A stretch of DNA of 64,000 nucleotides, from positions 63,332 through 127,331 of the forward strand of contig JACKEY010000009.1 in NCBI GenBank assembly GCA_020632755.1. The letters are read 5' to 3'. The notes beneath the pieces are model-generated. The model was not told where the DNA came from and did not search any database. It was given only the letters and a program-made list of their open reading frames with translations. This document shows positions 1 to 64,000 of the stretch, one piece after another (position 1 is the stretch's first letter; every line of letters starts with the position of its first letter). The position numbers and the translations under genes were made by a program. Origin of the DNA: Alphaproteobacteria bacterium (GTDB lineage: Bacteria > Myxococcota_A > UBA796 > UBA2385).

Positions 1-64
1 CGAGCTGCCCGACCTGGGCCGCGACCTGTGCCTGCGGCTGATGCTGGTGCTGTCGCCCGAGCCC

Positions 65-1309
65 TCAGCCGCCCAGCAGCAGCTTGACGGCCAGCACGCT
101 GCCGACGACCCCCATCAGGTCGGCGGTGAGCCCGGCCGGCACGGCGTGGCGCAGCCGGCTGACGCCGACACTGCCGAAGTAGACGGCCAGCACGTAGAAG
201 GTGGTCTCGGTGCTGCCGTTCATGGTGGTGACCAGGTTGCCGATGTAGCTGTCGGGCCCGTGGGTCTCGACCAGCTCGGCGGTGATGCCGAAGGCGCCGC
301 TGCCGGACAGGGGCCGCAGGAGCGCCAGGGGCAGGGCCTCGGGCGGCAGCCCCAGGGGGCCGGTGATCTCGCCCAGGTACCGGGTGATGACCTCGAGCCC
401 GCCGCTCTTCCGCAGCATGCCGACGCTGGACAGGATGGCGACCAGGTACGGGATGATGGTGACCGCTAGGGAGAAGCCCTCCTTCGCGCCGGCCACGAAC
501 ACCTCGTAGACCTTGACCCCGCGCACGACGCCGACGGTGAGCATCAGCAGGATGAGCGAGGGGATGATCCAGACGCTGGCCTTCTCGCCGAGCGCGTAGA
601 CCGTCACCACCAGGGCCAGCAGGCCGGCGATGAACAGGCCGAGCAGCAACAGATCCACGGCCAGGCTGGACAGGTCCACGTTGCGCTTCGCCCGCACCTC
701 GGCCGCCGCGCGGCGCTGGGCTTCGGGGGCGCGGAAGAAGGGCAGCCGGCTGTAGAGGATGGCCGCGGCGATGCCGCACAGCGTCGAGATGCTGGTCGCC
801 ATCAGGGTCGTCGGGAAGATCGCCGCGGGATCGACCGAGCCCTTGAGCGCGCGCAGGCCGATGATGCCGGTCGGCAGCAGCGCCAGGCCGCTGGTGTTGA
901 TGGCCAGGAACAGCACCATGGCGTTGGTGGCGGTGCCCTTCTCGGCGTTGAGCTCGTCGAGCTCCTTCATGGCCTTGAGCCCGAAGGGGGTCGCGGCGTT
1001 GCCGAGCCCCAGCGCGTTGGCGGCGATGTTCATCACCATCGCGCCCATCGCCGGGTGATCGGGCGGCACGTCGGGGAACAGGAGCACCAGCACCGGACGG
1101 ATGAGCCGGGCCATGAACCGGAGCCCGCCGGCTTCTTCGACCACCTTCATCAGCCCCAGGAACAGGGCGATGTAGCCGACCAGACCGATGGCCAGCTCGA
1201 CGCTGGCCTTGGCGCTGTCGAGCGCGGCGGTGCCGACCTCGCCGGGAGTGCCGAACAGGATGGCGGACACGAAGGCGGCCAGCACCAGGCCGTAGAAGAC
1301 GACGTTCAT
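65..1309 (-). CDS. SpmA/SpmB-like nucleoside-recognition (Gate) domain membrane protein
   Basis: 414-aa ORF. MNVVFYGLVLAAF...GLMKVVEEAGGL...HPAMGAMVMNIAANALGLGNAATPFGLKAM matches the SpmA N-terminal pattern by eye. The rest is polytopic and hydrophobic (SpmB-like). Codons have GC-rich third positions. Confidence 0.75.
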   Translation of the reverse strand: MNVVFYGLVLAAFVSAILFGTPGEVGTAALDSAKASVELAIGLVGYIALFLGLMKVVEEAGGLRFMARLIRPVLVLLFPDVPPDHPAMGAMVMNIAANALGLGNAATPFGLKAMKELDELNAEKGTATNAMVLFLAINTSGLALLPTGIIGLRALKGSVDPAAIFPTTLMATSISTLCGIAAAILYSRLPFFRAPEAQRRAAAEVRAKRNVDLSSLAVDLLLLGLFIAGLLALVVTVYALGEKASVWIIPSLILLMLTVGVVRGVKVYEVFVAGAKEGFSLAVTIIPYLVAILSSVGMLRKSGGLEVITRYLGEITGPLGLPPEALPLALLRPLSGSGAFGITAELVETHGPDSYIGNLVTTMNGSTETTFYVLAVYFGSVGVSRLRHAVPAGLTADLMGVVGSVLAVKLLLGG

Positions 1310-1315
1310 GGGGGT

Positions 1316-2416
1316 TCAGCCCTGCGAGGTGAGGCGGAGGGCCAGCAACAGCACCAGACCCCGAGCCAGGACGAGCGGTTCCACGCCCGCGAGGTGCAGC
1401 GGCCCCAGGTCGACGACCTCGACCGGCTGGCGACCCGAGGGGTGGGCCGGCGGCTGGGGGAAGCGCTGGACCCGCCAGGGCTCGGCCAGGGGGTCGGCCG
1501 GGTCCACATCGACGATGTGCAGGTAGGGCACGGTGCGGCGGAGCTCGGTGTCCAGGGCGTTGGCGTCGAAGTGTTCGTCCAGCCAGGGCTGGAACTCGGG
1601 CGTCTGGATGCGCCCGCCGACCGACAGCACCGCCAGGGTCCGGTCCCGGAGCCCGGCGCCGGCCACCAGCGTCGCCAGGGTGCGCTGCACGGAGCGGCCA
1701 GCGGCGACGATGACGACGCGGTCGGAGTCGGCGGTGAGCGCGGCCTCGACCACCTCGAAGAAGGCCTCGACGTGGGTCTCGTCGGTGGGGGTGGAGGGGT
1801 CCGGGAGGCGCGGCGCGACCACGCAGCGCAGGCCGTCCACCGCACCGGACACGGCGTCGGCCAGGGCGGGAGGGAGCCCGTCGAGGACGAGGACCACGCC
1901 GTCCATGCGGCGAGAGAGGACGGTCTGGAGTGCCGCGTCCCAGGAGGCGACGTGGTCCCAACCCGCGTCGGGGCCCAGGATCACGGCGGGATCGTGGTCC
2001 TGACCGAGCACCGCCGGGTCGCCCAGGAGCTCGTTCCGGGCGTGTTCGTCGTCGACGTACATGCGGGCCAGCCGCGGCCCCGGGCCGTCGATGGTGGCCA
2101 GTGCCTCGACCAGGACCCGCTCGCCGGACAGGGCGGGCACCGGGATCTCGTCGAGCCGGGCGTGGGACAGCTTCGCCTCGGCGTCCCGCCCGGCCGGGTG
2201 CCACAACACATGGCCCAGCACGCGGTCCGCCCACTCCTGCTGCGCCTGCTTGTCGGTGCTGCCCCGTTCCTCCTCGACCCGACCGGCGGTGACCACCGAC
2301 AGGCCGACCTTGAACAGGCGCTCCCACTGCAGCGCAGGCGGGCGCGGGATGGACAGGGCGACAGCCCACAGGGCCAGCCCCGCCGCGACGACCTCGACCC
2401 ACAGCTCGACCGTCAT
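1316..2416 (-). CDS. hypothetical membrane-anchored protein
   Basis: Internal ATG (MTVELWVEVVAAGLALWAVALS...) within the 1316..4024 run-through ORF. Its ATG overlaps the stop of the upstream Wzy-like gene (ATGA at 2413-2416). One N-terminal TM helix. No family recognised. Confidence 0.6.
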   Translation of the reverse strand: MTVELWVEVVAAGLALWAVALSIPRPPALQWERLFKVGLSVVTAGRVEEERGSTDKQAQQEWADRVLGHVLWHPAGRDAEAKLSHARLDEIPVPALSGERVLVEALATIDGPGPRLARMYVDDEHARNELLGDPAVLGQDHDPAVILGPDAGWDHVASWDAALQTVLSRRMDGVVLVLDGLPPALADAVSGAVDGLRCVVAPRLPDPSTPTDETHVEAFFEVVEAALTADSDRVVIVAAGRSVQRTLATLVAGAGLRDRTLAVLSVGGRIQTPEFQPWLDEHFDANALDTELRRTVPYLHIVDVDPADPLAEPWRVQRFPQPPAHPSGRQPVEVVDLGPLHLAGVEPLVLARGLVLLLALRLTSQG

Positions 2417-3924
2417 GTCTCCCCCGCCGCGGCCCGCGCCTTGGCGGCCTGCTGGCGCCACGGCAGCCGTGGGCGGTTGTCCCAGCGCGGCAGGGGCGGG
2501 CCTTCGCCGCTCCGGGCCCGCTCCGCGATCAGGTAGAGCGAGGTGTACACGGCCAGGAACTCCCAGAACGGCTTCTCGGTGATGGTGAACTCCACGAAGG
2601 ACCACGCCAGGTAGCCGAGCATGGCCGCCGGCATGGTCCAGGCCACCACCTCGGCCACCGTACCGCGCGTCGCCGCGATCAAGCGGCCCGCCATGCCGAT
2701 GATGGCGACCACCAGCCAGCCGAGCAGCACCAGCCCCGGCACGCCGTAGTGCGCGAGGAACTCCCAGAAGATGCCGTGGGGATAGTCGTACAGGCTCTGG
2801 GACAGGTAGTAGTGGTACTGGGGCAGCAGGTCGGTGTAGCCGCCGGCGCCGATGCCGCGGCCCCACGTGTCCTGGAACATCTGGACGCAGACCTCCCAGT
2901 TCCACTGCCGGTAGCTCTGCCGCAGCGTCAGGGCGTTGGTCGTGATGCGGGTCAGCGCGGCCGCGCCCGACAGGTTCGACGCAACGATGAGCACGCCGAC
3001 GGCGGCGCTGGCGGCGGCCAGGCGGATGAACCAGCGGCGGAACACCGGGTGGGCCAGCGACACGAGCATGCCGCCGATCAGCGTGGCGTAGGCGCCACCG
3101 CGCGAGCCGGACTGCAGCATCGAGTAGAAGATGAACGCCCCGGCGCCGGCCAGGGCCACCCGCAGCCAGGTCCGCCGCTCGACCAGCGCCAGCCCGAAGC
3201 AGGTCGGGATGATGAACATCAGGTTCATCGCGAACCAGTTCGGCTGCTGGCCGAGGCCGGTCTCGCGGCCACCGCCGGCCGCCGCCTGGAAGGCGTTGCC
3301 CGACACCAGCGACGAGCCATCGGTCAGCGCAGCGACCAGGCCGATGGCCACACAGGCGCCGATCCACGCCAGCACCACCCAGCGGAAGTGGGCCCACGTG
3401 CGCACGAAGGCCAGGATCACCAGCGTGTTGGCCAGCACCAGGCCGAGGGGGATGACCTCGCCCAGGGTCTCCTTGAGGGACACGCTCCACAGCACCGTCA
3501 GCGCGACCCAGCTGCAGAGCGCCAGGAAGGGGGTCTTCCACGGCCAGGCGCGCCACAGCCGCTCGCGGTGGAAGACGACGTGGAAGACCAGCGCGGCCAG
3601 GCAGAGCAGCAGCGCAGGCTCGAAGGGGCCGATGCCCATCCGGCCGATCCGGAAGAAGACCGTGGCGCCCGTGGACAGCAGCCGCGCGGCGATGAGCACG
3701 CAGACGCCCAGCAGCGGGTACTCGAGCACGGCCAGGGCCCCGGCCGTGCCGATCACGGCCGCGATGGTGACGCGGGGGTCGAAGGCGAGGGTACTGATCA
3801 GCACGAGCTCGACGACCAGCACGACGAGGAGCCAGGCGGGCCCGCCGATCCAGGAGGTCGCTCGGTGCAGGCGCTCGATCACGGGGCTCCGGAGGGCGGG
3901 GGCGGGCGCGGACCGGGAGAGCAT
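2413..3924 (-). CDS. O-antigen ligase / Wzy_C-like polytopic membrane protein
   Basis: ORF 2413..4098 trimmed to the ATG at 3924 (MLSRSAPAP...). More than 10 hydrophobic segments and a large loop with ...SMLQSGSRGGAYATLIGGMLV..., typical of O-antigen polymerase/ligase family proteins. Confidence 0.65.
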   Translation of the reverse strand: MLSRSAPAPALRSPVIERLHRATSWIGGPAWLLVVLVVELVLISTLAFDPRVTIAAVIGTAGALAVLEYPLLGVCVLIAARLLSTGATVFFRIGRMGIGPFEPALLLCLAALVFHVVFHRERLWRAWPWKTPFLALCSWVALTVLWSVSLKETLGEVIPLGLVLANTLVILAFVRTWAHFRWVVLAWIGACVAIGLVAALTDGSSLVSGNAFQAAAGGGRETGLGQQPNWFAMNLMFIIPTCFGLALVERRTWLRVALAGAGAFIFYSMLQSGSRGGAYATLIGGMLVSLAHPVFRRWFIRLAAASAAVGVLIVASNLSGAAALTRITTNALTLRQSYRQWNWEVCVQMFQDTWGRGIGAGGYTDLLPQYHYYLSQSLYDYPHGIFWEFLAHYGVPGLVLLGWLVVAIIGMAGRLIAATRGTVAEVVAWTMPAAMLGYLAWSFVEFTITEKPFWEFLAVYTSLYLIAERARSGEGPPLPRWDNRPRLPWRQQAAKARAAAGET

Positions 3925-4121
3925 AGGCCCCCGCCCGCAGCCTGTCTCGCGTCCGGATTGCGACGCCTTCGGCACCCCGGCATCCGAAGCGGCACATGCC
4001 CACGGCGGGCGCCGGTGTTGACACGCCCAGATCGAGTTGTCACACTGCCTCCGCCTGGGGTGTGTGCCCCCAGTCGGTCCGGCTCGCCGGACACTCACCG
4101 CAACCCCACGAGGAGATCCCC

Positions 4122-4310
4122 ATGAAGAAGAACCTGCTGATGCTGGCCGCCGGCGCGACCACCCTGGCCCTGGGCGCCACCACCCTCGCCGCCTGCGGCG
4201 ACAAGGATGACGACAGCGGCACCGGCGACAACGCCTGCAACGCCTGCAACGCCTGCAACGCCTGCAACGCCTGCAACGCCTGCAACGCCTGCAACGCTTG
4301 CGGTGGCTGA
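4122..4310 (+). CDS. small cysteine-repeat lipoprotein, (Asn-Ala-Cys)x8
   Basis: ATG at 4122 is preceded by AGGAGA (4111-4116). Signal peptide MKKNLLMLAAGATTLALGATTLAAC carries the lipobox LAAC. Mature part is GDKDDDSGTGD(NAC)x8GG. A strong hairpin lies downstream. Confidence 0.7.
   Translation: MKKNLLMLAAGATTLALGATTLAACGDKDDDSGTGDNACNACNACNACNACNACNACNACGG
4230..4301 (+). repeat. 9-bp tandem repeat AACGCCTGC x8 (last unit AACGCTTGC), in frame
   Basis: Read directly: seven identical units plus one single-base variant, encoding NAC x8. Confidence 0.95.
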
Positions 4311-4331
4311 GCCTTCCCGGCTCACCAGCTC

Positions 4332-4362
4332 GCGCCCCGGCGTCCTCGCGACGCCGGGGCGC
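4332..4362 (+). terminator. GC-rich hairpin (13-bp perfect stem, 5-nt loop) after the NAC-repeat gene
   Basis: GCGCCCCGGCGTC-ctcgc-GACGCCGGGGCGC, 22 nt after the stop. There is no U-tract, as is common in high-GC genomes. Confidence 0.55.
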
Positions 4363-4437
4363 GCTGCGTCTCGGGGTCCCCTCCCCAGCAGCGGTGCGCT
4401 AGACCGACTCCTCGAACGCCACCCCGGACCCTCCACC

Positions 4438-5694
4438 GTGCTCCTGCTCCTCCCCCTGCTCCTGGCCTGCGACGAGCCCGCCCAGGACCAGCACCACGCC
4501 GTCGCCCTGTCGAAGATCCCGGCCACCGTCGAGCCCGTGACCGAGAGCGAGTGGCTGCAGGACCACTGGACCTTCCCGGTGCCGGCCCAGGGGGACGCGC
4601 CGGCCGACTGGGCGCCCATCGAAGCGTCGCTGGACCCGACGGCATGCGGCACCTGCCACCCCGCGCAGTACGCCGACTGGAAGGACAGCTGGCACGCCAT
4701 CGGCATGGGCCCGGGCGTGATGGGACAGCTGGTCGACTGGGACGGCAGCGACGATCGCACGGTGCTGCAGTGCCAGCGCTGCCACGCGCCCCTGACCGAG
4801 CAGCTTCCACGCCTGAAGACCGGCCAGGACGCCGACGGCAAGGCCGTCTACGGCGACAACCCGCTCTACGTGGCCGACCTGCGCGACGACGGGCTGACCT
4901 GTGCGGGCTGCCACGTCCGCCAGCACGTGCGACACGGCCCGCCCAAGGACGGCCGCCCTGCCGACGAGACCGGCCGCGCGCTGGTCGACGGGCCGCACGA
5001 CGGCTTCGTGCCGCGGGACGAGTACCGCGACAGCAGCTTCTGCATGGACTGCCACGACTTCGAGCAGCAGCAGCTGGCGCTCAACGACAAGCTGCTGCAG
5101 GAGACCACGGCCGAGTGGGCGCGCACGTCCTACGCCGCCGACGGCGTGACCTGTCAGTCCTGCCACATGCCGGAAGGCCGCCACCTGTTCCGCGGCATCC
5201 ACGATCGCGACACGGTGCTGCAGGGCGTCGACGTCCAGGCCGCGCTCACCGAGCCCGGCAGCCTGCTGAAGCCCATCCAGGCGACGCTGACGCTGACGAA
5301 CAGCGGCACGGGCCACCGGCTGCCCACCTACACGACCCCCGAGATCAAGCTGTTCATCTGGCAGGTGGACGAAGACGGCGCCGAGCTGGCCGACACCCGG
5401 CGCGAGGGCTCGGTGGGCCGCCGGATCACGCCGAACCTGCAGAAAGAGCTCTACGACACGCGGCTCCTGCCGGGCGAGCAGAGCACCCTGCCCTATGGCG
5501 CCCGCCGTCACCTGCAGGCCCACGCGCTCGTCGCCCGGGTCGAGGTCTGGCCGGACGAGGCCTACCGCCGCTTCTATGAGATCAAGCTCAAGAAGCCGGA
5601 GAACCATCCCCGGGGCGAGGCGCAGCTGCGCGAGGCGATGCAGGCGAGCGTGGACTCGCGCTACACGCTGTGGGAGCAGACGATCCCGCTCTGA
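4438..5694 (+). CDS. multiheme c-type cytochrome (5 CxxCH), probable lipoprotein
   Basis: Five haem-binding motifs: CGTCH, CQRCH, CAGCH, CMDCH, CQSCH. Start placed at the in-frame GTG at 4438 (VLLLLPLLLAC, lipobox-like). The exact start is uncertain, and the 4207 ATG would overlap the NAC gene and the terminator. Confidence 0.7.
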   Translation: MLLLLPLLLACDEPAQDQHHAVALSKIPATVEPVTESEWLQDHWTFPVPAQGDAPADWAPIEASLDPTACGTCHPAQYADWKDSWHAIGMGPGVMGQLVDWDGSDDRTVLQCQRCHAPLTEQLPRLKTGQDADGKAVYGDNPLYVADLRDDGLTCAGCHVRQHVRHGPPKDGRPADETGRALVDGPHDGFVPRDEYRDSSFCMDCHDFEQQQLALNDKLLQETTAEWARTSYAADGVTCQSCHMPEGRHLFRGIHDRDTVLQGVDVQAALTEPGSLLKPIQATLTLTNSGTGHRLPTYTTPEIKLFIWQVDEDGAELADTRREGSVGRRITPNLQKELYDTRLLPGEQSTLPYGARRHLQAHALVARVEVWPDEAYRRFYEIKLKKPENHPRGEAQLREAMQASVDSRYTLWEQTIPL

Positions 5695-5744
5695 TCAGGC
5701 TCGACGGCGACCGCTCGGCGCGCCGGCTCAGCGGCGGCGCTGGC

Positions 5745-5921
5745 TCAGCGGCGGCGACGACGACGCTGGCGCTGGGCACCAGGGTGCTGCGGCCGGTGCA
5801 CCGGCACGGGCACGGGGACCGGCTCGGGTTCCGGGCCCCGCAGCACGTCCTCGAGCCACTCCCGCAGGCGATCGGCCAGCTCGGGCAGAGACCCTCGGTC
5901 ATGCTGCTTGCGGTCCGTCAC
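5745..5921 (-). CDS. small hypothetical protein (58 aa) with a Pro/Val repeat and a poly-Arg tail
   Basis: GTG start 5 nt after GGAGG. Sequence VTDRKQHDRGSLPELADRLREWLEDVLRGPEPEPVPVPVPV...QRRRRRR. No homology recognised. Confidence 0.25.
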   Translation of the reverse strand: MTDRKQHDRGSLPELADRLREWLEDVLRGPEPEPVPVPVPVHRPQHPGAQRQRRRRRR

Positions 5922-6044
5922 TCGCTCCTCCCGGGCGCAGGGGTGGCTTCCCTGTTCACAGTATAGACACTGGAGCGGGACTGGCGAGTCCTTCCTGGCC
6001 GCCGCCCGCTGGCGCTCCGTCCCCCCGCCCCGGACAGCCCCCCG

Positions 6045-7751
6045 TTGTTCCCGCTCCCGCGCAGGTTTCCGCTCTCCCTGGTGCTCGCGCTGGCGGTCTA
6101 CCTGGCGCTGGCGACCGCGACGGTGAGACAAGTCGGGACCGTCGGCGAGGTCGACCTGTCGTGGGGACGAGGCGCCCCCCCGGCGGTGCTGACGTCCCTG
6201 GACCCGCCGACCTGGGCCGACGGCGCGGCCGAGCCGACCAGCGGCGACCGCGCCGGGCCGCTGGTCGCCAGCCAGGTGCGGCCGATCGAGGGCCTGGCGC
6301 TGGGGCCGCTGCGGCTGCCGCTGATGGTGAACAGCTACACGGGCGGGCTGCTGGACTGGCCGGCCCGGTTGCTGTTCCTGGCGACGGGCAGCCGACGGGC
6401 CGTCACCGCGCTGCACGTGCTGCTGGGCGCGCTGCTGCTGGCCGGACTGCACCGGTTCCTGCGGCGACGCGGCACCGACATCGCCGCGGCGGTCGGCGGG
6501 CTGGTGCTGGCGACGGACTGGGGCTTCGTCTTCTACCGGAAGGTGCTGGGCGGCACCGAGCTCGGACTGCTGGCGGGCGGGCTCTTGTGCCTGACCGCCC
6601 TGTGGAGCCGGCGCTGGGGCGGCGGGCGCCACGGGCTCCTGCTGTTCGGCCTGGGCGCGGGCCTCGGCCTGGCCGCCAAGGCCACCTTCGCCCTGTCGCT
6701 GGTGGCGCTGCTGTTCACCGCGCTGCTGATGCGCTGGGACCGTCCGGCGATGGCGCCTCCGCCCCCCAAGGGACTGTGGAAGCCGGCCCTGGCCCTGGTC
6801 CTGCCGCTCGTGCCGCTGCTGGTGGCCGCGGTGCACCACATGACCGCCGTGCCCGCGCATGTGCCGAGCCACGACTTCCCGGCCCTGCAGCTGTCGCGGG
6901 TCGAGGGCGCGCTGCGCGGCGGAGCCGGTCCGGCCCGCGAAGGCCTGGCCAACCTGTGGCTGATGGTGTCGGAGCCGTTGGGCTTCTTCGGGCCGGCCTA
7001 CGGCGTCGCCGACGCCCCTGGCGCCGACCCGCTGCGCCTGCTGGGCTGCCTGCTGGCGCTGGGCGGCGTGGCGCTGGGCTGGCGCTCCTGGCGCGACCGC
7101 AGCCCGGCGGACGCGCTGCTGCGGTTCAGCAGCGTCTACCTGGCGCTGCAGCTGCTGCTGTTGTGGGCCGTGGCCCGCGATCTGCACCACCTGGCCCAGG
7201 CCGCCCCCACCGCCGCCATCGTCGTCGGGCTCTCGCTGGACCGGCTGGCCGGGCGGTTCACACCGCCGCGCTCCCCCGCGCGGGCCCGCTCCGCGCTGCT
7301 GCTCGCCGCCCCGCTGTGCCTGGCCGGCGCCATCAGCCTGGGGCGCACCGACGCCGTCGTGCGCCAGGTGACCGTCCCCACCTTCACCGAGGCAGGCCAG
7401 CAGGCCATCGTCGACCTGCTGCACGACCACGACGCCCGCCGGCTGCTGGTCGCCGACTACGAGAGCTACGGCATGCTCGAGCTGCGGGCCCCCGACGTCG
7501 ACGCCGTGCACGCCTGGCCCGCCATGGCGACGGCCGCGCGCGAGCGACGCGATCCGCTGCCGGCGCTGCTGGCCTACGCCGCCGATCAGGACCGCCTGCT
7601 GCTGACCGTCCAGGCCAGCCAGCCGATGGCCTACAACCTGCGCCGCTCGCCCGCCCAGCTCGAGACCGCCGCCGCAGCCGCGGGGCTGTCGCTCACCGCG
7701 GTCGGACGGCTGCCCGGCGACGCCGCCGTCCTGTGGCGGGTCGACCGCTGA
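6045..7751 (+). CDS. polytopic membrane glycosyltransferase-like protein (GT-C fold, ArnT/PMT-like)
   Basis: 568-aa ORF with about 10 N-terminal TM segments (…NSYTGGLLDWPARLLF…) and a soluble C-terminal domain. The architecture resembles GT39/GT83-type enzymes. The assignment rests on architecture only. Confidence 0.5.
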   Translation: MFPLPRRFPLSLVLALAVYLALATATVRQVGTVGEVDLSWGRGAPPAVLTSLDPPTWADGAAEPTSGDRAGPLVASQVRPIEGLALGPLRLPLMVNSYTGGLLDWPARLLFLATGSRRAVTALHVLLGALLLAGLHRFLRRRGTDIAAAVGGLVLATDWGFVFYRKVLGGTELGLLAGGLLCLTALWSRRWGGGRHGLLLFGLGAGLGLAAKATFALSLVALLFTALLMRWDRPAMAPPPPKGLWKPALALVLPLVPLLVAAVHHMTAVPAHVPSHDFPALQLSRVEGALRGGAGPAREGLANLWLMVSEPLGFFGPAYGVADAPGADPLRLLGCLLALGGVALGWRSWRDRSPADALLRFSSVYLALQLLLLWAVARDLHHLAQAAPTAAIVVGLSLDRLAGRFTPPRSPARARSALLLAAPLCLAGAISLGRTDAVVRQVTVPTFTEAGQQAIVDLLHDHDARRLLVADYESYGMLELRAPDVDAVHAWPAMATAARERRDPLPALLAYAADQDRLLLTVQASQPMAYNLRRSPAQLETAAAAAGLSLTAVGRLPGDAAVLWRVDR

Positions 7752-7760
7752 GCGCCCCGT

Positions 7761-8801
7761 TCAGCGCTGCGCGACCGCGCTGTCCAGCGTCGCCGACAGC
7801 CGGGCGACCTCGGCCTGGAAGGTGGCGAGGTGCTCGGGCGCCAGGGTCCGGTGCGTGGTCTGGTGGTAGTCCAGCGGGTCCACGACCTTGTCGCCCTGGT
7901 GCAGCTCGTAGTGCAGGTGCGGCGCCGTGCTGCGCCCGGTGTTGCCCGACAGGGCCACGACCTGGCCGGCCGAGACGCGCTGGCCGGCCTTCACCTGGGT
8001 CTCCGACAGGTGCAGCATCTTGGCGATGGTGCCGTCGTCGTACTGCAGCTCGACGCAGTTGCCGTTGGCGTGCCAGTTCCAGTCGGTGCGCAGCACGGTC
8101 GCGTTGCGCGGCGACTTGACCGGGGTGCCTTCGGGCGCCTTGAAGTCCATGCCCTTGTGGGTGGGCCGGTCCTTGAGCAGCGAGGTGATCTGCTCGTAGG
8201 ACTCCAGGGGCCCGTCGACCAGGTGCTCGCTGACCTCGCGGCCGTCGGCGTCGAAGTAGCGGGCGAAGGACTCGCCGGGGACCTGGAAGCGGTAGGCGTT
8301 CAGGGTGCGGCCCAGCTTGTTGCTGTGGAACCGTGCGGCGGCGACTTCCGGGTGGCCCTGGGTGTTGACGTACCAGGCGACCTCGACCCGGTCGCCCTGC
8401 TGCAGGTCGCGGCGCAGGTCCAGGTCCCACACGAACAGGCGGGCGTAGGCGGCGGACAGGGCGTCGCCGTCTTCGCCTTCGGCGCTCTGGAAGGTGCGGG
8501 CCAGCGAGTGCGACACATCGGCGGCGGTCAGGCGCCAGTTGGCGGGCACGTCGACGGCGGGCACCGCGGCGACGGGGACGCCAGCCGCATCCGCCAGGGC
8601 GCCGTCCGCCATGGCGGGCGCGGCGGCCAGCCCGTCGCTGTCGGCGGTGGCCGAGGTCGTGAGCGTCAGCTCGACGTCCGGCGCGTCGCAGTCCGCGTCG
8701 TCGCCCGACGGGCGGTCGAGGACCATGACCAGGTTCAGGGCCAGGGAGCTGCCCAGCAGGACGTAGAGGAGCCAGGGCTTGCCGAGGGGGGGCTGCAGCA
8801 T
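7761..8801 (-). CDS. M23 family metallopeptidase (LytM-like)
   Basis: C-terminus reads HKGMDFKAPEGTPV...NGNCVELQYDDGTIAKMLHLS...GNTGRSTAPHLHYELH (HxxxD / HxH M23 signatures). Trimmed to the ATG at 8801 (MLQPPLGKPWLLYVLLGSSLAL, TM/signal). Confidence 0.85.
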   Translation of the reverse strand: MLQPPLGKPWLLYVLLGSSLALNLVMVLDRPSGDDADCDAPDVELTLTTSATADSDGLAAAPAMADGALADAAGVPVAAVPAVDVPANWRLTAADVSHSLARTFQSAEGEDGDALSAAYARLFVWDLDLRRDLQQGDRVEVAWYVNTQGHPEVAAARFHSNKLGRTLNAYRFQVPGESFARYFDADGREVSEHLVDGPLESYEQITSLLKDRPTHKGMDFKAPEGTPVKSPRNATVLRTDWNWHANGNCVELQYDDGTIAKMLHLSETQVKAGQRVSAGQVVALSGNTGRSTAPHLHYELHQGDKVVDPLDYHQTTHRTLAPEHLATFQAEVARLSATLDSAVAQR

Positions 8802-8963
8802 GGGAACACCAGGAACCGGCTCGCGACGAGGAGACGCGGCCGAGGCAGGAGCGACGGGAGGAGCGGGCGGCGGACGATGGGCGCGCCCAGCAGGCCCCGG
8901 TGCGGGGTCGCGCGGGCGCGCGCGAGGGAGGTCCGCAGACCTTCGCAAGCTCACTGGCGCCTG

Positions 8964-9815
8964 TCAAGCCTGGTGTTCGAAATCACCTGAAGGTTCTGCC
9001 GGAGAGAGCGCTCGCTGCTGGGCTCCCAGCGCCTCGATGGCGTCCGCGCAGCGCCGGGCGGCGGCCTTCCAGGCCTTGGGATCCTCCGGACGGTCGCGCA
9101 GCTCGCCGAAGTCCACCGGTGGCCCGAAGACCACGTCGAGGGGGTGGTTGGCCGGGTCCCCGAAGTTCTTGCGCATCTCGGCGAACAGATCGTTGCTGGC
9201 GCCCAGCACGAAGATCGGGATCACCAGCACGTCGGGGCACTGGAGCGCCACCAGGCCGACCCCCCGGGTCAGGCGCGTGAGCCGGTAGGGATCGCCCGTC
9301 TTGTTCCGGGTGCCTTCGGGGTGGATGCCGACCACCGTGCCGGGCAGCTGCAGCTCGGCCACCAGCCGCTCGAGCGCGTATTCGTTGAAGGCCATGCCCT
9401 CGCGGCTGCGCAGGATGGGCGGGAACATCGACATGCCCGACATCAGCAGGTTGAGCGGCGGGCCGAGCGGGTGGTCGTAGAAGAAGGTCGAGCGGACCGG
9501 GAACAGCACCCGGCGCGACAGGCGCGTGTGCCGGAAGGTGACCGCCATCACCTGGAAGAAGTCGAAGAAGCTGCGGTGGTTGGCGACCAGCACCACGCGG
9601 CTGTCGGCCGGCAGGTCCGCGACGTGGTGGAGCCCCGTGATCCGCATGCGGCGGCTGCTGGCCGCCCAGGTCATGAAGATCATGAACGTGGAGTTCCACG
9701 CCTTGGCCCAGAAGCCCAGGTGGCGCACGAACAGGTCGGCCAGCGAGAAGGCCGCCCGCTCCATGGGCTGGAGCACGGCGCGCTGCTGGGGGGTGGGCGG
9801 AGGGGGTGCGGTCAT
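8964..9815 (-). CDS. lysophospholipid (1-acyl-sn-glycerol-3-phosphate) acyltransferase family
   Basis: NHRSFFD (HX4D acyltransferase motif) and PEGTRNKTG block. Confidence 0.75.
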   Translation of the reverse strand: MTAPPPPTPQQRAVLQPMERAAFSLADLFVRHLGFWAKAWNSTFMIFMTWAASSRRMRITGLHHVADLPADSRVVLVANHRSFFDFFQVMAVTFRHTRLSRRVLFPVRSTFFYDHPLGPPLNLLMSGMSMFPPILRSREGMAFNEYALERLVAELQLPGTVVGIHPEGTRNKTGDPYRLTRLTRGVGLVALQCPDVLVIPIFVLGASNDLFAEMRKNFGDPANHPLDVVFGPPVDFGELRDRPEDPKAWKAAARRCADAIEALGAQQRALSPAEPSGDFEHQA

Positions 9816-9924
9816 CGACGGTCTCCTCGGCTAACCAGCCGTCTGCTCCCCGTGCCTCCCGGCGCTACACTGGCGACCTCGCCCGTCCTCCTCCGCACTC
9901 CCCACCGCCCTCCACCGAGCCTCC

Positions 9925-11697
9925 GTGCACGTCACCCCCGTCCACGATGACGTGGCGCCGCCGCTGGCAGACGGTCGCTACCGGCTGATCGGGGTCCTGG
10001 GCGCGGGCGGCATGGCCACCGTCTACAAGGTGTGGGACAGCCGGCTGCAGGTGGCCCGCGCGGTCAAGCTGCTGGCACCGGCCCTGGCCCGCAGCCCCCG
10101 GACGCGCGAGCGCTTCGAGAGCGAGGCCCGCCTGATGGCCCGGCTGCACCACCACAACATGGTGACCGTGCACGACGTCGGCCACGACCCCGGCGGCGCC
10201 GAGGGCGATCGCGCCTGGATGGTGATGGAGCTGCTCACCGGCGGCAGCCTGGCCGACCGGCTGCTCACCGACGGCCCGATGGCCCCGTCGCGGGCCTGCC
10301 AGGTCTGCCACGACGTGCTGCTGGCGCTGCAGGTCGCCCACGACGCCGGCGTCGTGCACCGGGACATCAAGCCCCACAACATCCTGCTGGCCGGCGACGG
10401 CACGCCCAAGATCACCGACTTCGGCATCGCGCGGGCCAACAACCGCAACATCTCGCTGACCCGCACGGGCGCGGTGATGGGCACCTGGGCCTTCATGGCC
10501 CCCGAGATCCGCAGCAACGCCAAGCAGGCCGACGTGCAGTCCGACCTGTACGCGATGGGCGCGACCCTCTACATGATCGCGACGGGCCGCCAGCCGCTGG
10601 ACCTGCAGGCCAGCAACGTCCGGGACCACATCCTGGGCGATCTGCCGCCGGCCCTGCGCACCGTCATCGAGCGCTCCACCGAGTACCTGCCCCAGGACCG
10701 CTACGGCTCGGCCCGCGAGATGGCCGCCGACCTGCTGCCCCTCGTCACGACCCTGGCCGACCTGCCGGCCCCCGAGGTGGAACCTGCTCCCGACTTCGGG
10801 CCCGACTCCGCGCCCGTGCCCGATCACCCGACCACGCTGCTCGGGGACAGCGATCTGCCGCCCGACAGCGACGACGACGAGAGCTCGGCCGAGGCGCCCG
10901 CGGACGAACGAGGCGCGGCCCCGCTCCAGCCGCCGCCCTCGCCGGCGGATGGCCTCCTCGCGGTCGACGAGCCGTCGCACACCATGGTCCCGCCCGAAGG
11001 CCTGGCCGAGCCGCTGCCTTCGGCGAGCTCGCTCGCGCCCCCGCCGAGCCGTGACACCTTCCTGTCGGCAGACCTGGACGACGAGCTGCCCGCGCCCACG
11101 GCCGGCGGGCGCCGCATGTGGGTCCCGGCCCTGGCCGCCCTGCTGCTGGTCGGAGGGGTCGGCGGCATCTGGTGGAACAGCCGCTCGACCCCAGGGGAGG
11201 AGGGAGCCGCGCCGGTCGAGGCGCCGGCCACCGTGACGGCCGAGGGCGTGCGCCGGAAGGACCCGCCGTTGGCGGGAATCGCGGGGGAGGAGGCGGCTGC
11301 GGGAGAGGCGGCTGCGGGAGAGGCGGCTGCGGGAGACGCGGCTGCCAGCGAGGCGCCCGATGCGACGGTGCCCGCCGAGGCGGCCCCTGCGGCCGTGCCT
11401 CGGGAGACGGCTCCTGCCGCCGCGCCGCGCGAGACGGCCCCGCGGGAGCCGGCCGCGCCGGAGCCCGAGCCGGGCCTGCTGCGGATCAACAGCCTGCCGC
11501 CCGCCCAGGTGTCCATCGATGGCGGCCCGCTGCGCGACACGCCGATCCGGGACGGCGTGTCGCTGCGCCCGGGGACGCACCGCCTGCGGTTCGTCGATGC
11601 GTGGGGCACCGAGCGCACCACCTCCGTGACCATCCAGGCCGGCAAGGCCCAGGTGGTCTGCTGGGACATCGAGGCCGACGCCGCCTGCGCCCGATAG
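9925..11697 (+). CDS. Ser/Thr protein kinase with a Pro/Ala-rich linker, TM segment and C-terminal PEGA-like domain
   Basis: GAGGMATVYK, AVK, HRDIKPHNILL, DFGIAR and APE motifs. TM segment WVPALAALLLVGGVGGIWW. C-terminal LLRINSLPPAQVSIDGGPLRDTP...GTHRLRF is PEGA-like. GTG start. Confidence 0.9.
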   Translation: MHVTPVHDDVAPPLADGRYRLIGVLGAGGMATVYKVWDSRLQVARAVKLLAPALARSPRTRERFESEARLMARLHHHNMVTVHDVGHDPGGAEGDRAWMVMELLTGGSLADRLLTDGPMAPSRACQVCHDVLLALQVAHDAGVVHRDIKPHNILLAGDGTPKITDFGIARANNRNISLTRTGAVMGTWAFMAPEIRSNAKQADVQSDLYAMGATLYMIATGRQPLDLQASNVRDHILGDLPPALRTVIERSTEYLPQDRYGSAREMAADLLPLVTTLADLPAPEVEPAPDFGPDSAPVPDHPTTLLGDSDLPPDSDDDESSAEAPADERGAAPLQPPPSPADGLLAVDEPSHTMVPPEGLAEPLPSASSLAPPPSRDTFLSADLDDELPAPTAGGRRMWVPALAALLLVGGVGGIWWNSRSTPGEEGAAPVEAPATVTAEGVRRKDPPLAGIAGEEAAAGEAAAGEAAAGDAAASEAPDATVPAEAAPAAVPRETAPAAAPRETAPREPAAPEPEPGLLRINSLPPAQVSIDGGPLRDTPIRDGVSLRPGTHRLRFVDAWGTERTTSVTIQAGKAQVVCWDIEADAACAR

Positions 11698-11706
11698 ACT
11701 GACCGG

Positions 11707-13014
11707 GTGCGACCTGTCCTTCCCTTCCTGCTGACCCTGGTGCTGGGGTCCGGCGCGGCCCATGCCGCGGACGTGGTGCTGCACGACGGCGTGCAGCCCG
11801 ACGCGGCCCGCGTGGCCCTGGCTGCCGTGCCCGACCTGTCGGCCTCCGCCACCCTGGTGACCCCGACCGGCCTGACCGCCACGCTGCGTCCCGCCCTGCC
11901 CGGCCCCGGCCAGCTGCGTCTGTGCGACGGCCCGCCGCTCACCGCCGCCGCGCTGACCGCCGCCGGCCGCGAAGCCGCCGGCCACGTCGCCTACTTCGAG
12001 TTCGACCAGGCCGCGGGCATCCTGGACGGCGTGCTGCCGCGGCTGGTCTGCCTGGACCACGCGGTCGACCCCCAGGAAGCCGGCCGCACCTGGTTCCTGC
12101 GCGGCTACATCGCCCACGAACAAGGCCAGGACGACGTCGCCCGTCGGGCCTTCCGCCAGGCCCTGCTGTTCTCGCCGGAGATGCCGTGGGACGGCGACTA
12201 CCCCGACAGCGGCCGCCCCCTGCTCGAAGACGCGCGCCAGGCGCTGACCGATCAGCAGCCCCTGACCCTGCTGCCCGCCGCCGACGGCGCGACCGTCTGG
12301 CTGGACGGCCGTCAGGTCGACCCCAGCACGCCCCTGTCCATGGCCCCCGGCGAGCACCTGCTGCAGGTGTCCACGATCCCGATGCTGACCCTGGCGGTGG
12401 ACGCCGGGGCCGGCGCCGACCGCCTGCTGGTCCCGAACCTGGTCGACGACGCCGTCGTGCACCAGGTCGACGGCAGCCGCGGGCGGGCGCGGATCGACGC
12501 TGCGCTGGGCCCGGCGCTGGCGTCCGACGATCGGCTGATCGTCGTGGCCGGCCAGACGGTGTGGGTGCGGTCACCGGATGGGGCCTGGAGCCCCGCCGGA
12601 GCCTCGGCCCCGGCGACGACCGCGACCGTGCAGCCCGACCCGGTGGCGCCGCCCGCCGACCCGCCGCCGGCGGACGACCCGCCGTCCCGCCGCCGCAGCG
12701 GTCCGGGCGCGCTCGGGTGGTCTGGCGTCGGGCTGGCCGTGGCCGGTGGCGGGGTCATCGCCGCCGGACAGGTCGTCGGTCGGTCCGCAGTGTCCGACGC
12801 CCAGACCGCCACCACCGACGGCGACGGCACCGCCTGGAGCCAGGCCGCCTCCCGCTACGACACGGCCGAGCTGCTGCTCCCCATCGGCTACGCGGCTGCC
12901 GGGGTCGGCGGAGCGCTGCTGGTCACCGGCATCGCGCTGGACCACGACGGCCCCACCCTCGCTCCGCTGCTCGGTCCGGGCATGGCGGGCCTGCGCGCCG
13001 AGGTGCCCTGGTGA
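11707..13014 (+). CDS. secreted protein with a C-terminal TM anchor, hypothetical
   Basis: Signal peptide MRPVLPFLLTLVLGSGAAHAADV. C-terminal hydrophobic segments. Starts 10 nt after the kinase stop. Confidence 0.6.
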   Translation: MRPVLPFLLTLVLGSGAAHAADVVLHDGVQPDAARVALAAVPDLSASATLVTPTGLTATLRPALPGPGQLRLCDGPPLTAAALTAAGREAAGHVAYFEFDQAAGILDGVLPRLVCLDHAVDPQEAGRTWFLRGYIAHEQGQDDVARRAFRQALLFSPEMPWDGDYPDSGRPLLEDARQALTDQQPLTLLPAADGATVWLDGRQVDPSTPLSMAPGEHLLQVSTIPMLTLAVDAGAGADRLLVPNLVDDAVVHQVDGSRGRARIDAALGPALASDDRLIVVAGQTVWVRSPDGAWSPAGASAPATTATVQPDPVAPPADPPPADDPPSRRRSGPGALGWSGVGLAVAGGGVIAAGQVVGRSAVSDAQTATTDGDGTAWSQAASRYDTAELLLPIGYAAAGVGGALLVTGIALDHDGPTLAPLLGPGMAGLRAEVPW

Positions 13015-14723
13015 TCCTCCTCCTCCTGGTGACCGGCTGCCTCCCTCCCCTGCCCGCGGGCCCCGGGGCCGGCGACGGCGACACCGACGTCTCCGACAGC
13101 GGCATCTCCGACGGTGGGGACACCGACGCGGACACCGACGCAGACTCGGACACCGACACCGACACCGACACCGGTGCCGACGACGCCGACGGCGACGGCT
13201 TCTCCGTGCCGGACGACTGCGACGACACCGACCCGGACGTGAACCCCGACGCCACCGAGATCTGCGACAACGGCATCGACGACAACTGCGACGGCCGGGC
13301 CACGCCCTGCCAGTTCGACGGCGACTACGGCGTGGACGACGCCGTCGGCACCGTCAGCGGCCAGACGACCAACGGCTACGTCGGCTCGTCGCTCGCGGTC
13401 GTCGTCATGGACACCGGCCCGGCCGTCGCCGTGGGCGCCGGGTGGGACAACCAGGGCGTCGTGTGGTTCTTCCAGGACTTCTCGCCGTCCGACGGCTCGG
13501 CGGACCTCACGACGGCCGACGCGACCCTGTCCCTGCGCGGCGAAGCCACCGGCGATCAGAGCGGCCGGGCCATGGCCGTCGCCGATGTCGACGGCGACGG
13601 CCACCCCGACCTGCTCGTCGGCGGCTACGCCAGCACGCTGCTCGGGTCCATCGCCACGACGCGGACCACCGGCCCCATCGTGCACATCGTCCACGGCCCG
13701 ATCCCCTCGTCGGCCGACGACCTGTACACCGCGGCCGATGTGCGCATCACCGGCGGCACCACCGCGACCGCGACCTACGGCCACATCGAGCTCGACGTGG
13801 CCGACGTCATGGGCCTCCGCCGGGCCGACGTGATCCTGAGCTTCCACACCTTCTCGGATGCCGCCGGCACCAACGCCCCGGTCAACCGGGGCGGGCTGGC
13901 CGTGCTGGCCGACCGACCGGCCGGCGAGCTCGATCTCGAGACCGACGCCGACCTGCGCATCGAAGGCGAGTCGCTGGGGGACGGCCTGGGTGCGGGCCTG
14001 GCCACCGTCGACGTCGATGGGGACGGTATCGACGACATCGTGGTGGGCGGACACGGGGCCGGCGGCGCCGACAGCTCGTCCCACGGCACCGTCTACGTGG
14101 TCGACGCGTCCGACTACGAAGGCGACGGCAACATCGTGTCCATCGACGATATCGCCGATCTGACCATCGAAGCCAGCGGCGCCACCGACCGGCTGGGCTT
14201 CACGGTGGCCGACGTCGGCGACGTGGACGGCGACGGCCGCGAGGACATCGCCATCGGCGCCGACGGCAGCATCTACGGCCAGCCCGACGCCGGCGAGGTG
14301 CTGGTCTTCCACACCGGCGGGCTGCCGGCGAGCGGCGCGCTGACCGCCGGCGACGCCGACTTCCGCCTGCAGGGCCAGGAGTCGGGCCGCTCGGGCGGGC
14401 GGCTCGGCTTCGAGATCGTGCCCGCCGGCGACGTCGATCACGACGGCCACGACGACTTCTACGCCAGCGGGATCTGGGAAGAGGTCGCCGGGACCGCGTC
14501 GGGCCGGGTCCACCTGGTCCCCGGCGGCCTGACCGGCCTGCTCGGCGTCGACGACGACGGGCTGCTCGCCACCTTCAGCGGCGCGGCCGGCACCGACTTC
14601 GGCGTGTCCATGATCAGCAACCGCGATCTGACCGGTGACGGCGTGGCCGATCTGGCCGTCGGCGCCTGGTCGTGGAGCACCGGGCGCGGCCGGGTCTACG
14701 CCTTCGCGAGCCCGACCTGGTGA
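13011..14723 (+). CDS. FG-GAP/integrin-alpha repeat lipoprotein with an Asp/Thr-rich linker and a Cys-rich metal-binding-like motif
   Basis: GTG overlaps the upstream stop (GTGA). VILLLLVTGC lipobox. DxDxDGxxD repeats (ADVDGDGHPDLLVGG, VDVDGDGIDDIVVGG, GDVDGDGREDIAIGA, GDVDHDGHDDFY, DLTGDGVADLAVGA). DCDDTDPDVNPDATEICDNGIDDNCDG motif. Confidence 0.8.
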   Translation: MILLLLVTGCLPPLPAGPGAGDGDTDVSDSGISDGGDTDADTDADSDTDTDTDTGADDADGDGFSVPDDCDDTDPDVNPDATEICDNGIDDNCDGRATPCQFDGDYGVDDAVGTVSGQTTNGYVGSSLAVVVMDTGPAVAVGAGWDNQGVVWFFQDFSPSDGSADLTTADATLSLRGEATGDQSGRAMAVADVDGDGHPDLLVGGYASTLLGSIATTRTTGPIVHIVHGPIPSSADDLYTAADVRITGGTTATATYGHIELDVADVMGLRRADVILSFHTFSDAAGTNAPVNRGGLAVLADRPAGELDLETDADLRIEGESLGDGLGAGLATVDVDGDGIDDIVVGGHGAGGADSSSHGTVYVVDASDYEGDGNIVSIDDIADLTIEASGATDRLGFTVADVGDVDGDGREDIAIGADGSIYGQPDAGEVLVFHTGGLPASGALTAGDADFRLQGQESGRSGGRLGFEIVPAGDVDHDGHDDFYASGIWEEVAGTASGRVHLVPGGLTGLLGVDDDGLLATFSGAAGTDFGVSMISNRDLTGDGVADLAVGAWSWSTGRGRVYAFASPTW

Positions 14724-14914
14724 GCGGGCTGCTGTGGCTGCTGGGCTCCGTCGTCCTGGCCAAGGGCGTCGCGCCCGACAGCCCGGCGCGCGTGGCCGCC
14801 CCGAGCGCTGGCACGCTCATGCGCTGGGCCGCGACGCAGGACCAGACGGTGAAGCTGCTGACGCCGGACGGGGTGAAGTAGCGGTGGGAGGGGCGACGGG
14901 GGCCGACCGGTGGG

Positions 14915-15409
14915 TCAGGGGCCGACCGGACGCCGCAGCGAGGCCGGATCGCGCCGATACTGCGCATCCCGCTCGTCGGAGAAGCCTGAGGTGGCGTGGG
15001 GCAGGTAGGCGCCGAGGGCCTGGAGCACGGCATCTTCGCCGCCGAACTGGACCGGGAGGCGCAGGTGCTTGCCGTCGGCCATCCGCAGCAGGATCCACGA
15101 GGTGGCCTTGTTGCGCACGACGAAGGCGTAGATCCACACGATCTCCTGGGGCCGCTCCCGCAGCAGCTGCAGGGGCCTGGCCTTGCGCGGATCGCCGAGT
15201 GCAGGGATGAAGAACAGCAGCCCCAGCAGGCCGGCACCGGCACACAGCACCCAGAGGTTCCGTTCCGGCGGGGACAGCGCGAAGAACGACGCCGCCGCCA
15301 GCGACAGGAACAGGACCGGCACGACGATGGCCGTCTTCCGGTAGCTTCGCTTGCGGTCGACGACCTGCTGCACGAGCAGGGTCTCGAGCTGTGGAGGGAG
15401 CTCACTCAC
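14915..15409 (-). CDS. hypothetical membrane protein (2 TM)
   Basis: 164-aa ORF with GC-rich third positions and two hydrophobic helices. No family recognised. Confidence 0.55.
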   Translation of the reverse strand: MSELPPQLETLLVQQVVDRKRSYRKTAIVVPVLFLSLAAASFFALSPPERNLWVLCAGAGLLGLLFFIPALGDPRKARPLQLLRERPQEIVWIYAFVVRNKATSWILLRMADGKHLRLPVQFGGEDAVLQALGAYLPHATSGFSDERDAQYRRDPASLRRPVGP

Positions 15410-15551
15410 GGGCCCGCCAGAGGTGGACGTTGGTCTCCGCCCCTATCGGGGCCGCGCTCTCGCCGTCCAGACCTGGCAAGTCGGCCCCAGGCCCGCCCGC
15501 CGCATGGGTCTACGCTCAGCGGATGAAGAGAAGGCCCCTGGCCGCTCTACC

Positions 15552-15612
15552 CGAGACGCAACGAAGCCCGCCGGAGCGGGCTTCGAGCCGAGAGAGCGCT
15601 CATCAGCTGCAA
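15552..15612 (+). repeat. direct repeat, left copy (att-like)
   Basis: CGAGACGCAACGAAGCCCGCCGGAGCGGGCTTCGAGCCGAGAGAGCGCTCATCAGCTGCAA, identical to 23252-23312. Contains a 9-bp-stem hairpin at 15563-15584. Confidence 0.95.
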
Positions 15613-15653
15613 ACACGACTGCCAGCCCGTATGCTCGGCCCGAGGGAGGCCCC

Positions 15654-17975
15654 ATGGACTTGGCTGGCACCTTTGGATGCGTCTTCACTGCTGTCTTCCT
15701 GGCAGCGGTGTTTGGGGTCGCGATCTTCTTGGGCGCTCGCAGCCGCAAGCAGGAAGAGACCTGGGACGAGTTGGCCGACTCCCCGGGTCCTCCTCCCAGC
15801 TTCCCGACGAAGCAGCAGGCTGCTCCAGCCCGGCCCAGGACGCGACCAGCATCCGTCACCCGCAGCCCGCAGACCGCCAACGCCCGGTGGACGGGCGCCG
15901 GAGAGTCCATCAGCGTGGCCGGCCGCACCTTCGACGCCCCCTGGGTGTGGTTCGGAACCGAGCTGAAAGCAGCAGGCGACCGGTACGGGACCGAGGCGGC
16001 CCTCGTGAATCCTCGCTTGCCTGTCGACTTCGCGGCGCCCGATTCCCGGGGCGAAGGCATGGGCTACTGGCCTCGATACGCCGACATCAGCCCCCAGTGT
16101 CGAGCGGCTTACCTCCAGTGGCTTGCCGACGGTCGCCAGGGCCCACACGCCAACATCGGCTACGTGTTCCTGTACTTCTACGGCATCGAGCGGCGGTTGT
16201 TGGTCGACCTCCTCCCCAAGGGCCACGAACAACCAGAGGTGGTGCGTCTCCTGGCGGAAGTGCGCCGGCTGCGTGAGCTCTACAAGGAGAACGCCTCGTT
16301 CGCGAGCTACTCGGGAGGGTTGCTCGACTTCGTCCAGGCGGGTGACCACGCGCGGCAGGACCCGACTCAGCTTCGCCCCCCTCTGCACAGCTCTCACTGG
16401 GACCTCCCTCTCGGCCTTCGCGTTGCGCTGGGCAAGCAGTTGTCCAGCGGGCAACCCCTGACCGCTGACTGGGCACTCGCCTGGGGCCTGCACCACTTCT
16501 CGGTCGGCAAGCGCACTCCCGTGGATCGGTGTCGGGACGAGGTCATCGCCTTGTTCAGGATCCGGTTCGAGGAGCGCTACCCCGGGGGGATGAAGGTCAA
16601 GGCTCCGAAGCGTCGGATCAAGGTGGAGTACCGCTCCGCCAGCCCGTCGTTGCTCCAGTCCGCGTCCTCGCTGGAGATCGACCTCCCGGATGTGGGGGCG
16701 CTCTCGGCGCCTCTCGAGAAGGTCCACGCCGTGCTTGACGCCTGTTGCGATGAGTTGGCTTCGTACAGCCGTTGGGTTGGAAGGAACCCCGACCAGGTGG
16801 GCAGCCTGCAGGCAGCGGCCCTGCTCCCTCCAATCTTGATCGCCACCTTGGACACACCATCGCTCTCCGGGCTTCGGTCGTGGTTGGCTGGTCTGGACTT
16901 GAATGGAGGAGATGTCGGAGCCCAGGAACTGCTGGGTGTCTGGCAGCCAGCGTCGGGAAAGTGGAGCAAGAAGGACTCGGTCCAGCTCTGCCAACTGCTC
17001 GATGGCCATGGTGTCGGGGTCGAGCCGGATGCCCGATTCGGGGGCGCCCGCCTGGACAATGCGAACCGCCTGGTTCTGTTCCGCCTCGAATCCGGTGCGC
17101 CGGACACGCCCTCGAACGCCTACCAGTCAGCCACACTGGCGCTCCACCTCGCTACCGCGGTTGTGCATGCCGACGGAGTGATCGACACCCAGGAGGAGGA
17201 GGGGCTCGAACGATTGCTGGAACGGAACCTCCACCTTTCCTCACCCGAACGAACCCGCCTCCGAGCACACCTGCGCTGGCTACTCCTCGACCACCCCGGG
17301 ATGGGGGGCCTGAGCACGCGACTCAAGGCCCTGGCTCCGAGCGACCGGACCGCACTCGCCAAGACAATGGCCGCCATGGCAACGGCAGGCGGTGGCGCGG
17401 GGCCTTCCGAACTCAAGCTCCTCGAGAAGATCTACAAGCACCTCGGCCAGGACCCGACTCAGCTGTATGAGCATGTCCATCAGGCCGCCGCGGCCCCGGC
17501 ATCGGACCAGGGGCCCATCACCGTCCGCGAAGGACGCCAGGGCCCTGTCGGCCACAGCATCCCAGGCCCACCTCAGACCAGCAGCCCTCCCAGAGCCAAG
17601 CCGGGATTCGAGCTCGACCTCGAACGCGTGGCCCACCGCGTCAAAGAAACCGAGCAGGTCGCCAGGATACTCGGGGACATCTTCGACAGCGACGACCTGC
17701 ACGGGGAACCCGAGCGCACCTCGCCGGACGAGCCCGCCGTGGAAGGCGTCGCCGGATTGGACGAGGCACATTCTGCGCTCGTTCGGATCCTGGTGACGCA
17801 GCCGACCTGGCAGCGCGAAGATGCAGAAGCAAGAGCCGATGCCCTGGGGTTGTTCCTCGGCGGCGCGATCGAGACCATCAACGATGCCACCTACGATCAC
17901 TGTGACGCCCCACTCGTCGAGGGCGACGAAGAACTCGAGATCGACCCTCAGGTCGCTGCGGAGTTGTGCCCATGA
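15654..17975 (+). CDS. sngA: TerB-N / TerB-C domain protein with an N-terminal TM helix (Shango SngA-like)
   Basis: ATG at 15654 after GAGGGAGG. TM segment GTFGCVFTAVFLAAVFGVAIFLGA. ...WPRYADISPQCRAAYLQWLADGR...GYVFLYFYGIERRLL matches the TerB N-terminal domain pattern. A central TerB-like helical region (ATAVVHADGVIDTQEEEGLERLL) and an acidic C-terminal domain follow. Confidence 0.75.
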   Translation: MDLAGTFGCVFTAVFLAAVFGVAIFLGARSRKQEETWDELADSPGPPPSFPTKQQAAPARPRTRPASVTRSPQTANARWTGAGESISVAGRTFDAPWVWFGTELKAAGDRYGTEAALVNPRLPVDFAAPDSRGEGMGYWPRYADISPQCRAAYLQWLADGRQGPHANIGYVFLYFYGIERRLLVDLLPKGHEQPEVVRLLAEVRRLRELYKENASFASYSGGLLDFVQAGDHARQDPTQLRPPLHSSHWDLPLGLRVALGKQLSSGQPLTADWALAWGLHHFSVGKRTPVDRCRDEVIALFRIRFEERYPGGMKVKAPKRRIKVEYRSASPSLLQSASSLEIDLPDVGALSAPLEKVHAVLDACCDELASYSRWVGRNPDQVGSLQAAALLPPILIATLDTPSLSGLRSWLAGLDLNGGDVGAQELLGVWQPASGKWSKKDSVQLCQLLDGHGVGVEPDARFGGARLDNANRLVLFRLESGAPDTPSNAYQSATLALHLATAVVHADGVIDTQEEEGLERLLERNLHLSSPERTRLRAHLRWLLLDHPGMGGLSTRLKALAPSDRTALAKTMAAMATAGGGAGPSELKLLEKIYKHLGQDPTQLYEHVHQAAAAPASDQGPITVREGRQGPVGHSIPGPPQTSSPPRAKPGFELDLERVAHRVKETEQVARILGDIFDSDDLHGEPERTSPDEPAVEGVAGLDEAHSALVRILVTQPTWQREDAEARADALGLFLGGAIETINDATYDHCDAPLVEGDEELEIDPQVAAELCP

Positions 17976-19285
17976 AGACCCGACAGCTTCGTCCCCGAGA
18001 GCGGGACGCCATCCTGCAGTCCTTGCGCGCCGGAGTCGTGCCGCGTGTCGGCCAACAGCACATCCAGGTGGGCCGCGCCCGAGAAGTCGAGGCTGTGGTG
18101 CGTGACATCGATCGCATCGCCGACGGGGGCTCGGCGATTCGCTTCGTCATCGGTGCGTACGGCTCCGGCAAGACCTTCTTCCTGCAGCTCGTGCGGTCGA
18201 TCGCCATGGAGAAGAAGCTGGTCGCCGCACACGCCGACCTGACTCCCGACCGACGCCTGCAGGCGTCGGGAGGCCAGGCGCGCAACCTCTTCGCGGAGCT
18301 GATGCGCAATGTGTCGACGCGCTCGAAGCCGGACGGTGGGGCCCTCCCGAGTGTCGTCGAGCGTTTCGTGTCGAGTGCCCTCCAGGAGGCGCGGGCGGAG
18401 GGTGTCCCGCCCACGGCGGTGCTCCATCGTCGGCTCGAAGCCTTGTCGGAGCTCGTCGGGGGATACGACTTCGCCCACGTCGTCGAGCGGTACTGGACAG
18501 GCCACGACACCGGCAACGACAGGATGAAGGCGGATGCAGTCCGCTGGCTTCGAGGCGAATTCACAACGAAGACGGACGCCCGCAAGGCGCTGGGCGTGCG
18601 GACCATCGTGGACGACAACAACGTCTACGACCAGTTGAAGCTGATGGCAGTCTTCGTTCGGCTGGCAGGGTACTCCGGCCTGCTCGTCGGACTCGATGAG
18701 ATGGTCAACCTCTTCAAGCTCTCCCACACCGCATCGCGCAATGCCAACTACGAACAGATCCTCCGCGTCTTGAATGACAGCCTTCAAGGGTCGGCCGCCG
18801 GGCTGGGGTTCGTGATGGGCGGCACCCCGGAGTTCCTGATGGACACGCGTCGGGGGCTTTACAGCTACGAGGCGCTCCAGACCCGACTCTCCGAGAATCG
18901 GTTCGCCACCGGCGAGCTCGTGGACATGAGTGGTCCCGTGATTCGGCTCGCGAGCCTGTCACCAGAGGATCTCTTCGTCTTGCTGACCAAGCTCCGAAGT
19001 GTCTCCGCGGACAGGGAGACCGGGACCGACCTTGTTCCGGACGAGGCCCTCAAGGCGTTCATGGTCCATTGCCACGAGCGCATCGGGGAGGCGTACTTCC
19101 GCACACCGCGCAACACCATCAAGGCCTTCGTGCAGATGTTGGCCGTCCTGGAGCAGAACCCTGGCACCTCGTGGCAAGACCTCCTCGGCAACGTGGACAT
19201 CTCCGCTGACGAAGGCGGCGCTGATGACCTCGCGCTCGACGACGACGCCCAAGGAGACGACGAGCTCTCCTCGTTTCGGCTGTAG
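17972..19285 (+). CDS. sngB: DUF2791 / BrxD-like P-loop ATPase (Shango SngB-like)
   Basis: ATG overlaps the sngA stop (ATGA at 17972-17975). ...ILQSLRAGVVPRVGQQHIQVGRAREV...FVIGAYGSGKTFFLQL (Walker A). LLVGLDEM (Walker B-like). Confidence 0.75.
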   Translation: MKTRQLRPRERDAILQSLRAGVVPRVGQQHIQVGRAREVEAVVRDIDRIADGGSAIRFVIGAYGSGKTFFLQLVRSIAMEKKLVAAHADLTPDRRLQASGGQARNLFAELMRNVSTRSKPDGGALPSVVERFVSSALQEARAEGVPPTAVLHRRLEALSELVGGYDFAHVVERYWTGHDTGNDRMKADAVRWLRGEFTTKTDARKALGVRTIVDDNNVYDQLKLMAVFVRLAGYSGLLVGLDEMVNLFKLSHTASRNANYEQILRVLNDSLQGSAAGLGFVMGGTPEFLMDTRRGLYSYEALQTRLSENRFATGELVDMSGPVIRLASLSPEDLFVLLTKLRSVSADRETGTDLVPDEALKAFMVHCHERIGEAYFRTPRNTIKAFVQMLAVLEQNPGTSWQDLLGNVDISADEGGADDLALDDDAQGDDELSSFRL

Positions 19286-19288
19286 GCC

Positions 19289-21529
19289 ATGAGCGCGGGA
19301 ACGTCCTCGGCATTCGAGCGCCTGCACCCGGACATCCAGCGCCTCCTCTGGCGGTGGGAGTGGCGAGAGCTCAACGATGCCCAGGAGCGCGCCGTGGCGC
19401 CGATCCTGGCTGGCGAACAGGACGTGGTCATCGCCGCCCCTACCGGCGGAGGCAAGACCGAGGCGGCCTACCTTCCTCTGCTGACGAGGATCCTCAATGC
19501 TTCCGAGCCCGGGTTGCGCGCCTTGTATGTCGCCCCGCTCAAAGCGCTTATCAACGATCAGCATCGGCGCCTGGAGGCGATGACCGAGGCGCTGGAAGTT
19601 CCTGTGCACAAATGGCACGGCGATGTGCCAAGTGCTCGAAAGCGGAAGGTGACCCAGACTCCCAGCGGCGTCTTGCTCATCACTCCAGAGTCACTGGAGG
19701 CCATCTTCGTCAACCATGGCACTCGAGTGGCTCAGCTCTTCGCGGGCCTCTCTCATGTCGTCATCGACGAACTCCACTCGTTCTTCGGCACGGAACGCGG
19801 CAGGCAACTGCAGAGCCTCCTGCACCGCGTGGAGCTGGCTGCAGGTCGACGCGTTCCGCGCGTCGGCCTCAGCGCCACCTTGGGTGATGCGACCCTTGCG
19901 GCCACATTCCTTCGACCGGGACAGGCATTGGGGGTAGAGATCATCGAGGGAGGTGCGGCGACCCACGAGCTTCGGCTTCAAGTGCGAGGCTATCGCCACC
20001 GGGCTCCGCGGCTGTCGAAGGCCGAGCTTCGCGAGCTCGATGAGCACGGTAGGGAAGCAGTCCTTGAGGATGCCGTGGACGGCGACGTGCTGGACATCGC
20101 AGACCACATGTACGGCGCCCTGCGAGGCAAGGACAACTTGGTGTTCGCGAACCGAAGGGCCGAGGTCGAGCTGTTCGCCGACCTGCTCAGGCGTACCTCG
20201 GAGCGGCAACGGGTCCCGAACGAGTTCTGGGCCCACCACGGGAGTCTGTCGCGCGAGCTCCGAGAAGACGCGGAGCGAGCGCTCAAGGAATTGGGGGTAG
20301 CCACGGCCGTGTGCACATCGACGCTCGAAATGGGGATCGACATCGGCACGGTGCACAGCGTGGCGCAGGTAGGCTGCCCGCCCTCGGTTGCAGCGATGCG
20401 TCAGAGACTCGGCCGGTCGGGCCGCCGCGGAGACCCGTCAATTCTCCGCATCTACGTGCAAGAGGCCGAGATCACGGAACGGAGCGCCCCGGCGGACCGC
20501 CTTCGACCGGAGCTTGTTCAGGCCGTGGCAATGGTCCGCCTCATGGTCCGAGACAGGTTCTGCGAGGCACCGAGGACGGGTGCCCTGCACCTGTCGACCA
20601 TGGTGCAGCAGCTGCTCTCGCTCATTGCACAGCACGGGGGTGTTCGGGCAGCCGCAGCGTTCCGCGCCCTATGCGTTGAGGGTCCCTTCGAGGCGGTCGA
20701 CCAGGCAGACTTCATGCTCTTCCTCCGAGGGCTTGGTGCGGCGGAGCTGATCGAGCAGGACTCCACTGGGCTGCTGCTTCACGGTCGCGTCGGAGAGCGA
20801 GTCGTCAACCACTACTCCTTCTACGCTGCCTTTCGGAGCCCCGAAGAGTACCGCCTGGTTTGCAGGGGCCGAACGCTGGGGTCGCTTCCCATCGACTCCC
20901 CCCTCTATGAAGGCGCCTATGTCGTGTTCGGGGGCCGACGCTGGAAGGTGGAGTCCGTCGATCAGGAGCGGCGGGTGATCCATCTGTTGCCTTCCAGTGC
21001 TGGCCGCCCACCCAAGTTCGGTGGTGGCTCGGGGGCACTGGTGGACGACGAGGTGCGCCGAGAAATGCTCCGCGTCTTGACGGATGGCTCGGTGAACCGC
21101 TTCGTCGACCCGACAGGGCTGGACCTGTTGGAGGAAGCCCGCGCCGAGTTCAGCCAGTTGGGACTCACCGGCAACGACATCCTGCGAGATGGCTCGGATG
21201 CGACGATCATCTGCTGGGTGGGCGACCGAGCGCTGGACACAATGGCGGTCCAACTCAAGGCCGAAGGCATCGACGCCGCCAGGCATGGCATCGCAGTCTG
21301 GGTTGCGAAGACCTCGCCGGAAGACCTCACCGCAGTTGCCCGTACCCTCGCCGCCAGGGGTCCCGCAGACGCAGTCGAGCTGGCGCGTGGCGTCGAGAAC
21401 AAGGCCGTCGAGAAGTACGACGAGTTCGTGCCGCACGAGTTGCTGTGCCGGGACTACGCCGGCCGGGCGCTGGATGTGGTGGGGGCCTGGGGGGTTTGGA
21501 AGCGGCTCGCGGCGTCCACCGCCAGCTGA
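19289..21529 (+). CDS. sngC: Lhr-like DEAD/DEAH-box superfamily 2 helicase (Shango SngC-like)
   Basis: Starts 4 nt after the sngB stop. AAPTGGGKTEAAYLPLL (motif I), VIDELHSF (DExH), SATLG (motif III), TSTLEMGIDIG and RLGRSGRRG (motifs V/VI). Long C-terminal domain. Confidence 0.85.
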   Translation: MSAGTSSAFERLHPDIQRLLWRWEWRELNDAQERAVAPILAGEQDVVIAAPTGGGKTEAAYLPLLTRILNASEPGLRALYVAPLKALINDQHRRLEAMTEALEVPVHKWHGDVPSARKRKVTQTPSGVLLITPESLEAIFVNHGTRVAQLFAGLSHVVIDELHSFFGTERGRQLQSLLHRVELAAGRRVPRVGLSATLGDATLAATFLRPGQALGVEIIEGGAATHELRLQVRGYRHRAPRLSKAELRELDEHGREAVLEDAVDGDVLDIADHMYGALRGKDNLVFANRRAEVELFADLLRRTSERQRVPNEFWAHHGSLSRELREDAERALKELGVATAVCTSTLEMGIDIGTVHSVAQVGCPPSVAAMRQRLGRSGRRGDPSILRIYVQEAEITERSAPADRLRPELVQAVAMVRLMVRDRFCEAPRTGALHLSTMVQQLLSLIAQHGGVRAAAAFRALCVEGPFEAVDQADFMLFLRGLGAAELIEQDSTGLLLHGRVGERVVNHYSFYAAFRSPEEYRLVCRGRTLGSLPIDSPLYEGAYVVFGGRRWKVESVDQERRVIHLLPSSAGRPPKFGGGSGALVDDEVRREMLRVLTDGSVNRFVDPTGLDLLEEARAEFSQLGLTGNDILRDGSDATIICWVGDRALDTMAVQLKAEGIDAARHGIAVWVAKTSPEDLTAVARTLAARGPADAVELARGVENKAVEKYDEFVPHELLCRDYAGRALDVVGAWGVWKRLAASTAS

Positions 21530-21868
21530 CAGCCGACGCGCGCCGTCCGGCGCCCACACCAGTAGGCCCACCTACGGTCAGCCGGCGAGCAAGCCCTCGA
21601 CGAACCCATCCGGCCCGCGAACGGTGACCCGCCTATCCGCCCCTCCCCGGAAGGAGTCGGCATGCCTTGAGGTCCCGGCACCGATCCCGCAGTCCGTGAA
21701 CGATGACGCAGCCAAGTCGCGGCGCAGGCGGCGTCCGGCCTGACGGTCCGTGCGTTCGCTCAACAACAGGGGATGGGATCGGCGCCGAGTCGCTGCATCG
21801 CTGGCGCGCGTGTCAAGCGACATCAGAAACTGACCCACCGACGACACCAAGAACTGCCCCCCCCCTCT

Positions 21869-22090
21869 TCACTGGTGGTGGGTGGTGTCGGCAGCCCGGA
21901 GAAGCCCGGACCACCGCTTCTCGCGAAGGCGGTAGCTGTCGCCGCGGATGGTGACGTCGTGGCTGTGGTGGAGCAGGCGATCGAGGATCGCGGTGGCGAC
22001 GACGCTGTCGCCGAAAACGGTGCCCGACTCGGCGACGTTGCGGTTGCTGGTGACCAGCGTGCTGCCGCGCTCGTAGCGGCGGCTGACCAG
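21869..22090 (-). pseudogene. IS21-family istB (helper ATPase) C-terminal fragment
   Basis: LVSRRYERGSTLVTSNRNVAESGTVFGDSVVATAILDRLLHHSHDVTIRGDSYRLREKR is the conserved IstB C-terminus. The N-terminal two thirds and istA are absent. Truncation sits at the hairpin CCCCCTCC-cttgcga-GGAGGGGG (22091-22113). Confidence 0.8.
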
Positions 22091-22623
22091 CCCCCTCCCT
22101 TGCGAGGAGGGGGTCGAGCTCAGTCTCAAAGCCGAGATCCGGCCGATGGCCCCAAGCGGTGACGATCAGCGGTACATGCTGGTGGTCGACCTGTACAAGA
22201 CCACTGCCGCCGACGGCAAGGAGTTCGTGACCCGCGGAATTCCAGACGTCGGCTACGAGCTCTACTACAAGTCCGAACTCTGTGGTGGGCTGGTCCTTGA
22301 GGTTCGATCGAAGGCCATTGCGAGCGAGTAGAGCAGCCGTTGGCCGCGAAATCGCCGGGGAGGCGGGCACCTGACCAACAGCCTCCCCCGCCTCCTGTGT
22401 AGCGAGATTCGGCGCGCCATCAGTGACCCACCAACCCCCTCCCCTCCAGCACCCAGCTCAGCCCCAACAGGTTGAGCACGGCCCCCAGGATCGCCACCGC
22501 CACCGCGTGCGCGACCGGTGACCGGGCAAGGGTGCGCACGAGCTCCCAGCTGTCCTTGCGCTGCTCGACGCGGGTATGGTCGACGGCGAGAGGGCTCGCT
22601 CGGAGAACACGGTCAGGTGAGCC

Positions 22624-22857
22624 CTACCTGAGCGGATAGTACTCCTGCTCGACTGTGCGCCCGTCGTAGAGCTCGAAGACGATGGTGTAGGTCTCGGGCC
22701 CGGCGCGCACGGTCGCAGACTTCAAGACTGTATCGGCCGATGTCTTGAAGGAGTACGTGCCGGATGTCGGGAGCCGATTCTCGGCACATTCGCGATGCGG
22801 TTCACACGAAACCGACACCAGGAGAACGAGACCAGCCATGCAGGTTCGATGGCTCAT
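22624..22857 (-). CDS. small hypothetical secreted/lipoprotein-like protein
   Basis: MSHRTCMAGLVLLVSVSCEPH... then a beta-rich 55 aa. Its start overlaps the stop of the upstream small ORF. Island cargo. Weak support. Confidence 0.3.
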   Translation of the reverse strand: MSHRTCMAGLVLLVSVSCEPHRECAENRLPTSGTYSFKTSADTVLKSATVRAGPETYTIVFELYDGRTVEQEYYPLR

Positions 22858-23168
22858 TCTGCATCGGCGGGGAACAGGGTGATGTCTCGGTCGTCGATAC
22901 CCCGGACCTCGATCCACATGATCCCATCCCCCCGGTAGGAGATGACCACCTCCTCCAGGTCGAGCTCCCGCGCGACGCTCCCCGAATCCGCCTCGGTCCA
23001 GGTCGAGTCCACCGCTCGCCACGGGTCCGAGAACCAATCACAGAACGCCTTGGCGCTCCCTCCCAGCGCCACCGACAGCGCGATCAGGGCGCCCGCCGCG
23101 TGAACACAGCGACGTCTGACACCGGCGCTGCCTCCGGCAGGCAACTGGTTCGATTCGGTCTCCACCAA
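22854..23168 (-). CDS. small hypothetical secreted protein
   Basis: 104-aa ORF with the hydrophobic segment AAGALIALSVALGGSA. Adjacent to and co-oriented with 22624..22857. Weak support. Confidence 0.3.
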   Translation of the reverse strand: MVETESNQLPAGGSAGVRRRCVHAAGALIALSVALGGSAKAFCDWFSDPWRAVDSTWTEADSGSVARELDLEEVVISYRGDGIMWIEVRGIDDRDITLFPADAE

Positions 23169-23251
23169 GAACAGCGTAGCACTGGCGCTGAGGCCGCAAA
23201 CAGTGGAGGTTCATGCGTCCGACCGCCAACCACTCCCCTCCCCAACCCACT

Positions 23252-23312
23252 CGAGACGCAACGAAGCCCGCCGGAGCGGGCTTCGAGCCGAGAGAGCGCT
23301 CATCAGCTGCAA
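23252..23312 (+). repeat. direct repeat, right copy (att-like)
   Basis: Identical to 15552-15612. Confidence 0.95.
23263..23284 (-). terminator. hairpin GAAGCCCGC-nnnn-GCGGGCTTC, 65 nt downstream of the stop of the 23350..24480 gene
   Basis: Perfect 9-bp stem and 4-nt loop, positioned as an intrinsic terminator for the minus-strand lipoprotein gene. No U-tract. Confidence 0.45.
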
Positions 23313-23349
23313 GGTCGCGCTGAATCGCAGCGGCTCCGCCGCCTGCGAT

Positions 23350-24480
23350 TCAGAGGTTGTACATCATGTACTGCAGCACCTGCAGCACGTCGCTGTTGGC
23401 GTTCTTGGCGACGCGGAAGGTGCTGTAGACCACCTTGCCTTCGCCGGCGCCGAAGCTGACCAGCATGGGGGCGGTGGGGATGTTCCGGGTGACGGTGCCC
23501 TGGCGGTAGGTCACGTCGCCGCGCAGGTGCACGCTGACGGAGTCGCTGGCGGTCTCGATGGGCGGCCAGACCGGCAGGTCGTACTCGACCTCGATGTAGT
23601 CCTTGTCGAGCCAGGCGCCCATGGACGCGTCGCTGACGGCGGCGCTGACCAGGTCGTACTCGCCGAGCTGGGCGGCGTCGGGGACGTTGTCGTCGCCGAC
23701 GAAGTCCAGGCGGTCGGGGTAGGCCTGCTCGACCACGTCGTAGGCCCAGTCGCTGGCGTAGATGCTGCCGCCGCCCTCGACGTAGGCGCGGATGTTGTCC
23801 ATCACCTCTTCGGACACGGGGATGGTGCCGGTGTCCACTTCTTCGCCACCGCCCAGGCCGGGCTCGTCCTCGTCGTCCTGGACCTCGTAGATCAGGCCCT
23901 CTTCGACATGGCCGCCGTTGAAGAAGATGATGTCGTAGGACTGCATGGCCGTCAGGTCGGTCAGGAAGCCCTCGACCTCGCTGCGGTCCAGCCCGTCGAT
24001 CTCGGTGTAGTTGGCGAAGCCCATGTTCGACAGCACCAGCTCGAAGCTGTCGTAGCTGCCGGAGATGATGGCCACGTCGATGGTCAGCGGGTCGAAGCAG
24101 TCCGGCTCGGCCAGGACCTTGTCTTCGCCGTCGCCCAGCCACAGGCCGTACTTCTGCTGGTCGCCCAGCGTGTCGCCGCCGAACTGGATCAGCACGTCGT
24201 ACTCGGCTTCACCGGGCAGCTCTTCCAGCAGGAAGTAGCCGTCGCGGTCGGTGTAGGCGATGCGGGTCTCGATGACGCGGTCGCCGCCCCGTTCCTTGAC
24301 GTGGGTGTAGACCGTCGCGTCCTGGAGCCAGGTCTTGCCCGACGCATCGCAGACGCGGCCGGAGATCTGTCCCGGGCTGATGACAGGGTTGCTGTCGTCG
24401 ATGCGGGTGAAGGTCTTGTCCTGGGTGCAGCCGGCGGCCAGGGTGGCGAGGCCGGCGGCCAGAAGGAAGCGAGTGCGCAC
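23350..24480 (-). CDS. lipoprotein, CarboxypepD_reg-like N-domain plus GATase1-like/ThuA-like domain (paralog A)
   Basis: MRTRFLLAAGLATLAAGC lipobox. Similar along its full length to 25296..26363 (shared blocks CFDPL.IDVAI, MGFANY, FFNGGH.EEG, YASDW.YDVVEQ, RLDFVGDD.VPDAAQ.GEYDL, DLPVWPP, LQY..Y.L). Fold assignment is inference. Confidence 0.75.
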   Translation of the reverse strand: MRTRFLLAAGLATLAAGCTQDKTFTRIDDSNPVISPGQISGRVCDASGKTWLQDATVYTHVKERGGDRVIETRIAYTDRDGYFLLEELPGEAEYDVLIQFGGDTLGDQQKYGLWLGDGEDKVLAEPDCFDPLTIDVAIISGSYDSFELVLSNMGFANYTEIDGLDRSEVEGFLTDLTAMQSYDIIFFNGGHVEEGLIYEVQDDEDEPGLGGGEEVDTGTIPVSEEVMDNIRAYVEGGGSIYASDWAYDVVEQAYPDRLDFVGDDNVPDAAQLGEYDLVSAAVSDASMGAWLDKDYIEVEYDLPVWPPIETASDSVSVHLRGDVTYRQGTVTRNIPTAPMLVSFGAGEGKVVYSTFRVAKNANSDVLQVLQYMMYNL

Positions 24481-24549
24481 GTTGGCCTCCGAGAGGGGTG
24501 CGGAACGGATGCATTGTAGTCGCGCCAGACCGGGATGGTCAACTGCGTG

Positions 24550-25299
24550 TCACAGGGCGGAGACCACGTACTGGACGGCCTGGAGGAAGTCGGCGGGGGC
24601 ATCGCCCGAGAGCCGTGGAACGCTGTGCACGATCCGGCCCTCGCCCAGCCGGGCCGAGGTCAGCAGCGGGGCGGCGGGCAGCTCGCCCGCGGGCAGCACG
24701 ACGCGGGCCACCAGGTGCACGCCGACCGCATCGCCGGCGCGCTCGATCGGCGCGCTGCCAGCACCCAGCGACAGGGCCTCGATGTCGTTGGCGCCGAGCA
24801 GCGCCGACAGGCTGGCGTCCGCGATCGTGGCGTCCACCGTCTGCGCCGGCGCGACCTCGGCGGCCCCGGCGACGGACTCCTCGCCGACGAAGTCCAGCAC
24901 GTCGGGCGCGACGCCGTGCACGACCTCGTAGCTGCGGCCGGTCGACAGCAGGATGCCGCCTCCCTCCACCCATGCCGCCAGCGCCGCCAGCCCGGGCCCG
25001 CTGGCCTCGCCCCACAAGACGCCCTCCTCCGACAGCCCCTCGTCCAGGACCACCAGCTCGAAGGCGTCGAGGGAACCCTCCAGCGCCCCCGCGGTCGCGA
25101 CCGGGTCGCCGCCGTCGACGATGGCGAAGGCGCTGAGCCCGAGCGCGGCCATGCCGTCGAAGGTGTCGACCCCGCCGTCGCCGTGGACGAGCAGGGTGTC
25201 GAGGTCGACGACCTGCTGCCCCCCGCCCGTGTCGTGGGGCTCCGCGCCCGAGTCCAGCGGCTCCGAGCCCGCGGCGCAGGCCAGGAACAAGGCGATCAC
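24550..25299 (-). CDS. shorter divergent paralog lacking the N-terminal domain (possible lipoprotein; start uncertain)
   Basis: GTG overlaps the stop of the upstream paralog (GTGA). VIALFLACAAG... Retains blocks WVEGGG, DVLDFVGEE and LQAVQYVVSAL. The signal peptide would be unusually short. Confidence 0.5.
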   Translation of the reverse strand: MIALFLACAAGSEPLDSGAEPHDTGGGQQVVDLDTLLVHGDGGVDTFDGMAALGLSAFAIVDGGDPVATAGALEGSLDAFELVVLDEGLSEEGVLWGEASGPGLAALAAWVEGGGILLSTGRSYEVVHGVAPDVLDFVGEESVAGAAEVAPAQTVDATIADASLSALLGANDIEALSLGAGSAPIERAGDAVGVHLVARVVLPAGELPAAPLLTSARLGEGRIVHSVPRLSGDAPADFLQAVQYVVSAL

Positions 25300-26363
25300 A
25301 GCGTGTAGAGCAGGTACTGCAGGCTGCTCTGCAGGTCGGCGCTGGCGTTGCGGGCGACCCGGAACGAGCTGTAGATGACGCGGCCCTCGCCCTGGCTGAA
25401 GCTGACCAGCAGCGGGGCGGACGGCAACGTCTGCACGACCGTGCCCTGGCGCCAGCGCACGTCGCCGGAGATGTGCACGGACACGCCGTCGTCGACGGCG
25501 ATTACGGGCGGCCAGACGGGCAGGTCGAACTCGACCTCGACGTGCAGGCGGTCGAGGTACTCGGACAGCGCCACGTCGGAGACGGCGGCGTTGATCAGAT
25601 CGTACTCGCCGGTCTGGGCGGCGTCGGGCACGTCGTCGTCGCCGACGAAGTCGAGCCGTGCGGGGAACACCTGCTCGACGACGTCGTAGGACCAGTCGCT
25701 GGCGTAGAGCATGCCGCCCGCCTCGACGTAGGCGGCGATGTTGTCGGCGACGGCCAGGGCCACGTCTTCGCCGGTGCCGTCGGCCGCCGGGTAGATGATG
25801 CCCTCCTCCAGGTGGCCGCCGTTGAAGAAGACCACGTCGTAGCGGGACAGATCGCTGGTCAGGAAGCTGGTCAGCTCCGCCTCGTCCAGCCCGTCGATGA
25901 CGTCGTAGTTGGCGAAGCCCATCGCCCGCAGCACGGCCTCGAAGTCGTCGTAGGCGCCCTGGACGATGGCCACGTCGATCTGCAGCGGGTCGAAACAGTC
26001 GGGCTCGTCCAGGATCAGGAGCCCGCCGCCTTCGAGCCACAGCCCGCCGTGTTCCTGGTCGTCGAGGTGCAGGCCGCCGACCTGGACGTACACGTCGTAG
26101 GCCTGCTCGCCGGGGAGCTCGTCGAGGACGTAGCGGCCATCGGGATCGGTGTAGACCTGCCGGGTCTCGACCACCCGCCCGTCGTCGTTGAGGATGTTCG
26201 TGTAGACCAGCGCGTCCTGCTGCCAGGTGCGGCCGTCGGCCGAGCAGACGCGGCCTTCGATCTGGCCGTCCGCCGCTGCGGCCGGGGCGGGCGGGTCCTT
26301 GTCGAGGCCGTACTCTGGGGTGCAGGCGAGGAGCAGGACGGGCAGGAGAGCGAGCGAGCGCAT
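25296..26363 (-). CDS. lipoprotein, CarboxypepD_reg-like N-domain plus GATase1-like domain (paralog B)
   Basis: Trimmed to MRSLALLPVLLLAC (lipobox). Colinear with paralog A. Confidence 0.75.
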   Translation of the reverse strand: MRSLALLPVLLLACTPEYGLDKDPPAPAAAADGQIEGRVCSADGRTWQQDALVYTNILNDDGRVVETRQVYTDPDGRYVLDELPGEQAYDVYVQVGGLHLDDQEHGGLWLEGGGLLILDEPDCFDPLQIDVAIVQGAYDDFEAVLRAMGFANYDVIDGLDEAELTSFLTSDLSRYDVVFFNGGHLEEGIIYPAADGTGEDVALAVADNIAAYVEAGGMLYASDWSYDVVEQVFPARLDFVGDDDVPDAAQTGEYDLINAAVSDVALSEYLDRLHVEVEFDLPVWPPVIAVDDGVSVHISGDVRWRQGTVVQTLPSAPLLVSFSQGEGRVIYSSFRVARNASADLQSSLQYLLYTL

Positions 26364-26436
26364 GGGGGGCCTCCGGGCAAGACGAAACCGTGCCGCTGCA
26401 CGGTAGGCGGCCCCGGGGCCGATTGTCAACGCGATG

Positions 26437-26961
26437 TCAGGAGCGTGCAGGGACGGCGGCGGCGACGAAGGAACCGCTGCGTCCGCCGTGCTTCTCGAGC
26501 AGCCGGATGTCCTGGATCTGCATGCCGCGGTCGATGGCCTTGACCATGTCGTAGACGGTCAGGCAGGCCGCGGTGACGCAGGTGAGCGCTTCCATCTCGA
26601 CCCCGGTCCTCCACCGGGTGCGCACGGTGGCGACCACCCGGATGCGGCCGTCGAGGGGGGCCACGTCGACCTCGACCCCGTCGATGGGCAGGGGGTGGCA
26701 GAGGGGGATGAGGTCGGCCGTGCGCTTGGCGGCCTGGATGCCGGCGAGGCGGGCGATCTGCAGCACGTCGCCCTTCTTGCTGCGGCCTTCGAGGATGGTG
26801 GCCAGGGCGTCGGGGGACAGGCGCACGAAGCCTTCGGCCCGGGCCATACGATCGCTGTCGGCCTTGGCGCCGACATCGACCATGCGCGGGTTCCCGTCGG
26901 CGTCGAGGTGGGTGAGCCCGCCGACACCGGGCGCCGGATCGCCGCGAGTGGGGTCGCCCAT
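26437..26961 (-). CDS. moaC: cyclic pyranopterin monophosphate synthase MoaC
   Basis: [47 protein letters not shown]...LT.YDM.KA, all typical MoaC blocks. Confidence 0.9.
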
Positions 26962-26964
26962 CGC

Positions 26965-28233
26965 TCAGTCCCGCAGCAGGGGCAGGGTCAGGCAGCGCGG
27001 GCCGCCGCGGCCCCGCGACAGCTCGTGCCCGACGATGTGGATGGCGTAGCGCCGGCCGCTGGCGACCAGCGCGTCGGGATCGCCGCCGAAGTCCCGGGAC
27101 AGCTCTTCGAGGAAGACGCCAGGGGCCACGACGCGGAAGCCGGCCTCGGACATCGCCCGGGCGGTGTAGGCGTTGCGTGCGTAGCCGACGACGATCCCGG
27201 GGGCGAGGGCGACGTAGTTGGCGCCGTCGGTCCACTGCTCGCGGGGGCCGTGCACGGGGTGGCCGCCGCCGCAGAAGACGGGCTCGACCGGGTGGCCTTC
27301 GTCGGCGAGGGCGGTGAGCAGGTCGCCGTCGAGGTGGCGCACGACCACCCCGCCGGGGCCGAGCTCCAGGCGGACGATCTCGGCTTCTTCGGGGCCGCCG
27401 GGGCCGAGCAGGCCCTTGTAGACGGCGCAGCGCCCCTGATCGAGCAGCGTGAACACCGTGTCCAGGTGCATCGCGCTGCGCTGCTTGGGCATCTCGACGA
27501 CCAGCACGCGCGTGAAGCCGTGGTCGCCGAGCTCTTCGGCCAGCTGGGTGACCATCGACCAGCTGGTGCGCTCGCTGGCGCCGATCATGGCCAGGGTGGG
27601 CGACACGCAGAGCACGTCGCCACCTTCGATGGTCAGCGGCGCCGAGCCGCCGCGGGCGCGGATCCAGCGGCTGATCTCGGCCAGGTGGTTGCCGTCGAAG
27701 GCCGGGTGGTCGTCGAAGACGGCCCAGGCCAGCACGGCCTCGCGCTGGCGGGCGACCTTGCGGGCGTTGCCGACGACGACGACGTCGCCCAGCACCGCGG
27801 CCAGGTCGCGGGTGAAGATCAGGTTGGGGACCGGCGGGAAGAACTCGGGGGCGTCCAGGTCGCCGCCCTCGGTGCCGACGATGAGCGTGGCGGCCAGCGC
27901 TTCGGCGTCCAGGGCTTCGAGCCGGGCGACCTGGGGGGCGTGCAGGTCGTGCAGCCGGCGGACGCGATCGATGACCTTGCCGCGGACGGCGGCGTCTTCG
28001 AGCACCTCGCGCAGCAGATCGTCGAACTGCAGCACCTCGGCGAAGGCGGCGAGCACGGCCTGGAGCTGGGCGTGCTCGTCCCGTGCGGTGGGCACGTGCA
28101 CCAGGTCGTCGAACAGCAGGTAGTCGGGGCTGCCGGGTTCGATGTGGCGGGGGAGCATGCGCTCGTGCGCGGGGCCCGGGGCTTGGACCACGACGCGGCG
28201 CAGGCGGCCGATCTCGCTGGTGACACGTACCAT
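26965..28233 (-). CDS. arcA: arginine deiminase family protein
   Basis: VTSEIGRLRRVVVQAPG...LLFDDL...EH..L at the N-terminus and ...ELSRGRGGPRCLTLPLLRD at the C-terminus (catalytic Cys context). Length about 420 aa. Confidence 0.75.
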   Translation of the reverse strand: MVRVTSEIGRLRRVVVQAPGPAHERMLPRHIEPGSPDYLLFDDLVHVPTARDEHAQLQAVLAAFAEVLQFDDLLREVLEDAAVRGKVIDRVRRLHDLHAPQVARLEALDAEALAATLIVGTEGGDLDAPEFFPPVPNLIFTRDLAAVLGDVVVVGNARKVARQREAVLAWAVFDDHPAFDGNHLAEISRWIRARGGSAPLTIEGGDVLCVSPTLAMIGASERTSWSMVTQLAEELGDHGFTRVLVVEMPKQRSAMHLDTVFTLLDQGRCAVYKGLLGPGGPEEAEIVRLELGPGGVVVRHLDGDLLTALADEGHPVEPVFCGGGHPVHGPREQWTDGANYVALAPGIVVGYARNAYTARAMSEAGFRVVAPGVFLEELSRDFGGDPDALVASGRRYAIHIVGHELSRGRGGPRCLTLPLLRD

Positions 28234-28298
28234 GCGTCGCACCCTACCCCGTCGCGCCGGCTCCCACCCGGGCCCGCGGGGCTGGTACCCTGCGCCCC

Positions 28299-29672
28299 AT
28301 GCTGGACTGGCTCGAGCGGCTGTACCACGACCTCGCCACCGGGCGACGGGCGGTGGACCACCCCCTGATGGCGTGGGTCCTCGAGGCCATGCACGTCGCC
28401 GTGGTGCTCGCCAGAGAGGTCCGGCGCGACCGGCTGCACGTGCGCGCCGCCATGCTGGCCTACTGGACCGCCGTCGCCATCGTGCCGATCTTGCTGGTCG
28501 CCTTCTCGGTGGCCGGGCCGCTGGGGCTCGGAGAGACCAGCCGCGAGGCCGTGCGCAGCCTGCTGTGGAACACGATCCTGGCCGAGAGCGTGGAAGACGT
28601 CGGCAAGGCGCTCGACGTGCTGCTGGACACGGCCAACTTCAAGGCGCTCGGCATCGTCGGCATCGGCGCCACCATGGCGATCGGCGCGCAGCTCTACTTC
28701 AACGCAGAGCTGGCCTACAACGACATCTTCCGCACCCGCGTGCGACGCAGCCTGCTGCTGCGTTTCTCGCTGTTCTACGTGGGCCTGACCATCGCGCCCG
28801 TGCTGGTCGCCGCGGGCTTCGTGGCGACGGCCTGGCTGCCCGACCAGGTCAACGTCTTCGCCCGTGCCGTGCCGGTGCTGCTGACCTCGGTCGCGATGAT
28901 CGGCGCCATCCGCGTGCTGCCCTACCGCCCGGTCCGTTGGCGCAGCAGCATCCTGGGCGGCCTGTTCAGCGCCGTGCTGTTCGAAGCCGCCAAGGTCGGC
29001 TTCGGCGCGTACACCGACCTGATGGGCACCGCCGACAGCATGGCGGGCATCTACGGGTCGCTGGCCTTCCTGCCGGCCTTCCTCATCTGGCTCTACGTGC
29101 TGTGGATGACTGTGCTGGTCGGCGTCGAGATGGCCTACCTGACCGAGCACTACGACGTGCTGGTCGGCCAGCAGCGCCGCGAGGCGACGGACCCCTTCAG
29201 CCACCACCGCCACCCCGACGCCCTGTTCGCCATCGGCATCATGGGGGTGATCGCCCGCAGCTGGCTGGATGGAAAGGGCGCCCTGGCGCCCGACGAGCTC
29301 GTGCAGGCGAGCGGCGCCGACCCGCAGCACGTGCAGACCTGCCTGGAGGTGCTCCAGGACGCCGGGCTGCTGGTCGAGACCCAGGACAAGCGCTTCGTGC
29401 CCGCCCGGCCGCCGACCGAGCTGTCGGCATCCGACATCATCGAGCGCTGGCGGGACACGGCCGCCGCCCCCCTCCCGACCAGCACCGCGTCCGAGATCGT
29501 CGAGCACACCGCCCGCGCGGCCCGCCGCCACCTCTCGGCTCCCGGCGCATGGATCCCCGGCACGGTTCGGATACCTGGGCCCGACGACGCCCGCCCCCTG
29601 CTGTCCGCGGTGCCCGACCCTCCTCCCTCCGACTCCGTCCCCCCGACTCCCTCCTCCCGACCCAAGGGCTGA
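28299..29672 (+). CDS. YihY/BrkB family membrane protein with a C-terminal soluble extension
   Basis: ...RAAMLAYWTAVAIVPILLVAF..., six TM segments, ...YGSLAFLPAFLIWLYVLWMTVLVGVE..., the typical YihY pattern. Confidence 0.75.
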   Translation: MLDWLERLYHDLATGRRAVDHPLMAWVLEAMHVAVVLAREVRRDRLHVRAAMLAYWTAVAIVPILLVAFSVAGPLGLGETSREAVRSLLWNTILAESVEDVGKALDVLLDTANFKALGIVGIGATMAIGAQLYFNAELAYNDIFRTRVRRSLLLRFSLFYVGLTIAPVLVAAGFVATAWLPDQVNVFARAVPVLLTSVAMIGAIRVLPYRPVRWRSSILGGLFSAVLFEAAKVGFGAYTDLMGTADSMAGIYGSLAFLPAFLIWLYVLWMTVLVGVEMAYLTEHYDVLVGQQRREATDPFSHHRHPDALFAIGIMGVIARSWLDGKGALAPDELVQASGADPQHVQTCLEVLQDAGLLVETQDKRFVPARPPTELSASDIIERWRDTAAAPLPTSTASEIVEHTARAARRHLSAPGAWIPGTVRIPGPDDARPLLSAVPDPPPSDSVPPTPSSRPKG

Positions 29673-29675
29673 GTG

Positions 29676-30551
29676 ATGGCCATCCCCGACTCCCGCCTGC
29701 AGCGCGGCGAGGTCCATCGCATCCTGTGGATGACCGACCTGAGCGAGCGCGCCGCCGCCTGCGAAGCCGCCGTGCGCTGGTTCGCGGCCCTGGCCACCGC
29801 CCGCGGCGACGACCCCGCCCAGGTGATCGTCGCCCACGCCCTGGGGGTCGAAGCCGGCGAGTCGCCCGAGCGGCACGAGGCCCGCAAGGCCGAAGCCAAG
29901 GCCCACCTCGCCGCCCTGGCCGGCGATCTCGAGAGCGTCGGCATCTCGTCCCAGGCGGTGGTGTCCCGCGGCCGCGCGTCCGAGGTCACCCGCACCCTGG
30001 CCGACGAACACGACGTCGACCTGGTCGTCATCGGCCGCACCGGCGTGTCCGGCATCGACCGGGTCCTGCTGGGCAGCACCGCCCGCCGGATCGTGCGCGA
30101 AGCCGGCCGGGCCGTGCTGGCCGTGGCCCACGACGGCTTCGGCGTGCCCCAGCGCATCGCCTGCCCGGTGGACCCGACCGACACGAAGGCCGCCGACGCC
30201 AGCGACGCGGGCATCCGGGTCGCCGCTGCCCTGGGCCGGGCCGCCGGCGCGCGCGTCACCTTCCTGAGCGTGGCCCTGGCCACCGGCTTCGTGCCCGAGG
30301 ACCGGCTCGAGGTCGGCCACCGCCTGGAGCGCAAGGTCGCGCGGGTGCTGGGCGACCCGTCCGACCTGGACCACGGCGTGCGCGTGATCATCTCGCAGGC
30401 CATCTCCGACGGCGTGGCCGAAGCTTCGCACCACGCGGATCTGCTGGTCATCGGCACCGCCGGCCGGCGGGGGCTGGCGCGCCTGGTGCTGGGCAGCGTG
30501 GCCGAGGACCTGGTCGAGCGCTGTCCGATCACCGTGCTCGTGGCGCACTGA
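29676..30551 (+). CDS. tandem universal stress protein (two UspA domains)
   Basis: Two repeats each ending DLVVIGRTGVSGIDRVLLGSTARRIVREAGRAVLAV and DLLVIGTAGRRGLARLVLGSVAEDLVERCPITVLV. Confidence 0.85.
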   Translation: MAIPDSRLQRGEVHRILWMTDLSERAAACEAAVRWFAALATARGDDPAQVIVAHALGVEAGESPERHEARKAEAKAHLAALAGDLESVGISSQAVVSRGRASEVTRTLADEHDVDLVVIGRTGVSGIDRVLLGSTARRIVREAGRAVLAVAHDGFGVPQRIACPVDPTDTKAADASDAGIRVAAALGRAAGARVTFLSVALATGFVPEDRLEVGHRLERKVARVLGDPSDLDHGVRVIISQAISDGVAEASHHADLLVIGTAGRRGLARLVLGSVAEDLVERCPITVLVAH

Positions 30552-30556
30552 GCACG

Positions 30557-32149
30557 GTGTCCTCGCGACGGCTGGTGGGGGCTGCGGTCGCCCTGGGGGC
30601 GACCCTGGTGGTGCTGGCCGGCGGCGCCCGACTGGCGGCGGTGAAGCTGGCGGACGACGCGCTGACCGGGCTCGGGGCCCGGTGGGACAGCGCCTCGCAC
30701 GGGCTCCTCCACAGCGAGTGGCGCGGGCTGCAGCGCGGGCCGGTGCGCGTCGAGCGGGCGCGGCTCACCCTCCTCCCCTCCCCCGCCCTGCTGGCCGACG
30801 GGGTCGACGTCGATCTGTCGGCGGGCGGCTGGTCACCCGGGGGAGGCGGGAGCGCGGCGGGCGGAGGCGGCGCCCCGGGCTGGGCCGCCGGTGCTCCGGT
30901 GCGGGTCGAGGGCCTGACGGTCCGCTGGGGCGAGGAGGTGCTGGCCGAGGGGCTGTCGGGGAGCCTGGCACCGACGCTGTCGCTGCACGGAGAGGGCGTG
31001 TCGGTCGGCCGCGAGGCGGGGGCCTGGACCGCCCGCGTGGAGCGCCCGCTGGCGGTCGGGCCGGCGACGGCGACGACGACGCTGGATCTGCGGACCGAGG
31101 CGGGGGCCGTGCAGTTCACGCTGTCGGCGCCAGACCTGGTGCTGGAGCACCCGCTGCTGGCCCGTGGGGCCCTGCCGCCGAGCGCGCTGCAGCTGGCCGG
31201 CCGGTTCGACCCCACCACGCACGGCGTCGACGCGACGGGCACCGTGGGCGACGTGGCCCTGCGGATCGAGGGCCGGCTGGACCCGAGCGACCGGAGCGGC
31301 GCCGTCGAGCTGGACCTGTCCGGCGAGCTGCCGGCCGTGCTGGCCCTGTTCGGGGACCAGGTGCCCGAGGCCCGCCGGGCGACCTGCAGCGGCGAGCTCG
31401 GCCTGCACCTGGCCGTCGCGCTGCCCGACCGCAGCTGGACGGGCACGCCCCGCGCGACGGACCTGACCTGCGAGGGCGTGCTCACCGACGTCGACGGCCT
31501 GAAGAGCGGCGAGGTGACCTGGCGCACCACGGACGAAGAAGGCAACCCGGTGCTACGCCGCACCGGCCCCGGCGAGCGCGGCTGGACCAGCTGGCAGGAG
31601 GGCCGTCGGCTGGCCGACGCCATCATGGCCAGCGAGGACATCGGCTTCCCCGAGCACCCCGGCTACGATCTGCGCGCCATCGAGGCCGCCATGGCCGAAG
31701 CCGCCGCCGGCGACACCCGCCCGCGCGGCGGCAGCACGCTGACCCAGCAGCTGGCCAAGAACCTGTACCTGTCGGGCGAGCGGACCCTGGCGCGCAAGCT
31801 GCGCGAGCTGGTCTACGCGCTGGCGCTCGAGCGGCAGCTCGGCAAGCGCCACATCCTGCAGCTCTACATCAACATCGTCGAGCTCGGGCCCGACCTGTAC
31901 GGCGTCGGCGCGGCGTCCGAGGCCTACTTCGCCAAGCGGCCGGGCGGGCTCACCGACCGCGAGGCCGCCTTCCTGGCGACCCTGCTGCCGTCGCCGTCGC
32001 GGGGACACGCGCGCGCCCTGCAGGGCCGCGCCAACCAGGCCCGCGTCGACGACATCCTGGCGAACATGGGGCGGGCCGGCATGCGCACGCCCGAAGAGCT
32101 GGCGGCGGCCCGACGACAGCCGCTGACGCTCCTGCTGACGGGAGACTGA
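30557..32149 (+). CDS. membrane-anchored protein with a C-terminal GT51 peptidoglycan glycosyltransferase domain (MtgA-like)
   Basis: GTG start with TM segment (LVGAAVALGATLVVLAGG). C-terminal ASEDIGFPEHPGYD, RGGSTLTQQLAKNLYLS, RKLRELVYALALE and ILQLYINIVELG match the transglycosylase motifs. Confidence 0.8.
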   Translation: MSSRRLVGAAVALGATLVVLAGGARLAAVKLADDALTGLGARWDSASHGLLHSEWRGLQRGPVRVERARLTLLPSPALLADGVDVDLSAGGWSPGGGGSAAGGGGAPGWAAGAPVRVEGLTVRWGEEVLAEGLSGSLAPTLSLHGEGVSVGREAGAWTARVERPLAVGPATATTTLDLRTEAGAVQFTLSAPDLVLEHPLLARGALPPSALQLAGRFDPTTHGVDATGTVGDVALRIEGRLDPSDRSGAVELDLSGELPAVLALFGDQVPEARRATCSGELGLHLAVALPDRSWTGTPRATDLTCEGVLTDVDGLKSGEVTWRTTDEEGNPVLRRTGPGERGWTSWQEGRRLADAIMASEDIGFPEHPGYDLRAIEAAMAEAAAGDTRPRGGSTLTQQLAKNLYLSGERTLARKLRELVYALALERQLGKRHILQLYINIVELGPDLYGVGAASEAYFAKRPGGLTDREAAFLATLLPSPSRGHARALQGRANQARVDDILANMGRAGMRTPEELAAARRQPLTLLLTGD

Positions 32150-32224
32150 TCCCCCCTTCGCGGATGCTCGTGGCTCGCGAACCTGCGGTACCCTGCACAC
32201 GACAAGGTCCTGGAGTCATACGCG

Positions 32225-32851
32225 ATGCGAATCGGGCTCATCGGAGCCGGACGGCTGGGGAGCACCCTGGCCCGGTACTGGGTGCGTGCGGGTCACGAGC
32301 TGCTGCTGTCGGCGCGCCGACGCGAGCCGGTCGAGGAGCTGATCGAGGAGCTCGGTCCGCTCGCAGTGTCGGGCACCCCCGCCGAAGCCGCCGCTTTCGG
32401 CGAGGTCGTGGTGCTGGCGGTGCCACTCGGGGCGGTGGCGGCGCTGGCAGAGGAGCTCGCGGAGCCCGTATCGGACCGGGTGGTGCTGGACGCCACCAAC
32501 CCCTTCCCCAAGCGGGACGGGGCGGCGGCCGAGCGGGCGCTGCGATCGCCGCTGGGGTCGTTCGGCCACACGGCGGCCTGCTTTCCGCAGGCCCGGGTGG
32601 TGAAGGGCTTCAACACGGTGTTCGTGGCGACGCTGCGCAGCCGCCTGCAAGCGACCGACCCGCCGCTGGCGCTGCCGCTGGCCGGTCACCCCGACGGGTG
32701 CCCCGTGGTCGAGCGGCTGGTCCGGGACGCAGGGCTGGTGCCGGTCGTCGTCGGCGGGCCAGAGCGGGCCGTGCTGCTGGACCCCGGCGGTCCGCTGTGG
32801 AACCGGGCCCTGGACGAGCGCGCCCTGCGGGCCGAGCTCGGCGGCGGCTGA
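32225..32851 (+). CDS. NAD(P)-binding oxidoreductase (F420-dependent NADP reductase/ProC-like family)
   Basis: MRIGLIGAGRLGSTLARYW Rossmann GxGxxG at the N-terminus. About 208 aa. Confidence 0.65.
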   Translation: MRIGLIGAGRLGSTLARYWVRAGHELLLSARRREPVEELIEELGPLAVSGTPAEAAAFGEVVVLAVPLGAVAALAEELAEPVSDRVVLDATNPFPKRDGAAAERALRSPLGSFGHTAACFPQARVVKGFNTVFVATLRSRLQATDPPLALPLAGHPDGCPVVERLVRDAGLVPVVVGGPERAVLLDPGGPLWNRALDERALRAELGGG

Positions 32852-32869
32852 CGAAGCCGCAGGGGCGCG

Positions 32870-33217
32870 TCAGTCCGGCGAGGTGAACCGGCCGGCGTCA
32901 CGCACGCGCAGCTTGGTCATGGTCGCCTCGAAGGCGGCGTCCAGATCGATGCCCTGCTGGTTGGCCATGCAGAGCACGATCCACAGCACGTCGGCGAGCT
33001 CCTCCTGGAGCGCGGCGTCTCCTTCGGACGCCTTCTTCCTCTTCGCCCCGAACCGGTGGTTGTACTCGCGGGCCAGCTCGCCCACCTCCTCGGTCAGCCG
33101 GGCGAGGAGGGAGAGCTCGTCCCAGTAGCCGCCGTTCTCGGCGATCCAGCGGTCGATGTCGCGCTGCAGGCCGCCGATGCTGCGGTCGAGGGAGGGAGGC
33201 GGAGGGGAAGCGGCCAC
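32870..33217 (-). CDS. MazG-like nucleotide pyrophosphohydrolase
   Basis: LTEEVGELARE...EELADVLWIVLCMAN..GIDL (EExxE/ExxD helices of the all-alpha NTP-PPase fold). Confidence 0.8.
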   Translation of the reverse strand: MAASPPPPSLDRSIGGLQRDIDRWIAENGGYWDELSLLARLTEEVGELAREYNHRFGAKRKKASEGDAALQEELADVLWIVLCMANQQGIDLDAAFEATMTKLRVRDAGRFTSPD

Positions 33218-33278
33218 GGGCTCCTCCAGGGGCGCGGTTGTGGGCGTCTGCCGACCCCGTTAGCCGGTGCACCTTCGC

Positions 33279-33509
33279 ATGGAGGCCATCTTGGCTGCAG
33301 ACGATCTGATTCCTGTCGAGGGGGTCATCACCGAGGTCTTTCCCGGTGGCGCCTTCCTCGTCGAGACCGAAGCGGGCACGCAGGTGCACGCCCATCTCTC
33401 CGGCAAGCTCCGCCGGTTCCGCATCCGTGTCGTGCTCGGCGACAAGGTCACCGTCGAGGTGAGCCCGTATGATCTGAGCAAGGGGCGGATCACCTACCGC
33501 CACAAGTAG
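33279..33509 (+). CDS. infA: translation initiation factor IF-1
   Basis: ...LIPVEGVITEVFPGGAFLVETEAGTQVHAHLSGKLRRFRIRVVLGDKVTVEVSPYDLSKGRITYRHK. Start could also be 33267 or the TTG at 33291. Confidence 0.9.
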   Translation: MEAILAADDLIPVEGVITEVFPGGAFLVETEAGTQVHAHLSGKLRRFRIRVVLGDKVTVEVSPYDLSKGRITYRHK

Positions 33510-33524
33510 AGAGTCTCGCAGAAA

Positions 33525-33540
33525 GCCCGTGATTACGGGC
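33525..33540 (+). terminator. short hairpin GCCCGT-gatt-ACGGGC after infA
   Basis: 6-bp stem, 16 nt after the infA stop. Weak. Confidence 0.35.
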
Positions 33541-33597
33541 CCTTAGCGAGGGCGGCAGTCCCGCTGTACGGCTATTTGGGGCCATTTCCGGCCCGAT

Positions 33598-33619
33598 ACC
33601 CGTACAGCAACCCGTACAC
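33598..33619 (+). repeat. left border motif pair ACCCGTACAG / ACCCGTACAC (12-bp period), plus an inverted CCGTACAGC copy at 33563-33571
   Basis: Read directly from the sequence. Confidence 0.8.
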
Positions 33620-33722
33620 GGCGGTGTCGCCGGGATGGGGCGTCGACCCTTCAATGTGGGCGCCGGCCTTGACGGCTGCCACTTGGTGAGCATGAGGGGC
33701 AAGTCCGCTTCGAGGAGGACTT

Positions 33723-34667
33723 GTGTTCACGTTGCCCGGCTTCACCACGATTCGATCCCTGGGCCGCGGCGGCTTCGGGCAGACTTGGCTCCTCCGGCGG
33801 GATTCGGACGGGATGCACTTCGCCGTGAAGGTGCTCCACCAGTACACGCAGGACGCGTTCGACCGCTTCGCGCGGGAGGCGCGGATGCTCCAGCGCAACC
33901 AGAGCAACCCCTACGTCGTCAACATCGAGGGCAGCTTCTTCCAGCAGGGGTACACGCCCTACCTCCTCCTTGAGTACTGCGAAGGCGGATCCCTCGACGC
34001 GTGGGTGACCCATAGGCGGGAGTGGAAGGCGGTGACGTTCGCGCTGGCCCATGCGAGCGCCGGGCTGGACTACCTCCATGGTCTGTCCGACGGGTTCCAT
34101 CGGGACATCAAGCCCGCGAACCTCCTGCTGAAGTACCTGACTCCCGACAAGAGCCAGTGGGTCGTCAAGGTCTGCGACTTCGGCATGGCGCGCACCCCGG
34201 AGACGGTCGGTCCGGGCATGACCTGGTCTCCGGCGGGAACCCCCGGCTACACGGCACCGGAGCTGGTGACGGGCATGTACCATCGGCCCGCGGACATCTA
34301 CTCCCTTGGCGTCACCGGCATCGAGCTGTTGACCGGTAGGAAGGAGCCGGCGGCACTCCTCGGCGCGCTGGGCCCCACCGCGCTGCACCAGCTCCTCCGG
34401 CAGATGGTCTCCCCTGACTGGACCCAGCGGCCGAGCATGTCCGAGGTCAGCGCGCGCCTTCGCCAGATCCTCAACCCGCCCAGGCCGAAGGTGCAGGCGC
34501 GCCCTGCCCCTCGGCCGCAGCCGCCGTCGTCTGGCGGTGGCGGATGGGGCTGGCTGGCGGCGGCGGCGGGGCTCACCGCCCTCGCCCTGGGAACGATGAA
34601 CTCGAAGGACTCCAACGGGCGCTGGCGCGGCAAGGACGGGCGCTACCGCAGCGGGCCGTGGGGCTGA
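33723..34667 (+). CDS. membrane-anchored Hanks-type Ser/Thr protein kinase (island cargo)
   Basis: GTG after GAGGAGGA. GRGGFG, FAVK, HRDIKPANLL, DFGMAR and GYTAPE motifs are all intact. C-terminal TM segment WGWLAAAAGLTALALG. Confidence 0.85.
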   Translation: MFTLPGFTTIRSLGRGGFGQTWLLRRDSDGMHFAVKVLHQYTQDAFDRFAREARMLQRNQSNPYVVNIEGSFFQQGYTPYLLLEYCEGGSLDAWVTHRREWKAVTFALAHASAGLDYLHGLSDGFHRDIKPANLLLKYLTPDKSQWVVKVCDFGMARTPETVGPGMTWSPAGTPGYTAPELVTGMYHRPADIYSLGVTGIELLTGRKEPAALLGALGPTALHQLLRQMVSPDWTQRPSMSEVSARLRQILNPPRPKVQARPAPRPQPPSSGGGGWGWLAAAAGLTALALGTMNSKDSNGRWRGKDGRYRSGPWG

Positions 34668-34692
34668 ACACGGTTGAACTTGGGAGAGGACT

Positions 34693-34941
34693 ATGAGCAA
34701 GAAGTACCTTGTGACCTACGATGTCAAAGACGGAGAGTCTGACGACTACTCAGCAATTGACGAGGCGCTTGAGAAGCACGGAACCATTCAGGCCCGACAG
34801 GGCTCGTCCCGGTGGCTGAAGGACTCTGGCAGCACAGCCCAGGCGGTCCTCGACGCCGTGGTGAAGGCCGTGAAGCCGAAGAGGGCCACGGTCTGGGTCT
34901 TGGAGGCGGCCTCGGGCGCCGACAGGGCTTTCACCGAGTAG
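34693..34941 (+). CDS. 82-aa protein with a Cas2/VapD-like beta-alpha-beta-beta-alpha-beta pattern (hypothetical)
   Basis: ATG is 26 nt after the kinase stop, preceded by GGGAGAGGA. MSKKYLVTYDV... resembles the Cas2 N-terminal strand. Visibly more A/T-ending codons than host genes. Fold is inferred, not demonstrated. Confidence 0.55.
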   Translation: MSKKYLVTYDVKDGESDDYSAIDEALEKHGTIQARQGSSRWLKDSGSTAQAVLDAVVKAVKPKRATVWVLEAASGADRAFTE

Positions 34942-34989
34942 ATCCACGGCGATCGGTCGGGGGGCCTTCCGCCGAAATTGCCAGGTTGG

Positions 34990-35322
34990 CTACGGCGGTG
35001 CTCCTGCGAGAGCGAGCAACGCGGCCCGCAGGCGCTCCCGGGCCTCGACCGGATCCGCCGGCTGCCGGTCGAGCAGAGCGGCCACGGCTGTCTCCGCAGG
35101 CGGGGGGCCGGCGTCGAACTCGAACAGGGCGGACTCCCGCACGCCCAGGGCCGACGAGAGCCGCTCGATGGCTTCGAGCGACGGCCCCTGCTGCCCGCGC
35201 TCGATGCGGCTGAGCGTGTGGGGCGCGAGGTCCGCGGCCTCGGCGAGTTGAGCCTGCGTCAGGTGCCGGGCGGTCCGAAGCTCCCGGACCCGCGCGCCGA
35301 CCTTGCTGACGATGGTGCTCAT
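34990..35322 (-). CDS. XRE-family helix-turn-helix transcriptional regulator
   Basis: MSTIVSKVGARVRELRTARHLTQAQLAEAADLAPHTLSRIERGQQGPSLEAIERLSSALG (classic Cro/C1 HTH). Confidence 0.85.
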   Translation of the reverse strand: MSTIVSKVGARVRELRTARHLTQAQLAEAADLAPHTLSRIERGQQGPSLEAIERLSSALGVRESALFEFDAGPPPAETAVAALLDRQPADPVEARERLRAALLALAGAPP

Positions 35323-35460
35323 CCTGCTCTGCTCCGGGGGGAGCAGCAGAATTGGCCTCGTCACGGCTGGACACAAGGCCGCATGGCGGCCTATCTATGA
35401 GCCGTTATGCGGCTATCCCTTGCGCCGTGATGGGGCGAGCAGGGCCGCGACGGAGGGACC

Positions 35461-35817
35461 ATGCGGCTACTCGTCTTCGCGCTCCTGTTGACCGCCTGCG
35501 GCGAGGATCCGCCGATGACCAAGGCGCACGAGGATGCGCTGTGCCGCGCCGCCCGCGGTGCCTACGCGGAGGTCTACGGGGAGCAGGACCGCGCCCAGGA
35601 CATGAACATCAGCACGGACCGCTGCGCCGTGCAGCTCTTCACGGGCGACGAGCGCGCGGGCGTGGTGATCGACCTCCGGTGGACCCGGACCGGGGGCGGC
35701 CGGACCGCCACGTGGCGCCGGGACTGGACCTGCACGGCGAATCGGGGCGGGCCGGTCGGCTGGGCCTTGAAGTCGGACACGTGCTGGATGGGGGACCGCT
35801 GGCTGGACGCCAAGTAG
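35461..35817 (+). CDS. small lipoprotein, hypothetical
   Basis: MRLLVFALLLTACG lipobox. 118 aa with six Cys. Confidence 0.55.
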   Translation: MRLLVFALLLTACGEDPPMTKAHEDALCRAARGAYAEVYGEQDRAQDMNISTDRCAVQLFTGDERAGVVIDLRWTRTGGGRTATWRRDWTCTANRGGPVGWALKSDTCWMGDRWLDAK

Positions 35818-35843
35818 GGCGCGCATGGCGGGATAGGCCGCGC

Positions 35844-36188
35844 ATGGGACGACGCTCCGCCATCACGCTTCTACGCTCCCCGCCGCCTCAACCCGCGGCG
35901 CCTGAGCGCCGGCTACCGCTCCGCTTGAGTCGCCGCGACCGGCGGCTTCTACTGGGCCGGGCTGGGGTGTTCTCCGTGACGGAAGCGGCGGAGCTGCTGC
36001 CGTTGTCCGACAACGACGCACGCGACTGGATCCGAGGCAAGGGGCTCGTGAGGCGCATCGGGGGCAAGCCCCTCGTGGTCTGGGGCGATGTGCTGGATGC
36101 CTTGGAGCCGGATCCGGGGCTATCCCGGCGTGAACAACGCCGGTCGGGATGCAAGGGCATCGCACGCACGCCGCTGCCTCCCATCTGA
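35844..36188 (+). CDS. excisionase/MerR-like HTH DNA-binding protein (putative)
   Basis: Internal ATG of ORF 35352..36188. ...VFSVTEAAELLPLSDNDARDWIRGKGLV... resembles excisionase-type HTH_17 motifs. Confidence 0.45.
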   Translation: MGRRSAITLLRSPPPQPAAPERRLPLRLSRRDRRLLLGRAGVFSVTEAAELLPLSDNDARDWIRGKGLVRRIGGKPLVVWGDVLDALEPDPGLSRREQRRSGCKGIARTPLPPI

Positions 36189-36239
36189 ATCCCAGCACGG
36201 TGCGCGGATTGGAGATGAACTCGCGGGGATAGGGGGCTC

Positions 36240-37742
36240 ATGCGCCCCTACTCGCCAGTCCCCCGGCTCCCGGTCTACCGCCACGTCGAGCGGCTTCACT
36301 ACATCGTGGCAGGCTGCGGGGACCTCGACCTCGACGTCATCCACAAGCGGCTCCGGGTCAAACTCCGGCGCCGTCTGCGGCGCAAGGGCAGCAAGCTTCG
36401 CCTGCACTTCGACGGCACCCCGCCGCAGGGTGCCGTTCGCCTCGCCCTCACGTTGGCGAAGACCGAGCGCCCACGGCCGCCCGTTGACCTGAAGGCGGCG
36501 GGCCTCCCCGACACGACCTGGTTGCGCTTCCACGGCGGCGGGTCCCGACAACTCAGGCTGTCCATCCACACGAAGGCCGGGCCGCTGGATCCGACAGGCG
36601 GCCTGCGGGACGGCGTCGCATGGCTGCTCGGAGAGCCATGCCTGCGGCTGGAGCGCACCCGTGTCGCCTCCAGTGAAGTCTACGCCGTCTTCACGGAAGC
36701 CTCAGTCACGGCCGCGCGTGCCGCCGGGTGCCCATGGACCCGCTGCTCACGAAGGCGGTCCATCTTCGGAACCGTGCTGGCCTCCTGGAAGGGATGGGCG
36801 ACGGGTGCCCACGTGCCGCTGGACTTCTCGGTGCGGTGCTACCGGGTTCGGGCGGGCGGCTACAAACTTGAAGTCCGGGTCGGCCCTCGCGGGCGCGATG
36901 CCAAGAAACTCGATGCCACCGGCAAGGCGCCGTTGGTGGGTGCGGCTGATCTCCACAGAGCGGCCCTGCGGGTTCTGCGGGCGGCGATCCGGGACGGGCA
37001 CCTCGTCGAGGTCGACAAGCCCGCCCATTGGAAGGGGATCCCGCTCGGCCCTCATCGACGGAGGGGCTGCTTACGGGTTCGCCTGCTCCATGAGCTCGCT
37101 CTCCGCGACGATGGGGCGCCGCTGCCGCTGCTCCACGCTCGCGCCGACCTCCGGGTGGCTCTCGACGTCTCAGAGCCGAGCATGACCCGCCTGCTGCAGG
37201 AGTGCGCGCAGCTCGATCTCGTCGAGGTCCTCAATGCTCCGGGGGCAGCCTCGCGCGGTCACTACGTCCGGCTCGCGGACCCGGCAGGCGCGCGGGCTTG
37301 GCCGTCCATCCTGGGACCTTTCTATGGTTCCTCTTCCCATCGACACAGGCAGGGAGAGGCCGTAGCCGCAGAGCAGGTCCAGGCGGCTGCACACGCCTGC
37401 CCGCGGGAGGGCGATCCCGGACAGGGCACTCCCGAGAGCGGGGCTCCCGCGTGGGGGCTCATCCGAGCGGCGGTCTCTGAGCCCTGGGGCACCTGGGGGC
37501 CCTCCCGAGCGGACCTACGACCCGTGGAGCGGCCGGATGAGGCGGCCATCGCCCGGGGGGCCTTCGAGCTTCGGGAGTGCGGCCGCACGGTGCTTTGCCC
37601 TGGCGTGGACGCGGGCCCGCACCCGCCGTGGTCCGAGGTCGCCCGGGTCCTCAATGACCACCTCATCCCCACGCGCAGAGGACAGGCGTGGAATGAGCGC
37701 TCCGCCAAGCGGTGCGCTAATACCTCGGGAACTACACCATGA
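36240..37742 (+). CDS. 500-aa hypothetical protein (possible Rep_trans-like replication initiator)
   Basis: Long ORF with coding-type codon bias. FSVRCYRVRAGGYKLEVRVGPRG loosely resembles the YdK...RvE core of Rep_trans initiators. The assignment is weak. Confidence 0.5.
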   Translation: MRPYSPVPRLPVYRHVERLHYIVAGCGDLDLDVIHKRLRVKLRRRLRRKGSKLRLHFDGTPPQGAVRLALTLAKTERPRPPVDLKAAGLPDTTWLRFHGGGSRQLRLSIHTKAGPLDPTGGLRDGVAWLLGEPCLRLERTRVASSEVYAVFTEASVTAARAAGCPWTRCSRRRSIFGTVLASWKGWATGAHVPLDFSVRCYRVRAGGYKLEVRVGPRGRDAKKLDATGKAPLVGAADLHRAALRVLRAAIRDGHLVEVDKPAHWKGIPLGPHRRRGCLRVRLLHELALRDDGAPLPLLHARADLRVALDVSEPSMTRLLQECAQLDLVEVLNAPGAASRGHYVRLADPAGARAWPSILGPFYGSSSHRHRQGEAVAAEQVQAAAHACPREGDPGQGTPESGAPAWGLIRAAVSEPWGTWGPSRADLRPVERPDEAAIARGAFELRECGRTVLCPGVDAGPHPPWSEVARVLNDHLIPTRRGQAWNERSAKRCANTSGTTP

Positions 37743-38080
37743 CGCGCGGACGCGGGAGATCGGCGAGCAGCCGCGGCCCCGAGGGACGCGCCCGACCGGA
37801 TGACCGTCCCCGGCGGGCCGCCAGGGGTCCTCTGGCCGCTCAGCCGGCGGCCGGTGGATCCTCTCCGCCCCTCGGCCCCCGTGAGGGCTCTCGCGGCGAG
37901 CGGCGGGTCCATTGGGGCGGCCTCTGGCCCGAATGCGGGACCTCGTTTCATGGGGGTCCCCCTCCCCGGCCCAGATGGACCAAGGGGGCGAGTCGAGCGT
38001 GGGCAGGAGGTGTCTCGGCGGCGCCCGACCCCGTTACCGCCCGGACCTGCGGTAACGCATCCCATTTGCATCCCATTAGA

Positions 38081-38110
38081 ATCCCGTTCGGGATACTATT
38101 GACGTGTCAA
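38081..38110 (+). promoter_or_regulatory. operator-like palindromes upstream of the serine recombinase gene
   Basis: ATCCCG-tt-CGGGAT (38081-38094) and TTGAC-gt-GTCAA (38099-38110), preceded by the direct repeats GCATCCCATT x2 (38058-38077), in an AT-richer patch. Confidence 0.35.
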
Positions 38111-38122
38111 GCGGGAGTCAAG

Positions 38123-38827
38123 ATGAGCACGTCCAAGCCGACCCGAGCCGTCGCCTACCTCCGCGTCTCCACGGACAAGCAGGCCGAGGGCGGGATCTCC
38201 CTCGAAGCCCAGCGGGCGAAGGTCGAGGCGTACGCCGCCCTTTACGACCTCGAACTCGTGGCGGTGGACGTGGACGCGGGGGTGTCCGCCAAGTCCCTCG
38301 ACCGCCCCGCGCTGGACACCGCCCTCGGCCGCCTCCGGTCCGGTGAGGCCGACGCCCTGCTCGTCGTCAAGCTCGACCGCCTGACCCGCTCCGTACGGGA
38401 CCTCGGCGAGCTCGTCGATGCGTACTTCGCGCGGGAGCGCTGGGCGCTCCTGTCCGTCTCGGAGCAGATCGACACGCGCAGCGCCGCCGGCCGGCTTGTC
38501 CTGAACGTCCTCGCCTCCGTCGCCCAGTGGGAGCGGGAGGCCACGGGTGAGCGCACCGCGGCGGCCCTGGCCCACAAGCGGCGCCAGAACGAGTACACCG
38601 GCGGACACCCGCCCTACGGCTGGGCGCTGGCCGACGACGGCCGCACCCTCGTCCCCGTCGAGGCGGAGCAGGAGGCCATCGCGCTGGCCTCCCGCCTCCG
38701 GGATGAGGGCCTGTCGCTCCGCAAGATCGGCGCCCGGCTCGAAGCCCGCGGCGTGCGGCCCCGCTCCGGCGGCGGCTGGCACGCCAAGACCGTCCGTTCC
38801 CTGATCAACGCCAAGGAGGCAGCCTGA
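38123..38827 (+). CDS. serine recombinase (resolvase/invertase catalytic domain plus recombinase domain)
   Basis: AVAYLRVSTDKQ (catalytic Ser), LLVVKLDRLTRS, VLASVAQWEREATGERT. Confidence 0.9.
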   Translation: MSTSKPTRAVAYLRVSTDKQAEGGISLEAQRAKVEAYAALYDLELVAVDVDAGVSAKSLDRPALDTALGRLRSGEADALLVVKLDRLTRSVRDLGELVDAYFARERWALLSVSEQIDTRSAAGRLVLNVLASVAQWEREATGERTAAALAHKRRQNEYTGGHPPYGWALADDGRTLVPVEAEQEAIALASRLRDEGLSLRKIGARLEARGVRPRSGGGWHAKTVRSLINAKEAA

Positions 38828-39108
38828 TGCCACGCAGACCGATCCACCGAAACACCCCGCCGACGCCGGCCAGCCCCGGCCCCGATAGCGGCGGCACCAC
38901 GCAGCTCTCGCTGCGGCTCCCCACCTCGCTCGTCGCCCGGGCCGAGGCGCTCGTCGAGGCGATGCGGGTATCCCCGCCGCCCGGGGTGACCCGCGTGACC
39001 CGCACGCTGGTGCTGCGCCTCGCCCTGGAGCGCGGCCTGAGCGCCCTGGAGGCTGACCACGGCCTCATGGACCCCGAAGGGGGCTCCGCCCCGGGGAGGT
39101 CCCGATGA
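38827..39108 (+). CDS. ribbon-helix-helix (CopG-like) protein
   Basis: ATG overlaps the recombinase stop (TGATG). TQLSLRLPTSLVARAEALV is a beta-strand plus helix RHH pattern. Confidence 0.5.
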   Translation: MPRRPIHRNTPPTPASPGPDSGGTTQLSLRLPTSLVARAEALVEAMRVSPPPGVTRVTRTLVLRLALERGLSALEADHGLMDPEGGSAPGRSR

Positions 39109-40223
39109 GCCGCCGTCGCGTGACGAAGCGCCCCAGGAAGGTCGTCGTCGGCAAGGTCCGCGCCCGCCCCCGCCGCGGACCCAGGAACGCCGGGGAGTGG
39201 TACTGGCAGGCCGTGGTCTACGAGGACAGCAAGGAGCGCACCGTCTGGACGGGGTGGGCGACGCCCACGGACGTCGAGCGGATCCTCGCCAAGCTCGTTG
39301 CGGAGGGCGGGGTGGAGACGCCCCGCGCCGCCTCGGTCTCCGAGATCGAGACCGTGCGGGACCTCATGGAGTGCTGGGTGGCCGTCCAGGAGGCGCGCGC
39401 TGACCTCTCGCCCCGCACCGTTGTCGGCTACCGCAACAACGCCCGCCACGTCGCGGCGGTGTTGGATGAGACGCGGCTCGACCGCGCGGACACCACGACC
39501 GTCGAGCGGTACCGCGATGAGCGGCTGAGGGCCGGCTACGCGTCGAGCACGGTCAAGGCCGAGATGGGGGTGCTCCACATGGCCTGGAACTGGGGCCGAC
39601 AGATGGGCGCGTGCCCTGACCGGCAGCTCCCGAAGGTTCACCTCAAGGTGAAGCCGGCGCGGGAGAAGTACACGCCCCCGCTGCGGGACGTCCTCGCCGT
39701 CATCGACAAACTCGACCGCTGGCCCCGTTTGGCGGCGGTGTTGATGATGGGAACCGGCGCCCGGATCCGCGAGATCGCGACGCTCCGGTGGGCTGACGTG
39801 AACTTCGACGCCGGCACCATCCGCATCCGGGAGTCGAAGACCCGGCCGCGCACCATCCCGGTCGCCGAGGACGTGATGGCCGAGCTTTGGAGGCACGGCC
39901 CCGGTCGCCCCGAAGCCGGCCTGTTCGGTGTCCTGCCTGAGACGGTCATGGGCCAGATGCGGGTGCGCTACCTCCCCCGCGCCTGCGAGCAGGCCGGCGT
40001 CAAGCGGTTCACGCCGCACGCGCTGCGCCGGGCCGCGGTGGACCGCTTCGCCCGCAACGGCGTGGACATCGGCACGGCGGCGGCGTACCTCGGCCACTCG
40101 CCGAAGGTCATGCTCAATCACTACCGGCAGGCGACCGAGGCGGACCTGCGGGATGCGGTGGAGCGGTCGGGGCTTGGCAAGGCAAGCGCGGGCGTCGTGG
40201 TGCCCTTCCGCCAGAGGTCATAG
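39105..40223 (+). CDS. tyrosine recombinase / phage-type integrase
   Basis: ATGA overlap with the RHH gene. ...GTGARIREIATLRWADVNF (Arg box), HALRRAAV, LGHSPKVMLNHYRQ (His...Tyr box). Confidence 0.9.
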   Translation: MSRRRVTKRPRKVVVGKVRARPRRGPRNAGEWYWQAVVYEDSKERTVWTGWATPTDVERILAKLVAEGGVETPRAASVSEIETVRDLMECWVAVQEARADLSPRTVVGYRNNARHVAAVLDETRLDRADTTTVERYRDERLRAGYASSTVKAEMGVLHMAWNWGRQMGACPDRQLPKVHLKVKPAREKYTPPLRDVLAVIDKLDRWPRLAAVLMMGTGARIREIATLRWADVNFDAGTIRIRESKTRPRTIPVAEDVMAELWRHGPGRPEAGLFGVLPETVMGQMRVRYLPRACEQAGVKRFTPHALRRAAVDRFARNGVDIGTAAAYLGHSPKVMLNHYRQATEADLRDAVERSGLGKASAGVVVPFRQRS

Positions 40224-40270
40224 GCGACAGGCGTCCAGGTGATGTACGCCCCTGGGGCAGGAGCAACGCA

Positions 40271-41404
40271 ATGTCGAAGTCGAGCATCAAGGCCAAGGTT
40301 CGTGAGACGCTGTTCGGCAAGGCGGGGGGGCGGTGCGAGTACCGGGGCTGCAACGAGTTGTTGACGGTGGACCACCTGACTCGGAAGCCCGGGAAGTTCT
40401 CCGCCTTTGCCCACATCGTCGCAGACAGTGCTGACGGGCCCCGTGGTCACGAGACGCGCTCCGAGGAGCTGAAGACGGACATCGACAACATCATGTTGCT
40501 CTGCCTCCGGCACCACAAACTCATCGACGTGGATGATGTTGACGGACACTCCGAGGACCGGTTGTGCGAGATGAAGAAGGAGCATGAAGCGCGAATCGAG
40601 CGGCTGACAGCGATAGATGACACGCACAGGACCGTGGTCCTTTCCATGGAGGCCAACATCGGGGGCCGCAAGGGAGTCGTTGACCAGAACCAAGCGTTCC
40701 AGGCGGTTCTCCCGAGGTACCCTGCGGAGCACATCGCAATCGACCTGGCTCACTGGGACTTGCGCGATGGCAAGCGGATCACGTGGGCGGCATGCGTCGA
40801 ACAGATCTCTTCTCGCCTGGAGGACCTTCAAAAGGCCCTGGTGAGAACCGACGCCAAGCACGTGTCAGTCTTCGCTCTGGCTCCGATGCCTCTCCTCATG
40901 TGGCTGGGCCGCTGCCTCGGCGACATAGTCGGCGGGACGGCATTCCAGCGCCACCGCGAGACCGAAGACTGGCAGTGGCGCGAGCCGGTTTCGCCTCCAG
41001 TGCAGTTCGGTTTGGAGCGCCCCGAAGAGCACCAGCCTGACGAGGACGTTGTGCTCGTCCTCTCCATAAGCGCCGAGATTGCTCCAGAACGGCTTGACAC
41101 GGCCCCAGTGGACACCTCCCAGTGGTTCCATCTGCGTGCGCATCCGCAGTCGGTACATGCAGTGCGCACGGCGGAGGACGTGGGAGCCTTCCGGGCCATC
41201 GCTCGGGAAGTGATGACCGAGATCGCAGGCAACTACCCCGCCGGCACCAAAGTCCACGTTCTTCCCGCGGCTCCGAACTCGCTCTGCGTCGAGTTTGGGC
41301 GCCTCCTCCTGCCGAAGGCGGACCCCGATCTCATCGTCTACGACTGGAACGGAGATCTCGGGGGATGGGTCGAGGCGCTGACCCTTGTGCAGCAGCCGGC
41401 CTGA
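40271..41404 (+). CDS. cap5: CBASS effector Cap5: HNH endonuclease fused to a SAVED sensor domain
   Basis: N-terminal CEYRGC...FAHIVA...MLLCLRHHKLID (HNH ββα-Me). The C-terminal ~250 aa have the SAVED-like pattern. Immediately upstream of the CD-NTase. Confidence 0.75.
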   Translation: MSKSSIKAKVRETLFGKAGGRCEYRGCNELLTVDHLTRKPGKFSAFAHIVADSADGPRGHETRSEELKTDIDNIMLLCLRHHKLIDVDDVDGHSEDRLCEMKKEHEARIERLTAIDDTHRTVVLSMEANIGGRKGVVDQNQAFQAVLPRYPAEHIAIDLAHWDLRDGKRITWAACVEQISSRLEDLQKALVRTDAKHVSVFALAPMPLLMWLGRCLGDIVGGTAFQRHRETEDWQWREPVSPPVQFGLERPEEHQPDEDVVLVLSISAEIAPERLDTAPVDTSQWFHLRAHPQSVHAVRTAEDVGAFRAIAREVMTEIAGNYPAGTKVHVLPAAPNSLCVEFGRLLLPKADPDLIVYDWNGDLGGWVEALTLVQQPA

Positions 41405-41557
41405 ACCTCCGGCCACGGGTGATGGCCTTGGTCCGCCTCTGACGGCCCTGATCAGGGGACCTGTCTTGACGAGGGCTTGACGCTGCCGCTCCGGTGACCA
41501 CATTGCGGTCCTTCGCGCCGGCGCTTCCCCAGCCGGCCGCTTGTCCGCGAGGTTTTC

Positions 41558-42616
41558 ATGGCTCATCCGCTCCAGCGCCACTTCATCACCTTCCACGAGA
41601 AGATCAAGCTCGACCGCTTCGACGAGAACGCGACCCTCCGGGAAAAGCGCGACATCGTCCTTGAAAAGCTCCGAAACAACTTGAAGAAGGCCTGGGAGGA
41701 GAAGGACGAAGCGGTGCCGACGTTCGAGCCCCGCAACCAGGGGAGCTACGAAATGGGCACGGGCGTCGTGCCCCTGGATGGCGACTTCGACATTGACGTC
41801 GCGATCATCTTCAACGTCGCCGTCGCAGACCACCCCGACCCTGTCGAGGTGAAGAAGTGGGTGCTGGACGCGCTCGACGGGCACACCAAGGACGTGAGGA
41901 TGAAGCGCCCCTGCGTCACGGTTCAGTACCAGAAGTCCGGTGAGCCGGTCTACCACGTCGATCTGGCGATCTACTCGTCGGGCAAGGAGAACCCTGACGG
42001 CAACACCCGGATCGCGATGGGCAAGCTCAACTCTTCGGATGAGAACAAGGAGTGGCAGCCCTCGGATCCTGTCGCTCTCTGCAAGGCCGTCGGAGACAAG
42101 TTCAACGGCGACGATGCAGCGCAGTTCCGCCGCGTCATCCGGTACCTCAAGCGCTGGAAGGACCACCGCTTCAACTCCAACGGCAATGGTGCTCCTGTGG
42201 GGATCGGGCTGACGATGGCCGCGTACCACTGGTTCACGCCGAAGCAGGAGGACCCGTTCGCTGGCAAGACCGACCACGTCGACCTCGCCGCACTGCGTGC
42301 GCTCGTGGATCGGATGCTGGCGCAGTTCTCCCTCAAGTGGACCGAGGACGGCTGGGCAGAGCGGCTGGAGGCAAAGCTCCCGATCGAGCCTAGGGACGAC
42401 CCATTCCAGCGGATGACCAACAAGCAGATGGGCGACTTCAAGACGAAGCTCGGGGAGCTGGCCGCCGCGCTGAAGGAGGCAGACGAAGAGGTGGCCCCCG
42501 AGGATGCCTGTGCGACGCTTGCGAAGGTCTTCGGTGACGACTTCCCGGTCCCGAAGAAGGATGAGACCGCCAAGTCGAGCAGGGTGTCTGTCCTGTCCAC
42601 CAGTTCGTCGGCCTGA
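41558..42616 (+). CDS. CD-NTase (cGAS/DncV-like cyclic oligonucleotide synthase)
   Basis: QGSYEMGTGV...DGDFDIDV (G[S/G] activation loop plus the DxD catalytic dyad) and a later VDLAIY acidic strand. About 350 aa. Confidence 0.8.
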   Translation: MAHPLQRHFITFHEKIKLDRFDENATLREKRDIVLEKLRNNLKKAWEEKDEAVPTFEPRNQGSYEMGTGVVPLDGDFDIDVAIIFNVAVADHPDPVEVKKWVLDALDGHTKDVRMKRPCVTVQYQKSGEPVYHVDLAIYSSGKENPDGNTRIAMGKLNSSDENKEWQPSDPVALCKAVGDKFNGDDAAQFRRVIRYLKRWKDHRFNSNGNGAPVGIGLTMAAYHWFTPKQEDPFAGKTDHVDLAALRALVDRMLAQFSLKWTEDGWAERLEAKLPIEPRDDPFQRMTNKQMGDFKTKLGELAAALKEADEEVAPEDACATLAKVFGDDFPVPKKDETAKSSRVSVLSTSSSA

Positions 42617-42622
42617 GCTGAG

Positions 42623-44371
42623 GTGACCGAGGACGACGACATGGGCGCCGCCACGTCGGAGGTCGACTGGCGAGCGCTGGCGGCACTCTTGGACGGTCTC
42701 AAGCTGGTACCGCCCGCCGTGGTCAGCCGCCGTCTTGCCAACCCGAAGTGGGTTGTTGAAGGGACCGTTGACGTGGAGGGCCGGTCGGTGCGTGTCAGGG
42801 TGGCCGTGCCCGCCAGTTTCCCTGCCGCCCGCCCGGAGATCTTCCTGATCGAGCAGATTGGCAGCCCGGTCCTGCTGCCGCACGTCGAACCAGACGGCTT
42901 CGTCTGCTACGCGCGAGAGGGACGCTTGGTCCTCGACCCCTTGGACGCCGAGGGGGCCCTGCTTGGCTGCACGGAGCTGGCCCTGAACGTCGTCAGGGAA
43001 AGCCTCGAGGGGCCGCGCCGCGAGGCGGTCGCGCAGGAGTTCGTGGCATTCTGGCGTCAGACGCCTGAATGTGTCGAGGTCAGGGGCTTCGTGACGCCAT
43101 CGGGGCAACCCAGGCGTCTGGTGGCTCGGAAGAGCACCAAGAACTCCGACAAGCCGTTCATGATCGCCGACAACGTCGCCGCCTTCACGTCGTACTACGC
43201 GGTACAGCCTTGGTGCGGAGACATCCACGGCCGCGCCATCTACGTGCCCCTCCGCCCCGGAAGCCTGCCGGAGCCGCCCGGCTGGGGGAAGAAGTGGGCT
43301 CCAGTGGACTATCGACGCTTGGTTCGCGACTGGTGCTCGGAGGAGACCATCTCCTGGCTGAGCGACCAGATCACCCGCTGGAAGCGGCAGGAGCTCGTCG
43401 TGTTCGGGCTCCCCCTCCGCGGTGGTTCGACCGCGCTCTTCGGTGTGTGGTTCCAGCACGCCTTCGGCGGGCACCCGCTGTCTGCAGAGGGCAATGCGAA
43501 GCGCTGTGTACCCCTTCACCTTGTTCGGAAAGACAGGTCCTTCCTGCTCCCACGTGGGGGAGGGATCGAGGGCCTCGAAGACAAGGAGGTGTGCCTTGTG
43601 GGCTGCGGGTCCGTTGGCGGGCTCATTGCCGCCGAACTCGTTCGGGCCGGAGTGCGGAACCTCACGCTGGTCGATCCCGACATCATGCAGGACGAGAACA
43701 CCTACCGACACGCGCTTGGCAGGGTCGGGCTCGGCCACGGCAAGGCCGCCTCCGTCGCTGCCGACCTGGAGGTGCGCTACCCCTACACCAAGATCCGCCA
43801 GGAGCCAGGACGCGCTGAGGCGCTCATCGCCGGCGGCAAGGTCGCCCCCGGGCGGTTTGATCTCTTCGTCATCGCCGTCGATGACATGACAGCTGCCCTG
43901 CATCTCGGACAAGCGCTCCAGTCGAAGCCCCCGCGACAAGGGGCGGTGAATGCGTGGGTGGACCCAATGGGATTGGGTGGACACGTGCTCACGACGATCC
44001 CCGGCTCCTCGGGTTGCCTACGGTGCCTCTTCACCAAGCCCACCACGGGCCGCGGGCTCTTCACACACAACCGGGCGTCGTTCGTCGCAGAAGGGGAGAA
44101 GGTCGAAGCTGACCTCGGTGGCTGTGGCAACCGGTTCACGCCGTTCGGGACGCTGGACGCGAGCCAGACCGCGGTGATTGCGGCCCGTGCGGCGGTGGAC
44201 GTCCTGCTCGGCAGAGCTACTGAGGCGACCTTGCGAAGCTGGAAGGGCGATGCGCGCGAGTTCCAGGCCGCGGGGTACGCTACGTCCGACCGCTACTCCA
44301 TGTCGCAGGCTGAGCTTGATCTTGCCGCTCCCCGATTCGTCAACGCCCGCTGCCCCCAGTGCTCAAGCTGA
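42623..44371 (+). CDS. cap2: Cap2: E2-like N-domain fused to an E1/ThiF-like adenylation domain
   Basis: VCLVGCGSVGGLIAAELVRAGVRNLTLVDPD (ThiF Rossmann), CLRC / CPQC Cys pairs, N-terminal HVEPDGFVCY E2-like Cys. Alternative start is the ATG at 42641. Confidence 0.8.
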   Translation: MTEDDDMGAATSEVDWRALAALLDGLKLVPPAVVSRRLANPKWVVEGTVDVEGRSVRVRVAVPASFPAARPEIFLIEQIGSPVLLPHVEPDGFVCYAREGRLVLDPLDAEGALLGCTELALNVVRESLEGPRREAVAQEFVAFWRQTPECVEVRGFVTPSGQPRRLVARKSTKNSDKPFMIADNVAAFTSYYAVQPWCGDIHGRAIYVPLRPGSLPEPPGWGKKWAPVDYRRLVRDWCSEETISWLSDQITRWKRQELVVFGLPLRGGSTALFGVWFQHAFGGHPLSAEGNAKRCVPLHLVRKDRSFLLPRGGGIEGLEDKEVCLVGCGSVGGLIAAELVRAGVRNLTLVDPDIMQDENTYRHALGRVGLGHGKAASVAADLEVRYPYTKIRQEPGRAEALIAGGKVAPGRFDLFVIAVDDMTAALHLGQALQSKPPRQGAVNAWVDPMGLGGHVLTTIPGSSGCLRCLFTKPTTGRGLFTHNRASFVAEGEKVEADLGGCGNRFTPFGTLDASQTAVIAARAAVDVLLGRATEATLRSWKGDAREFQAAGYATSDRYSMSQAELDLAAPRFVNARCPQCSS

Positions 44372-44387
44372 CGTCACCGCCCTGACG

Positions 44388-44903
44388 ATGCGCCGAGCGG
44401 AAGCTGGGCGGGTGAAGTTCACCGAGTCCGTGGTCCGAGAGTTCCTCGCCAAACGCCAGCTCTCGCCCTCCGCGGCGGAGTCCGGCGGCATTCTTGTCGG
44501 TCGGTGGATCCTGGATTCCGACGACGTCGTCGTGGATACGGCGACGTGCCCACTCTCGGGCGACCGCAGATCGAGGGCTTCGTTTCACAGGAGTCGCCGC
44601 CCCCATCAGGCTGTTCTCAACCGCCTATGGAGGGCATCCAAGGGCACAGCGAACTACCTGGGCGAATGGCACACGCATCCCGAGCCTGTGCCATCGCCGT
44701 CGATGGTGGATCGCTCCGGGTGGGCCTACCAGTTGATGCGCCCAGGTGTGGCTGCGCCGGCCCTGTTCTTCGTCATCGTCGGCCAAAAGGCCATCGGTGT
44801 CTGGGAAGGACGCCGCGGCCGTCCGGGAACGTTCCAGATCCTTCCGCGTGAGCGTGAAGGTGGACCCCCGACCCGTACACTCCACCCGTACACATGCCGC
44901 TAA
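44388..44903 (+). CDS. cap3: Cap3: JAB/JAMM isopeptidase
   Basis: ESGGILVG (Glu) ... YLGEWHTHPEPVPSPSMVD (HxH...S..D JAMM motif). The 3' end runs through the right border repeat. Confidence 0.8.
   Translation: MRRAEAGRVKFTESVVREFLAKRQLSPSAAESGGILVGRWILDSDDVVVDTATCPLSGDRRSRASFHRSRRPHQAVLNRLWRASKGTANYLGEWHTHPEPVPSPSMVDRSGWAYQLMRPGVAAPALFFVIVGQKAIGVWEGRRGRPGTFQILPREREGGPPTRTLHPYTCR
44871..44893 (+). repeat. right border motif pair ACCCGTACAC x2 (13-bp period)
   Basis: Read directly. Same 10-mer as at 33610-33619. Confidence 0.8.
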
Positions 44904-44983
44904 GCGGTGGTGATTACTGAATAGTACCGACTACCGTCACAAGTAGGGCATAGGCAGACGCGCGAAGCGCGCTGCAGAAGCGG

Positions 44984-45036
44984 GTCGGACTTGCAGCTGG
45001 GGGACCGGACGAGCCGGTCCCCAGCTGAAGTCCGAC
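44984..45036. other. long imperfect hairpin (about 23-bp arms) in the island/chromosome junction
   Basis: GTCGGACTTGCAGCTGGGGGACCGG-acga-GCCGGTCCCCAGCTGAAGTCCGAC with two single-base bulges. Lies between the convergent cap3 and the 45109..45906 gene. Confidence 0.6.
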
Positions 45037-45108
45037 CTCGGGGGCGGCGATCAGGGGGGGCGGGAATCAGGGGGGCGGAGATCTAGGGCGTGGACGACGC
45101 CGGCCGCC

Positions 45109-45906
45109 TCAGCCCAGCATGAGCCCTCGGCCGAACACGCCGATCGCCAGCACCAGCGCGACGAGGCCCGCGGCCATCCAGCCGCGGCTGGCCTGCACGT
45201 CCGTGCTGGGGACGGCTGACGTGGGCGGATCGACCAGGGTCGCCAGCCAGGCCATGCCCGACGTGCCGCCGAGCGTCGCCAGGGCCGAAGACGCTGCGTA
45301 GTCCAGCCCGAGCCGGTTGAAGGCCGCGGCCGTGGTCATCGCCGCGCCTCCGACCACCAGGTAGGGCACCAGGCTGAGCTGCCGGGCCCGCGGGCGTCGA
45401 GCATCCGGATCGGCCCCGAACCAGGGCGAGCCCGCGGCGACCAGGAGCTTCATGCTGGCGAAGTACAGGACACCGCCCACGCCGGCCAGCCCGTAGCGCC
45501 AGGCGGCCGCGGGCTCGAGGCCCTGCAGGAAGGCGGTCCAGTCGCCGAAGCCGAACAGGGGATCGGTGAGCAGGTAGCCCGCGCCCAGCAGCAGGTTGAC
45601 CGCGGCGAGCACCCACAGGAAGTAGCCGGTGGCTCCACCCGGTCCCCGGCGCACGGCCAACAGCGCGGCCGCACCGAGCAGCAGGTTCACGCCGGTGCCG
45701 GCCGCCTTGCGGATGCGCAGGGCGCCGACCGCCTCGTCCACGCCGTGCTCGCACATGCACCAGGACGTCGAGAAACCCTGCAGGTCGCCGCCGACGCCCA
45801 GGCAGGCCACGCCGTGCCCCAGCCCCTCATGGGCGAGCTTGGCCACCAGGTAGGCGACCATCGCGACGGCGAGCACGGTGGGCAGGTGGTGGCGGCCGGT
45901 CGACAT
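45109..45906 (-). CDS. polytopic membrane protein with an HExxH motif (putative intramembrane metalloprotease)
   Basis: AKLAHEGLGHGVAC in TM1, followed by 6-7 TM segments. Confidence 0.55.
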   Translation of the reverse strand: MSTGRHHLPTVLAVAMVAYLVAKLAHEGLGHGVACLGVGGDLQGFSTSWCMCEHGVDEAVGALRIRKAAGTGVNLLLGAAALLAVRRGPGGATGYFLWVLAAVNLLLGAGYLLTDPLFGFGDWTAFLQGLEPAAAWRYGLAGVGGVLYFASMKLLVAAGSPWFGADPDARRPRARQLSLVPYLVVGGAAMTTAAAFNRLGLDYAASSALATLGGTSGMAWLATLVDPPTSAVPSTDVQASRGWMAAGLVALVLAIGVFGRGLMLG

Positions 45907-45933
45907 GCCCGGAGCTTGCCACAGGCGCAGCGC

Positions 45934-48453
45934 TCACTCGTCCCAGTAGCCCAGCGCCTTCAGGTCCTCGGCCAGCTCGCTGTCCACGCCCGACAGTGCG
46001 GTGCGCGAGGTGTCGGCCACCGGGGCGACGGTGCGATCGATCTCGAAGCGACGCCCGCCGACGCTGCCGCGCCAGAGCACGTCGCGCCGGCCGACGTAGG
46101 GGCCCAGCGCCGCCAGGTCGGCCGAGGGGGCCACGGCGGCCTCGGCGCCGGTGGTGCGGCCGAAGACCTGCACGCTGCCGGCGACTTCTTCGATCGGGGC
46201 GCGCGGCAGGACATAGGCCTCGCGCGAGCCCCGCGACTTGCCGCCCCAGGTGAACACGACCTCGTCCTCGCCGCGCTTCTCGACGGACAGGGTCGAGTAG
46301 TCCAGGGGGTCGTCGCCGGCCCAGGCCTCGGCGATGCCGCCGGGCACGACCACCCGCACGGACAGGGGCCGGTCGGACTGCTCGCGCATGCCTTCGATGC
46401 GCAGGGCGACCGCGGCCGGGCGATCGACGCCGGGGCCCAGGTCATGGCGCCAGGGTTCCGTGGACGCGCCGGAGCGGGCGACCAGATCGCGGCCTTCCCC
46501 CGGATCGGTCGCCAGGTCGTAGAGCCGCTCGCGTCCGTCTTCCGCCCAGTACTTGTGATCGCGGGAGATGACGCCCCAGGCGCGGTTCCCGTAGAGCGGC
46601 CGGCCGATGCCGACGGGGCGCGCGGCGAAGGCGGCCGCGGCCGTGCCGTCGGCGACACCCTGGAGCGGCATGCCGAACATGCCGTCGTCGTCGAGCCCCA
46701 TGACCCGGGCCAGGGTCGGCGCGATGTCCATCAGGCTGACCGGCGCGTCGTAGCGGCCGGCGGCAAGACCGGGGCCCTTGACGACCAGCGGCACCCGCAG
46801 GAGCTCCTCGTAGAGGGTGTGGCCGTGCTCGAAGCCGTTGTGGTCCCAGAATTCCTCGCCGTGGTCGGCCATGATGACCACGGTGTCGTCGGGACCGAGC
46901 GCCTGCATGAACCGGTGCAGCTCGTCGTCGATGAACCGCAGGTTCTGGTCGTAGCGGTCGCGGACGTACTGCTTGCCGTCGTCGCCGAGCTTGCGCACGT
47001 CGGCCACGACTTCCTTGCGCTGGAAGTCGTCGCTGGACAGGACCGCGGGCCGGTCCCCCGCCCAGATCCGCCGGTAGGCCCGGGGCTCGGTGTAGGGCAG
47101 GTGCATGTCCATGAAGTGCAGGGTCAGGAGCGCGGCGCGGTCGGGGTGTGCGTCGAGCCACTCGAGCGCCCGGTCGACCTGGATGTCCGCGGTCGGCCAG
47201 TTGATGCAGCGGTGGGTGCCCCAGCCGCGATCCATGGCGAAGTTGCTCGACAGGTAGACGTTGCCGGACATGAAGGCCGTGGCCCAGCCGGCCTGCGCGG
47301 CTCGTTCCTGCAGGGTCGTCTGCGCGTCCCAGCGCTCGGGCTGGTCGCCCAGGAACATCGCCCGGGTGCTCGGCAGGGTCCACGGGGCCACCGACCGCGC
47401 GGTCTCGAAGACGGCGGCGTCTTCGGCCCAGGCGTCGAGGTGCGGCGAGGTCGGGCGCTCGTAGCCGTAGAGCGACATGCCGTCCTGGCGCATCGTGTCG
47501 ATGAACACGATGACGACGCGCGGCGGGGCGGCCATCGGCCGATGGACCGTCGGCGTCGCCACGAAGACGTAGTCGAGCTCGGCGCTGTCGCCCGGATCGA
47601 CCTGGAGCGACAGCTGCACCTGCTGGCCGGCCCAGGCGGACAGGTCCACGCGCAGGTCGTCGAACCACCCGACGTGGACGGGCTGGCGCGCGACCTCCTG
47701 GCCGTCGATCGCCACGATCAGCTCGGCCCCGTCGCTGCGGGCGCCGGGCGGGGTCGCCTCGGGCGGCAGGATGCCGGGGCTCAGGTCGAAGACGGCGCCT
47801 TCGGGCACCTCGACCTCGAACACGGCCCGTGCGGGAGCCGGCAGGTAGAGCCCGTGGCGGGTCGTGTCGTCGACCTGGGCGCTGCGGAAGACGAACTCCT
47901 CCTCCTCGCCCTCGAACAGGTCGGGGTGCAGATCGTGCTCGCGCTCGACCGCCTTGCTGTAGGTGACCGCGTACTCGCCGTCCCGGGGGCGACCGTTGCT
48001 GGCCAGTCGCCGCACGCGCACGGCGTGGGTCGAGAACTCCCAGGTGGCCACGTCGTCGGCGTCTTCGATGCCGGCCTTGTGGGCCAGCTGCCGGGCCTTG
48101 GACCAGGGCGCCGCGACGTCCTCGCGCTGGTGGAGCGCCATGTCGTCGGGCGGCCGGTGGAAGAACAGGGTCCGCGGGCGCACCGGCAGTGGCGCCTCCC
48201 ACATGCGGGCCTTGCCGACCGTCGACACGAGCTTCCAGGCGGACGCCGGGATCTCGACGTACTCGGGCACCTCGCCGCGCGACTCCTGCGGAAGGGTCAG
48301 CTCGGACAGCAGCTCGGGGCGACGATCCAGGGAGATCGCCTGGAGGCCCGCCACCCGCGCGTCGGCCGCGTCGACCGGGGCCCCGACGGCGGACAGGCCG
48401 CCCCCCCCGAAGAGGAAGCAGCCTGTCAGCACCCAGCGCAGCGCGCTCCGCAC
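45934..48453 (-). CDS. sulfatase / alkaline-phosphatase superfamily protein with a large N-terminal domain
   Basis: VVIVFIDTMRQDGMSLYGY...PWTLPS...ADHGEEFWDHNGFEHGHTLYEELLRVPLVV sulfatase blocks. Start placed at the GTG at 48453, just after the upstream stop. Confidence 0.75.
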   Translation of the reverse strand: MRSALRWVLTGCFLFGGGGLSAVGAPVDAADARVAGLQAISLDRRPELLSELTLPQESRGEVPEYVEIPASAWKLVSTVGKARMWEAPLPVRPRTLFFHRPPDDMALHQREDVAAPWSKARQLAHKAGIEDADDVATWEFSTHAVRVRRLASNGRPRDGEYAVTYSKAVEREHDLHPDLFEGEEEEFVFRSAQVDDTTRHGLYLPAPARAVFEVEVPEGAVFDLSPGILPPEATPPGARSDGAELIVAIDGQEVARQPVHVGWFDDLRVDLSAWAGQQVQLSLQVDPGDSAELDYVFVATPTVHRPMAAPPRVVIVFIDTMRQDGMSLYGYERPTSPHLDAWAEDAAVFETARSVAPWTLPSTRAMFLGDQPERWDAQTTLQERAAQAGWATAFMSGNVYLSSNFAMDRGWGTHRCINWPTADIQVDRALEWLDAHPDRAALLTLHFMDMHLPYTEPRAYRRIWAGDRPAVLSSDDFQRKEVVADVRKLGDDGKQYVRDRYDQNLRFIDDELHRFMQALGPDDTVVIMADHGEEFWDHNGFEHGHTLYEELLRVPLVVKGPGLAAGRYDAPVSLMDIAPTLARVMGLDDDGMFGMPLQGVADGTAAAAFAARPVGIGRPLYGNRAWGVISRDHKYWAEDGRERLYDLATDPGEGRDLVARSGASTEPWRHDLGPGVDRPAAVALRIEGMREQSDRPLSVRVVVPGGIAEAWAGDDPLDYSTLSVEKRGEDEVVFTWGGKSRGSREAYVLPRAPIEEVAGSVQVFGRTTGAEAAVAPSADLAALGPYVGRRDVLWRGSVGGRRFEIDRTVAPVADTSRTALSGVDSELAEDLKALGYWDE

Positions 48454-48454
48454 C

Positions 48455-49798
48455 TCAGGCGCGCCGGCGGCGGCGCCCCAGGGCAGCGCCCAGCCCGGCG
48501 AACATGCCCAGCAGGCCGGCGGCCGCGGGAACGGCGCTGCAGCCACCCTTCTCGGAGCCGACATCGACCGTGAGGGTCTCGGCCGCGATGCCGCCCGGAC
48601 CACCCAGGTTCAGGACGATGTCGTAGGTGCCCTCGGCGCCGAAGTCGATCTTGGGCGACCAGGCGCCGATGCTCTGCACCAGCTCGCCGCCCTTGAACAC
48701 GTCCCACTGGACCCGATCGATGCAGCCGTACACCGACGTGTCGGCCTGGTTGACCATCTGGTAGGTCGTGCCGTCCACGTAGTCGACGGTGAACATGCCC
48801 TCGAAGCCTTCGGCGGCCTGGGGGGCCTCGCAGGCCAGCACCAGGGCGGGCTCGCGGAAGTCGTACGAGAAGTCGCCGCACTCGGCCGAGTCGCCGGAGA
48901 CCGTGATGAACACGGTGTACTGGCCCTTGGTCGTGTAGGTGTGGCAGGGGCTGAACTCGTTGCTGGTCTCGCCGTCGCCGAAGTTCCAGGTCACGACGAG
49001 CTCGTCGTCGTTCACGCCCTTGGTCTCGAGGTCGAAGCAGACCTCGAGGGGCACGCCGCCGTAGCTGTCCGTGTCGGGGTCCAGCGAGAAGGTGGCGTAG
49101 GGCCCGTACAGGAAGTTGATCGACGTGATGTCGTCGGTCTTGGGCGTCGAGGGAGCGTTGTCGCAGGGCGAGCCCGACCAGAACATCGTGGCTTCGAGCA
49201 GGTCGGTGGCCGAGCAGTTGCCGTCCGCGACTTCATCTTCTTCGCAGGAGTGGCCCAGGCCCCACCAGTGACCGAACTCGTGGGTGGCGACCGACTGGAT
49301 CGTGTACCCGTTCGAGCAGGCGCCGGCTTCGACGTCTTCGGGCGAGACCCAGTTCACCCACTCGCTCAGGACGATGTCCGAGTCGCGGGTGAAGGTGTAG
49401 ACGTTGGTGACGCCTTCATCGACGGGATCGGCCAGGTCGAAGGCGTACTCGCCGGTGCTGACCGAGTAGGTCACGCCCAGGGCGGAGTCGCCGTTCTGCT
49501 CGGCCGGGTCGTCCATGTACATGGTCGGGATGCCTTCCGAGGCGACACCGCCGGCCCAGACACCCTCGCGGACGCCCATGTACTCGCTCTCGAGCTGGGC
49601 ACAGGGCGCGGCGACCGGCCAGTTGGCGACCGATTCCTGCATGGCCTGTTCGGCGTAGTCGAAGCCGAGGTCGGTCTCACCGCCACCGGCCATGTACCAC
49701 TGGACGGGGAAGTCCTCGCGGTTCCACACGAAGGTGGTGTGGCGCCAGGCGTGGGCGGGGTTCGAGGCGAGGGCGACGAGGGCGAGGAGCGAGGTCAT
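48455..49798 (-). CDS. secreted matrixin-like zinc metalloprotease with a PKD domain and a MYXO-CTERM-like sorting tail
   Basis: HEFGHWWGLGH zincin motif. PKD-like WNFGDGETSNEFSPCHTYTTKGQYTVFITV. C-terminus GGCSAVPAAAGLLGMFAGLGAALGRRRRRA. ATGA overlap with the upstream gene. Confidence 0.85.
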   Translation of the reverse strand: MTSLLALVALASNPAHAWRHTTFVWNREDFPVQWYMAGGGETDLGFDYAEQAMQESVANWPVAAPCAQLESEYMGVREGVWAGGVASEGIPTMYMDDPAEQNGDSALGVTYSVSTGEYAFDLADPVDEGVTNVYTFTRDSDIVLSEWVNWVSPEDVEAGACSNGYTIQSVATHEFGHWWGLGHSCEEDEVADGNCSATDLLEATMFWSGSPCDNAPSTPKTDDITSINFLYGPYATFSLDPDTDSYGGVPLEVCFDLETKGVNDDELVVTWNFGDGETSNEFSPCHTYTTKGQYTVFITVSGDSAECGDFSYDFREPALVLACEAPQAAEGFEGMFTVDYVDGTTYQMVNQADTSVYGCIDRVQWDVFKGGELVQSIGAWSPKIDFGAEGTYDIVLNLGGPGGIAAETLTVDVGSEKGGCSAVPAAAGLLGMFAGLGAALGRRRRRA

Positions 49799-50463
49799 CA
49801 CTTCACCTCCGCAGGGGCGGTGGGCAGGGCGACCGCGTTGCGACGCTGGAGCTCGACGGGGTCGATGCCGGGGATGGCCTGGCCGTCCCAGCCGCTGTCC
49901 AGGCGGTCCTGGATGGTGTCGAGGAAGCTGTCGAGGGAGAGGCGGTCGGCTTCGGCCGGGAGGGGCAGGAACCGGTGGTCGTAGGCGACCAGGGGCTCGA
50001 GCACGACGCGCTGCACGATGGGCTGCCGGGAGTAGGGGTCCATCCGGACCGTGTACTTGCCCTGGGCCATGCCCACGACCTGAACCCGCTCGCCGTGGCC
50101 GCGGGTGCTCAGGAAGAAGACGCCTTCTTCGCCTTCGCTGAACCGCGCGGTGCCGAACACCTTCATGGCGGTCGAGCCGTGCACGCCGCCGGCGTGGCTG
50201 ACCACGATGGTCTGGACGGGCGCGCCCTTGAGCTGGCGCTCGACCTCGAGGGTGCCGTGGGTCCACACCATGCCGCGGTCGTCGAGCTCGGTCCAGACAT
50301 CGACGATGGTGCCGACGACGATGTACTCGGCGGCATCGGTCAGCTGCTCGGTCGACAGCTTCGCGACGGTCGTCGCGGAGGCGTCCCGCGGAGCCAGCGG
50401 GGCCGCGAGCCCGACCAGCAGGGCGGCGCCGAGGAGCGCACGACGGAGGGGAGACGTGGACAT
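49798..50463 (-). CDS. secreted hypothetical protein
   Basis: MSTSPLRRALLGAALLVGLAAPLAP signal peptide. Translationally coupled to the protease gene. Confidence 0.55.
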   Translation of the reverse strand: MSTSPLRRALLGAALLVGLAAPLAPRDASATTVAKLSTEQLTDAAEYIVVGTIVDVWTELDDRGMVWTHGTLEVERQLKGAPVQTIVVSHAGGVHGSTAMKVFGTARFSEGEEGVFFLSTRGHGERVQVVGMAQGKYTVRMDPYSRQPIVQRVVLEPLVAYDHRFLPLPAEADRLSLDSFLDTIQDRLDSGWDGQAIPGIDPVELQRRNAVALPTAPAEVK

Positions 50464-50858
50464 GGCAGTGTCCTCCAGAGATGAGCGCCGCGCGCGCACG
50501 TGGAGAGGCGCGGACGCAGGAAGGCCGAAGCCTCACCCACGATGGGCAGGCCGTCAACTTCCGGAACCTACAGCCCGCCCGGCGACACCGTCAACCAGCG
50601 CGTCTGCGGCATCCGGTCCGCGCCGGGGGACGCCGTCGTGTGTATGGAACGCTCCCGTCGGTGAGCCGCTCCCCCAGGCCGTGGAACGGTGCCCGCCGAT
50701 CGGCGCGTTTCACGGAATTCCAGCCCGTGGCCGGATCTATCGTCGACAACTCCGTGAGGACGCATCCATCGGGGTTGACTTTCCCGGGCGGGTCGCCTAT
50801 CCCCTGCGTTCTGCGCGCCTGGGCGCGCCCTCGGACTGGACCCCTCAGGAAGGCCCCG

Positions 50859-53591
50859 ATGCCCCGAATCCTCCACTTCGCGCGGATGCTGCTGCTGTTG
50901 CTGCTGGTGCTTCCGGGCCTCGCGCACGCCTCGGTCACGACCGGTACCATCAAGGGTACCGCCGTCGATGAAGGCGGCCTGCCCGTTCCCGGCGTTCTCG
51001 TGACGATCCAGTCCGAGAACCTGATGGGCGTGCGGCAGAACGAGACCGACATGGAAGGTCGGTTCTTCTTCCCCGAGCTGCCCCCCGGCAGCTACGAGCT
51101 GCGGGCCGAAGGCCCCGGCTTCGCCACGGTCGTGCGGCCCAACCTCCAGGTCAACATCGGCCGCAACGTCATCCTGACCATCGAGATGACGCTGGACGAG
51201 GCGGGCGAGGAGATCGTGATCGAGGAGTCGCGGCCCGTCGTCGACACCGAGTCGGCGCAGCGCGGCAGCGTGCTCACGAAGGAATTCCTCGAGCGCATCC
51301 CCGCCGGCCGCTCCTACCAGAGCGCCGTGCAGATGGCGGCGGGCGTCACCGGCGGCAGCAACCCCAACGTGGGCGGCGCGGCCTACAACGAGAACACCTA
51401 CCTGCTCGACGGCGTCAACATCACCGACCCCGTCACCGGTACCTTCTCGCTGAACTTCAACTTCGACGCGATCGAGCAGGTCGAGGTCCTCACCAACGCC
51501 TTCGACCCCGAGTACGGCTACAACCTCGGCGGCGCCATCAACGTCGTCACCGAGACCGGCACCAACGTCCTCGAGTTCGAGACCAACGCCTACTACACGA
51601 ACGGCAACTGGGCCCCGAAGCTCGACGCCCGCTACGCCGCCGACGGCACCCAGCTGGCCCCGACCGACTTCGACAGCCGCTTCGAGCTGTTCCAGGCCGG
51701 TGTGAAGATCTCCGGCCCGATCATTCGCGACCGGGCCTGGTTCATCGCCAGCTACCAGCACAGCCGCTCGCTCATCGCGAACGTGGGTATCGACCTGCCG
51801 CGCGACTTCGACGGCCACTACGTGCTCGGCAAGCTGACCTTCCAGCCGTCCAGCGAGCACCGGTTCACCCTGCTGATGCAGACGAACCCGACCAGCATCG
51901 ACAACACGAACCAGTACGACCGGTTCGTGTCGGCCGAAGCCCAGGGTCGCCAGGCCCAGGGCGGCTTCGTCAGCAGCCTGCAGTGGGACTGGTTCATCAG
52001 CCCCGAGACCTTCCTCGAGACCGACGTCACCCTGCAGAAGCTCTACCTGGAGAACACCCAGGTCCCCTGTACCCACGATCCGAAGACCGGGTACAACCCC
52101 TGTGACGCGACCGAGCTCGAGAACAACATCGACTTCACGACGCCGGGTCGCCTGGGCTTCAACAACGCCTTCGACAGCGGCAACTACCCGAGCTTCGACT
52201 TCGACGATCGCTGGCGGTACAGCGTCAGCAGCAAGTTCAGCCTGCTGCAGGTCGAAGCCCTGGGCAGCCACGACCTCAAGGCCGGCGTGTCCCTGGACGT
52301 GACCCGCTGGAACCGGACCTTCGGCTACACCGGCGACACGTACTTCTACGACCTCAACGAGCTCGCCTACAACCCCGACACGCTGAAGAACTACTACTGG
52401 ATCGAGACCACCGGTCCGGTCGACTTCACCGCGCGGGCCGAGAACATCGGCGCCTTCGTCCAGGACGTCTACAAGCCGATCGACAACCTGACCTTCCGGT
52501 TCGGCACCCGCTACGACCGGGCGATCATCCGCAACGACGTCGGCGAGTCCATCATCAACGTCGGCCTGTGGGGCCCGCGGTTCAGCGTCATCTGGGACCC
52601 CTGGGGCAACAACAAGAGCAAGCTGGTCGGCTCGCTGGGTCGGTTCAACGACTCCGGCCGCCTGGCGGTGCCGAGCTACCTGTCGCAGTCCGGCTTCGGC
52701 TACAAGCTGTTCCTGGGCGAGTACTTCAGCCAGTTCGGCTACGAGGGCTACAGCAGCGGCCTGGACAACGCCTACGACTACGCGCCGAACGAGCAGACCC
52801 GCACGGTCCTCGACGGGACCATCGCCCCCCACAGCGACGAGTTCAGCGTCGGCGCCGAGCGCGAGCTCATCCGCGACCTGGCCGCGGCGGTCTACTTCAC
52901 CGGCAAGTACACCCGGAACCTGTACGCCTTCGACGAGACCAACCTGGTCTGGGACGAAGACGGCTACAACGTCCTGGGCAGCAGCGACGGCACGCAGAAC
53001 ATCTACCAGCGGATGCGCACCCCCAACATCGCGCGCCGTGACTACTTCCGCGGCGACCTGCAGCTGAACAAGGTGTGGAGCAACCGCTGGGAGGTCCAGG
53101 CGACCTACAGCTACACCGTCAGCCGCGGCACGGTGCAGACCAGCCCCTCGGGCTTCCTGAGCGTGCCCCAGCAGGTCCAGTACTACGTCAACGGCCTGCT
53201 CTACACCGACGTCCGCCACGACGTGTCCGCCGGCTTCGCCTGGGACATCCCCAACGACCCGTGGACCACCAAGGTCGGCATGACGTTCTTCTACGAGAGC
53301 GGCAACCCGGTCACCCGGTACTACGACAACGGCTCGTCGATCGGCTTCAACAGCATCCTGCGGCAGACCGTCGGCACCTACGCCCGGGAAGAGGCCTACT
53401 TCACCGCCAGCATCCTGGTGCAGCAGGGCATCCCGATCCGCAAGGGCAAGCTCTACGGCGTGCTCGAGCTCCAGAACCTGGCGAACCTGCGCCAGGGCGA
53501 CGGCGCCTACGTCAGCTTCGACAACCGGTGGATCATCGCTGGCCGCCAGGACCCCCTCGAAATCAGCATCGGAGGCCGGTATGAGTTCTGA
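50859..53591 (+). CDS. Oar-like outer-membrane protein (CarboxypepD_reg domain plus TonB-dependent-receptor-type plug/barrel)
   Basis: Signal peptide ...LVLPGLAHA. GTIKGTAVDEGGLPVPGVLVTIQS...TDMEGRFFFPELPPGSY. LLDGVNITDP plug-like motif. Beta-rich 900 aa ending ...GGRYEF (terminal Phe). Confidence 0.8.
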   Translation: MPRILHFARMLLLLLLVLPGLAHASVTTGTIKGTAVDEGGLPVPGVLVTIQSENLMGVRQNETDMEGRFFFPELPPGSYELRAEGPGFATVVRPNLQVNIGRNVILTIEMTLDEAGEEIVIEESRPVVDTESAQRGSVLTKEFLERIPAGRSYQSAVQMAAGVTGGSNPNVGGAAYNENTYLLDGVNITDPVTGTFSLNFNFDAIEQVEVLTNAFDPEYGYNLGGAINVVTETGTNVLEFETNAYYTNGNWAPKLDARYAADGTQLAPTDFDSRFELFQAGVKISGPIIRDRAWFIASYQHSRSLIANVGIDLPRDFDGHYVLGKLTFQPSSEHRFTLLMQTNPTSIDNTNQYDRFVSAEAQGRQAQGGFVSSLQWDWFISPETFLETDVTLQKLYLENTQVPCTHDPKTGYNPCDATELENNIDFTTPGRLGFNNAFDSGNYPSFDFDDRWRYSVSSKFSLLQVEALGSHDLKAGVSLDVTRWNRTFGYTGDTYFYDLNELAYNPDTLKNYYWIETTGPVDFTARAENIGAFVQDVYKPIDNLTFRFGTRYDRAIIRNDVGESIINVGLWGPRFSVIWDPWGNNKSKLVGSLGRFNDSGRLAVPSYLSQSGFGYKLFLGEYFSQFGYEGYSSGLDNAYDYAPNEQTRTVLDGTIAPHSDEFSVGAERELIRDLAAAVYFTGKYTRNLYAFDETNLVWDEDGYNVLGSSDGTQNIYQRMRTPNIARRDYFRGDLQLNKVWSNRWEVQATYSYTVSRGTVQTSPSGFLSVPQQVQYYVNGLLYTDVRHDVSAGFAWDIPNDPWTTKVGMTFFYESGNPVTRYYDNGSSIGFNSILRQTVGTYAREEAYFTASILVQQGIPIRKGKLYGVLELQNLANLRQGDGAYVSFDNRWIIAGRQDPLEISIGGRYEF

Positions 53592-54441
53592 TCGCCTGCA
53601 GCGCGTCGCGCTCGCCGCGATCGTCGGCAGCCTCTCCCTCAGCGCCGCCTGCACCTACACCGAAGACCTCGGCATGGCCGATCTGCGGGGCACGGTGCGC
53701 GTCAAGAAGGAAGACGCCACCATCACCCTCACCAACCTCGCCGGCGAGATCTGGGAGGTCACCGACCCCCGCGCGATCGGGCCGGTCTACGTGGGCGTGT
53801 ACGCCGGGCTGGACGACAGCCTGTACGAGTACCCGCACCCCGAGTGGGGTCCGGTGCTCGGCGACGGCGCCGGCGACGCCTTCCCCTATGGCGGCGGCAC
53901 CGTCGGGCGCTTCGCCTGGGGCTGCTACGAAGCCACGGTCTGCAAGACCGTCAGCGGCCGCTACGACAGCTACCAGTCGGTGCTCGACTTCTTCAAGGAC
54001 GAGCTGCGCAGCCCCCTGACCGACGCCGAGGGCAACGAGATCACCTCGGCGATCGAGTTCCAGGAGAAGTGCTTCCAGGCCGAGTACGTCACCAGCGACG
54101 GCGAGCTCGACATCGTCGGCGACACCGACTTCGTCGAGAACGGCGACTACTACGAAGCCGAGATCCAGATCCTGGGCACCCGCTTCGAGCCAGGCGTCAC
54201 CGTCTGGGGCTTCATCGACCAGCCCGACGAGACCTTCTCGTTCTCGACCTGCGACGACAGTGACGGCGACTACAACGCCTACTACGACGAGCGCTACTAC
54301 AAGGGCACCAACTTCGAGGAAGTGCTCAACTTCCCCGGCGAGTACATCCGCAACGGCGACCTGGTGTCCGACACCGCCGCCGTGGTCGATGATCCCGAGC
54401 AGCCCTTCACCATCGAATTCGGGTTCAAGTATGAAGACTGA
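53581..54441 (+). CDS. lipoprotein, hypothetical
   Basis: ATG overlaps the end of the Oar-like gene. ...GSLSLSAAC lipobox. Confidence 0.6.
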   Translation: MSSDRLQRVALAAIVGSLSLSAACTYTEDLGMADLRGTVRVKKEDATITLTNLAGEIWEVTDPRAIGPVYVGVYAGLDDSLYEYPHPEWGPVLGDGAGDAFPYGGGTVGRFAWGCYEATVCKTVSGRYDSYQSVLDFFKDELRSPLTDAEGNEITSAIEFQEKCFQAEYVTSDGELDIVGDTDFVENGDYYEAEIQILGTRFEPGVTVWGFIDQPDETFSFSTCDDSDGDYNAYYDERYYKGTNFEEVLNFPGEYIRNGDLVSDTAAVVDDPEQPFTIEFGFKYED

Positions 54442-55396
54442 GATGCTGGCTGCCGCCGCGCTCGCCGTGGGTCTCGTGGGCTGCGACCGCGCCGCCGACG
54501 ACCTGCTGCCGCAGGCCAACGAAGCAGCGCCCCAGATCATCGAGATCGGCGAGCTGCCGGTCCTGCCCCAGTCCGCCACCGACGAGATCAGCGCCACCTA
54601 CTGCGACAGCGAAGGCGACGCGCCCAACTGCTACTACGGCCAGGTTCGGGCCACCGACGGCACGACCGTGGGCGGCGCGACCTTCACCTTCAAGGGCACC
54701 GGCTCCCCCGTCTGCGTGGTGGTCGATCCCGAGTCGTTGACCTGGAACCAGTACATCGGCGCGGGCAGCTCCACGGTCACGTGGGGCTACCCGGACAACA
54801 ACGCCGACGACGGCGACATGGACCTGTTCGGCGGCCTGACCAGCTACTACACCGGCTCGCCCGGCATCGAGATCGGCGACTTCTCGGGCTTCTACACCGA
54901 CAGCCTGGGTCGCGAGATCGAGATCGACTACGTCGAGTGCTACAACGAGAGCCCGTACACCGGTGGTGAAGCCCACGCCGGCCGCGGCGCCCCCGAGTTC
55001 TGCACCATCAACACGGCGGGCCGCGAAGGCATCGACTACACCGTGGTGCTCGAGACCTTCAGCGTGCCCCGCGACGACGGTCTCCTGGCGTTCAGCGCGG
55101 CCGTGTTCGAGGGTCGCTGCACCAACCAGACCGACTCGATCGGCCTGGCGGGCATCACCGAGTGCACGATGACCGGCGAGGCCCGGACCGAGAGCGGCGA
55201 GCTGCGCGAGTGCTCCCGGCAGCTCGAGTTCGCCTACTGCCTGAACACGAACCAGCCGAGCAAGCAGTACCTGACCGGCTTCTGCTGCGCGAACCCCGGC
55301 GTGTGCGGCGACGACCCGCCGGACGGCATCTGCAGCGAGATCGATGTCGGAGCTTTCTGCGACGACAACCCGAGCCTCTGCAACTGCGGCACCTGA
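54431..55396 (+). CDS. Cys-rich lipoprotein, hypothetical
   Basis: MKTEMLAAAALAVGLVGC lipobox. Overlaps the upstream stop. About 20 Cys, including a C-terminal CCANPGVCGDDPPDGICSEIDVGAFCDDNPSLCNC. Confidence 0.6.
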   Translation: MKTEMLAAAALAVGLVGCDRAADDLLPQANEAAPQIIEIGELPVLPQSATDEISATYCDSEGDAPNCYYGQVRATDGTTVGGATFTFKGTGSPVCVVVDPESLTWNQYIGAGSSTVTWGYPDNNADDGDMDLFGGLTSYYTGSPGIEIGDFSGFYTDSLGREIEIDYVECYNESPYTGGEAHAGRGAPEFCTINTAGREGIDYTVVLETFSVPRDDGLLAFSAAVFEGRCTNQTDSIGLAGITECTMTGEARTESGELRECSRQLEFAYCLNTNQPSKQYLTGFCCANPGVCGDDPPDGICSEIDVGAFCDDNPSLCNCGT

Positions 55397-55525
55397 GCCC
55401 GCTCGGGCAGGGCCGGGTCCTTCGGTCCTCCCCTCCCCTGCCGACGCGCCCCGATCGCCACCGAGCGGCCGGGGCGCTCGCCGTCTCGGCTGCGGACGAT
55501 CGCGCCGGCCCGGCGCACCGGCCGA

Positions 55526-57067
55526 CTACGGCGTGGTAGCCGGGACCGGCGCAGGCAGCGACACGGGGATGATGGCCACCGGCTCGCGCGTGCCGGGGAC
55601 GCGCAGCGCGGGCGTGCCGTCCGGCAGGCGCACGGCCTGGGCGCGGTCGGGCAGGGCCCCCAGCTCCACCCGGGTGGTGCGGCCTTCGAGCCACAGACCC
55701 TTGCCGGCGGCGACGAACAGCAGGCCCAGCGAGGTCGCGCCATCGGGCGCCACGCCGACCAGCGCCGCGCCGTCGGGGACGGCGACTGGAGGCACGTCCG
55801 TGATGCGCCGGCCCTGCAGGTCGCGCCAGCGGCCGACCAGGCCGCCGGGCTGCTCGACCATCAACAGCACCGCGAGGCCGCCCGGATCGTCGTCGGTCCG
55901 CGGCAGGCTGCCGAACTGCGCGCCGTGCAGGGTCAGGCCCGGCGCCGGCTTCCAGATGCGCAGGCCCGGCGGGGGCAGCGCATCGGCCCCGAAGGGCGTG
56001 TCGGGTCGGACGGTGTAGAGGTCGACGCCTTCGTCGTGGCGCACCAGGAAGTGGGCCGCGCCGGAGCTGTCCACCAGCGCGCGCACGTCCAGGGGGCGGT
56101 GGTCGTAGCGGTCGACGCGGGGAAAGCCGGGCTTTCCGCGGTGGTCGATGCTGACCAGCCGCAGCTCGCCGCCGTCCCCCTTGGGCGCCGGCACCCACAG
56201 GGGCACCAGCGTGCCGCCCGCCACGGCCGCGGGGCGCCCGATGGGCTCGGCCGCGGGCCACGGGGCGTCGACCTGGACGTCGGTGGCCGCACCGCCGACG
56301 CCCTCCACGCGCAGCACGTGCAGCCCCCGGCTGCCGGTCGCCCACACGACGGTGGCGCTGCTGGCGTCGGCCGGCGCCTGGGCCGCCAACAGCGGCGTCA
56401 CGGGACCGTCCAGGTGGGCCAGGTGCCGGATCGTGGTCGGACCCCGGGGGTCGGCGCCGACCGCGCTGTGCAGCATGAGCTCGGCGCCCTCGGCAGAGCG
56501 GTGCACCCAGGCCGCCACCGGGCCCCCGCGTGCACCGGTGCTGCGGTCGGGGCCCAGATCGACGGCCGCCACCACCGGCGCCGTGCGGCGCACCGCCTGT
56601 CGCGCGATCTCGGTCGAGCGGTCCCCCTCGACCAGCCGCACCACCAGCTCGAAGCGGGGGAAGTCGCCGAAGCCGCCGGGCACCTCGAGCAGGGCCCGCC
56701 GGCTGCCGCGGGGGCTCAGCCGCCAGGTGGTGCTGGGATCCCACTCGGGCGGCGTGTTGTACCGGGAGATGGTGCGGCCGTCCGGCAGGATCATGTCGAA
56801 GCGGACCAACCACGGCCGCTCGCCCACGTCGGGCACGGCGAGCGTGTCGGTGCCGGGATTGCGGACGCTGATCGGGATGATGACCTGCTCGCCCTGGACG
56901 TACTCGGCGCGCAGCTCGGCGGACCATCGGGGTCCGGCGGGCTCGGCTTCCGGCGGGCTGGCCGCGGCGTCCGCGGTGGCAGCGCCTTCGTCCTGGGCCC
57001 ACGCGGGCGCCTGGGCCAGCAACAGGGCGGCCAGGGGCAGGAGGAGGGCGGGAGGAGGGGCGGCCAT
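55526..57067 (-). CDS. secreted hypothetical protein
   Basis: MAAPPPALLLPLAALLLAQAPAWAQ signal peptide. 513 aa, beta-rich. Confidence 0.55.
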   Translation of the reverse strand: MAAPPPALLLPLAALLLAQAPAWAQDEGAATADAAASPPEAEPAGPRWSAELRAEYVQGEQVIIPISVRNPGTDTLAVPDVGERPWLVRFDMILPDGRTISRYNTPPEWDPSTTWRLSPRGSRRALLEVPGGFGDFPRFELVVRLVEGDRSTEIARQAVRRTAPVVAAVDLGPDRSTGARGGPVAAWVHRSAEGAELMLHSAVGADPRGPTTIRHLAHLDGPVTPLLAAQAPADASSATVVWATGSRGLHVLRVEGVGGAATDVQVDAPWPAAEPIGRPAAVAGGTLVPLWVPAPKGDGGELRLVSIDHRGKPGFPRVDRYDHRPLDVRALVDSSGAAHFLVRHDEGVDLYTVRPDTPFGADALPPPGLRIWKPAPGLTLHGAQFGSLPRTDDDPGGLAVLLMVEQPGGLVGRWRDLQGRRITDVPPVAVPDGAALVGVAPDGATSLGLLFVAAGKGLWLEGRTTRVELGALPDRAQAVRLPDGTPALRVPGTREPVAIIPVSLPAPVPATTP

Positions 57068-57085
57068 GCAAGCTCCGAGGGGGTC

Positions 57086-58348
57086 TCAGCCGTCGAGGAG
57101 GGAACGGACCAGCGCGAGGGCCTCTTCCCGGTTGCCTACCCTCCCCGCGAGCTGCGCGTGGCGCACATCCGCGAGGATCCGGCCCATGGTCGGACCGGGG
57201 GGCGTGCCGAGGTCCATCAGGTCCCGCCCCTGGACCAGGGCCGGGAGGGGTTCGTGCAGCACACCCAGCATGCCCGCCCGCCGCAGCACGTGCTCGACGG
57301 AGACGGCCCCCGACGCCGCCAGCGCCACACCGCCCACCACCGCGACCTCGCCGTCCTCGGCGAGTCGCCGCAGCAGCGTGTCGTCGACGTCGGCGCCCAC
57401 GAGCTCCCGCCAGTGGGCGACCGCGTGCAGCACCCGGTCCCGCAGGGGATAGCGCCCGCTGCGGTGGACGCGCAGGTGCAGCAGCGCGGCTTCCGCGTCC
57501 TCGACGGCCTCGCGGTGCAGCAGGGCCCCCAGCATCAGCGCCAGCGACCGGGGCGCGCGGCCCACCTGGGGCTGCCAGGCCGCGGCCCGGTCCACCGCCG
57601 CGTCGACCTCGGCCGCGTCGCGCTCCCAGCCGCGGACCTGCGGCAGCACCCGGGGCAGCACCGCCGTCTCGCGGCCGACCCGCAGGCCGACGCTCGGTCG
57701 CTCGCTGCGCAGCAGGAGCTTCTCGAGCTCCATCCAGATGCGCTCGGCGGGCAGCTCGTGCAGATCGGCCTTCCGGCACAGCGCGACCAGCCCCGCGTCC
57801 ACCGAGAAGCCGAGCCGCCCGGCGAACTGCACCACACGGACCGCCCGCAGCGGATCCTCCAGGAAGCAGTCGTCATCGACCGCGCGCAGCTTGCCGGCCG
57901 CCAGGTCGGCGCGCCCTCCGTGCGGGTCCAGCACCTCGCCCGTCAGGGGGTCGAGCAGCATCGCGTTGATGGTCAGGTCGCGCCGTCGGGCCGCCTCGAC
58001 GACGCCCATGTGGGGATCCCCCTGCACGTCGATGCCGCGGTGCCCCGGGCCCGCCTTGCTGTCGCGCCGCGGCAGGCTGACGTCCAGCCCCAGCGGCCCC
58101 GCCGACAGCTTGTAGACCCCGAAGCTGCGGCCCACCTCGCTGACCCGGCCCAGCCGGCGCAGCAGCGCCTGCAGGTCGTCGGCTTCGATGCCGTGCACCT
58201 CGATGTCCAGGTCCTTGGGCGGCGGCGGCTCGCGGCCCTGCAGCTCGGCCAGCACGCGATCCCGCACGATGCCGCCCACCACGTAGGCCCGACCGCCGGC
58301 GTCCCGACAGGCGGCGGCGAGCTGGTGCACGACAGGCGGGAAGGGCAT
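57086..58348 (-). CDS. cca: CCA-adding tRNA nucleotidyltransferase / poly(A) polymerase family
   Basis: YVVGGIVRDRVL...DLDIEV (GG..RD, DxD), RRDLTINAML. C-terminal helical body. Confidence 0.8.
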   Translation of the reverse strand: MPFPPVVHQLAAACRDAGGRAYVVGGIVRDRVLAELQGREPPPPKDLDIEVHGIEADDLQALLRRLGRVSEVGRSFGVYKLSAGPLGLDVSLPRRDSKAGPGHRGIDVQGDPHMGVVEAARRRDLTINAMLLDPLTGEVLDPHGGRADLAAGKLRAVDDDCFLEDPLRAVRVVQFAGRLGFSVDAGLVALCRKADLHELPAERIWMELEKLLLRSERPSVGLRVGRETAVLPRVLPQVRGWERDAAEVDAAVDRAAAWQPQVGRAPRSLALMLGALLHREAVEDAEAALLHLRVHRSGRYPLRDRVLHAVAHWRELVGADVDDTLLRRLAEDGEVAVVGGVALAASGAVSVEHVLRRAGMLGVLHEPLPALVQGRDLMDLGTPPGPTMGRILADVRHAQLAGRVGNREEALALVRSLLDG

Positions 58349-58378
58349 CGGCTATATGCTGGGCGCGAGGAGGAGTGC

Positions 58379-58894
58379 ATGCTGTACCCGATCCTGGCCC
58401 TCGGCGCGGTCCTGATGGGCCCCGCCAGCGCCGCAGAGCCCGTCGCCCTGGGGGGTCCCGCCCGGGCCCTCTCCCTGCCCGCCGCCAACCTCGACGGCGA
58501 GAAGGTGGTGCTGCACGACTACGTCGGCCTGCGCGCGCCCGAGCCCCGCTCGGCCGTGGTCCTGCACTTCTACACGGGCAGCGCCGGCGCCCAGACCCTG
58601 CTGGCGCTCGGCAAGATCGCCCGCGCCAGCAACGACGTCCAGGTGATCGCCGTGACCCGCGACCGCCGCGGCGTCGGTGCCGTCGCCAGCGAGGTCGCGC
58701 GCAAGGGCGTCACCTTCCCCGTGCTGTTCGACGAACACGGCGTCGTCTTCGAGCGCTACGCCGTCACCGACGGCCCCCTGACCCTGGTCATCGACGCCGA
58801 CGGCGACATCGCGTCGATCGGCGCCGAGAGCGATCCCGACGCCCTGGCCCAGGGCATCGAAGAAGCGCTGGCCGGGCTGACCGCCGACAAGTAG
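58379..58894 (+). CDS. thioredoxin-fold (TlpA/AhpC-like) periplasmic protein lacking the CxxC motif
   Basis: Signal peptide MLYPILALGAVLMGPASAA. Redoxin-like layout (VVLHFYTGSAGAQ where CxxC is expected, ...VTFPVLFDEHG...). Confidence 0.5.
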   Translation: MLYPILALGAVLMGPASAAEPVALGGPARALSLPAANLDGEKVVLHDYVGLRAPEPRSAVVLHFYTGSAGAQTLLALGKIARASNDVQVIAVTRDRRGVGAVASEVARKGVTFPVLFDEHGVVFERYAVTDGPLTLVIDADGDIASIGAESDPDALAQGIEEALAGLTADK

Positions 58895-58963
58895 CCGGCG
58901 GCCCACCGGGCGCGGGCTGCCGACGGACCGCCGCGCGGGCCTCATCCCGTGCACGACCGGGAC

Positions 58964-60388
58964 TCAGTCCCCGGTGTGGACGATGAGCACCGTGATGTTG
59001 TCGCGGCCACCGCCGTGGTGGGCGGCGCGCACCAGCTCGCGACACATGACCCGCGGGTCGTCGTGGTCGTTCATGATCGCTTCGAGGTCGACGTCTTCGA
59101 CCTCGCCCCACAGCCCGTCGCTGTTGAGCAGGATGCGATCGCCGCGCTCGAGCTCGACCCGGAAGATGTCGATGTCCACATTGCGCTCGGTGCCCACCGT
59201 GCGCAGCAGGATGTTGCTGTGCGGGTGGTTGCGCGCTTCTTCGGGGGTCAGCCGGTTCTGCTCGACCATGCGGGCGACCAGGCTGTGGTCGCGAGTCACC
59301 TGGTGCAGCACGCCCTGGCGCAGCAGGTAGCCGCGCGAGTCGCCGACGTTGGCGACCAGCGCCAGCCGCTCTTCGTGCACCAGGGCCGCGACCAGGGTGG
59401 TGCCCATGTCGTTGCCCATGCGCACCGAGTGGTCCTTGACCGTGTTGTTCGCGGTCTGGAACGCCTCGTCGAGCAGGTTCTCCAGGAAGTCGTCGCTCGG
59501 GTCGTCCGACTCCAGCAGGCGCTCGCGGGCCACCCGGCAGATCGTGGCGACCGCCATCTCGCTGGCGACCTCGCCCGACTCGTGCCCGCCCATGCCGTCG
59601 GCCACCACGTACAGGTAGGTGCCTTCCTTCAGGCAGACCCAGCCCCAGTTGTCCTCGTTGAGGACCCGGCACAGGCCGACGTCGCTCATCGCGCCGGCGT
59701 GCACGCGGTGTTCGGGCAGGTCCGACGCGAGCAATTCCTCGAGCGCGCGGCCGAAATCGAAGGGGCTGCTGTAGGCGCCTTCTTCGGCCCCCAGGAAGAA
59801 GTCGTGGATCTCGCCGGACTTCACGGGGGTGTAGCGCCGCAGGATGGCGCCGAGGTGCGCGACCTCGATGCTGCGGTGCGCGTCGGGCACGGGGCCGTCG
59901 TAGACCTGGGCCACTTCGGGGTCGAACAGCAGGAACTGCCCGTCGCGGCGCACCAGGAAGTTGGCCCGCGACAGGTGCGCCAGCCGGATGCCGTTGGCCT
60001 GCAGGAAGGCCAGCATGCCGGTCGCGCGCTGGGACAGCTCGAGGATGGCCTGGGTCGACAGGGGCGAGCCTTCGTCCAGCATCAGGCCTTCGCCCGACCA
60101 CGGCGTGACCGAGCACAGCACGCCGTCCTGGAAGAACAGGTCGACCGGGGACACGAGCCCCGGGTGGTCGAGCTGCTTGTCGAAGAAGGCGGCGTAGGGT
60201 TCGTAGCCGCTGGTCTCCCACCGGACGGAGATCAGGAACCGCCGCGGGCTGAGATCCGCCCCGCAGCGCACGCAGGAGGTGCCGTTGCGGGGCGTGTCGT
60301 CACAGCCGCACTCCCAGCAGAACTTGCGCGGCCGGTCCGACCGGTCGTCGTTCGCCAGGTAGAACATGCGGCCTTCGGACAGCCGCAC
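58964..60388 (-). CDS. PP2C-family Ser/Thr phosphatase fused to an N-terminal zinc ribbon and a kinase-like (degenerate) domain
   Basis: CWECGC...CVRCG zinc ribbon. C-terminal MSDVGLCRVLNEDN...VVADGMGGH...NSDGLWG...GGRDNITVLIV PP2C motifs. Start is at 60388 or the ATG at 60367. Confidence 0.85.
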   Translation of the reverse strand: MRLSEGRMFYLANDDRSDRPRKFCWECGCDDTPRNGTSCVRCGADLSPRRFLISVRWETSGYEPYAAFFDKQLDHPGLVSPVDLFFQDGVLCSVTPWSGEGLMLDEGSPLSTQAILELSQRATGMLAFLQANGIRLAHLSRANFLVRRDGQFLLFDPEVAQVYDGPVPDAHRSIEVAHLGAILRRYTPVKSGEIHDFFLGAEEGAYSSPFDFGRALEELLASDLPEHRVHAGAMSDVGLCRVLNEDNWGWVCLKEGTYLYVVADGMGGHESGEVASEMAVATICRVARERLLESDDPSDDFLENLLDEAFQTANNTVKDHSVRMGNDMGTTLVAALVHEERLALVANVGDSRGYLLRQGVLHQVTRDHSLVARMVEQNRLTPEEARNHPHSNILLRTVGTERNVDIDIFRVELERGDRILLNSDGLWGEVEDVDLEAIMNDHDDPRVMCRELVRAAHHGGGRDNITVLIVHTGD

Positions 60389-60718
60389 CAGGCCCTCGAC
60401 CGAGTAGTGCTCGGAGAGGTGCGTCCCGGGGGGAAAGGGCGGCGGTCGGGGCGTCAGGGGGGCCTTCCGCGGGCTGGCTCGTCGAGGAGGAAGGGGCGAC
60501 CGTGAAGTGCCCGCCGACCCCTATCCCGTAGAGCCCGCCGAGCCGTCGCATCCTAAACCCCCCTCCCCCACCGAAGCAACGCACCGAGACGAACGCCGAC
60601 GGAAGCCCTGCCCGGACCGGCCGCACCGCCCCGTGGCAGGCCCGCGCGCGCGCCCTCGCCTGACGCGCGAGCATGGTGCGGATACCTGCGCTCACGCCCT
60701 CTCCCCCGAGCCCGCGCC

Positions 60719-62044
60719 ATGTACCGCTTCCCCTTCACCGTCGATGCCACCGCGGGCGCCGCGCGCGCCACCACCCTGCACCTGCGGCGGGGCGACGTGA
60801 AGACCCCCGTCTTCATGCCGGTCGGCACCCAGGGCGCGCTCCGGGCGCTGGCGCCCTCCCTCGTCCCCGAGACCCACAGCCAGATCGTCCTGGCGAACAC
60901 CTACCACCTGTCCCAGCGGCCCGGCGAGCGCATCGTCGCCAAGCACGGCGGCCTGCACGACTTCATGGGCATCGACCTGCCGATCCTGACCGACTCCGGC
61001 GGCTTCCAGGTCTTCTCCCTCAAGAAGTCCAGCGTCACCGAAGACGGCGTGGAATTCGCCTACGAAGTCGACGGCAAGCGGACCTTCCTGTCCCCCGAGC
61101 GCAGCATGGAGATCCAGCAGGCGCTGGGCGCGGACATCGCCATGGTGTTCGACGAGTGCCTGGGCTTCGGCACGACCGAGGCCTGCGCCGTCGAGAGCGT
61201 CGACCGCACCGCCCGCTGGGAGGAGCGCAGCCGCAAGGCCCACACCCGCGAGGACCAGAGCCTGTTCGGCATCGTCCAGGGCGGCTTCTGGCCCCACCTG
61301 CGCGAGCGCTCCGCCGCCCAGATCCGCGACCTGGACTTCGACGGCTACGCGGTCGGCGGCCTGTCCGTCGGCGAAGGCCACGACAAGATGATCGAGGTGC
61401 TGGACTGGACCACGCCGCACATGCCCCACGACCGGCCCCGGTACCTGATGGGCGTCGGCCGTCCCCAGGACCTGGTCGAAGGCGTGGCCCGCGGCATCGA
61501 CATGTTCGACTGCGTGATCCAGACACGGCACAGCCGCAGCGGCATCTTCTGGACCTGGCAGGGCCGGCTGCGCCTGACCGACAAGCGCTACCGCACCGAC
61601 ATGTACCCGCCGGACACCGCCTGCAGCTGCCTGGTCTGCCGCAAGCACACGCGGTCCTACCTCCACCACCTGTTCCGCGTCGGCGAGGTCGTCGGCAGCA
61701 CCCTGGCCGTCATCCACAACCTGTACTTCTTCGCCGAGTTCATGGATCGGATGCGCCAGAGCATCATCGAGGGCCCCGAAGCCTTCGCGTCCTTCCGCAA
61801 GCTCGTGCACGAGCTGTTCCCCATGCAGGCCGGCGACGAGGACGAAGAAGCCGTGCCCGCCCCTGCCGGACCCAAGCGGCCGGGCGGCGCCGGTCCGTCC
61901 CGGGGGAGCGGGGGAGGAGGAGGTCCCGGACGAGGCGGGCCCCGGGGAGGAGGTCCCCGGGGAGGAGGTCCCGGGCGAGGCGGCTCCGGACGAGGCGGCT
62001 CCGGACGAGGCGGCCCCGGACGAAGCGGGCGCGGCGGGCGCTGA
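60719..62044 (+). CDS. tgt: tRNA-guanine transglycosylase (queuine tRNA-ribosyltransferase) with a C-terminal RGG-rich extension
   Basis: TPVFMPVGTQG, TDSGGFQV, GGLSVGE, MGVGRPQDL and the CxCxxC zinc site (CSCLVCRKH). The tail is ...GPGRGGPRGGGPRGGGPGRGGSGRGGSGRGGPGRSGRGGR. Confidence 0.9.
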   Translation: MYRFPFTVDATAGAARATTLHLRRGDVKTPVFMPVGTQGALRALAPSLVPETHSQIVLANTYHLSQRPGERIVAKHGGLHDFMGIDLPILTDSGGFQVFSLKKSSVTEDGVEFAYEVDGKRTFLSPERSMEIQQALGADIAMVFDECLGFGTTEACAVESVDRTARWEERSRKAHTREDQSLFGIVQGGFWPHLRERSAAQIRDLDFDGYAVGGLSVGEGHDKMIEVLDWTTPHMPHDRPRYLMGVGRPQDLVEGVARGIDMFDCVIQTRHSRSGIFWTWQGRLRLTDKRYRTDMYPPDTACSCLVCRKHTRSYLHHLFRVGEVVGSTLAVIHNLYFFAEFMDRMRQSIIEGPEAFASFRKLVHELFPMQAGDEDEEAVPAPAGPKRPGGAGPSRGSGGGGGPGRGGPRGGGPRGGGPGRGGSGRGGSGRGGPGRSGRGGR

Positions 62045-62530
62045 CTACCAGCCGCCCAGCACCAGCCAGGCCCCGGCCGCTCCCGCGCACAGGGCCACGG
62101 CCACCGCGACGAACAGCAGGGGGGCGCCGATCTCACCCTCGCCAGGCGGCGGTGCGGGGATCGCCGGAGCGGGCGGTTGCTCCGGGAGCGGCGCGGGCTG
62201 TGGCGGGTCGGCACGGGGGAGCGGATCCAGCGGCTCGTCGGCGATGCGCGCCCGGACCGCCCGCGACGGGACGCCCCGCAGCGGAGCCAGCCGCTCCGGA
62301 TCGGCCCCCCGCGCGTAGCCGGCGGCCAGCCACGACGACATCGCAGCCTGCCCGGGCCCCTGCTCCTGGAGCACGCCCGTGACCTCGCCGCTGGTCTCCG
62401 CGGCAGGCTGGGTGCGCCCCGACCAGGTGTCGAGCAGCCCGTGCCCGGCCTCGTCCGGCCCCAGGTCGATGCCGACCTCGTCCACCGGTCCGTCGACCGC
62501 CGGGCCGCGGGCCGGAGTGCGCTCGGCCAC
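62045..62530 (-). CDS. hypothetical protein with a C-terminal TM anchor
   Basis: GTG at 62530 follows the FHA-EAL stop by 2 nt. Pro-rich region, then LLFVAVAVALCAGAAGAWLVLGGW. Its stop abuts the tgt stop. Confidence 0.4.
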   Translation of the reverse strand: MAERTPARGPAVDGPVDEVGIDLGPDEAGHGLLDTWSGRTQPAAETSGEVTGVLQEQGPGQAAMSSWLAAGYARGADPERLAPLRGVPSRAVRARIADEPLDPLPRADPPQPAPLPEQPPAPAIPAPPPGEGEIGAPLLFVAVAVALCAGAAGAWLVLGGW

Positions 62531-62532
62531 CC

Positions 62533-63648
62533 TCAGAACCGCCGGGTCGGTGCGGGCTCCGGCCGGCCGAAGGCCCAGCCCTGGCCGTAGATGAACCCGA
62601 GGTCCGTGCAGGCCGTGACCTGGTCTTCGGTCTCGATGCCCTCGCACAGCGGCGCGATGCCCATCTCCAGGACGACATCGACCAGGGTGCGCAGCATGCG
62701 GGCGTGCCGGGCCGTGTCCGAGCCACCCAGCCCGCGGGTCCAGGCCTTGTCGAACTTCACGTAGGCCGGCGTCGCGTCCACCAGCTCGAGCAGCCGGGCC
62801 TGGCCGGCGCCGAAGTCGTCGTAGGCCGCGGCGATGCCGAGCTCTTCGAGGGCCTGGACCAGGCTGCGCATGCGGCCCACGTCCGTGACCGCCTTCTCGT
62901 GGATCTCGAGCACCATGCGCGCCCGGGGCGCGAGCGCCCGCAGGCCCGCCAGCCGCCCGATCAGCCGGTCCGCCGCCGCGAGCTCGTCGGGGTGGCAGTT
63001 CAGGAAGATGACCGGGTGCGTGCCGAAGGCGTTGGCGTCGGCCATCGCCTGCTGACGGAACAGGTCCGACAGGGCCGTGGCCTGGCCGCAGCGGGCGGCT
63101 TCGTCGAGCAGCACCGCGGGGGACGCCGGCAGGCCTTCCAGCGCCCCGCGGCCCAGCGCTTCCCAGCCGTGCACGTCGCGGGTGCGGTTGAGCTTCACGA
63201 TGGGCTGGAACACCGCCCGCACGGCCCGCTGCTGGATCATGCGGCCGACCAGCTCGCGGTAGCCGATCCGGTGGGGCAGGTCTTCGATGGTGCGGTGCAC
63301 CGTCTGCTCGTCCAGGTCCTCGTCGCCCTGCAGCCGCAGCACGAACTCGGTCGTGGCGAAGTGCAGCACGTCGCCGTCCTTGACCGACACCTTGCCGCGC
63401 ACCCGCTGCCGGTTCACGTAGGTCCCGTTGGTGCTGTTGAGGTCGCGCAGCCACAGCTGCTGGCCGTCGTGGTCCAGCTCGGCGTGGCGGCTGGACACGC
63501 CGCTGCTGGGCAGCCGCAGGCCCCCGGTCGCCTTGCGACCGATCCGGAAGGGAAAGGCGGAGATCGGCGTCACCACGAGATTGCGGGTGCCCTCGAGGTA
63601 GCCCTCGAGCACCCACCCGGTCGCGGGAGCGGGCTCAGCCGTGTGCAT
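62533..63648 (-). CDS. FHA domain - EAL phosphodiesterase fusion protein
   Basis: FHA: FRIGRK...SSRHAEL...LWLRDLNSTNGTYVN. EAL: WEALGRG, FLNCHP, EIHE, DDFGAG, KFDK, EGIETE, GQGWAFGRP. Confidence 0.85.
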   Translation of the reverse strand: MHTAEPAPATGWVLEGYLEGTRNLVVTPISAFPFRIGRKATGGLRLPSSGVSSRHAELDHDGQQLWLRDLNSTNGTYVNRQRVRGKVSVKDGDVLHFATTEFVLRLQGDEDLDEQTVHRTIEDLPHRIGYRELVGRMIQQRAVRAVFQPIVKLNRTRDVHGWEALGRGALEGLPASPAVLLDEAARCGQATALSDLFRQQAMADANAFGTHPVIFLNCHPDELAAADRLIGRLAGLRALAPRARMVLEIHEKAVTDVGRMRSLVQALEELGIAAAYDDFGAGQARLLELVDATPAYVKFDKAWTRGLGGSDTARHARMLRTLVDVVLEMGIAPLCEGIETEDQVTACTDLGFIYGQGWAFGRPEPAPTRRF

Positions 63649-63753
63649 GCAGGGCCCAGCATGCCCCGCCGAGCCCCCCACGTCCACGTCGCAGGCCCCC
63701 GGTGCTACGCTCCGCGCCTCGATTCGCCCTTGTCCAGCAGGAGGGACGCCGAC

Positions 63754-64000
63754 GTGGCCCACCTCATCTTCCGGCGCGGCGACACGCGCATCGTCGACTA
63801 CCGCCTGCGCCCCGGTCCCACGACCATCGGCCGGGCAGACTCCTGCGACGTGGCGCTGCCGGGCGGCGAGATCAGCCGCACCCACTGCATCGTGCAGTCC
63901 CGCGACGACGGCTGGGAGCTGGTCGACCGGTCCAGGCACGGGGTCACCGTCGACGGCGAGCCCGTCAAGCGCGCCCTGTTGGCGGACGGCGCCCGGATCG
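63754..64000 (+). CDS. FHA-domain protein, 5' part (runs off the window)
   Basis: GTG after GGAGGGA. VAHLIFRRGD...TTIGRADSCDVALPGGEISRTHCIV...WELVDRSRHGVTVDGEPV. Not in the ORF track because there is no stop inside the window. Confidence 0.7.
   Translation, partial: MAHLIFRRGDTRIVDYRLRPGPTTIGRADSCDVALPGGEISRTHCIVQSRDDGWELVDRSRHGVTVDGEPVKRALLADGARI

Follow-up and report, generated by a model that had tools for sequence, protein, structure and literature searches.

A cysteine-repeat lipopeptide gene co-inherited with a pentahaem cytochrome gene in a Myxococcota-like order

Described systems and the locus under study

To our knowledge, the systems described for thiol chemistry outside the cytoplasm are SoxYZ, the Dsb proteins and a small number of haem enzymes with a catalytic Cys or Sec of their own. 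In the Sox system, a c-type cytochrome couples sulfur species to the Cys of SoxY, the C-terminus of which reads GGCGG. We know of no Cys-repeat peptide associated with the low-potential cytochrome c552 of Thermochromatium tepidum (5ZE8). The polysulfide reductase MccSep has an active site made up of a Cys239-ligated haem 2 and Sec325, with His/Cys ligation as the catalytic state, and the paper describing it makes no mention of a Cys-repeat peptide gene (PMC13510729). In Azospira, the Met-rich peptide MrpX is paired with YedY in hypochlorite scavenging, under the control of a SigF/ECF-type promoter (PMC4436054).

The window analysed here, a stretch of 64,000 nucleotides, carries a small gene for a Cys-repeat peptide followed by a cytochrome gene (Table 1). 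The source sample was activated sludge, an oxic habitat. An earlier note on this DNA had described for the peptide gene a ribosome-binding site, an SPase II signal, an acidic linker, eight Asn-Ala-Cys (NAC) units, a terminal Gly-Gly, a 13-bp hairpin and nine Cys among 38 mature residues, and all of these features are present. The full product, which starts at the ATG at 4122, is MKKNLLMLAAGATTLALGATTLAAC-GDKDDDSGTGD-(NAC)x8-GG, and the Cys of its mature form follow a CxxC spacing. Judged by its sequence, the gene encodes a real SPase-II-type lipoprotein, with the positive n-region, hydrophobic h-region and lipobox ([LVI][ASTVI][GAS]C) of this class found in MKKNLL…TTLAAC. A search of the peptide against the Pfam and NCBIfam profiles (E <= 0.1) returned no family match, the metallothionein, HMA, other metal-binding and SoxY families included. 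A second candidate NAC-like gene in the source genome, an 'RRC' array on contig C13, was rejected as an off-frame reading of a DDT-repeat lipoprotein.

Table 1. Features of the peptide and cytochrome genes, in window positions
Feature	Positions	Strand	Remarks
Putative promoter	4018-4046	+	TTGACA (4018-4023), 17-nt spacer, CACACT (4041-4046); ~100 nt 5' of the ATG
Small 5'-UTR hairpin, GTCCGG-CTCG-CCGGAC	4077-4092	+	Read from the sequence
Ribosome-binding site, GAGGAG	4110-4115	+	6 nt before the ATG
Peptide gene	4122-4310	+	62-aa predicted lipoprotein; stop codon 4308-4310
Signal peptide MKKNLLMLAAGATTLALGATTLAA and lipobox Cys	4122-4196	+	+1 Cys codon 4194-4196; lipobox L-A-A-C
Acidic linker GDKDDDSGTGD	4197-4229	+	Read from the sequence
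Cysteine arm, eight Asn-Ala-Cys units (9-bp tandem repeat)	4230-4301	+	
C-terminal Gly-Gly and stop codon	4302-4310	+	
13-bp GC stem-loop between the two genes	4332-4362	+	Attenuator, terminator or stabiliser
Pentahaem c-type cytochrome lipoprotein, MccSep/c552 (5ZE8) superfamily	4438-5694	+	Lipobox LLLAC; five CxxCH motifs

Compared with the described systems, the peptide resembles SoxY in bearing Cys near the C-terminus of a flexible tail (…NACGG), and distant relatives of the NAC module include SoxA/TsdA-type haem domains (PF21342). Unlike SoxY, to which it shows no sequence or fold relationship, it has no Ig-like body and consists only of a lipid anchor and a disordered tail; its Cys are multiplied up to 11-fold, and its partner is a pentahaem MccSep-like protein rather than SoxAX. 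With MrpX/YedY it shares the arrangement of a small exported peptide, rich in one oxidisable residue, beside a periplasmic redox enzyme proposed to regenerate it, whereas the residue is Cys instead of Met, the enzyme is a multihaem cytochrome instead of a molybdoenzyme, and SigF-type control was not seen. Its high Cys content and CxxC spacing recall metallothioneins and CopZ, from which it differs in matching no such family, in having single-Cys members, in being lipid-anchored and exported, and in the co-inherited cytochrome.

The NAC array scored highest among all short-period arrays of the window in Tandem Repeats Finder (4229-4301, period 9, 8.1 copies, 98% matches, score 139). Seven of its units read AACGCCTGC and one reads AACGCTTGC; the region coding for the signal peptide holds an internal duplication of 21 bp. 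Nine neighbouring genes use AAC for 100%, TGC for 91% and GCC for 60% of the respective codons, and codon bias alone would yield seven identical units of eight with P ~0.1. The perfection of the DNA repeat is therefore weak evidence of recent slippage here, and we rejected it as proof of such slippage in the source genome.

A perfect TTGACA box lies at a comparable upstream distance in 8 of 10 orthologous loci, ribosome-binding sites of the GAGGAG/GAGAGGA type are kept across these loci, and upstream hairpins of differing sequence precede the orthologues at a comparable position. Downstream of the stop codon, the stem-loop pairs GCGCCCCGGCGTC (4332-4344) with GACGCCGGGGCGC (4350-4362) around the loop CTCGC; the 75 nt 3' of the stop fold with -45.5 kcal/mol (z = -4.2 relative to shuffles). 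All 12 folded sequences, from about 10 distinct species-level loci, have a GC hairpin of 10-14 bp at 10-45 nt 3' of the stop, with conserved position, unrelated sequences and mostly no U-tract. A strict scanner for consensus promoters and terminators made no call at the locus, because the -10 hexamer matches at 3 of 6 positions and the hairpin failed the U-tract rule. In Rfam, the stretch 3800-4500 matched nothing but sX13, and this below threshold (17.7 bits; gathering score 50). The peptide gene had been read as its own transcription unit. The hairpin behind that reading is real and positionally conserved; the reading itself is uncertain, since the U-tract is mostly absent, no second TTGACA box was seen by eye in the 75 nt from the hairpin to the cytochrome start, and the two genes are gained and lost jointly, a pattern more in keeping with an attenuator or mRNA stabiliser than with complete termination.

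A two-gene accessory cassette

Within one Myxococcota-like order, over 20 species-level loci carry the peptide gene in conserved form. Wherever an orthologous locus has sufficient upstream sequence, the start, frame, ribosome-binding site and lipobox are kept, which argues that the open reading frame is more than chance. Among 17 aligned family members the lipobox Cys is invariant; 'GDKD' follows it in most family members, most of which have their final Cys 1-4 residues from the C-terminus. The endings of the tails are CG[GSA], CGAA, CGT, CAE, CNAG or CVEV. A family profile matched 21 cluster representatives among 1.8 billion.

The number of tail Cys, or NAC units, ranges from 0 to 11 between species with the frame unchanged, as the suggestion that slippage would alter copy number in frame had anticipated. 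One genus has tandem duplicates of the peptide gene, with two to three copies per cytochrome gene. Two members bear a single tail Cys (…ADNADNACNAG and …GNACVEV), each beside an intact five-haem cytochrome. Position X of the X-N-A repeat alternates between Cys, Asp, Glu and Gly (ADNADNAGNADN…, AENAENAC…), and the tail of one relative, P0024, is rich in His, Asp and Glu. Units with the rare codons GCT/GCA occur in runs in the arrays of G042 and G058, and assembly contigs end within those of G011 and G039. K-mer unitigs from public metagenomes also break within the array, and the repeat unitig has 9-12x the flanking depth, for which other organisms in the samples could account. From these sequences we propose that the NAC copy number may drift between species by in-frame gain and loss. 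The differences between related genomes are those of a VNTR, whereas a contingency locus that varies by phase within a population, as the earlier note suggested, would be conjectural.

We found tandem NAC arrays, among 41 relatives, in exactly the 10 genomes that have an orthologue of the cytochrome. Across 154 genomes of the order, 22 of the 23 with at least three tandem units also hold this orthologue, and where contigs permit, the two genes lie side by side in the same orientation. Genomes without both genes retain the flanking synteny (Gate, a 370-aa protein, Wzy_C, GT-C and M23). The peptide and cytochrome genes are thus a two-gene accessory cassette, and the pentahaem gene, which the earlier note had offered as redox context, is a partner inherited along with the peptide gene and not a neighbour by chance. 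One genome, G008, keeps a truncated, Cys-less lipopeptide with the cytochrome absent, and a NAC/ADN-type peptide (P0003) has no adjoining cytochrome. Cytochrome orthologues without a peptide gene occur in G140, G131 and G134, in all three of which they are relocated after tsf, and also in G065 and the two 'Fibrobacteres' sister sequences.

In the window, a Wzy_C gene lies upstream of the cassette, and downstream there is a GT-C-like gene (PMT_2, 9e-4). The latter is one of the order's core genes, being present in 35 of the 41 genomes, cassette-less ones included, and we rejected a functional tie to it for this reason; the Wzy_C gene is likewise kept where the cassette is missing. The window and the homologous loci contain no radical-SAM, maturase, cyclodehydratase or peptidase/exporter gene, and the conserved neighbourhood no metal efflux, resistance or sensor genes. 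The source genome, 82% complete, has no SoxA/TsdA domain (PF21342).

The pentahaem cytochrome and the cysteine tail

The cytochrome consists of a five-haem cap and a C-terminal Ig-like stem. It matched NCBIfam NF040886 (ExtKL) with 2e-16 and 59.5 bits, below the curated cut-off of 250, and its profile retrieved 5ze8 (8e-19, the best) and MccSep 9wt8 (2.4e-16) among PDB sequences. An AF2 model built from 10 sequences had a poor haem domain (pLDDT 59.5), which was remedied with a 55-sequence alignment (pLDDT 92.9). The best Foldseek match of this latter model was again 5ze8 (E 8.7e-14, TM 0.54-0.58). MccSep is absent from the matches and apparently not in the PDB library used, which extends to April 2026, so the relationship to MccSep is one of sequence and profile only. 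These comparisons place the cytochrome as distantly related to both MccSep, a polysulfide reductase, and T. tepidum c552. Its wider family includes at least 353 relatives confirmed by tblastn, from matching stretches of GTDB species genomes, many of them from sulfur- or iron-oxidising bacteria and wastewater organisms.

The cytochrome and MccSep/ExtKL (GSU2937-2936; PDB 9wt8; PMC13510729) are colinear, with five CxxCH motifs in the same order, a C-terminal Ig-like domain and a GH(S/R)(I/L)P motif. However, the two catalytic residues of MccSep are replaced. In the 55 sequences, the position of Cys239 is occupied by Gln/Glu or a neighbouring Leu within a loop without Cys, and that of Sec325 by Thr/Val (GHRLPTYTTPE aligning to GHSIPDGUPTP); beyond the N-terminal lipobox, no free Cys occurs in this alignment except in two isolated members. 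An invariant His255 stands where MccSep has Arg, and the protein is a lipoprotein coupled to a Cys-repeat peptide gene whereas MccSep is soluble. The T. tepidum c552 shares the two-domain build and equivalents of His249 and His255; unlike the window cytochrome, it has a Cys (…PLCQT…) in the loop that aligns with the Cys239 loop of MccSep. Five non-motif His (H86, H187, H249, H255 and H293) are invariant or nearly so in the 55-member alignment, so that all five haems may be bis-His with no open thiolate site, and His255 probably ligates haem 2 already. The cytochrome could then be an electron wire only, with the thiol chemistry being outer-sphere.

Differences among the peptide tails are accompanied by differences in the cytochromes. 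The Cys-less peptides of G027 and G123 pair with cytochromes that lack exactly haem 2, His255 and the PTYTTP loop, a pairing that may represent one evolutionary event or a paralogous pair because the two genomes share one family; the loss of His255 together with haem 2 fits the bis-His view. The single-Cys peptides (G116 and G136) pair with intact cytochromes. Moreover, in three cytochrome orthologues, all from related metagenomic contigs, a PDZ domain (PF13180, 6.8e-10) interrupts the loop corresponding in the alignment to the Cys239 loop of MccSep, and the NAC lipoproteins upstream of all three have an acidic C-terminal extension (…CDGGSDSGA, …CDGGDDTDA and …CDGGEDGGEDGS). These tails end in CDGG..(A/S), an extension seen at none of the non-PDZ loci. 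As read from the sequences, these three co-variations connect the peptide's tail Cys and C-terminus with the region of haem 2.

Cys arms also occur beside more distant members of the cytochrome family. Homologues of 31-43% identity in Proteobacteria and other Myxococcota adjoin secreted Asn-Pro-Cys (NPC) repeat peptides, and some of them adjoin SoxA/TsdA-type haem domains (PF21342, 1.5e-8) with NPC tails. Such neighbours were found at about 21 of 57 family loci, compared with 0 of 23 loci with multihaem cytochromes from outside the family. The NPCAAK/CNPC arms and the NAC arm are alike in being secreted and of low complexity, in having an N-x-C unit and in lying directly upstream of same-family cytochromes. 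In contrast to the hexapeptides of the NPC arms, the NAC unit is a tripeptide with period 3 (CxxC), and the NAC arm is lipid-anchored, confined to one order and not accompanied by a SoxA/TsdA-like haem protein. Bridging peptides exist in the form of a lipoprotein with AADNPCNPC units and of mixed NPC/NAC tails (P0025, P0032); the contigs of P0025, an NPC lipoprotein, and of P0024 are too short to reveal the partner gene. Met and His abound in some of the NPC-type relatives, such as MNPCNPCAMKHKM of Mariprofundus. The NAC-linked cytochromes form one clade within the family (support 100/97), and the pair in the window fits the N-x-C arm pattern, with an exported low-complexity N-x-C tail beside a Cys-free pentahaem family member. 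Literature searches on NPCAAK/NACNAC strings, Cys-rich lipoproteins and CxxC repeats returned no description ('nacnac' being an unrelated chemical ligand), and we found no paper describing the pair of Cys-arm lipopeptide and pentahaem cytochrome or the NPC arms.

Possible roles of the cysteine arm

We propose that the peptide is a lipid-anchored, disordered cysteine arm that may serve as a thiol-bearing redox partner or substrate of the pentahaem cytochrome, a reading to which we give roughly even credence. The idea of a redox-active tether, voiced in the earlier note, is the one that the comparative data favour. Sec export and SPase II processing would place the acylated Cys in the membrane, and beyond the acidic spacer a flexible Asn-Ala-Cys tail would extend, with the repeats ending a few residues short of the C-terminus. 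This arm would be the dedicated thiol substrate or co-substrate of the cytochrome lipoprotein encoded next. Its tail would enter the haem-2 pocket, and one or more tail thiols could trade electrons with the haem chain through a thiol/disulfide, persulfide or sulfenate couple, both the physical binding and the direction of the exchange being presumptive. Candidates for the species carried would be sulfane sulfur, a disulfide, an oxidant adduct or a metal. A Cys supplied in trans in this way would replace the protein-bound Cys of MccSep, TsdA and SoxAX/SoxY. Additional NAC units would make the arm multivalent, their number drifting by in-frame gain or loss of repeats.

Other roles have to be weighed against this one. 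The nine Cys in 38 residues with CxxC periodicity, the replacement of Cys by Asp, Glu or Gly in some units (ADN/AEN/AGN), which resembles metal ligation, the His/Asp/Glu-rich tail of P0024 and the Met/His-rich NPC-type relatives would all suit a metal- or metalloid-binding lipoprotein of the metallothionein or CopZ kind. Its thiolates and Asp/Glu would chelate Cu(I), Zn, Cd, Hg, As or Fe at the membrane surface, and the cytochrome would either supply the arm as a metal reductase or be a neighbour with no relation to it. We consider this possible but unlikely, and less likely than a redox partner or substrate arm. The CxxC spacing and the nine Cys on which the metallothionein-like suggestion was founded are indeed present, but the suggestion is weakened by members with one tail Cys that retain an intact partner cytochrome. 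A lone thiolate cannot chelate by itself, and the single-Cys members beside intact cytochromes imply that neither CxxC periodicity nor many thiolates is a conserved requirement. The peptide also matches no metal-binding family, metal efflux, resistance and sensor genes are missing from the conserved neighbourhood, and the co-variations of PDZ with C-terminus and of haem 2 with Cys point to protein-protein contact. The same single-Cys members tell against a sacrificial periplasmic thiol buffer similar to MrpX, for which many Cys would be expected. In this special case of the redox-partner reading, which we regard as improbable, oxidants or electrophiles would oxidise the arm Cys, electrons from the pentahaem cytochrome would re-reduce them, and the genes should be induced by stress. 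Its attractions are the MrpX/YedY-like architecture of a small secreted peptide rich in one residue next to a periplasmic redox enzyme, the hairpin 3' of the peptide gene, which fits an excess of peptide over enzyme, and the oxic habitat; the upstream box is, however, a housekeeping-type TTGACA, unlike the SigF/ECF-type promoter of MrpX.

A stable small subunit of the cytochrome, which we hold to be quite improbable, would require no turnover at all, with the tail Cys acting as a permanent axial ligand or covalent attachment at haem 2, or with the peptide only anchoring or chaperoning its partner. The co-inheritance of the two genes, the loss of Cys together with haem 2, the match between the PDZ insert and the peptide C-terminus, and the His/Cys ligation in the catalytic state of the related MccSep agree with such a subunit. 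One Cys would suffice for it, though, and arrays of 8-11 units and two to three tandem peptide genes are left unexplained; moreover, His255, which is invariant, probably ligates haem 2 already, and the cytochrome needs no anchor because it has its own lipobox. Finally, the peptide could be a precursor whose Cys are modified (by radical-SAM, thioether or thiazole chemistry), or its N-x-C sequons could be glycosylated by the GT-C and Wzy_C proteins. A repetitive, Cys-rich small open reading frame with tandem copies in some genomes is what a precursor might look like, and the GT-C-like and Wzy_C genes flank the cassette in the window. We nevertheless find the precursor reading unsupported and, together with glycosylation, highly improbable: the homologous loci provide no radical-SAM, maturase, cyclodehydratase, peptidase or exporter gene, contrary to the idea of a Cys-directed maturase substrate, in place of a leader peptide the N-terminus holds a Sec/lipoprotein signal, the GT-C and Wzy_C genes are present in cassette-less genomes, and the Pro of the NPC arms occupies the forbidden position of the sequon.

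Within the preferred reading of a thiol-bearing redox partner or substrate, a more specific version can be put forward tentatively, although we think it rather unlikely to hold. The pair might be a 'split' MccSep-type sulfur reductase, in which the enzyme has lost its own haem-ligating Cys and its Sec, and the separate, multivalent arm gives the nucleophilic thiol in trans. The arm would capture sulfane sulfur or other thiol-reactive species at the membrane surface and thread the loaded Cys into the haem-2 pocket for reduction, while a PDZ domain grafted at the mouth of the pocket would dock the arm C-terminus in some lineages.

Gene callers easily drop low-complexity open reading frames of 40-60 aa such as those of the NAC lipopeptides. 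The natural variants with 0, 1, 2 and up to 11 Cys, together with the PDZ-bearing forms, are a tractable test system, and the 2026 study of MccSep offers ready assays (PMC13510729). Respiratory electrons would be coupled to protein thiols in a new way by a separate, tethered Cys arm and a Cys-free multihaem cytochrome inherited together, and the pairing would offer a function for a widespread, uncharacterised cytochrome family. If the split-reductase version is true, it and the Asn-Pro-Cys arms would make up a new class of periplasmic systems in which carrier thiols are driven by multihaem cytochromes.

The NAC lipoprotein gene and its orthologues

All the gene features claimed in the earlier note for the NAC lipoprotein, namely a ribosome-binding site, a lipobox, an (NAC)x8-GG tail, a 3' hairpin and an adjoining pentahaem cytochrome gene, were found in the window (table). 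Tandem Repeats Finder described the array at 4229-4301 as 8.1 copies of a 9-bp period with 98% matches, and the 75 nt 3' of the stop codon folded at -45.5 kcal/mol (z = -4.2). The protein showed no family match in Pfam and NCBIfam, and its gene was the sole copy in the searched contigs of its own genome (5.4 Mb, 73% G+C, 82% complete, from activated sludge). Its signal peptide is about 4-5 residues longer than those of the orthologues because of a 21-bp tandem duplication at window 4143-4202 (LAAGATT / LALGATT / LAAC…). A second repeat lipoprotein of this genome (G000:C13:98408-99124, minus strand), with a (DDT)n/(DGT)n tail and a 9-bp repeat, is unrelated to the NAC gene, though of like build.

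Coordinates of the features discussed in the window and in related loci (L), genomes (G) and contigs (C)
Feature	Position	Strand	Remark
Ribosome-binding site GAGGAG	4110-4115	+	5' of ATG 4122
NAC lipoprotein ORF	4122-4310	+	MKKNLLMLAAGATTLALGATTLAAC GDKDDDSGTGD (NAC)x8 GG, then stop
Perfect 13-bp GC stem	4332-4344 / 4350-4362	+	3' of NAC lipoprotein stop
Cytochrome gene	4438-5694	+	lipobox at N-terminus, five CxxCH motifs; directly next after peptide gene
PDZ-bearing cytochrome orthologues	L136:1474-2583; L140:1388-3064; L141:2529-4094		NAC lipoprotein gene before each
NPC-type peptides / monohaem proteins	L053:3586-3846; L056; L057:2726-3646 and 3795-3954; L089:3522-3806; L082; L058		
Array contig breaks	G011:C3:156965-157018 with G011:C104:2-55; G039:C133:226-324 with G039:C23:53-97		

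Orthologous loci were located via cytochrome orthologues in related genomes, and the DNA 5' of each was read. Each cytochrome was preceded by a co-oriented gene for a similarly built small lipoprotein, with a signal peptide, a lipobox Cys, mostly 'GDKD', an acidic stretch and (N/D)AC units. The tails contained 3 units in G004 and G015, 5 in G034, 8 in G018, 9 in G014, 10 in G007 and 11 in G028, where Asn alternates with Asp; protein databases added members with 2 or 3 and also variants with ADN, AEN or AGN as early units. Across these loci the frame, the start and the ribosome-binding site are kept and no stops interrupt the repeat. In 8 of 10 loci a TTGACA box is found about 100-130 nt 5' of the peptide gene, and 12 of 12 folded sequences have a strong GC hairpin after the stop, its position kept but not its sequence. 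One genus has two or three tandem copies of the peptide gene before a single cytochrome gene. On comparative grounds, the gene is real and conserved, and the peptide family, undescribed so far, is small, as a 17-member profile matched no more than 21 of 1.84 billion cluster representatives.

Unit identity in the window's genome is just slightly above the codon-bias expectation; other genomes carry identical-unit runs built with rare Ala codons. The assemblies of G011 and G039 stop inside the array, their contig ends being pure AACGCCTGC units, and the real copy number there is probably above 10. The rare-codon runs, the assembly breaks and a spread from 0 to 11 units among genomes point to in-frame growth and shrinkage of the array over evolutionary time. 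The copy-number change without frame loss anticipated earlier is therefore seen between genomes, and because the changes are in frame, they mean length variation rather than on/off phase variation. In three public sequencing runs (X1-X3), a 34-39-nt repeat unitig (window 4229-4267) reached 9-12x flank depth, about 4x being expected for eight units; the excess comes either from other sludge organisms with this repeat, or from an array that is longer, or varies, within the population.

Co-inheritance of the peptide and cytochrome genes

Among 41 relatives, tandem arrays of this codon pattern occurred in exactly the ten genomes with a cytochrome orthologue. Of the order's 154 species genomes, 23 carried at least three tandem units and 22 of these had a cytochrome orthologue, the sole exception (G104) having an array of DAC type. 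The GT-C-like membrane protein gene 3' of the pair is present in 35 of 41 genomes and core to the order, and the Wzy_C gene 5' of it is retained in the examined genomes lacking the pair, in which the order Gate / 370-aa protein / Wzy_C / GT-C / M23 is unchanged and a bare intergenic gap occupies the site. Because these flanking genes persist without the pair, peptide and cytochrome form a two-gene accessory cassette, and a tie to glycosylation genes was rejected since GT-C and Wzy_C occur without it. The pentahaem neighbour, regarded in the earlier note as a redox context, is strictly co-inherited with the peptide.

Several further observations were made around this locus. G008, in which the cytochrome orthologue is absent, carries a truncated Cys-less lipopeptide homologue (MTARILLLLAAVMSLSLAACGDKDDDTAAEMSN; L118:3819-3920) between Wzy_C and GT-C. 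In G140, G131 and G134 of one genus (L126, L131, L133), the cytochrome orthologue directly follows tsf (EF-Ts), with a membrane-anchor-like N-terminus in place of the lipobox and no peptide gene; the match is in two pieces in G131 and G134, which may reflect a frameshift. Just upstream of the GT-C gene, a 58-aa minus-strand micro-ORF (window 5745-5921; …LREWLEDVL…PVPVPVPV…RRRRRR), with no Pfam match, is kept in relatives, cassette-less genomes included (…W(L/M)D.L.P.P.PVPVPVPV…RRRR in L115-L118), and 56-71-aa minus-strand genes are called there in L031, L140 and L141.

The cytochrome and its distant relatives

The cytochrome matched NCBIfam NF040886 'ExtKL' at 2e-16, far under the cut-off, and is colinear in sequence alignment with the PDB protein MccSep (9wt8), a pentahaem selenoprotein. 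A 55-homologue profile found the T. tepidum pentahaem cytochrome c552 (5ZE8) at 8e-19 and MccSep at 2.4e-16. The AlphaFold2 model from this alignment (pLDDT 92.9) has a helical haem domain and a C-terminal beta-sandwich, with 5ZE8 as top structural match (E 8.7e-14). A 2026 study identified MccSep as a periplasmic polysulfide reductase, whose active site places a Cys239-ligated haem 2 beside the catalytic Sec325 of an Ig-like domain (PMC13510729). In the window cytochrome and its 55 relatives, the loop aligned to Cys239 is K-L-L-(Q/E)-(E/N)-T, and Thr or Val takes the place of Sec inside an invariant P-T-Y-x-T-P; no free Cys was found in the mature proteins of this alignment, bar two isolated exceptions. 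Five His outside the motifs are invariant or almost so; one of them, His255, has no counterpart in MccSep. By alignment, the group makes up a third branch of the MccSep/c552 superfamily, without free Cys and without Sec.

Cytochrome homologues are widespread, with at least 353 confirmed relatives in a scan of GTDB species genomes. At about 21 of 57 cytochrome-family loci another Cys-repeat product is encoded within 4 kb, mostly directly upstream in Betaproteobacteria, Accumulibacter, Bradyrhizobium, Magnetospirillum, Mariprofundus and other Myxococcota, compared with 0 of 23 control loci whose multihaem cytochromes are unrelated. The products are of two kinds, short secreted peptides with (A)NPCAAK or CNPC repeats and NPC-tailed monohaem domains of the SoxA/TsdA type (PF21342, 1.5e-8); the cytochrome homologues beside them in Proteobacteria and other Myxococcota are 31-43% identical to the window's. 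Maximum-likelihood phylogeny groups the NAC-linked cytochromes into a single clade (100/97) that lies among NPC-linked and unlinked ones. Two peptides bridge the types: the lipoprotein P0025 has AADNPCNPC units, and P0032 mixes NPC with NAC; the element common to both arms is, as judged from these repeats, N-x-C. In Candidatus Poribacteria (L045-L048, L051), the homologous protein is about 850 aa long and has 11 haems, the pentahaem module making up its C-terminal portion, and no Cys-repeat ORF was found within 4 kb of these genes.

Tail cysteines, haem 2 and the proposed role of the pair

Within one family of the order (f7), the tail has four Cys in G127, two in G129, one in G116 ('…ADNADNACNAG'), G136 and G132 (both '…GNACVEV'), and none in G027 ('…DSATDSAADSAADAA') and G123 ('…SGANAEDAA'). 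The cytochromes at the single-Cys loci keep five haems, His255 and PTYTTP intact. Those at the two Cys-less loci lack exactly the haem-2 CxxCH region, with Asn or Tyr in place of His255 and PSAAGP or PTTAGP in place of the PTYTTP loop. From this joint loss we infer a tie of His255 to haem 2, of which it is probably the distal ligand, and a need of the haem-2 pocket for the arm's Cys. By the same comparison, a single tail Cys is sufficient, which speaks against metallothionein-type chelation, and against an obligatory CxxC disulfide within the peptide, as its central role and fits a carrier or swinging-arm thiol. The earlier interpretation is upheld in part: the 'redox-active tether' is favoured, metallothionein is less likely, and the suggestion of a maturase substrate is not supported, the homologous loci having shown no maturase gene.

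Three metagenomic cytochrome orthologues contain a PDZ domain (PF13180, 6.8e-10) flanked by the haem-4 motif and the loop 'GKMLQETTEEW', the latter aligning with MccSep Cys239. C-terminal peptides are the usual ligands of PDZ domains. The NAC lipoproteins of these loci end in an added acidic tail (CDGGEDGGEDGS, CDGGDDTDA, CDGGSDSGA), an extension found in no PDZ-less locus compared. The clearest hint that the peptide C-terminus may be held by the cytochrome, at the entrance to what was once the active site, comes from the position of the PDZ domain and the extended peptide end. We thus show, by sequence comparison, that the tail Cys co-varies with haem 2 and the tail C-terminus with the PDZ insert.

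In the mechanism we propose, the arm lipoprotein and the cytochrome would share one membrane face, with the tail docking into the haem-2 pocket and electrons passing between tail thiol(s) and the haem chain; the inter-gene hairpin would leave the peptide in excess over the enzyme. All haems are probably bis-His, which argues against a permanently open site, and thiolate ligation would have to displace His255, or else the chemistry would be outer-sphere. By analogy with the MccSep superfamily and the SoxA/TsdA relatives, the chemistry may involve sulfane sulfur or S-S bonds. Scavenging of oxidants in a cycle like that of MrpX (PMC4436054) and the handling of soft metals are further possibilities. 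The function of the peptide-cytochrome pair is one we infer from sequence, and the pairing of an NAC arm with a Cys-free, MccSep-like cytochrome is outside every characterised system.

What the first reader, a model, noticed from the sequence alone, without database searches (positions are those of the whole stretch)
15552..23312. Perfect 61-bp direct repeat, 7700 bp apart, brackets a recombinase-less island
The 61-mer CGAGACGCAACGAAGCCCGCCGGAGCGGGCTTCGAGCCGAGAGAGCGCTCATCAGCTGCAA occurs at 15552-15612 and again, base for base, at 23252-23312. The right copy holds a 9-bp-stem hairpin, 65 nt past the stop of the minus-strand lipoprotein gene 23350..24480, where its terminator would be. The simplest reading is that an element inserted into that terminator region and duplicated a 61-bp att core, so the left copy is the duplicate. 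The enclosed DNA (Shango-type trio, istB fragment, small ORFs with more A/T-ending codons) is unrelated to the envelope genes on both sides. The island carries no integrase. It was either mobilised in trans or is a fixed remnant. The first cargo gene starts only 42 nt from the left repeat, so its promoter must lie in or upstream of the junction.
Basis: partly seen in the sequence, partly recalled or inferred. Interest (0 to 1): 0.72.

Follow-up and report, generated by a model that had tools for sequence, protein, structure and literature searches.

The report
Integrase-less Shango island with 61-bp repeats
A 7.6-kb piece of foreign DNA carrying the known Shango anti-phage system sits just past the terminator of a lipoprotein gene, flanked by two identical 61-bp copies of that terminator region; it looks like an ordinary integrated mobile element that has lost its own integrase.

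Summary
The 61-mer occurs exactly twice (15552-15612 and 23252-23312) and is the only dispersed exact repeat of 20 nt or more in the window. The enclosed DNA is a complete Shango operon (sngA, sngB, sngC), a truncated IS21 (only the last ~59 codons of istB) and about 1.2 kb of unrecognisable DNA. No recombinase or recombinase remnant is inside. Island genes have GC3 of 0.78-0.82, against 0.88-0.96 in the flanks.

The right copy is native DNA. In an 85%-identical relative the sequence runs unbroken from the lipoprotein gene into the repeat, and more distant relatives carry a terminator hairpin at the same offset. Homology to an independent Shango cassette starts 11 nt inside the left repeat. 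The next-closest Shango cassettes sit on integrase-bearing elements, one with its integrase directly after sngC, where the window has the IS21 scar.

Best reading: a decayed integrative element, "CIME-like" (att sites kept, integrase lost), inserted at a terminator with a 61-bp att core.

Not shown: an empty site, excision, or the recombinase. No close relative and no further copy of the 61-mer was found in any collection. The source genome outside the window could not be searched. This is a new member of a known kind, of modest interest.

The parts
14915..15409 (-). Left-flank native gene: 164-aa membrane protein with no known domain
   Evidence: GC3 is 0.89. Orthologs at 66-79% aa occur in Sandaracinaceae-type MAGs. 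DNA homology to them covers only 14913-15420.
15552..15612 (.). Left copy of the 61-bp direct repeat (attL-like junction)
   Evidence: Exact match. No equivalent sequence lies upstream of the 164-aa orthologs in L008, L011 or L014.
15562..15585 (.). 10-bp-stem, 4-nt-loop palindromic hairpin inside the left copy
   Evidence: (I16).
15621..15653 (+). Conserved sngA leader: -10-like TATGCT (15630-15635) and RBS GGGAGG (15644-15649). The -35 position would fall on the last bases of the repeat.
   Evidence: Shared with the independent Shango cassette L016. It does not pass the sigma-70 consensus scan, so its promoter role is inferred.
15654..17975 (+). sngA (TerB_N-TerB-TerB_C protein, 773 aa)
   Evidence: PADLOC SngA 7.3e-88. 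Pfam TerB_N 5.6e-52 and TerB_C 5.7e-23.
17966..19285 (+). sngB (BrxC/BrxD-type ATPase, 439 aa)
   Evidence: PADLOC SngB 2.3e-180. Pfam BrxC_BrxD 2e-152.
19289..21529 (+). sngC (DEAD/DEAH helicase, 746 aa)
   Evidence: PADLOC SngC 5.4e-262. Pfam DEAD + Helicase_C.
21804..22092 (-). IS21-family scar: the last ~59 codons of istB (21869-22092) plus the 3' IS tail. The rest of the IS is deleted.
   Evidence: Pfam IstB_IS21 9.9e-21, covering profile positions 178-236 of 238 only. blastn to plasmid istB genes covers 21804-22091 only.
22093..23251 (.). Unrecognisable DNA with short, probably non-functional ORFs (right arm of the island)
   Evidence: No Pfam, PADLOC or PHROGs hits. No plasmid tblastn hits. 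ORF 22854-23168 is an orphan among 1.84 billion representative proteins. No integrase or resolvase remnant.
23252..23312 (.). Right copy of the 61-bp repeat (attR-like junction); native 3' region of the lipoprotein gene
   Evidence: Exact match. The 85%-aa relative L007 continues across its outer edge. Logan contigs L001 and L002 break 30 nt into it.
23262..23285 (-). Terminator-type hairpin of the lipoprotein gene, 64 nt past its stop
   Evidence: Fold. L003 and L004 have GC-rich hairpins at the same offset, and the L004 hairpin is followed by a T-run.
23321..23352 (-). Stop-codon-proximal hairpin of the lipoprotein gene (outside the repeat)
   Evidence: Fold. It is kept through compensatory changes in L007.
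23350..24480 (-). Right-flank native gene LipoB (376-aa lipoprotein with a weak CarboxypepD_reg match)
   Evidence: GC3 is 0.93. Pfam. The run LipoB-MoaC-ADI-BrkB-Usp-transglycosylase-MazG-InfA is collinear with L003.

Best explanation
The 7.64-kb segment between the repeats is the remnant of an integrative mobile element that carried a Shango anti-phage operon.

Proposed history: a circular form of the element recombined with the chromosome inside a 61-bp stretch that both molecules shared. That stretch is the terminator region downstream of the lipoprotein gene 23350..24480. A single crossover of this kind leaves one copy of the shared stretch at each junction (attL at 15552-15612, attR at 23252-23312). 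It also leaves a terminator hairpin both after the lipoprotein gene and ahead of the next native gene.

The element's own recombinase, expected between sngC and the right junction, was then lost. An IS21 inserted there, and a later deletion removed most of the IS together with adjoining DNA. What remains is att sites plus cargo without integration genes. This matches the published definition of a CIME (cis-mobilizable element). It is now either fixed or movable only with a recombinase supplied by another element.

Shown: the repeat; the foreign cargo; the native status of the right copy; the absence of a recombinase; the IS21 truncation.

Inferred: that the crossover was made by a site-specific integrase; that an integrase was once present; the order of events.
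For: 1. The repeat is exact, unique and sharp-edged.
2. The repeat edges coincide with the change from native to foreign DNA. GC3 is 0.78-0.82 for sngA, sngB and sngC, against 0.88-0.96 in the flanks. Homology to the independent Shango cassette L016 (72% nt) runs from 15623 to 21503, starting 11 nt inside the left repeat, and L016 has no 61-mer.
3. The right copy is native. L007 (85% aa, 88% nt) continues from the gene through the stop-proximal hairpin and across the outer repeat edge. L003 and L004 have a terminator hairpin at the same offset. No equivalent lies upstream of the 164-aa orthologs.
4. Collinearity with L003 runs from InfA to the lipoprotein gene and ends right after that gene.
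5. This Shango clade travels on integrase-bearing elements. In L017 the order is HTH_17 x2, VapE-like, sngABC, tyrosine integrase directly after sngC, then tRNA-Met. L019 has a TrwC relaxase, HTH_17 genes and an integrase. The topology 'target gene - att - integrase - sngCBA' in L017 matches 'LipoB - 61-mer - junk/IS21 scar - sngCBA - 61-mer' in the window.
6. The IS21 fragment (profile positions 178-236 of 238) proves an interior deletion.
7. Two independent sequencing runs give contigs that stop exactly 30 nt into the repeat. A k=31 assembly graph does this when the 61-mer has two contexts in the sample.
8. The CIME definition is taken from PMC5704250.
Against: - No empty site was found, so insertion at this exact point is inferred and not observed.
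- The 164-aa gene has different neighbours in every relative examined, so its ancestral adjacency to the lipoprotein gene is unproven.
- No integrase remnant is detectable in the 1.7-kb right arm.
- Only 41 nt separate the left repeat from the sngA start codon. That leaves little room for the arm-type binding sites typical of tyrosine-integrase attP sites.
- A 61-bp identity is also long enough for RecA-dependent recombination, so the sequence cannot distinguish a site-specific crossover from a homologous one.
- Genome-wide copy number of the 61-mer in the source organism is unknown.
Confidence: 0.6

Rival explanations
1. The 61-mer is one member of a dispersed terminator-containing repeat family (REP- or MITE-like) in this genome. 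The island, or the whole left-hand region, was joined here by ordinary homologous recombination between two family members and not by insertion at an att site.
For: The 61-mer contains a perfect palindrome typical of REP or terminator elements. 61 bp is enough for RecA-dependent recombination (established knowledge). The 164-aa gene has no conserved neighbours in relatives, so a rearrangement is possible. Only 64 kb of the source genome could be examined.
Against: There are only two copies in 64 kb, with no diverged copies by blastn-short. A 42-nt core had no hit in 185,579 species-representative genomes, a 37-nt core none in IMG/VR, and the 29-nt tail none in JGI metagenomes. The two copies bracket exactly the foreign-composition DNA. 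The outer part of the right copy is conserved in position next to the lipoprotein gene in L007.
Confidence: 0.12
2. The integrated structure is an assembly product. The real molecules are a chromosome with one 61-mer (lipoprotein gene directly followed by the 164-aa gene) plus a separate 7.64-kb circle, or a strain variant, carrying one 61-mer. An assembler threaded the loop A-R-X-R-B through the shared node.
For: The source is an uncultured-organism contig: exact matches are found only in Logan metagenome contigs, and the source contig is 243.5 kb. The graph topology of 'integrated' and of 'empty site plus circle' is identical for a repeat longer than k. The Logan contigs break inside the repeat.
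Against: A 7.6-kb circle with no replication gene could only be a transient excised form, which still implies the same att-based element. A 61-bp repeat is spanned by ordinary 100-150-nt reads, so most assemblers resolve it. Neither point could be tested here.
Confidence: 0.1
3. The island never had its own recombinase. It is moved in trans by a recombinase encoded elsewhere, for example the tyrosine integrase (39105-40223) or the serine recombinase (37739-38827) of the neighbouring CBASS island, or a host enzyme that recognises the palindromic hairpin as a core site.
For: Recombinases exist 14-17 kb away. The hairpin can be read as two 8-bp inverted arms around an 8-bp centre, which is the general layout of tyrosine-recombinase core sites (inference from established knowledge). 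The left arm of the element is only 41 nt long.
Against: Nothing resembling the 61-mer lies in or near the CBASS island. The 15-nt match at 38735-38749 is inside the resolvase coding sequence and is a chance match. The IS21 scar shows that DNA was lost from the island. Related Shango cassettes carry their own integrases.
Confidence: 0.12

Closest known systems
[quoted passage not shown] 2017, PMC5704250)
   Same: Direct repeats at both ends, one overlapping the 3' region of a host gene. Cargo is retained. There is no integrase, excisionase or transfer gene. There is evidence of internal decay (the IS21 scar).
   Different: CIMEs were defined in Firmicutes, where the cognate ICE and its integrase are known and cis-mobilisation has been observed. 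Here no cognate element is known, and it is not shown that the repeats are recombinase substrates. The target is the terminator of a protein-coding gene and not a tRNA or gene 3' end of known integrase specificity.
tRNA-anchored integrative elements carrying Shango (for example L017: ...sngABC - tyrosine integrase - tRNA-Met)
   Same: Same Shango clade (SngC 58% identical). Same order relative to the target: target gene, att, [integrase position], sngC-sngB-sngA.
   Different: The window has no integrase and no tRNA. The target is a lipoprotein gene's terminator. The element is much smaller (7.6 kb) and has no excisionase or primase genes.
Core defence hotspots and defence islands carrying Shango (Johnson et al. 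2023, PMC10250203; Millman et al. 2022, bioRxiv 10.1101/2022.05.11.491447)
   Same: A three-gene Shango operon (TerB protein, ATPase, DEAD/DEAH helicase) acquired horizontally next to conserved core genes. A second defence system (type II CBASS) lies within 20 kb.
   Different: Those hotspots are defined by comparing many genomes of one species. Here only one genome is available, so a hotspot cannot be established. The perfect 61-bp flanking repeat is not a described feature of those hotspots.
Transposon target-site duplications, and MITE/REP elements
   Same: Direct repeats flank inserted DNA. The repeat contains a palindrome.
   Different: Transposon duplications are typically 2-15 bp and lie outside terminal inverted repeats. 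Here the repeat is 61 bp and there are no inverted repeats of 9 nt or more at the island ends. No additional copies were found as expected for MITE/REP families.

Membership tests
Shango anti-phage system | SngA: TerB-domain protein | tested here: met
   PADLOC SngA 7.3e-88. Pfam TerB_N, TerB and TerB_C.
Shango anti-phage system | SngB: ATPase of the BrxC/BrxD type | tested here: met
   PADLOC SngB 2.3e-180. Pfam BrxC_BrxD 2e-152.
Shango anti-phage system | SngC: DEAD/DEAH helicase, with all three genes in one operon | tested here: met
   PADLOC SngC 5.4e-262. The genes are co-directional, with a 10-nt overlap (sngA/sngB) and a 3-nt gap (sngB/sngC).
Shango anti-phage system | Protects against phage infection | not testable with these tools
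   Needs plaque assays. Activity was shown only for the P. aeruginosa and E. coli homologs (PMC10250203).
CIME / decayed integrative element | Flanked by direct repeats corresponding to attL and attR | tested here: inconclusive
   A perfect 61-bp direct repeat sits exactly at the native/foreign boundaries. It cannot be shown here that the repeats are recombinase substrates.
CIME / decayed integrative element | Lacks integrase, excisionase and transfer genes | tested here: met
   None found by Pfam, PADLOC, PHROGs or tblastn with three integrases and a resolvase.
CIME / decayed integrative element | Derived from a complete integrative element by decay | tested here: inconclusive
   The IS21 scar proves an interior deletion. 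Related Shango cassettes sit beside integrases. No integrase remnant is present.
CIME / decayed integrative element | An unoccupied attB site exists in related genomes, or excision is detectable | tested here: inconclusive
   No sufficiently close relative exists in genome, metagenome or viral collections. Excision needs read data.
tRNA/tmRNA-targeting genomic island | A tRNA, tmRNA or other RNA gene at one junction, with its 3' end duplicated | tested here: not met
   ARAGORN finds no tRNA or tmRNA in the window. Rfam gives nothing at gathering score and only sub-threshold hairpin hits at both copies.
Dispersed REP/MITE-like repeat | Many copies in unrelated intergenic regions of the same genome | tested here: inconclusive
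   Only 2 copies in 64 kb. No hits in public genome, viral or metagenome scans.
DDE transposon with target-site duplication | Terminal inverted repeats just inside short (2-15 bp) duplications, plus a transposase | tested here: not met
   No inverted repeat of 9 nt or more between the island's inner ends. The duplication is 61 bp. The only transposition-related sequence is an internal istB fragment.

The most novel reading that the evidence does not exclude
In this Sandaracinaceae-type lineage, defence cassettes may insert without a dedicated integrase. A short regulatory module of the host (a terminator here; a promoter plus the first five codons in the related contig L011, where a ~150-nt 94%-identical repeat brackets a segment containing a Lamassu-like system and no recombinase is annotated on the 15.7-kb contig) would be copied to both sides of the insert. 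The agent would be a host-encoded or hairpin-recognising recombinase, or RecA-dependent Campbell insertion of circular cassettes. That would be a recombinase-free way of building defence islands.
Probability: 0.08. Interest if true: 0.7.

Novelty: new member of a known kind. Interest (0 to 1): 0.3.

Why it matters
If the reading is right, this is a clean example, from a poorly studied group (uncultured Myxococcota related to Sandaracinaceae), of a known anti-phage system delivered by an integrative element that targets the terminator of a protein-coding gene instead of a tRNA gene. The element has since lost its integrase.

The perfect 61-bp repeats give exact primers and junction sequences for testing whether such remnants still excise or can be mobilised by a neighbouring element. 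The same 64-kb stretch carries a second, integrase-bearing island with a type II CBASS, so the material for such a test is next door.

It does not change what is known about Shango or about integrative elements.

Tried and rejected
1. Empty site. I looked up contigs carrying exact or homologous copies of both flanking genes. The one close relative of the lipoprotein gene (L007, 85% aa) ends 19 nt into the repeat. Relatives of the 164-aa gene have different neighbours. The search for related loci on GTDB representatives found nothing. A degenerate probe on the gene's conserved 3' end retrieved only relatives at 66-73% nt identity.

2. Dispersal. Scans with 42-nt, 37-nt and 29-nt pieces of the 61-mer in genome, viral and metagenome collections all returned nothing. 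This says little about the source genome, which appears to be absent from or masked in those collections.

3. Integrase remnants. tblastn with the L017, L019 and window integrases and the window resolvase against 21400-23400 gave only noise, E > 0.1. Pfam at E <= 1, PHROGs, plasmid tblastn and a 1.84-billion-protein search on the junk ORFs found nothing.

4. RNA-gene target. ARAGORN and Rfam, at both strict and permissive thresholds, were negative.

5. Transposon reading. No terminal inverted repeats.

6. Link to the neighbouring recombinases. The 15-nt hairpin match at 38735-38749 lies inside the resolvase coding sequence, and no 61-mer-like sequence lies at the borders of the CBASS island. 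Rejected as chance.

7. The 78-nt '91%' extension reported by the repeat finder is the 61-mer plus 17 C-rich bases that match at 10/17. It is not a real extension.

8. L011 as a parallel case. Its 156-nt repeat also encloses native-composition genes and does not coincide with the foreign Lamassu segment. I kept it only as a side observation.
Full report
**Observation**

The 61-mer CGAGACGCAACGAAGCCCGCCGGAGCGGGCTTCGAGCCGAGAGAGCGCTCATCAGCTGCAA is present without a mismatch at 15552-15612 and 23252-23312. There is no further copy at up to three mismatches, and no match in any of 100 shuffles. A sensitive blastn-short search finds no diverged copies in the window. A k=20 scan shows it is the only non-tandem exact repeat of 20 nt or more in 64 kb.

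Its edges are sharp. The '78 nt at 91%' family from the repeat finder is the 61-mer plus 17 C-rich bases that agree at 10/17. The repeat contains a 10-bp-stem, 4-nt-loop palindrome (I16). The stem is 10 bp, not 9 bp. The lipoprotein gene also has another hairpin that overlaps its stop codon (23321-23352), outside the repeat.

**What lies between the repeats**

In this 70-75% GC genome I called genes by position-specific GC. Three co-directional genes fill 15654-21529. They are a complete Shango system:
- SngA: PADLOC 7.3e-88; Pfam TerB_N, TerB, TerB_C.
- SngB: PADLOC 2.3e-180; Pfam BrxC_BrxD.
- SngC: PADLOC 5.4e-262; Pfam DEAD + Helicase_C.

Shango is a published three-gene anti-phage system (PMC10250203).

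Their GC3 is 0.78-0.82, against 0.88-0.96 for the genes on either side.

Downstream of sngC there are 1,722 nt with one recognisable feature. That feature is the last ~59 codons of an IS21-family istB on the minus strand (Pfam IstB_IS21 9.9e-21, profile positions 178-236 of 238) plus its 3' tail. blastn to plasmid istB genes covers 21804-22091 only. The rest of the IS is missing, so DNA has been deleted here.

The remaining ~1.2 kb (22093-23251) has only short ORFs. They have no hit in Pfam, PADLOC, PHROGs or plasmids. The best-looking ORF is an orphan among 1.84 billion representative proteins. tblastn with three tyrosine integrases and a serine recombinase finds no remnant. There is no tRNA or tmRNA, no Rfam family at gathering score, and only sub-threshold hairpin matches around both copies.

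**Which copy is native**

The exact lipoprotein (LipoB, 23350..24480) occurs on two Logan contigs from different sequencing runs. Both contigs stop exactly 30 nt into the right repeat. A k=31 assembly graph breaks there when the 61-mer has two contexts in the sample.

The closest relative, L007 (85% aa, 88% nt), keeps the stop-proximal hairpin through compensatory substitutions. It continues across the outer edge of the repeat (…GCGCGRCC|TTGCAGC…) for 19 nt, where the contig ends.

The more distant relatives L003 and L004 have a GC-rich hairpin at the same offset from the stop as the hairpin in the 61-mer. In L004 it is followed by a T-run. So the right copy is the native 3' region of the lipoprotein gene and holds the positional equivalent of its terminator.

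By contrast, orthologs of the left-flank 164-aa gene (66-79% aa, 76-82% nt) match the window only over 14913-15420. None has anything like the 61-mer upstream.

**Where the foreign DNA starts**

The nearest independent Shango cassette is L016 (SngC 79% aa, 72% nt overall). It aligns to the window from 15623 to 21503 and nowhere else. Cargo homology therefore begins 11 nt inside the inner edge of the left repeat.

The two cassettes share CAGCCCRTATGCT…GGGAG…ATGGACTTG upstream of sngA. This suggests a conserved -10-like element at 15630-15635, with the -35 position on the last bases of the repeat. It does not satisfy the sigma-70 consensus scan, so the promoter is inferred. L016 has no 61-mer and no flanking repeat.

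**Synteny**

On the right, the window from 23.3 to 33.5 kb is collinear with L003: lipoprotein, MoaC, arginine deiminase, BrkB, Usp, transglycosylase, MazG, InfA. The window differs in having a tandem LipoA-X-LipoB arrangement. Collinearity ends immediately after the lipoprotein gene.

What follows that gene differs in every relative: an alpha/beta hydrolase in L003, and an NA37 protein in L004-L006.

The 164-aa gene also has different neighbours in each relative. So it is not shown that it adjoined the lipoprotein gene before the insertion.

**How this Shango clade travels**

The two next-closest cassettes on long contigs are both inside integrase-bearing elements.
- L017: two HTH_17 (excisionase-type) genes, a VapE-like primase, sngABC, then a tyrosine integrase immediately after sngC, followed by tRNA-Met.
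- L019: a TrwC relaxase, HTH_17 genes and a tyrosine integrase.

Reading from the target gene inward, L017 is 'tRNA - integrase - sngC-B-A'. The window is 'lipoprotein terminator (61-mer) - junk/IS21 scar - sngC-B-A - 61-mer'. The space where an integrase would be expected is exactly the decayed segment.

**Mechanism**

The most economical account is a single crossover between a circular element and the chromosome within a 61-bp stretch shared by both. That leaves one copy at each junction and preserves a terminator hairpin both after the lipoprotein gene and ahead of the 164-aa gene. The recombination module was then lost through IS21 insertion and deletion.

Shown: the repeat, the foreign cargo, the native right copy, the lack of a recombinase, and the IS21 truncation.

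Inferred: that the crossover was site-specific, that an integrase was once present, and the order of events.

The perfect identity of the repeats and the non-adapted codon composition of the cargo both fit a recent event.

**Rivals**

(a) Dispersed repeat plus homologous recombination. This is not supported by the window (two copies only) or by scans of GTDB representatives, IMG/VR and JGI metagenomes with 42-, 37- and 29-nt pieces. The source genome outside the window could not be searched.

(b) Assembly loop. 'Integrated island' and 'empty site plus 7.6-kb circle' give the same graph when the repeat exceeds k. Only reads can separate them. Even so, the circle would be the excised form of the same element.

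(c) Trans-acting recombinase. The window has a second foreign island at about 33.6-45.9 kb, between infA and a sulfatase gene that are near neighbours in L003. It carries a serine recombinase, a tyrosine integrase and a complete type II CBASS. Nothing links it to the 61-mer. The 15-nt hairpin match at 38735-38749 is inside the resolvase coding sequence.

**What could not be done**

No empty site was found. Close relatives are absent from GTDB representatives and JGI metagenomes. Logan contigs of the nearest organisms are too short.

Excision, terminator function, promoter use and anti-phage activity all need experiments or read data.

**Verdict**

The object is an ordinary kind of thing: a small, decayed integrative island carrying a known defence system. 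It occurs in an unusual host lineage and at a non-tRNA target. I rate it as a new member of a known kind, with interest 0.3.

The most novel reading not excluded is a lineage-specific, integrase-free way of inserting defence cassettes that duplicates a host regulatory module. It is hinted at by the repeat-bracketed, Lamassu-containing segment in L011. I give it about 8%.

Noticed in passing
window 33600-45900: A second foreign island lies between infA (33267-33509) and a sulfatase gene (45934-48603), which are near neighbours in relative L003. It carries a Ser/Thr kinase (33723-34667), an HTH regulator (34990-35376, -), a 500-aa protein with no known domain, a serine recombinase (37739-38827), a tyrosine integrase (39105-40223) and a complete type II CBASS: SAVED-HNH effector 40271-41404, cyclase 41558-42616, E1-E2 Cap2 42623-44371, JAB Cap3 within 44178-44903. 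No flanking direct repeat was found with seeds of 11 nt or more.
   Followed up: partly
L011 6076-6231 and 14009-14164 (JGI Ga0556162_0016996): In a relative carrying the 164-aa ortholog, a ~150-nt direct repeat (about 94% identical; promoter, 5'-UTR and the first five codons MSTRR) brackets 7.9 kb. The segment holds an ankyrin gene, the 164-aa gene, a YgjP-like gene and a Lamassu-like LmuA/LmuC/LmuB cluster whose GC3 (0.76-0.77) is as low as Shango's here. No recombinase is annotated on the 15.7-kb contig. A tRNA-Arg lies at 14940-15016, and a 17/18-nt copy of its 3' end lies at 13969-13986. The repeat does not coincide with the foreign-composition part.
   Followed up: partly
window 23350-26429: There is a tandem arrangement of two paralogous lipoprotein genes: LipoB at 23350-24480 and LipoA at 25296-26429, 58% aa identical. 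A 249-aa gene of unknown function (24550-25299) separates them. More distant relatives have a single lipoprotein gene next to moaC. The 3' end of the gene (…QYMMYNL*) is conserved at the DNA level across relatives.
   Followed up: partly
L014 1980-2342: In the closest relative of the 164-aa gene (79% aa), the upstream neighbour is an HTH_17 (excisionase-type) gene followed by a GNAT acetyltransferase. The side of this gene that faces the Shango island in the window may therefore be occupied by a different mobile element there.
   Followed up: no
window 4229-4300: An exact tandem repeat with a 9-nt period (at least 7 units) lies at the start of the multihaem cytochrome-like gene 4207-5694. Shorter exact tandem repeats lie at 11290-11336 and 61976-62014.
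   Followed up: no
window 12578-14638: A large + strand ORF (686 aa) has internally repeated GDVDGDG-type segments (direct repeat families D3, D11, D13 and D14) and no Pfam hit at E <= 0.01. It failed my GC3 filter over its full length, so its true extent is uncertain.
   Followed up: no
window 22093-22125: Immediately at the IS21 truncation point there is a short G/C palindrome (CCCCCTCC-CTTGCGA-GGAGGGGG). Whether it relates to the deletion event is unknown.
   Followed up: no

Follow-up and report, generated by a model that had tools for sequence, protein, structure and literature searches.

Three co-oriented genes at positions 15654-21529 of the 64,000-nucleotide stretch of bacterial DNA analysed here (the window) raise the question of whether they encode the anti-phage system Shango (SngABC), how they came to lie where they do, and whether the membrane anchor on the first protein sets this copy apart from the rest of its family. 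An earlier note, made from the sequence, had read the trio as a Shango-type module and as island cargo, with the membrane tether on its TerB subunit making it a useful variant. Our analysis indicates that the trio is, very probably, an intact and horizontally acquired Shango on a 7.7-kb, direct-repeat-bounded island that lacks a recombinase. As such, it is an ordinary, canonical copy of a known three-gene system, and its anti-phage role in this host is a prediction made from sequence.

The genes sngA, sngB and sngC are adjacent on the plus strand, in the order A-B-C. The first, sngA (15654..17975), encodes a 773-aa TerB_N/TerB/TerB_C protein, and its start is placed at the ATG at 15654, with a ribosome-binding site (GAGGGAGG) five bases 5' of it. 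The stop codon of sngA overlaps the ATG of sngB (CCC-ATGA-AG, 17972-17975), while the stop codon of sngB (19283-19285) is followed by GCC and then by the ATG of sngC at 19289; these are the ATGA overlap and the 3-nt gap that had been described for three tightly coupled genes. The same A-B-C order was found in all 82 Shango loci that we sampled from other genomes, comprising 80 species-level loci found via SngB and two copies in relatives. The best PADLOC models for the three proteins are SngA, SngB and SngC, each by a wide margin, and the Pfam domains are those expected, in agreement with the proposal that this combination of TerB protein, ATPase and helicase is Shango. None of the three reading frames is truncated, and together they retain every invariant family residue and catalytic motif.

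Shango has been shown to act against phages in E. coli (Millman et al. 2022) and in P. aeruginosa PA14 (Johnson et al. 2023). The window copy shares with these validated systems the same three proteins, the same order and the tight coupling, with full-length PADLOC matches, and both are tied to mobile DNA. It differs from them in its host, a 73% GC uncultured bacterium unlike the hosts of the validated systems, and in lying on a 7.7-kb repeat-bounded island without a recombinase.

SngA was assigned by PADLOC, Pfam, its ribosome-binding site and AlphaFold modelling, and its best PADLOC model is SngA with E=7.3e-88. The TerB N-terminal signature, TerB-like core and acidic C-terminal domain anticipated by the earlier note were all recovered by Pfam. 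TerB_N occupies residues 83-290 (15900..16523, plus strand; PF13208, E=5.6e-52, profile positions 3-207 of 207) and holds the motif GYVFLYFYGIERRLL at about residues 169-183. TerB follows at residues 498-604 (17145..17465, plus strand; PF05099, E=1.9e-07), where Foldseek matched the TerB-fold structures 2h5n and 2ou3 with probabilities of 0.99-1.00. TerB_C lies at residues 641-771 (17574..17966, plus strand; PF15615, E=5.7e-23), and Asp and Glu make up 23% of it. The AlphaFold model of SngA (104 homologues in the alignment, mean pLDDT 86.7) shows a large, well-folded body at residues 78-613 and a C-terminal TerB_C module at residues 704-771. Against the PDB, Foldseek with full-length SngA matched the TerB fold only, with no significant match for TerB_N, the middle region (residues 290-498) or TerB_C; a Pfam search of the middle region at E-values up to 1 likewise gave no match, as did PDB sequence searches with SngA and with SngB.

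The second gene, sngB (17972..19285, plus strand), was assigned by PADLOC, Pfam and motifs as encoding a 437-aa ATPase of the BrxC/BrxD family (ORC/Cdc6-like AAA+). The SngB model covers positions 1-438 of its 439 profile positions at E=2.4e-180, against E=8.2e-42 for the second-best model, BrxD, and the Pfam family BrxC_BrxD (PF10923) matches with E=1.9e-152. The protein has an intact Walker A motif, GAYGSGKT (residues 61-68), and ends in an acidic C-terminal tail. The reading of this gene as BrxD/DUF2791-type with the Walker A sequence GAYGSGKT(F) is thus borne out by both family match and motif and, with TerB_N and TerB_C, all of the domains on which the earlier note had rested its case were recovered by Pfam and PADLOC.

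The third gene, sngC (19289..21529, plus strand), encodes a 746-aa Lhr-core-like SF2 DExH helicase, assigned by PADLOC, phmmer, AlphaFold and Foldseek. PADLOC gave SngC with E=5.4e-262, against E=8.3e-123 for the second-best model, BrxHI, and Pfam recovered DEAD (8.5e-33) and Helicase_C (8.2e-14). The helicase motifs are present as I (APTGGGKT, 50-57), II (DELH, 160-163), III (SAT, 195-197) and VI (QRLGRSGR, 372-379), and all invariant columns of the family alignment are kept, including K56, D160, E161 and H163. The top PDB matches by phmmer are Lhr (5v9x and 7lhl) and MrfA (6znp). The AlphaFold model (57 homologues, pLDDT 90.8, pTM 0.88) matches the whole Lhr core with bound ssDNA in 5v9x (Foldseek E=2.9e-28, TMq 0.66, 809 alignment columns) and superposes on MrfA too, so that the description of gene 3 as an Lhr-type DExH helicase holds in both sequence and fold. 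SngC shares two RecA domains, a winged helix and a C-terminal domain with the Lhr core helicase of M. smegmatis (5v9x) and with MrfA/YprA (6znq), though at only 17-23% sequence identity. It lacks the long C-terminal extension of Lhr and the DUF1998 zinc module of MrfA, and its operon partners differ from theirs. Pfam and Foldseek found no nuclease domain in SngC, and a Pfam search of its C-terminal 347 aa at E-values up to 1 gave no match.

The likeness of genes 2 and 3 to BrxD and BrxHI, which the earlier note had also remarked on, is seen in the second-best PADLOC matches and raises the alternative that the trio belongs not to Shango but to type 2 BREX (Pgl), as an orphan BrxD-BrxHI module. 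In type 2 BREX, these two proteins form a linked pair. BrxD is described as an ORC-Cdc6 AAA+ ATPase in tight partnership with BrxHI and is a proposed loader or activator of that helicase; BrxHI, an SF2 helicase, has a winged helix and a beta-barrel as well as a C-terminal domain like that of Lhr (PMC12839542). The SngC fold agrees with this description, and SngB with SngC, like BrxD with BrxHI, pairs a stand-alone ORC/Cdc6-like ATPase with an SF2 helicase. In bits, however, the SngB model scores about 4-fold and the SngC model about 2-fold higher than the BREX models (8e-42 for BrxD, 8e-123 for BrxHI), and the NCBIfam BrxD equivalog NF033438 reaches only 139.8 bits on SngB, below its cut-off of 350. 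No PglZ (PF08665) was found in the whole assembly, which is 82% complete, and PglZ, PglX and BrxC of type 2 BREX were absent from the window ORFs scanned. Where type 2 BREX has PglX, PglZ, BrxC and PglW, the window locus has instead a TerB_N/TerB_C partner, whose gene is translationally coupled upstream and defines Shango. With the BrxD equivalog below its cut-off and PglZ absent from the assembly, we reject a BREX fragment and regard the chance of this reading being right as negligible.

Having identified the trio as Shango, we turn to its membrane anchor. SngA begins with MDLAGTFGCVFTAVFLAAVFGVAIFLGARSRKQEE, a strongly hydrophobic helix followed by basic residues. Hydrophobicity and AlphaFold place a transmembrane helix at about residues 5-27 (15666..15734, plus strand): residues 8-26 form a hydrophobic 19-mer with a Kyte-Doolittle mean of 2.54, and the model shows residues 4-40 as a helix. 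The sequence RSRK lies directly C-terminal to the transmembrane segment, and the positive-inside rule, taken by itself, predicts an N-out/C-in topology with the TerB domains in the cytoplasm. The helix leads into a disordered, Pro-rich tether at about residues 34-80 (15753..15893, plus strand), recognised by its low pLDDT (<50 at residues 36-72) and Pro content (9 Pro in 47 aa). The N-terminal helix and the Pro-rich character of the linker noted earlier therefore stand, although the linker is about 40-47 aa long and not roughly 60 aa. The N-terminus is kept in a homologue that is 63% identical (P0007).

Does this anchor make the window copy a special variant? Among the 74 complete SngA ORFs in the sample, 32 have one N-terminal hydrophobic helix before TerB_N, 16 have two and 26 have none; helices are thus present in 48 of 74 SngA proteins from other species, which runs against the view of the tether as a useful variant. 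An N-terminal hydrophobic helix is also found in 53 of the best 120 SngA database homologues, and both other Shango copies in related genomes have the anchored-SngA design. The SngA encoded on an E. coli IncFIA/IncFIB plasmid begins MELLKFLAAIFVIYLLFFRKKKRK, a hydrophobic helix followed by basic residues, and the 826-aa homologue from P. aeruginosa has two helices and then a PPP-rich stretch. The E. coli IncF-plasmid copy and the P. aeruginosa homologue therefore share the N-terminal helix and basic stretch of the window SngA, which has one helix where the Pseudomonas protein has two. At 773 aa, the window protein is also typical in length, as homologues range from 660 to 830 aa. Membrane-anchored SngA is the majority state of the family and not a special variant, and the impression that a tethered SngA is out of the ordinary is thereby corrected. 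Equally, the 35% of SngA proteins without a membrane helix mean that tethering cannot be essential to the core mechanism of the family.

The surroundings of the trio bear on how it arrived. Its GC content is 66.0%, against 72.8% for the genome, which places it in the lowest 1.14% of equally sized genome windows. A 78-nt direct repeat lies to the left of sngA (15535..15612) and again to the right of sngC (23235..23312), at a spacing of 7,700 nt; the copies are 91% identical, with a 61-nt exact core (15552-15612 in the left copy), and the left repeat holds the hairpin GAAGCCCGC-CGGA-GCGGGCTTC. This repeat is present as two copies only in the 5.4-Mb assembly. Together, the copies bracket a 7.7-kb unit consisting of the trio and 1.7 kb of decayed sequence right of sngC. 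Within the decayed part lies the C-terminal stump of an IS21 istB gene (21869..22165, minus strand; PF01695, E=9.9e-21, profile positions 178-236 of 238), comprising its last ~60 codons; it has no other copy in the genome and is a mobile-element scar inside the island. On the left flank, a 176-aa ORF (14915-15442) gave no family matches and has almost no homologues in relatives. A conserved gene on the minus strand (23350-24549) ends 38 nt short of the right repeat, and 38 of 41 relatives have an orthologue of it. In one of these, G003, the orthologues of this gene and of the window gene at 8964-9830 lie about 110 bp apart, forming an empty site. The adjacency in G003 implies that everything from 9.8 to 23.3 kb is variable and that the Shango cassette is nested inside this larger region. 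The 61-nt repeat core shows only a 15-nt hairpin match at the equivalent position of the empty site in G003, a suggestive match that falls short of significance (E=0.56).

The distribution of the system among relatives is patchy. A strong SngB was found in only 3 of 61 related genomes, and the Shango copies in relatives are as distant from the window copy as are copies from other phyla (SngA 37%, SngC 48-50% identity). In one relative, the Shango copy and the orthologue of the flanking gene are on separate contigs, and a SoFic-like gene adjoins the copy in relative G020. More widely, at least eight phyla have SngB homologues with 63-70% identity, enterobacterial SngB being only about 62% identical to the window protein, and SngB is encoded on 686 plasmids, most of them conjugative. 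The low GC, the direct repeat, the istB stump, the empty G003 site and the presence in 3 of 61 relatives uphold the proposal of island cargo over a syntenic core operon: the trio arrived by horizontal transfer.

The same features weigh on the idea that the trio is a housekeeping module of the Ter type, acting in stress or DNA repair by combining TerB metal sensing with an Lhr-like repair helicase. TerB was first described in tellurite resistance, and both Lhr and MrfA are repair helicases, which lends this idea some plausibility. Such a module is, however, hard to reconcile with a patchy presence among relatives, a low-GC, repeat-bounded and IS-scarred context, wide carriage on conjugative plasmids, the SoFic-like neighbour in G020 and the published anti-phage activity of homologous trios, and we consider it highly improbable.

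A different reading of the island is that it is eroding, with the trio a silent or decaying remnant whose open genes are no longer expressed or functional. The degenerate 1.7 kb right of sngC, with its istB stump, would fit such erosion, as would the lack of any recombinase between the two repeats; a scan found no promoter or terminator consensus either, its sigma-70 component being uninformative at 73% GC. Nevertheless, the three full-length frames, with every invariant residue and catalytic motif kept, and the preserved tight translational coupling make a remnant quite unlikely. An intact Shango that has travelled as a cassette remains the preferred reading, and the locus adds a case with clear boundaries in which Shango has moved, as a minimal 7.7-kb cassette, into a chromosomal site that is variable.

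How would such a system work? We found no description of the Shango mechanism, and no point-mutant data, in the literature searched, and what TerB does is still described as unclear in a 2025 preprint. For the window Shango, we infer as follows which substrate is acted on, in what order the steps occur and what the membrane contributes. SngA would be held at the inner membrane by its single N-terminal helix and a flexible, Pro-rich tether of ~45 aa, so placing TerB_N, TerB and TerB_C on the cytoplasmic side, close to the membrane, as a possible sensor or scaffold. SngB, as an ORC/Cdc6-like AAA+ protein of the BrxD type, could by analogy use ATP to load or activate SngC. SngC itself would be a four-domain DExH translocase of the Lhr-core type, predicted by analogy with Lhr to move 3'-to-5' on single strands. 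Near the site of entry, it may then act on phage DNA or on RNA:DNA intermediates and directly block early replication or transcription, without the cell being killed.

The last step sets this scheme against abortive infection, in which a membrane-anchored SngA effector would damage the membrane once SngB and SngC had sensed phage DNA. SngA is predicted to be membrane-anchored, no nuclease or other effector was found in SngB or SngC, and the short-SngC form of the window copy has no recognisable effector domain. There is also published precedent in Bunzi and Dionysus, whose TerB proteins have membrane or pore-forming components as neighbours and have been proposed to act in 'membrane surveillance'. 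BnzA of Bunzi and DinB of Dionysus, like the window SngA, bring a TerB-fold domain into a membrane-associated anti-phage system. In both of those systems, however, the partners of TerB are membrane or pore-forming proteins, and the BrxD-like ATPase, Lhr-like helicase, TerB_N and TerB_C of Shango are absent. Moreover, a single helix on a long disordered tether looks like an anchor and not a pore, and a helix is missing from 35% of SngA proteins. Liquid cultures of Pseudomonas were protected by Shango over a wide span of phage doses, a result that speaks against suicide at the population level and favours direct immunity over abortive infection. Abortive infection therefore appears unlikely.

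A further observation on this point comes from other members of the family. In 14 of the 82 loci, SngC is fused to a DEDD 3'-5' exonuclease domain, which supports a nucleic-acid target and stands against a membrane-damaging effector. A tblastn search of the window for a separate exonuclease gene or its remnant found none (best E-value 1.2). The fusion is commoner with anchor-less SngA (10 of 26, against 3 of 48 with anchored SngA; Fisher p=0.001), an association that is confounded by phylogeny. A further reading, which we consider rather unlikely, is that the conserved anchor, disordered tether and cytoplasmic TerB domains put the helicase and its loader under the inner membrane to intercept entering phage DNA, and that anchor-less lineages compensate by fusing a 3'-5' exonuclease to SngC.

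As a locus that standard defence-system annotation would call automatically, the window Shango is of limited value in itself. Its comparison with the family offers more: one or two N-terminal helices are present in roughly two thirds of SngA proteins, and a fused DEDD exonuclease in roughly one sixth of SngC proteins, and both observations could guide work on the mechanism of Shango. If the suggested compensation is true, there would be two mechanistic flavours of Shango, one of entry-site interception and the other of cytoplasmic degradation, and the window copy would represent the first type in clean form.

The Shango cassette of the window is nested in a larger variable region, since the stretch to its left (9835-15442), which encodes a Ser/Thr kinase, a TPR protein, a repeat-rich 686-aa protein and a 176-aa orphan ORF, is likewise absent from the syntenic site of the related genome G003. 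On the right, two tandem paralogues with a CarboxypepD_reg-like domain (23350-24549 and 25296-26558) share 58% identity and enclose a partial third copy; the equivalent site in the relatives G003, G011 and G020 carries one such copy each. The Shango copy of G020 (locus L011) is immediately preceded on its upstream side by a gene of the SoFic-like Fic-domain type (positions 5834-6922 of the locus; PADLOC 3.7e-47).

Further along the window, another Ser/Thr kinase (33696-34667) is matched by the PADLOC models mad6 (4.9e-51) and PD-T4-6 (4.4e-34). Its counterpart in G020 is 85% identical, so this kinase may have a housekeeping role instead of one in defence. A second low-GC island (37721-44903) encodes two recombination enzymes, one of the serine recombinase type (37721-38827) and the other a tyrosine integrase (39105-40223). 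After these comes a type II CBASS, whose components are an effector with a SAVED domain (40271-41404), a CD-NTase (41558-42616; PADLOC 1.4e-128), a Cap2 E1-E2 protein (42623-44371; PADLOC 1.3e-132) and a Cap3 JAB protein (44178-44903).

Of the 82 Shango loci sampled, 14 have a 3'-5' exonuclease domain of the DEDD (RNase_T) type fused to the C-terminus of the helicase SngC (L018, L023, L024, L025, L032, L034, L042, L044, L045, L048, L049, L060, L076 and L092). The fusion is commoner where SngA lacks a membrane helix (10/26, vs 3/48 with the helix; Fisher p = 0.001), an enrichment that is confounded by phylogeny because Actinomycetota supply most such loci.

Outside the window, a stretch of contig C36 of the same assembly (~207.4-211.0 kb) has two ATPase regions that match BrxC/BrxD weakly (E = 2.8e-13 and 1.6e-07), followed by a helicase that shares 34% identity with SngC. 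Several relatives show tandem arrangements of a similar kind, and this ATPase-helicase set is possibly a different, conserved module.
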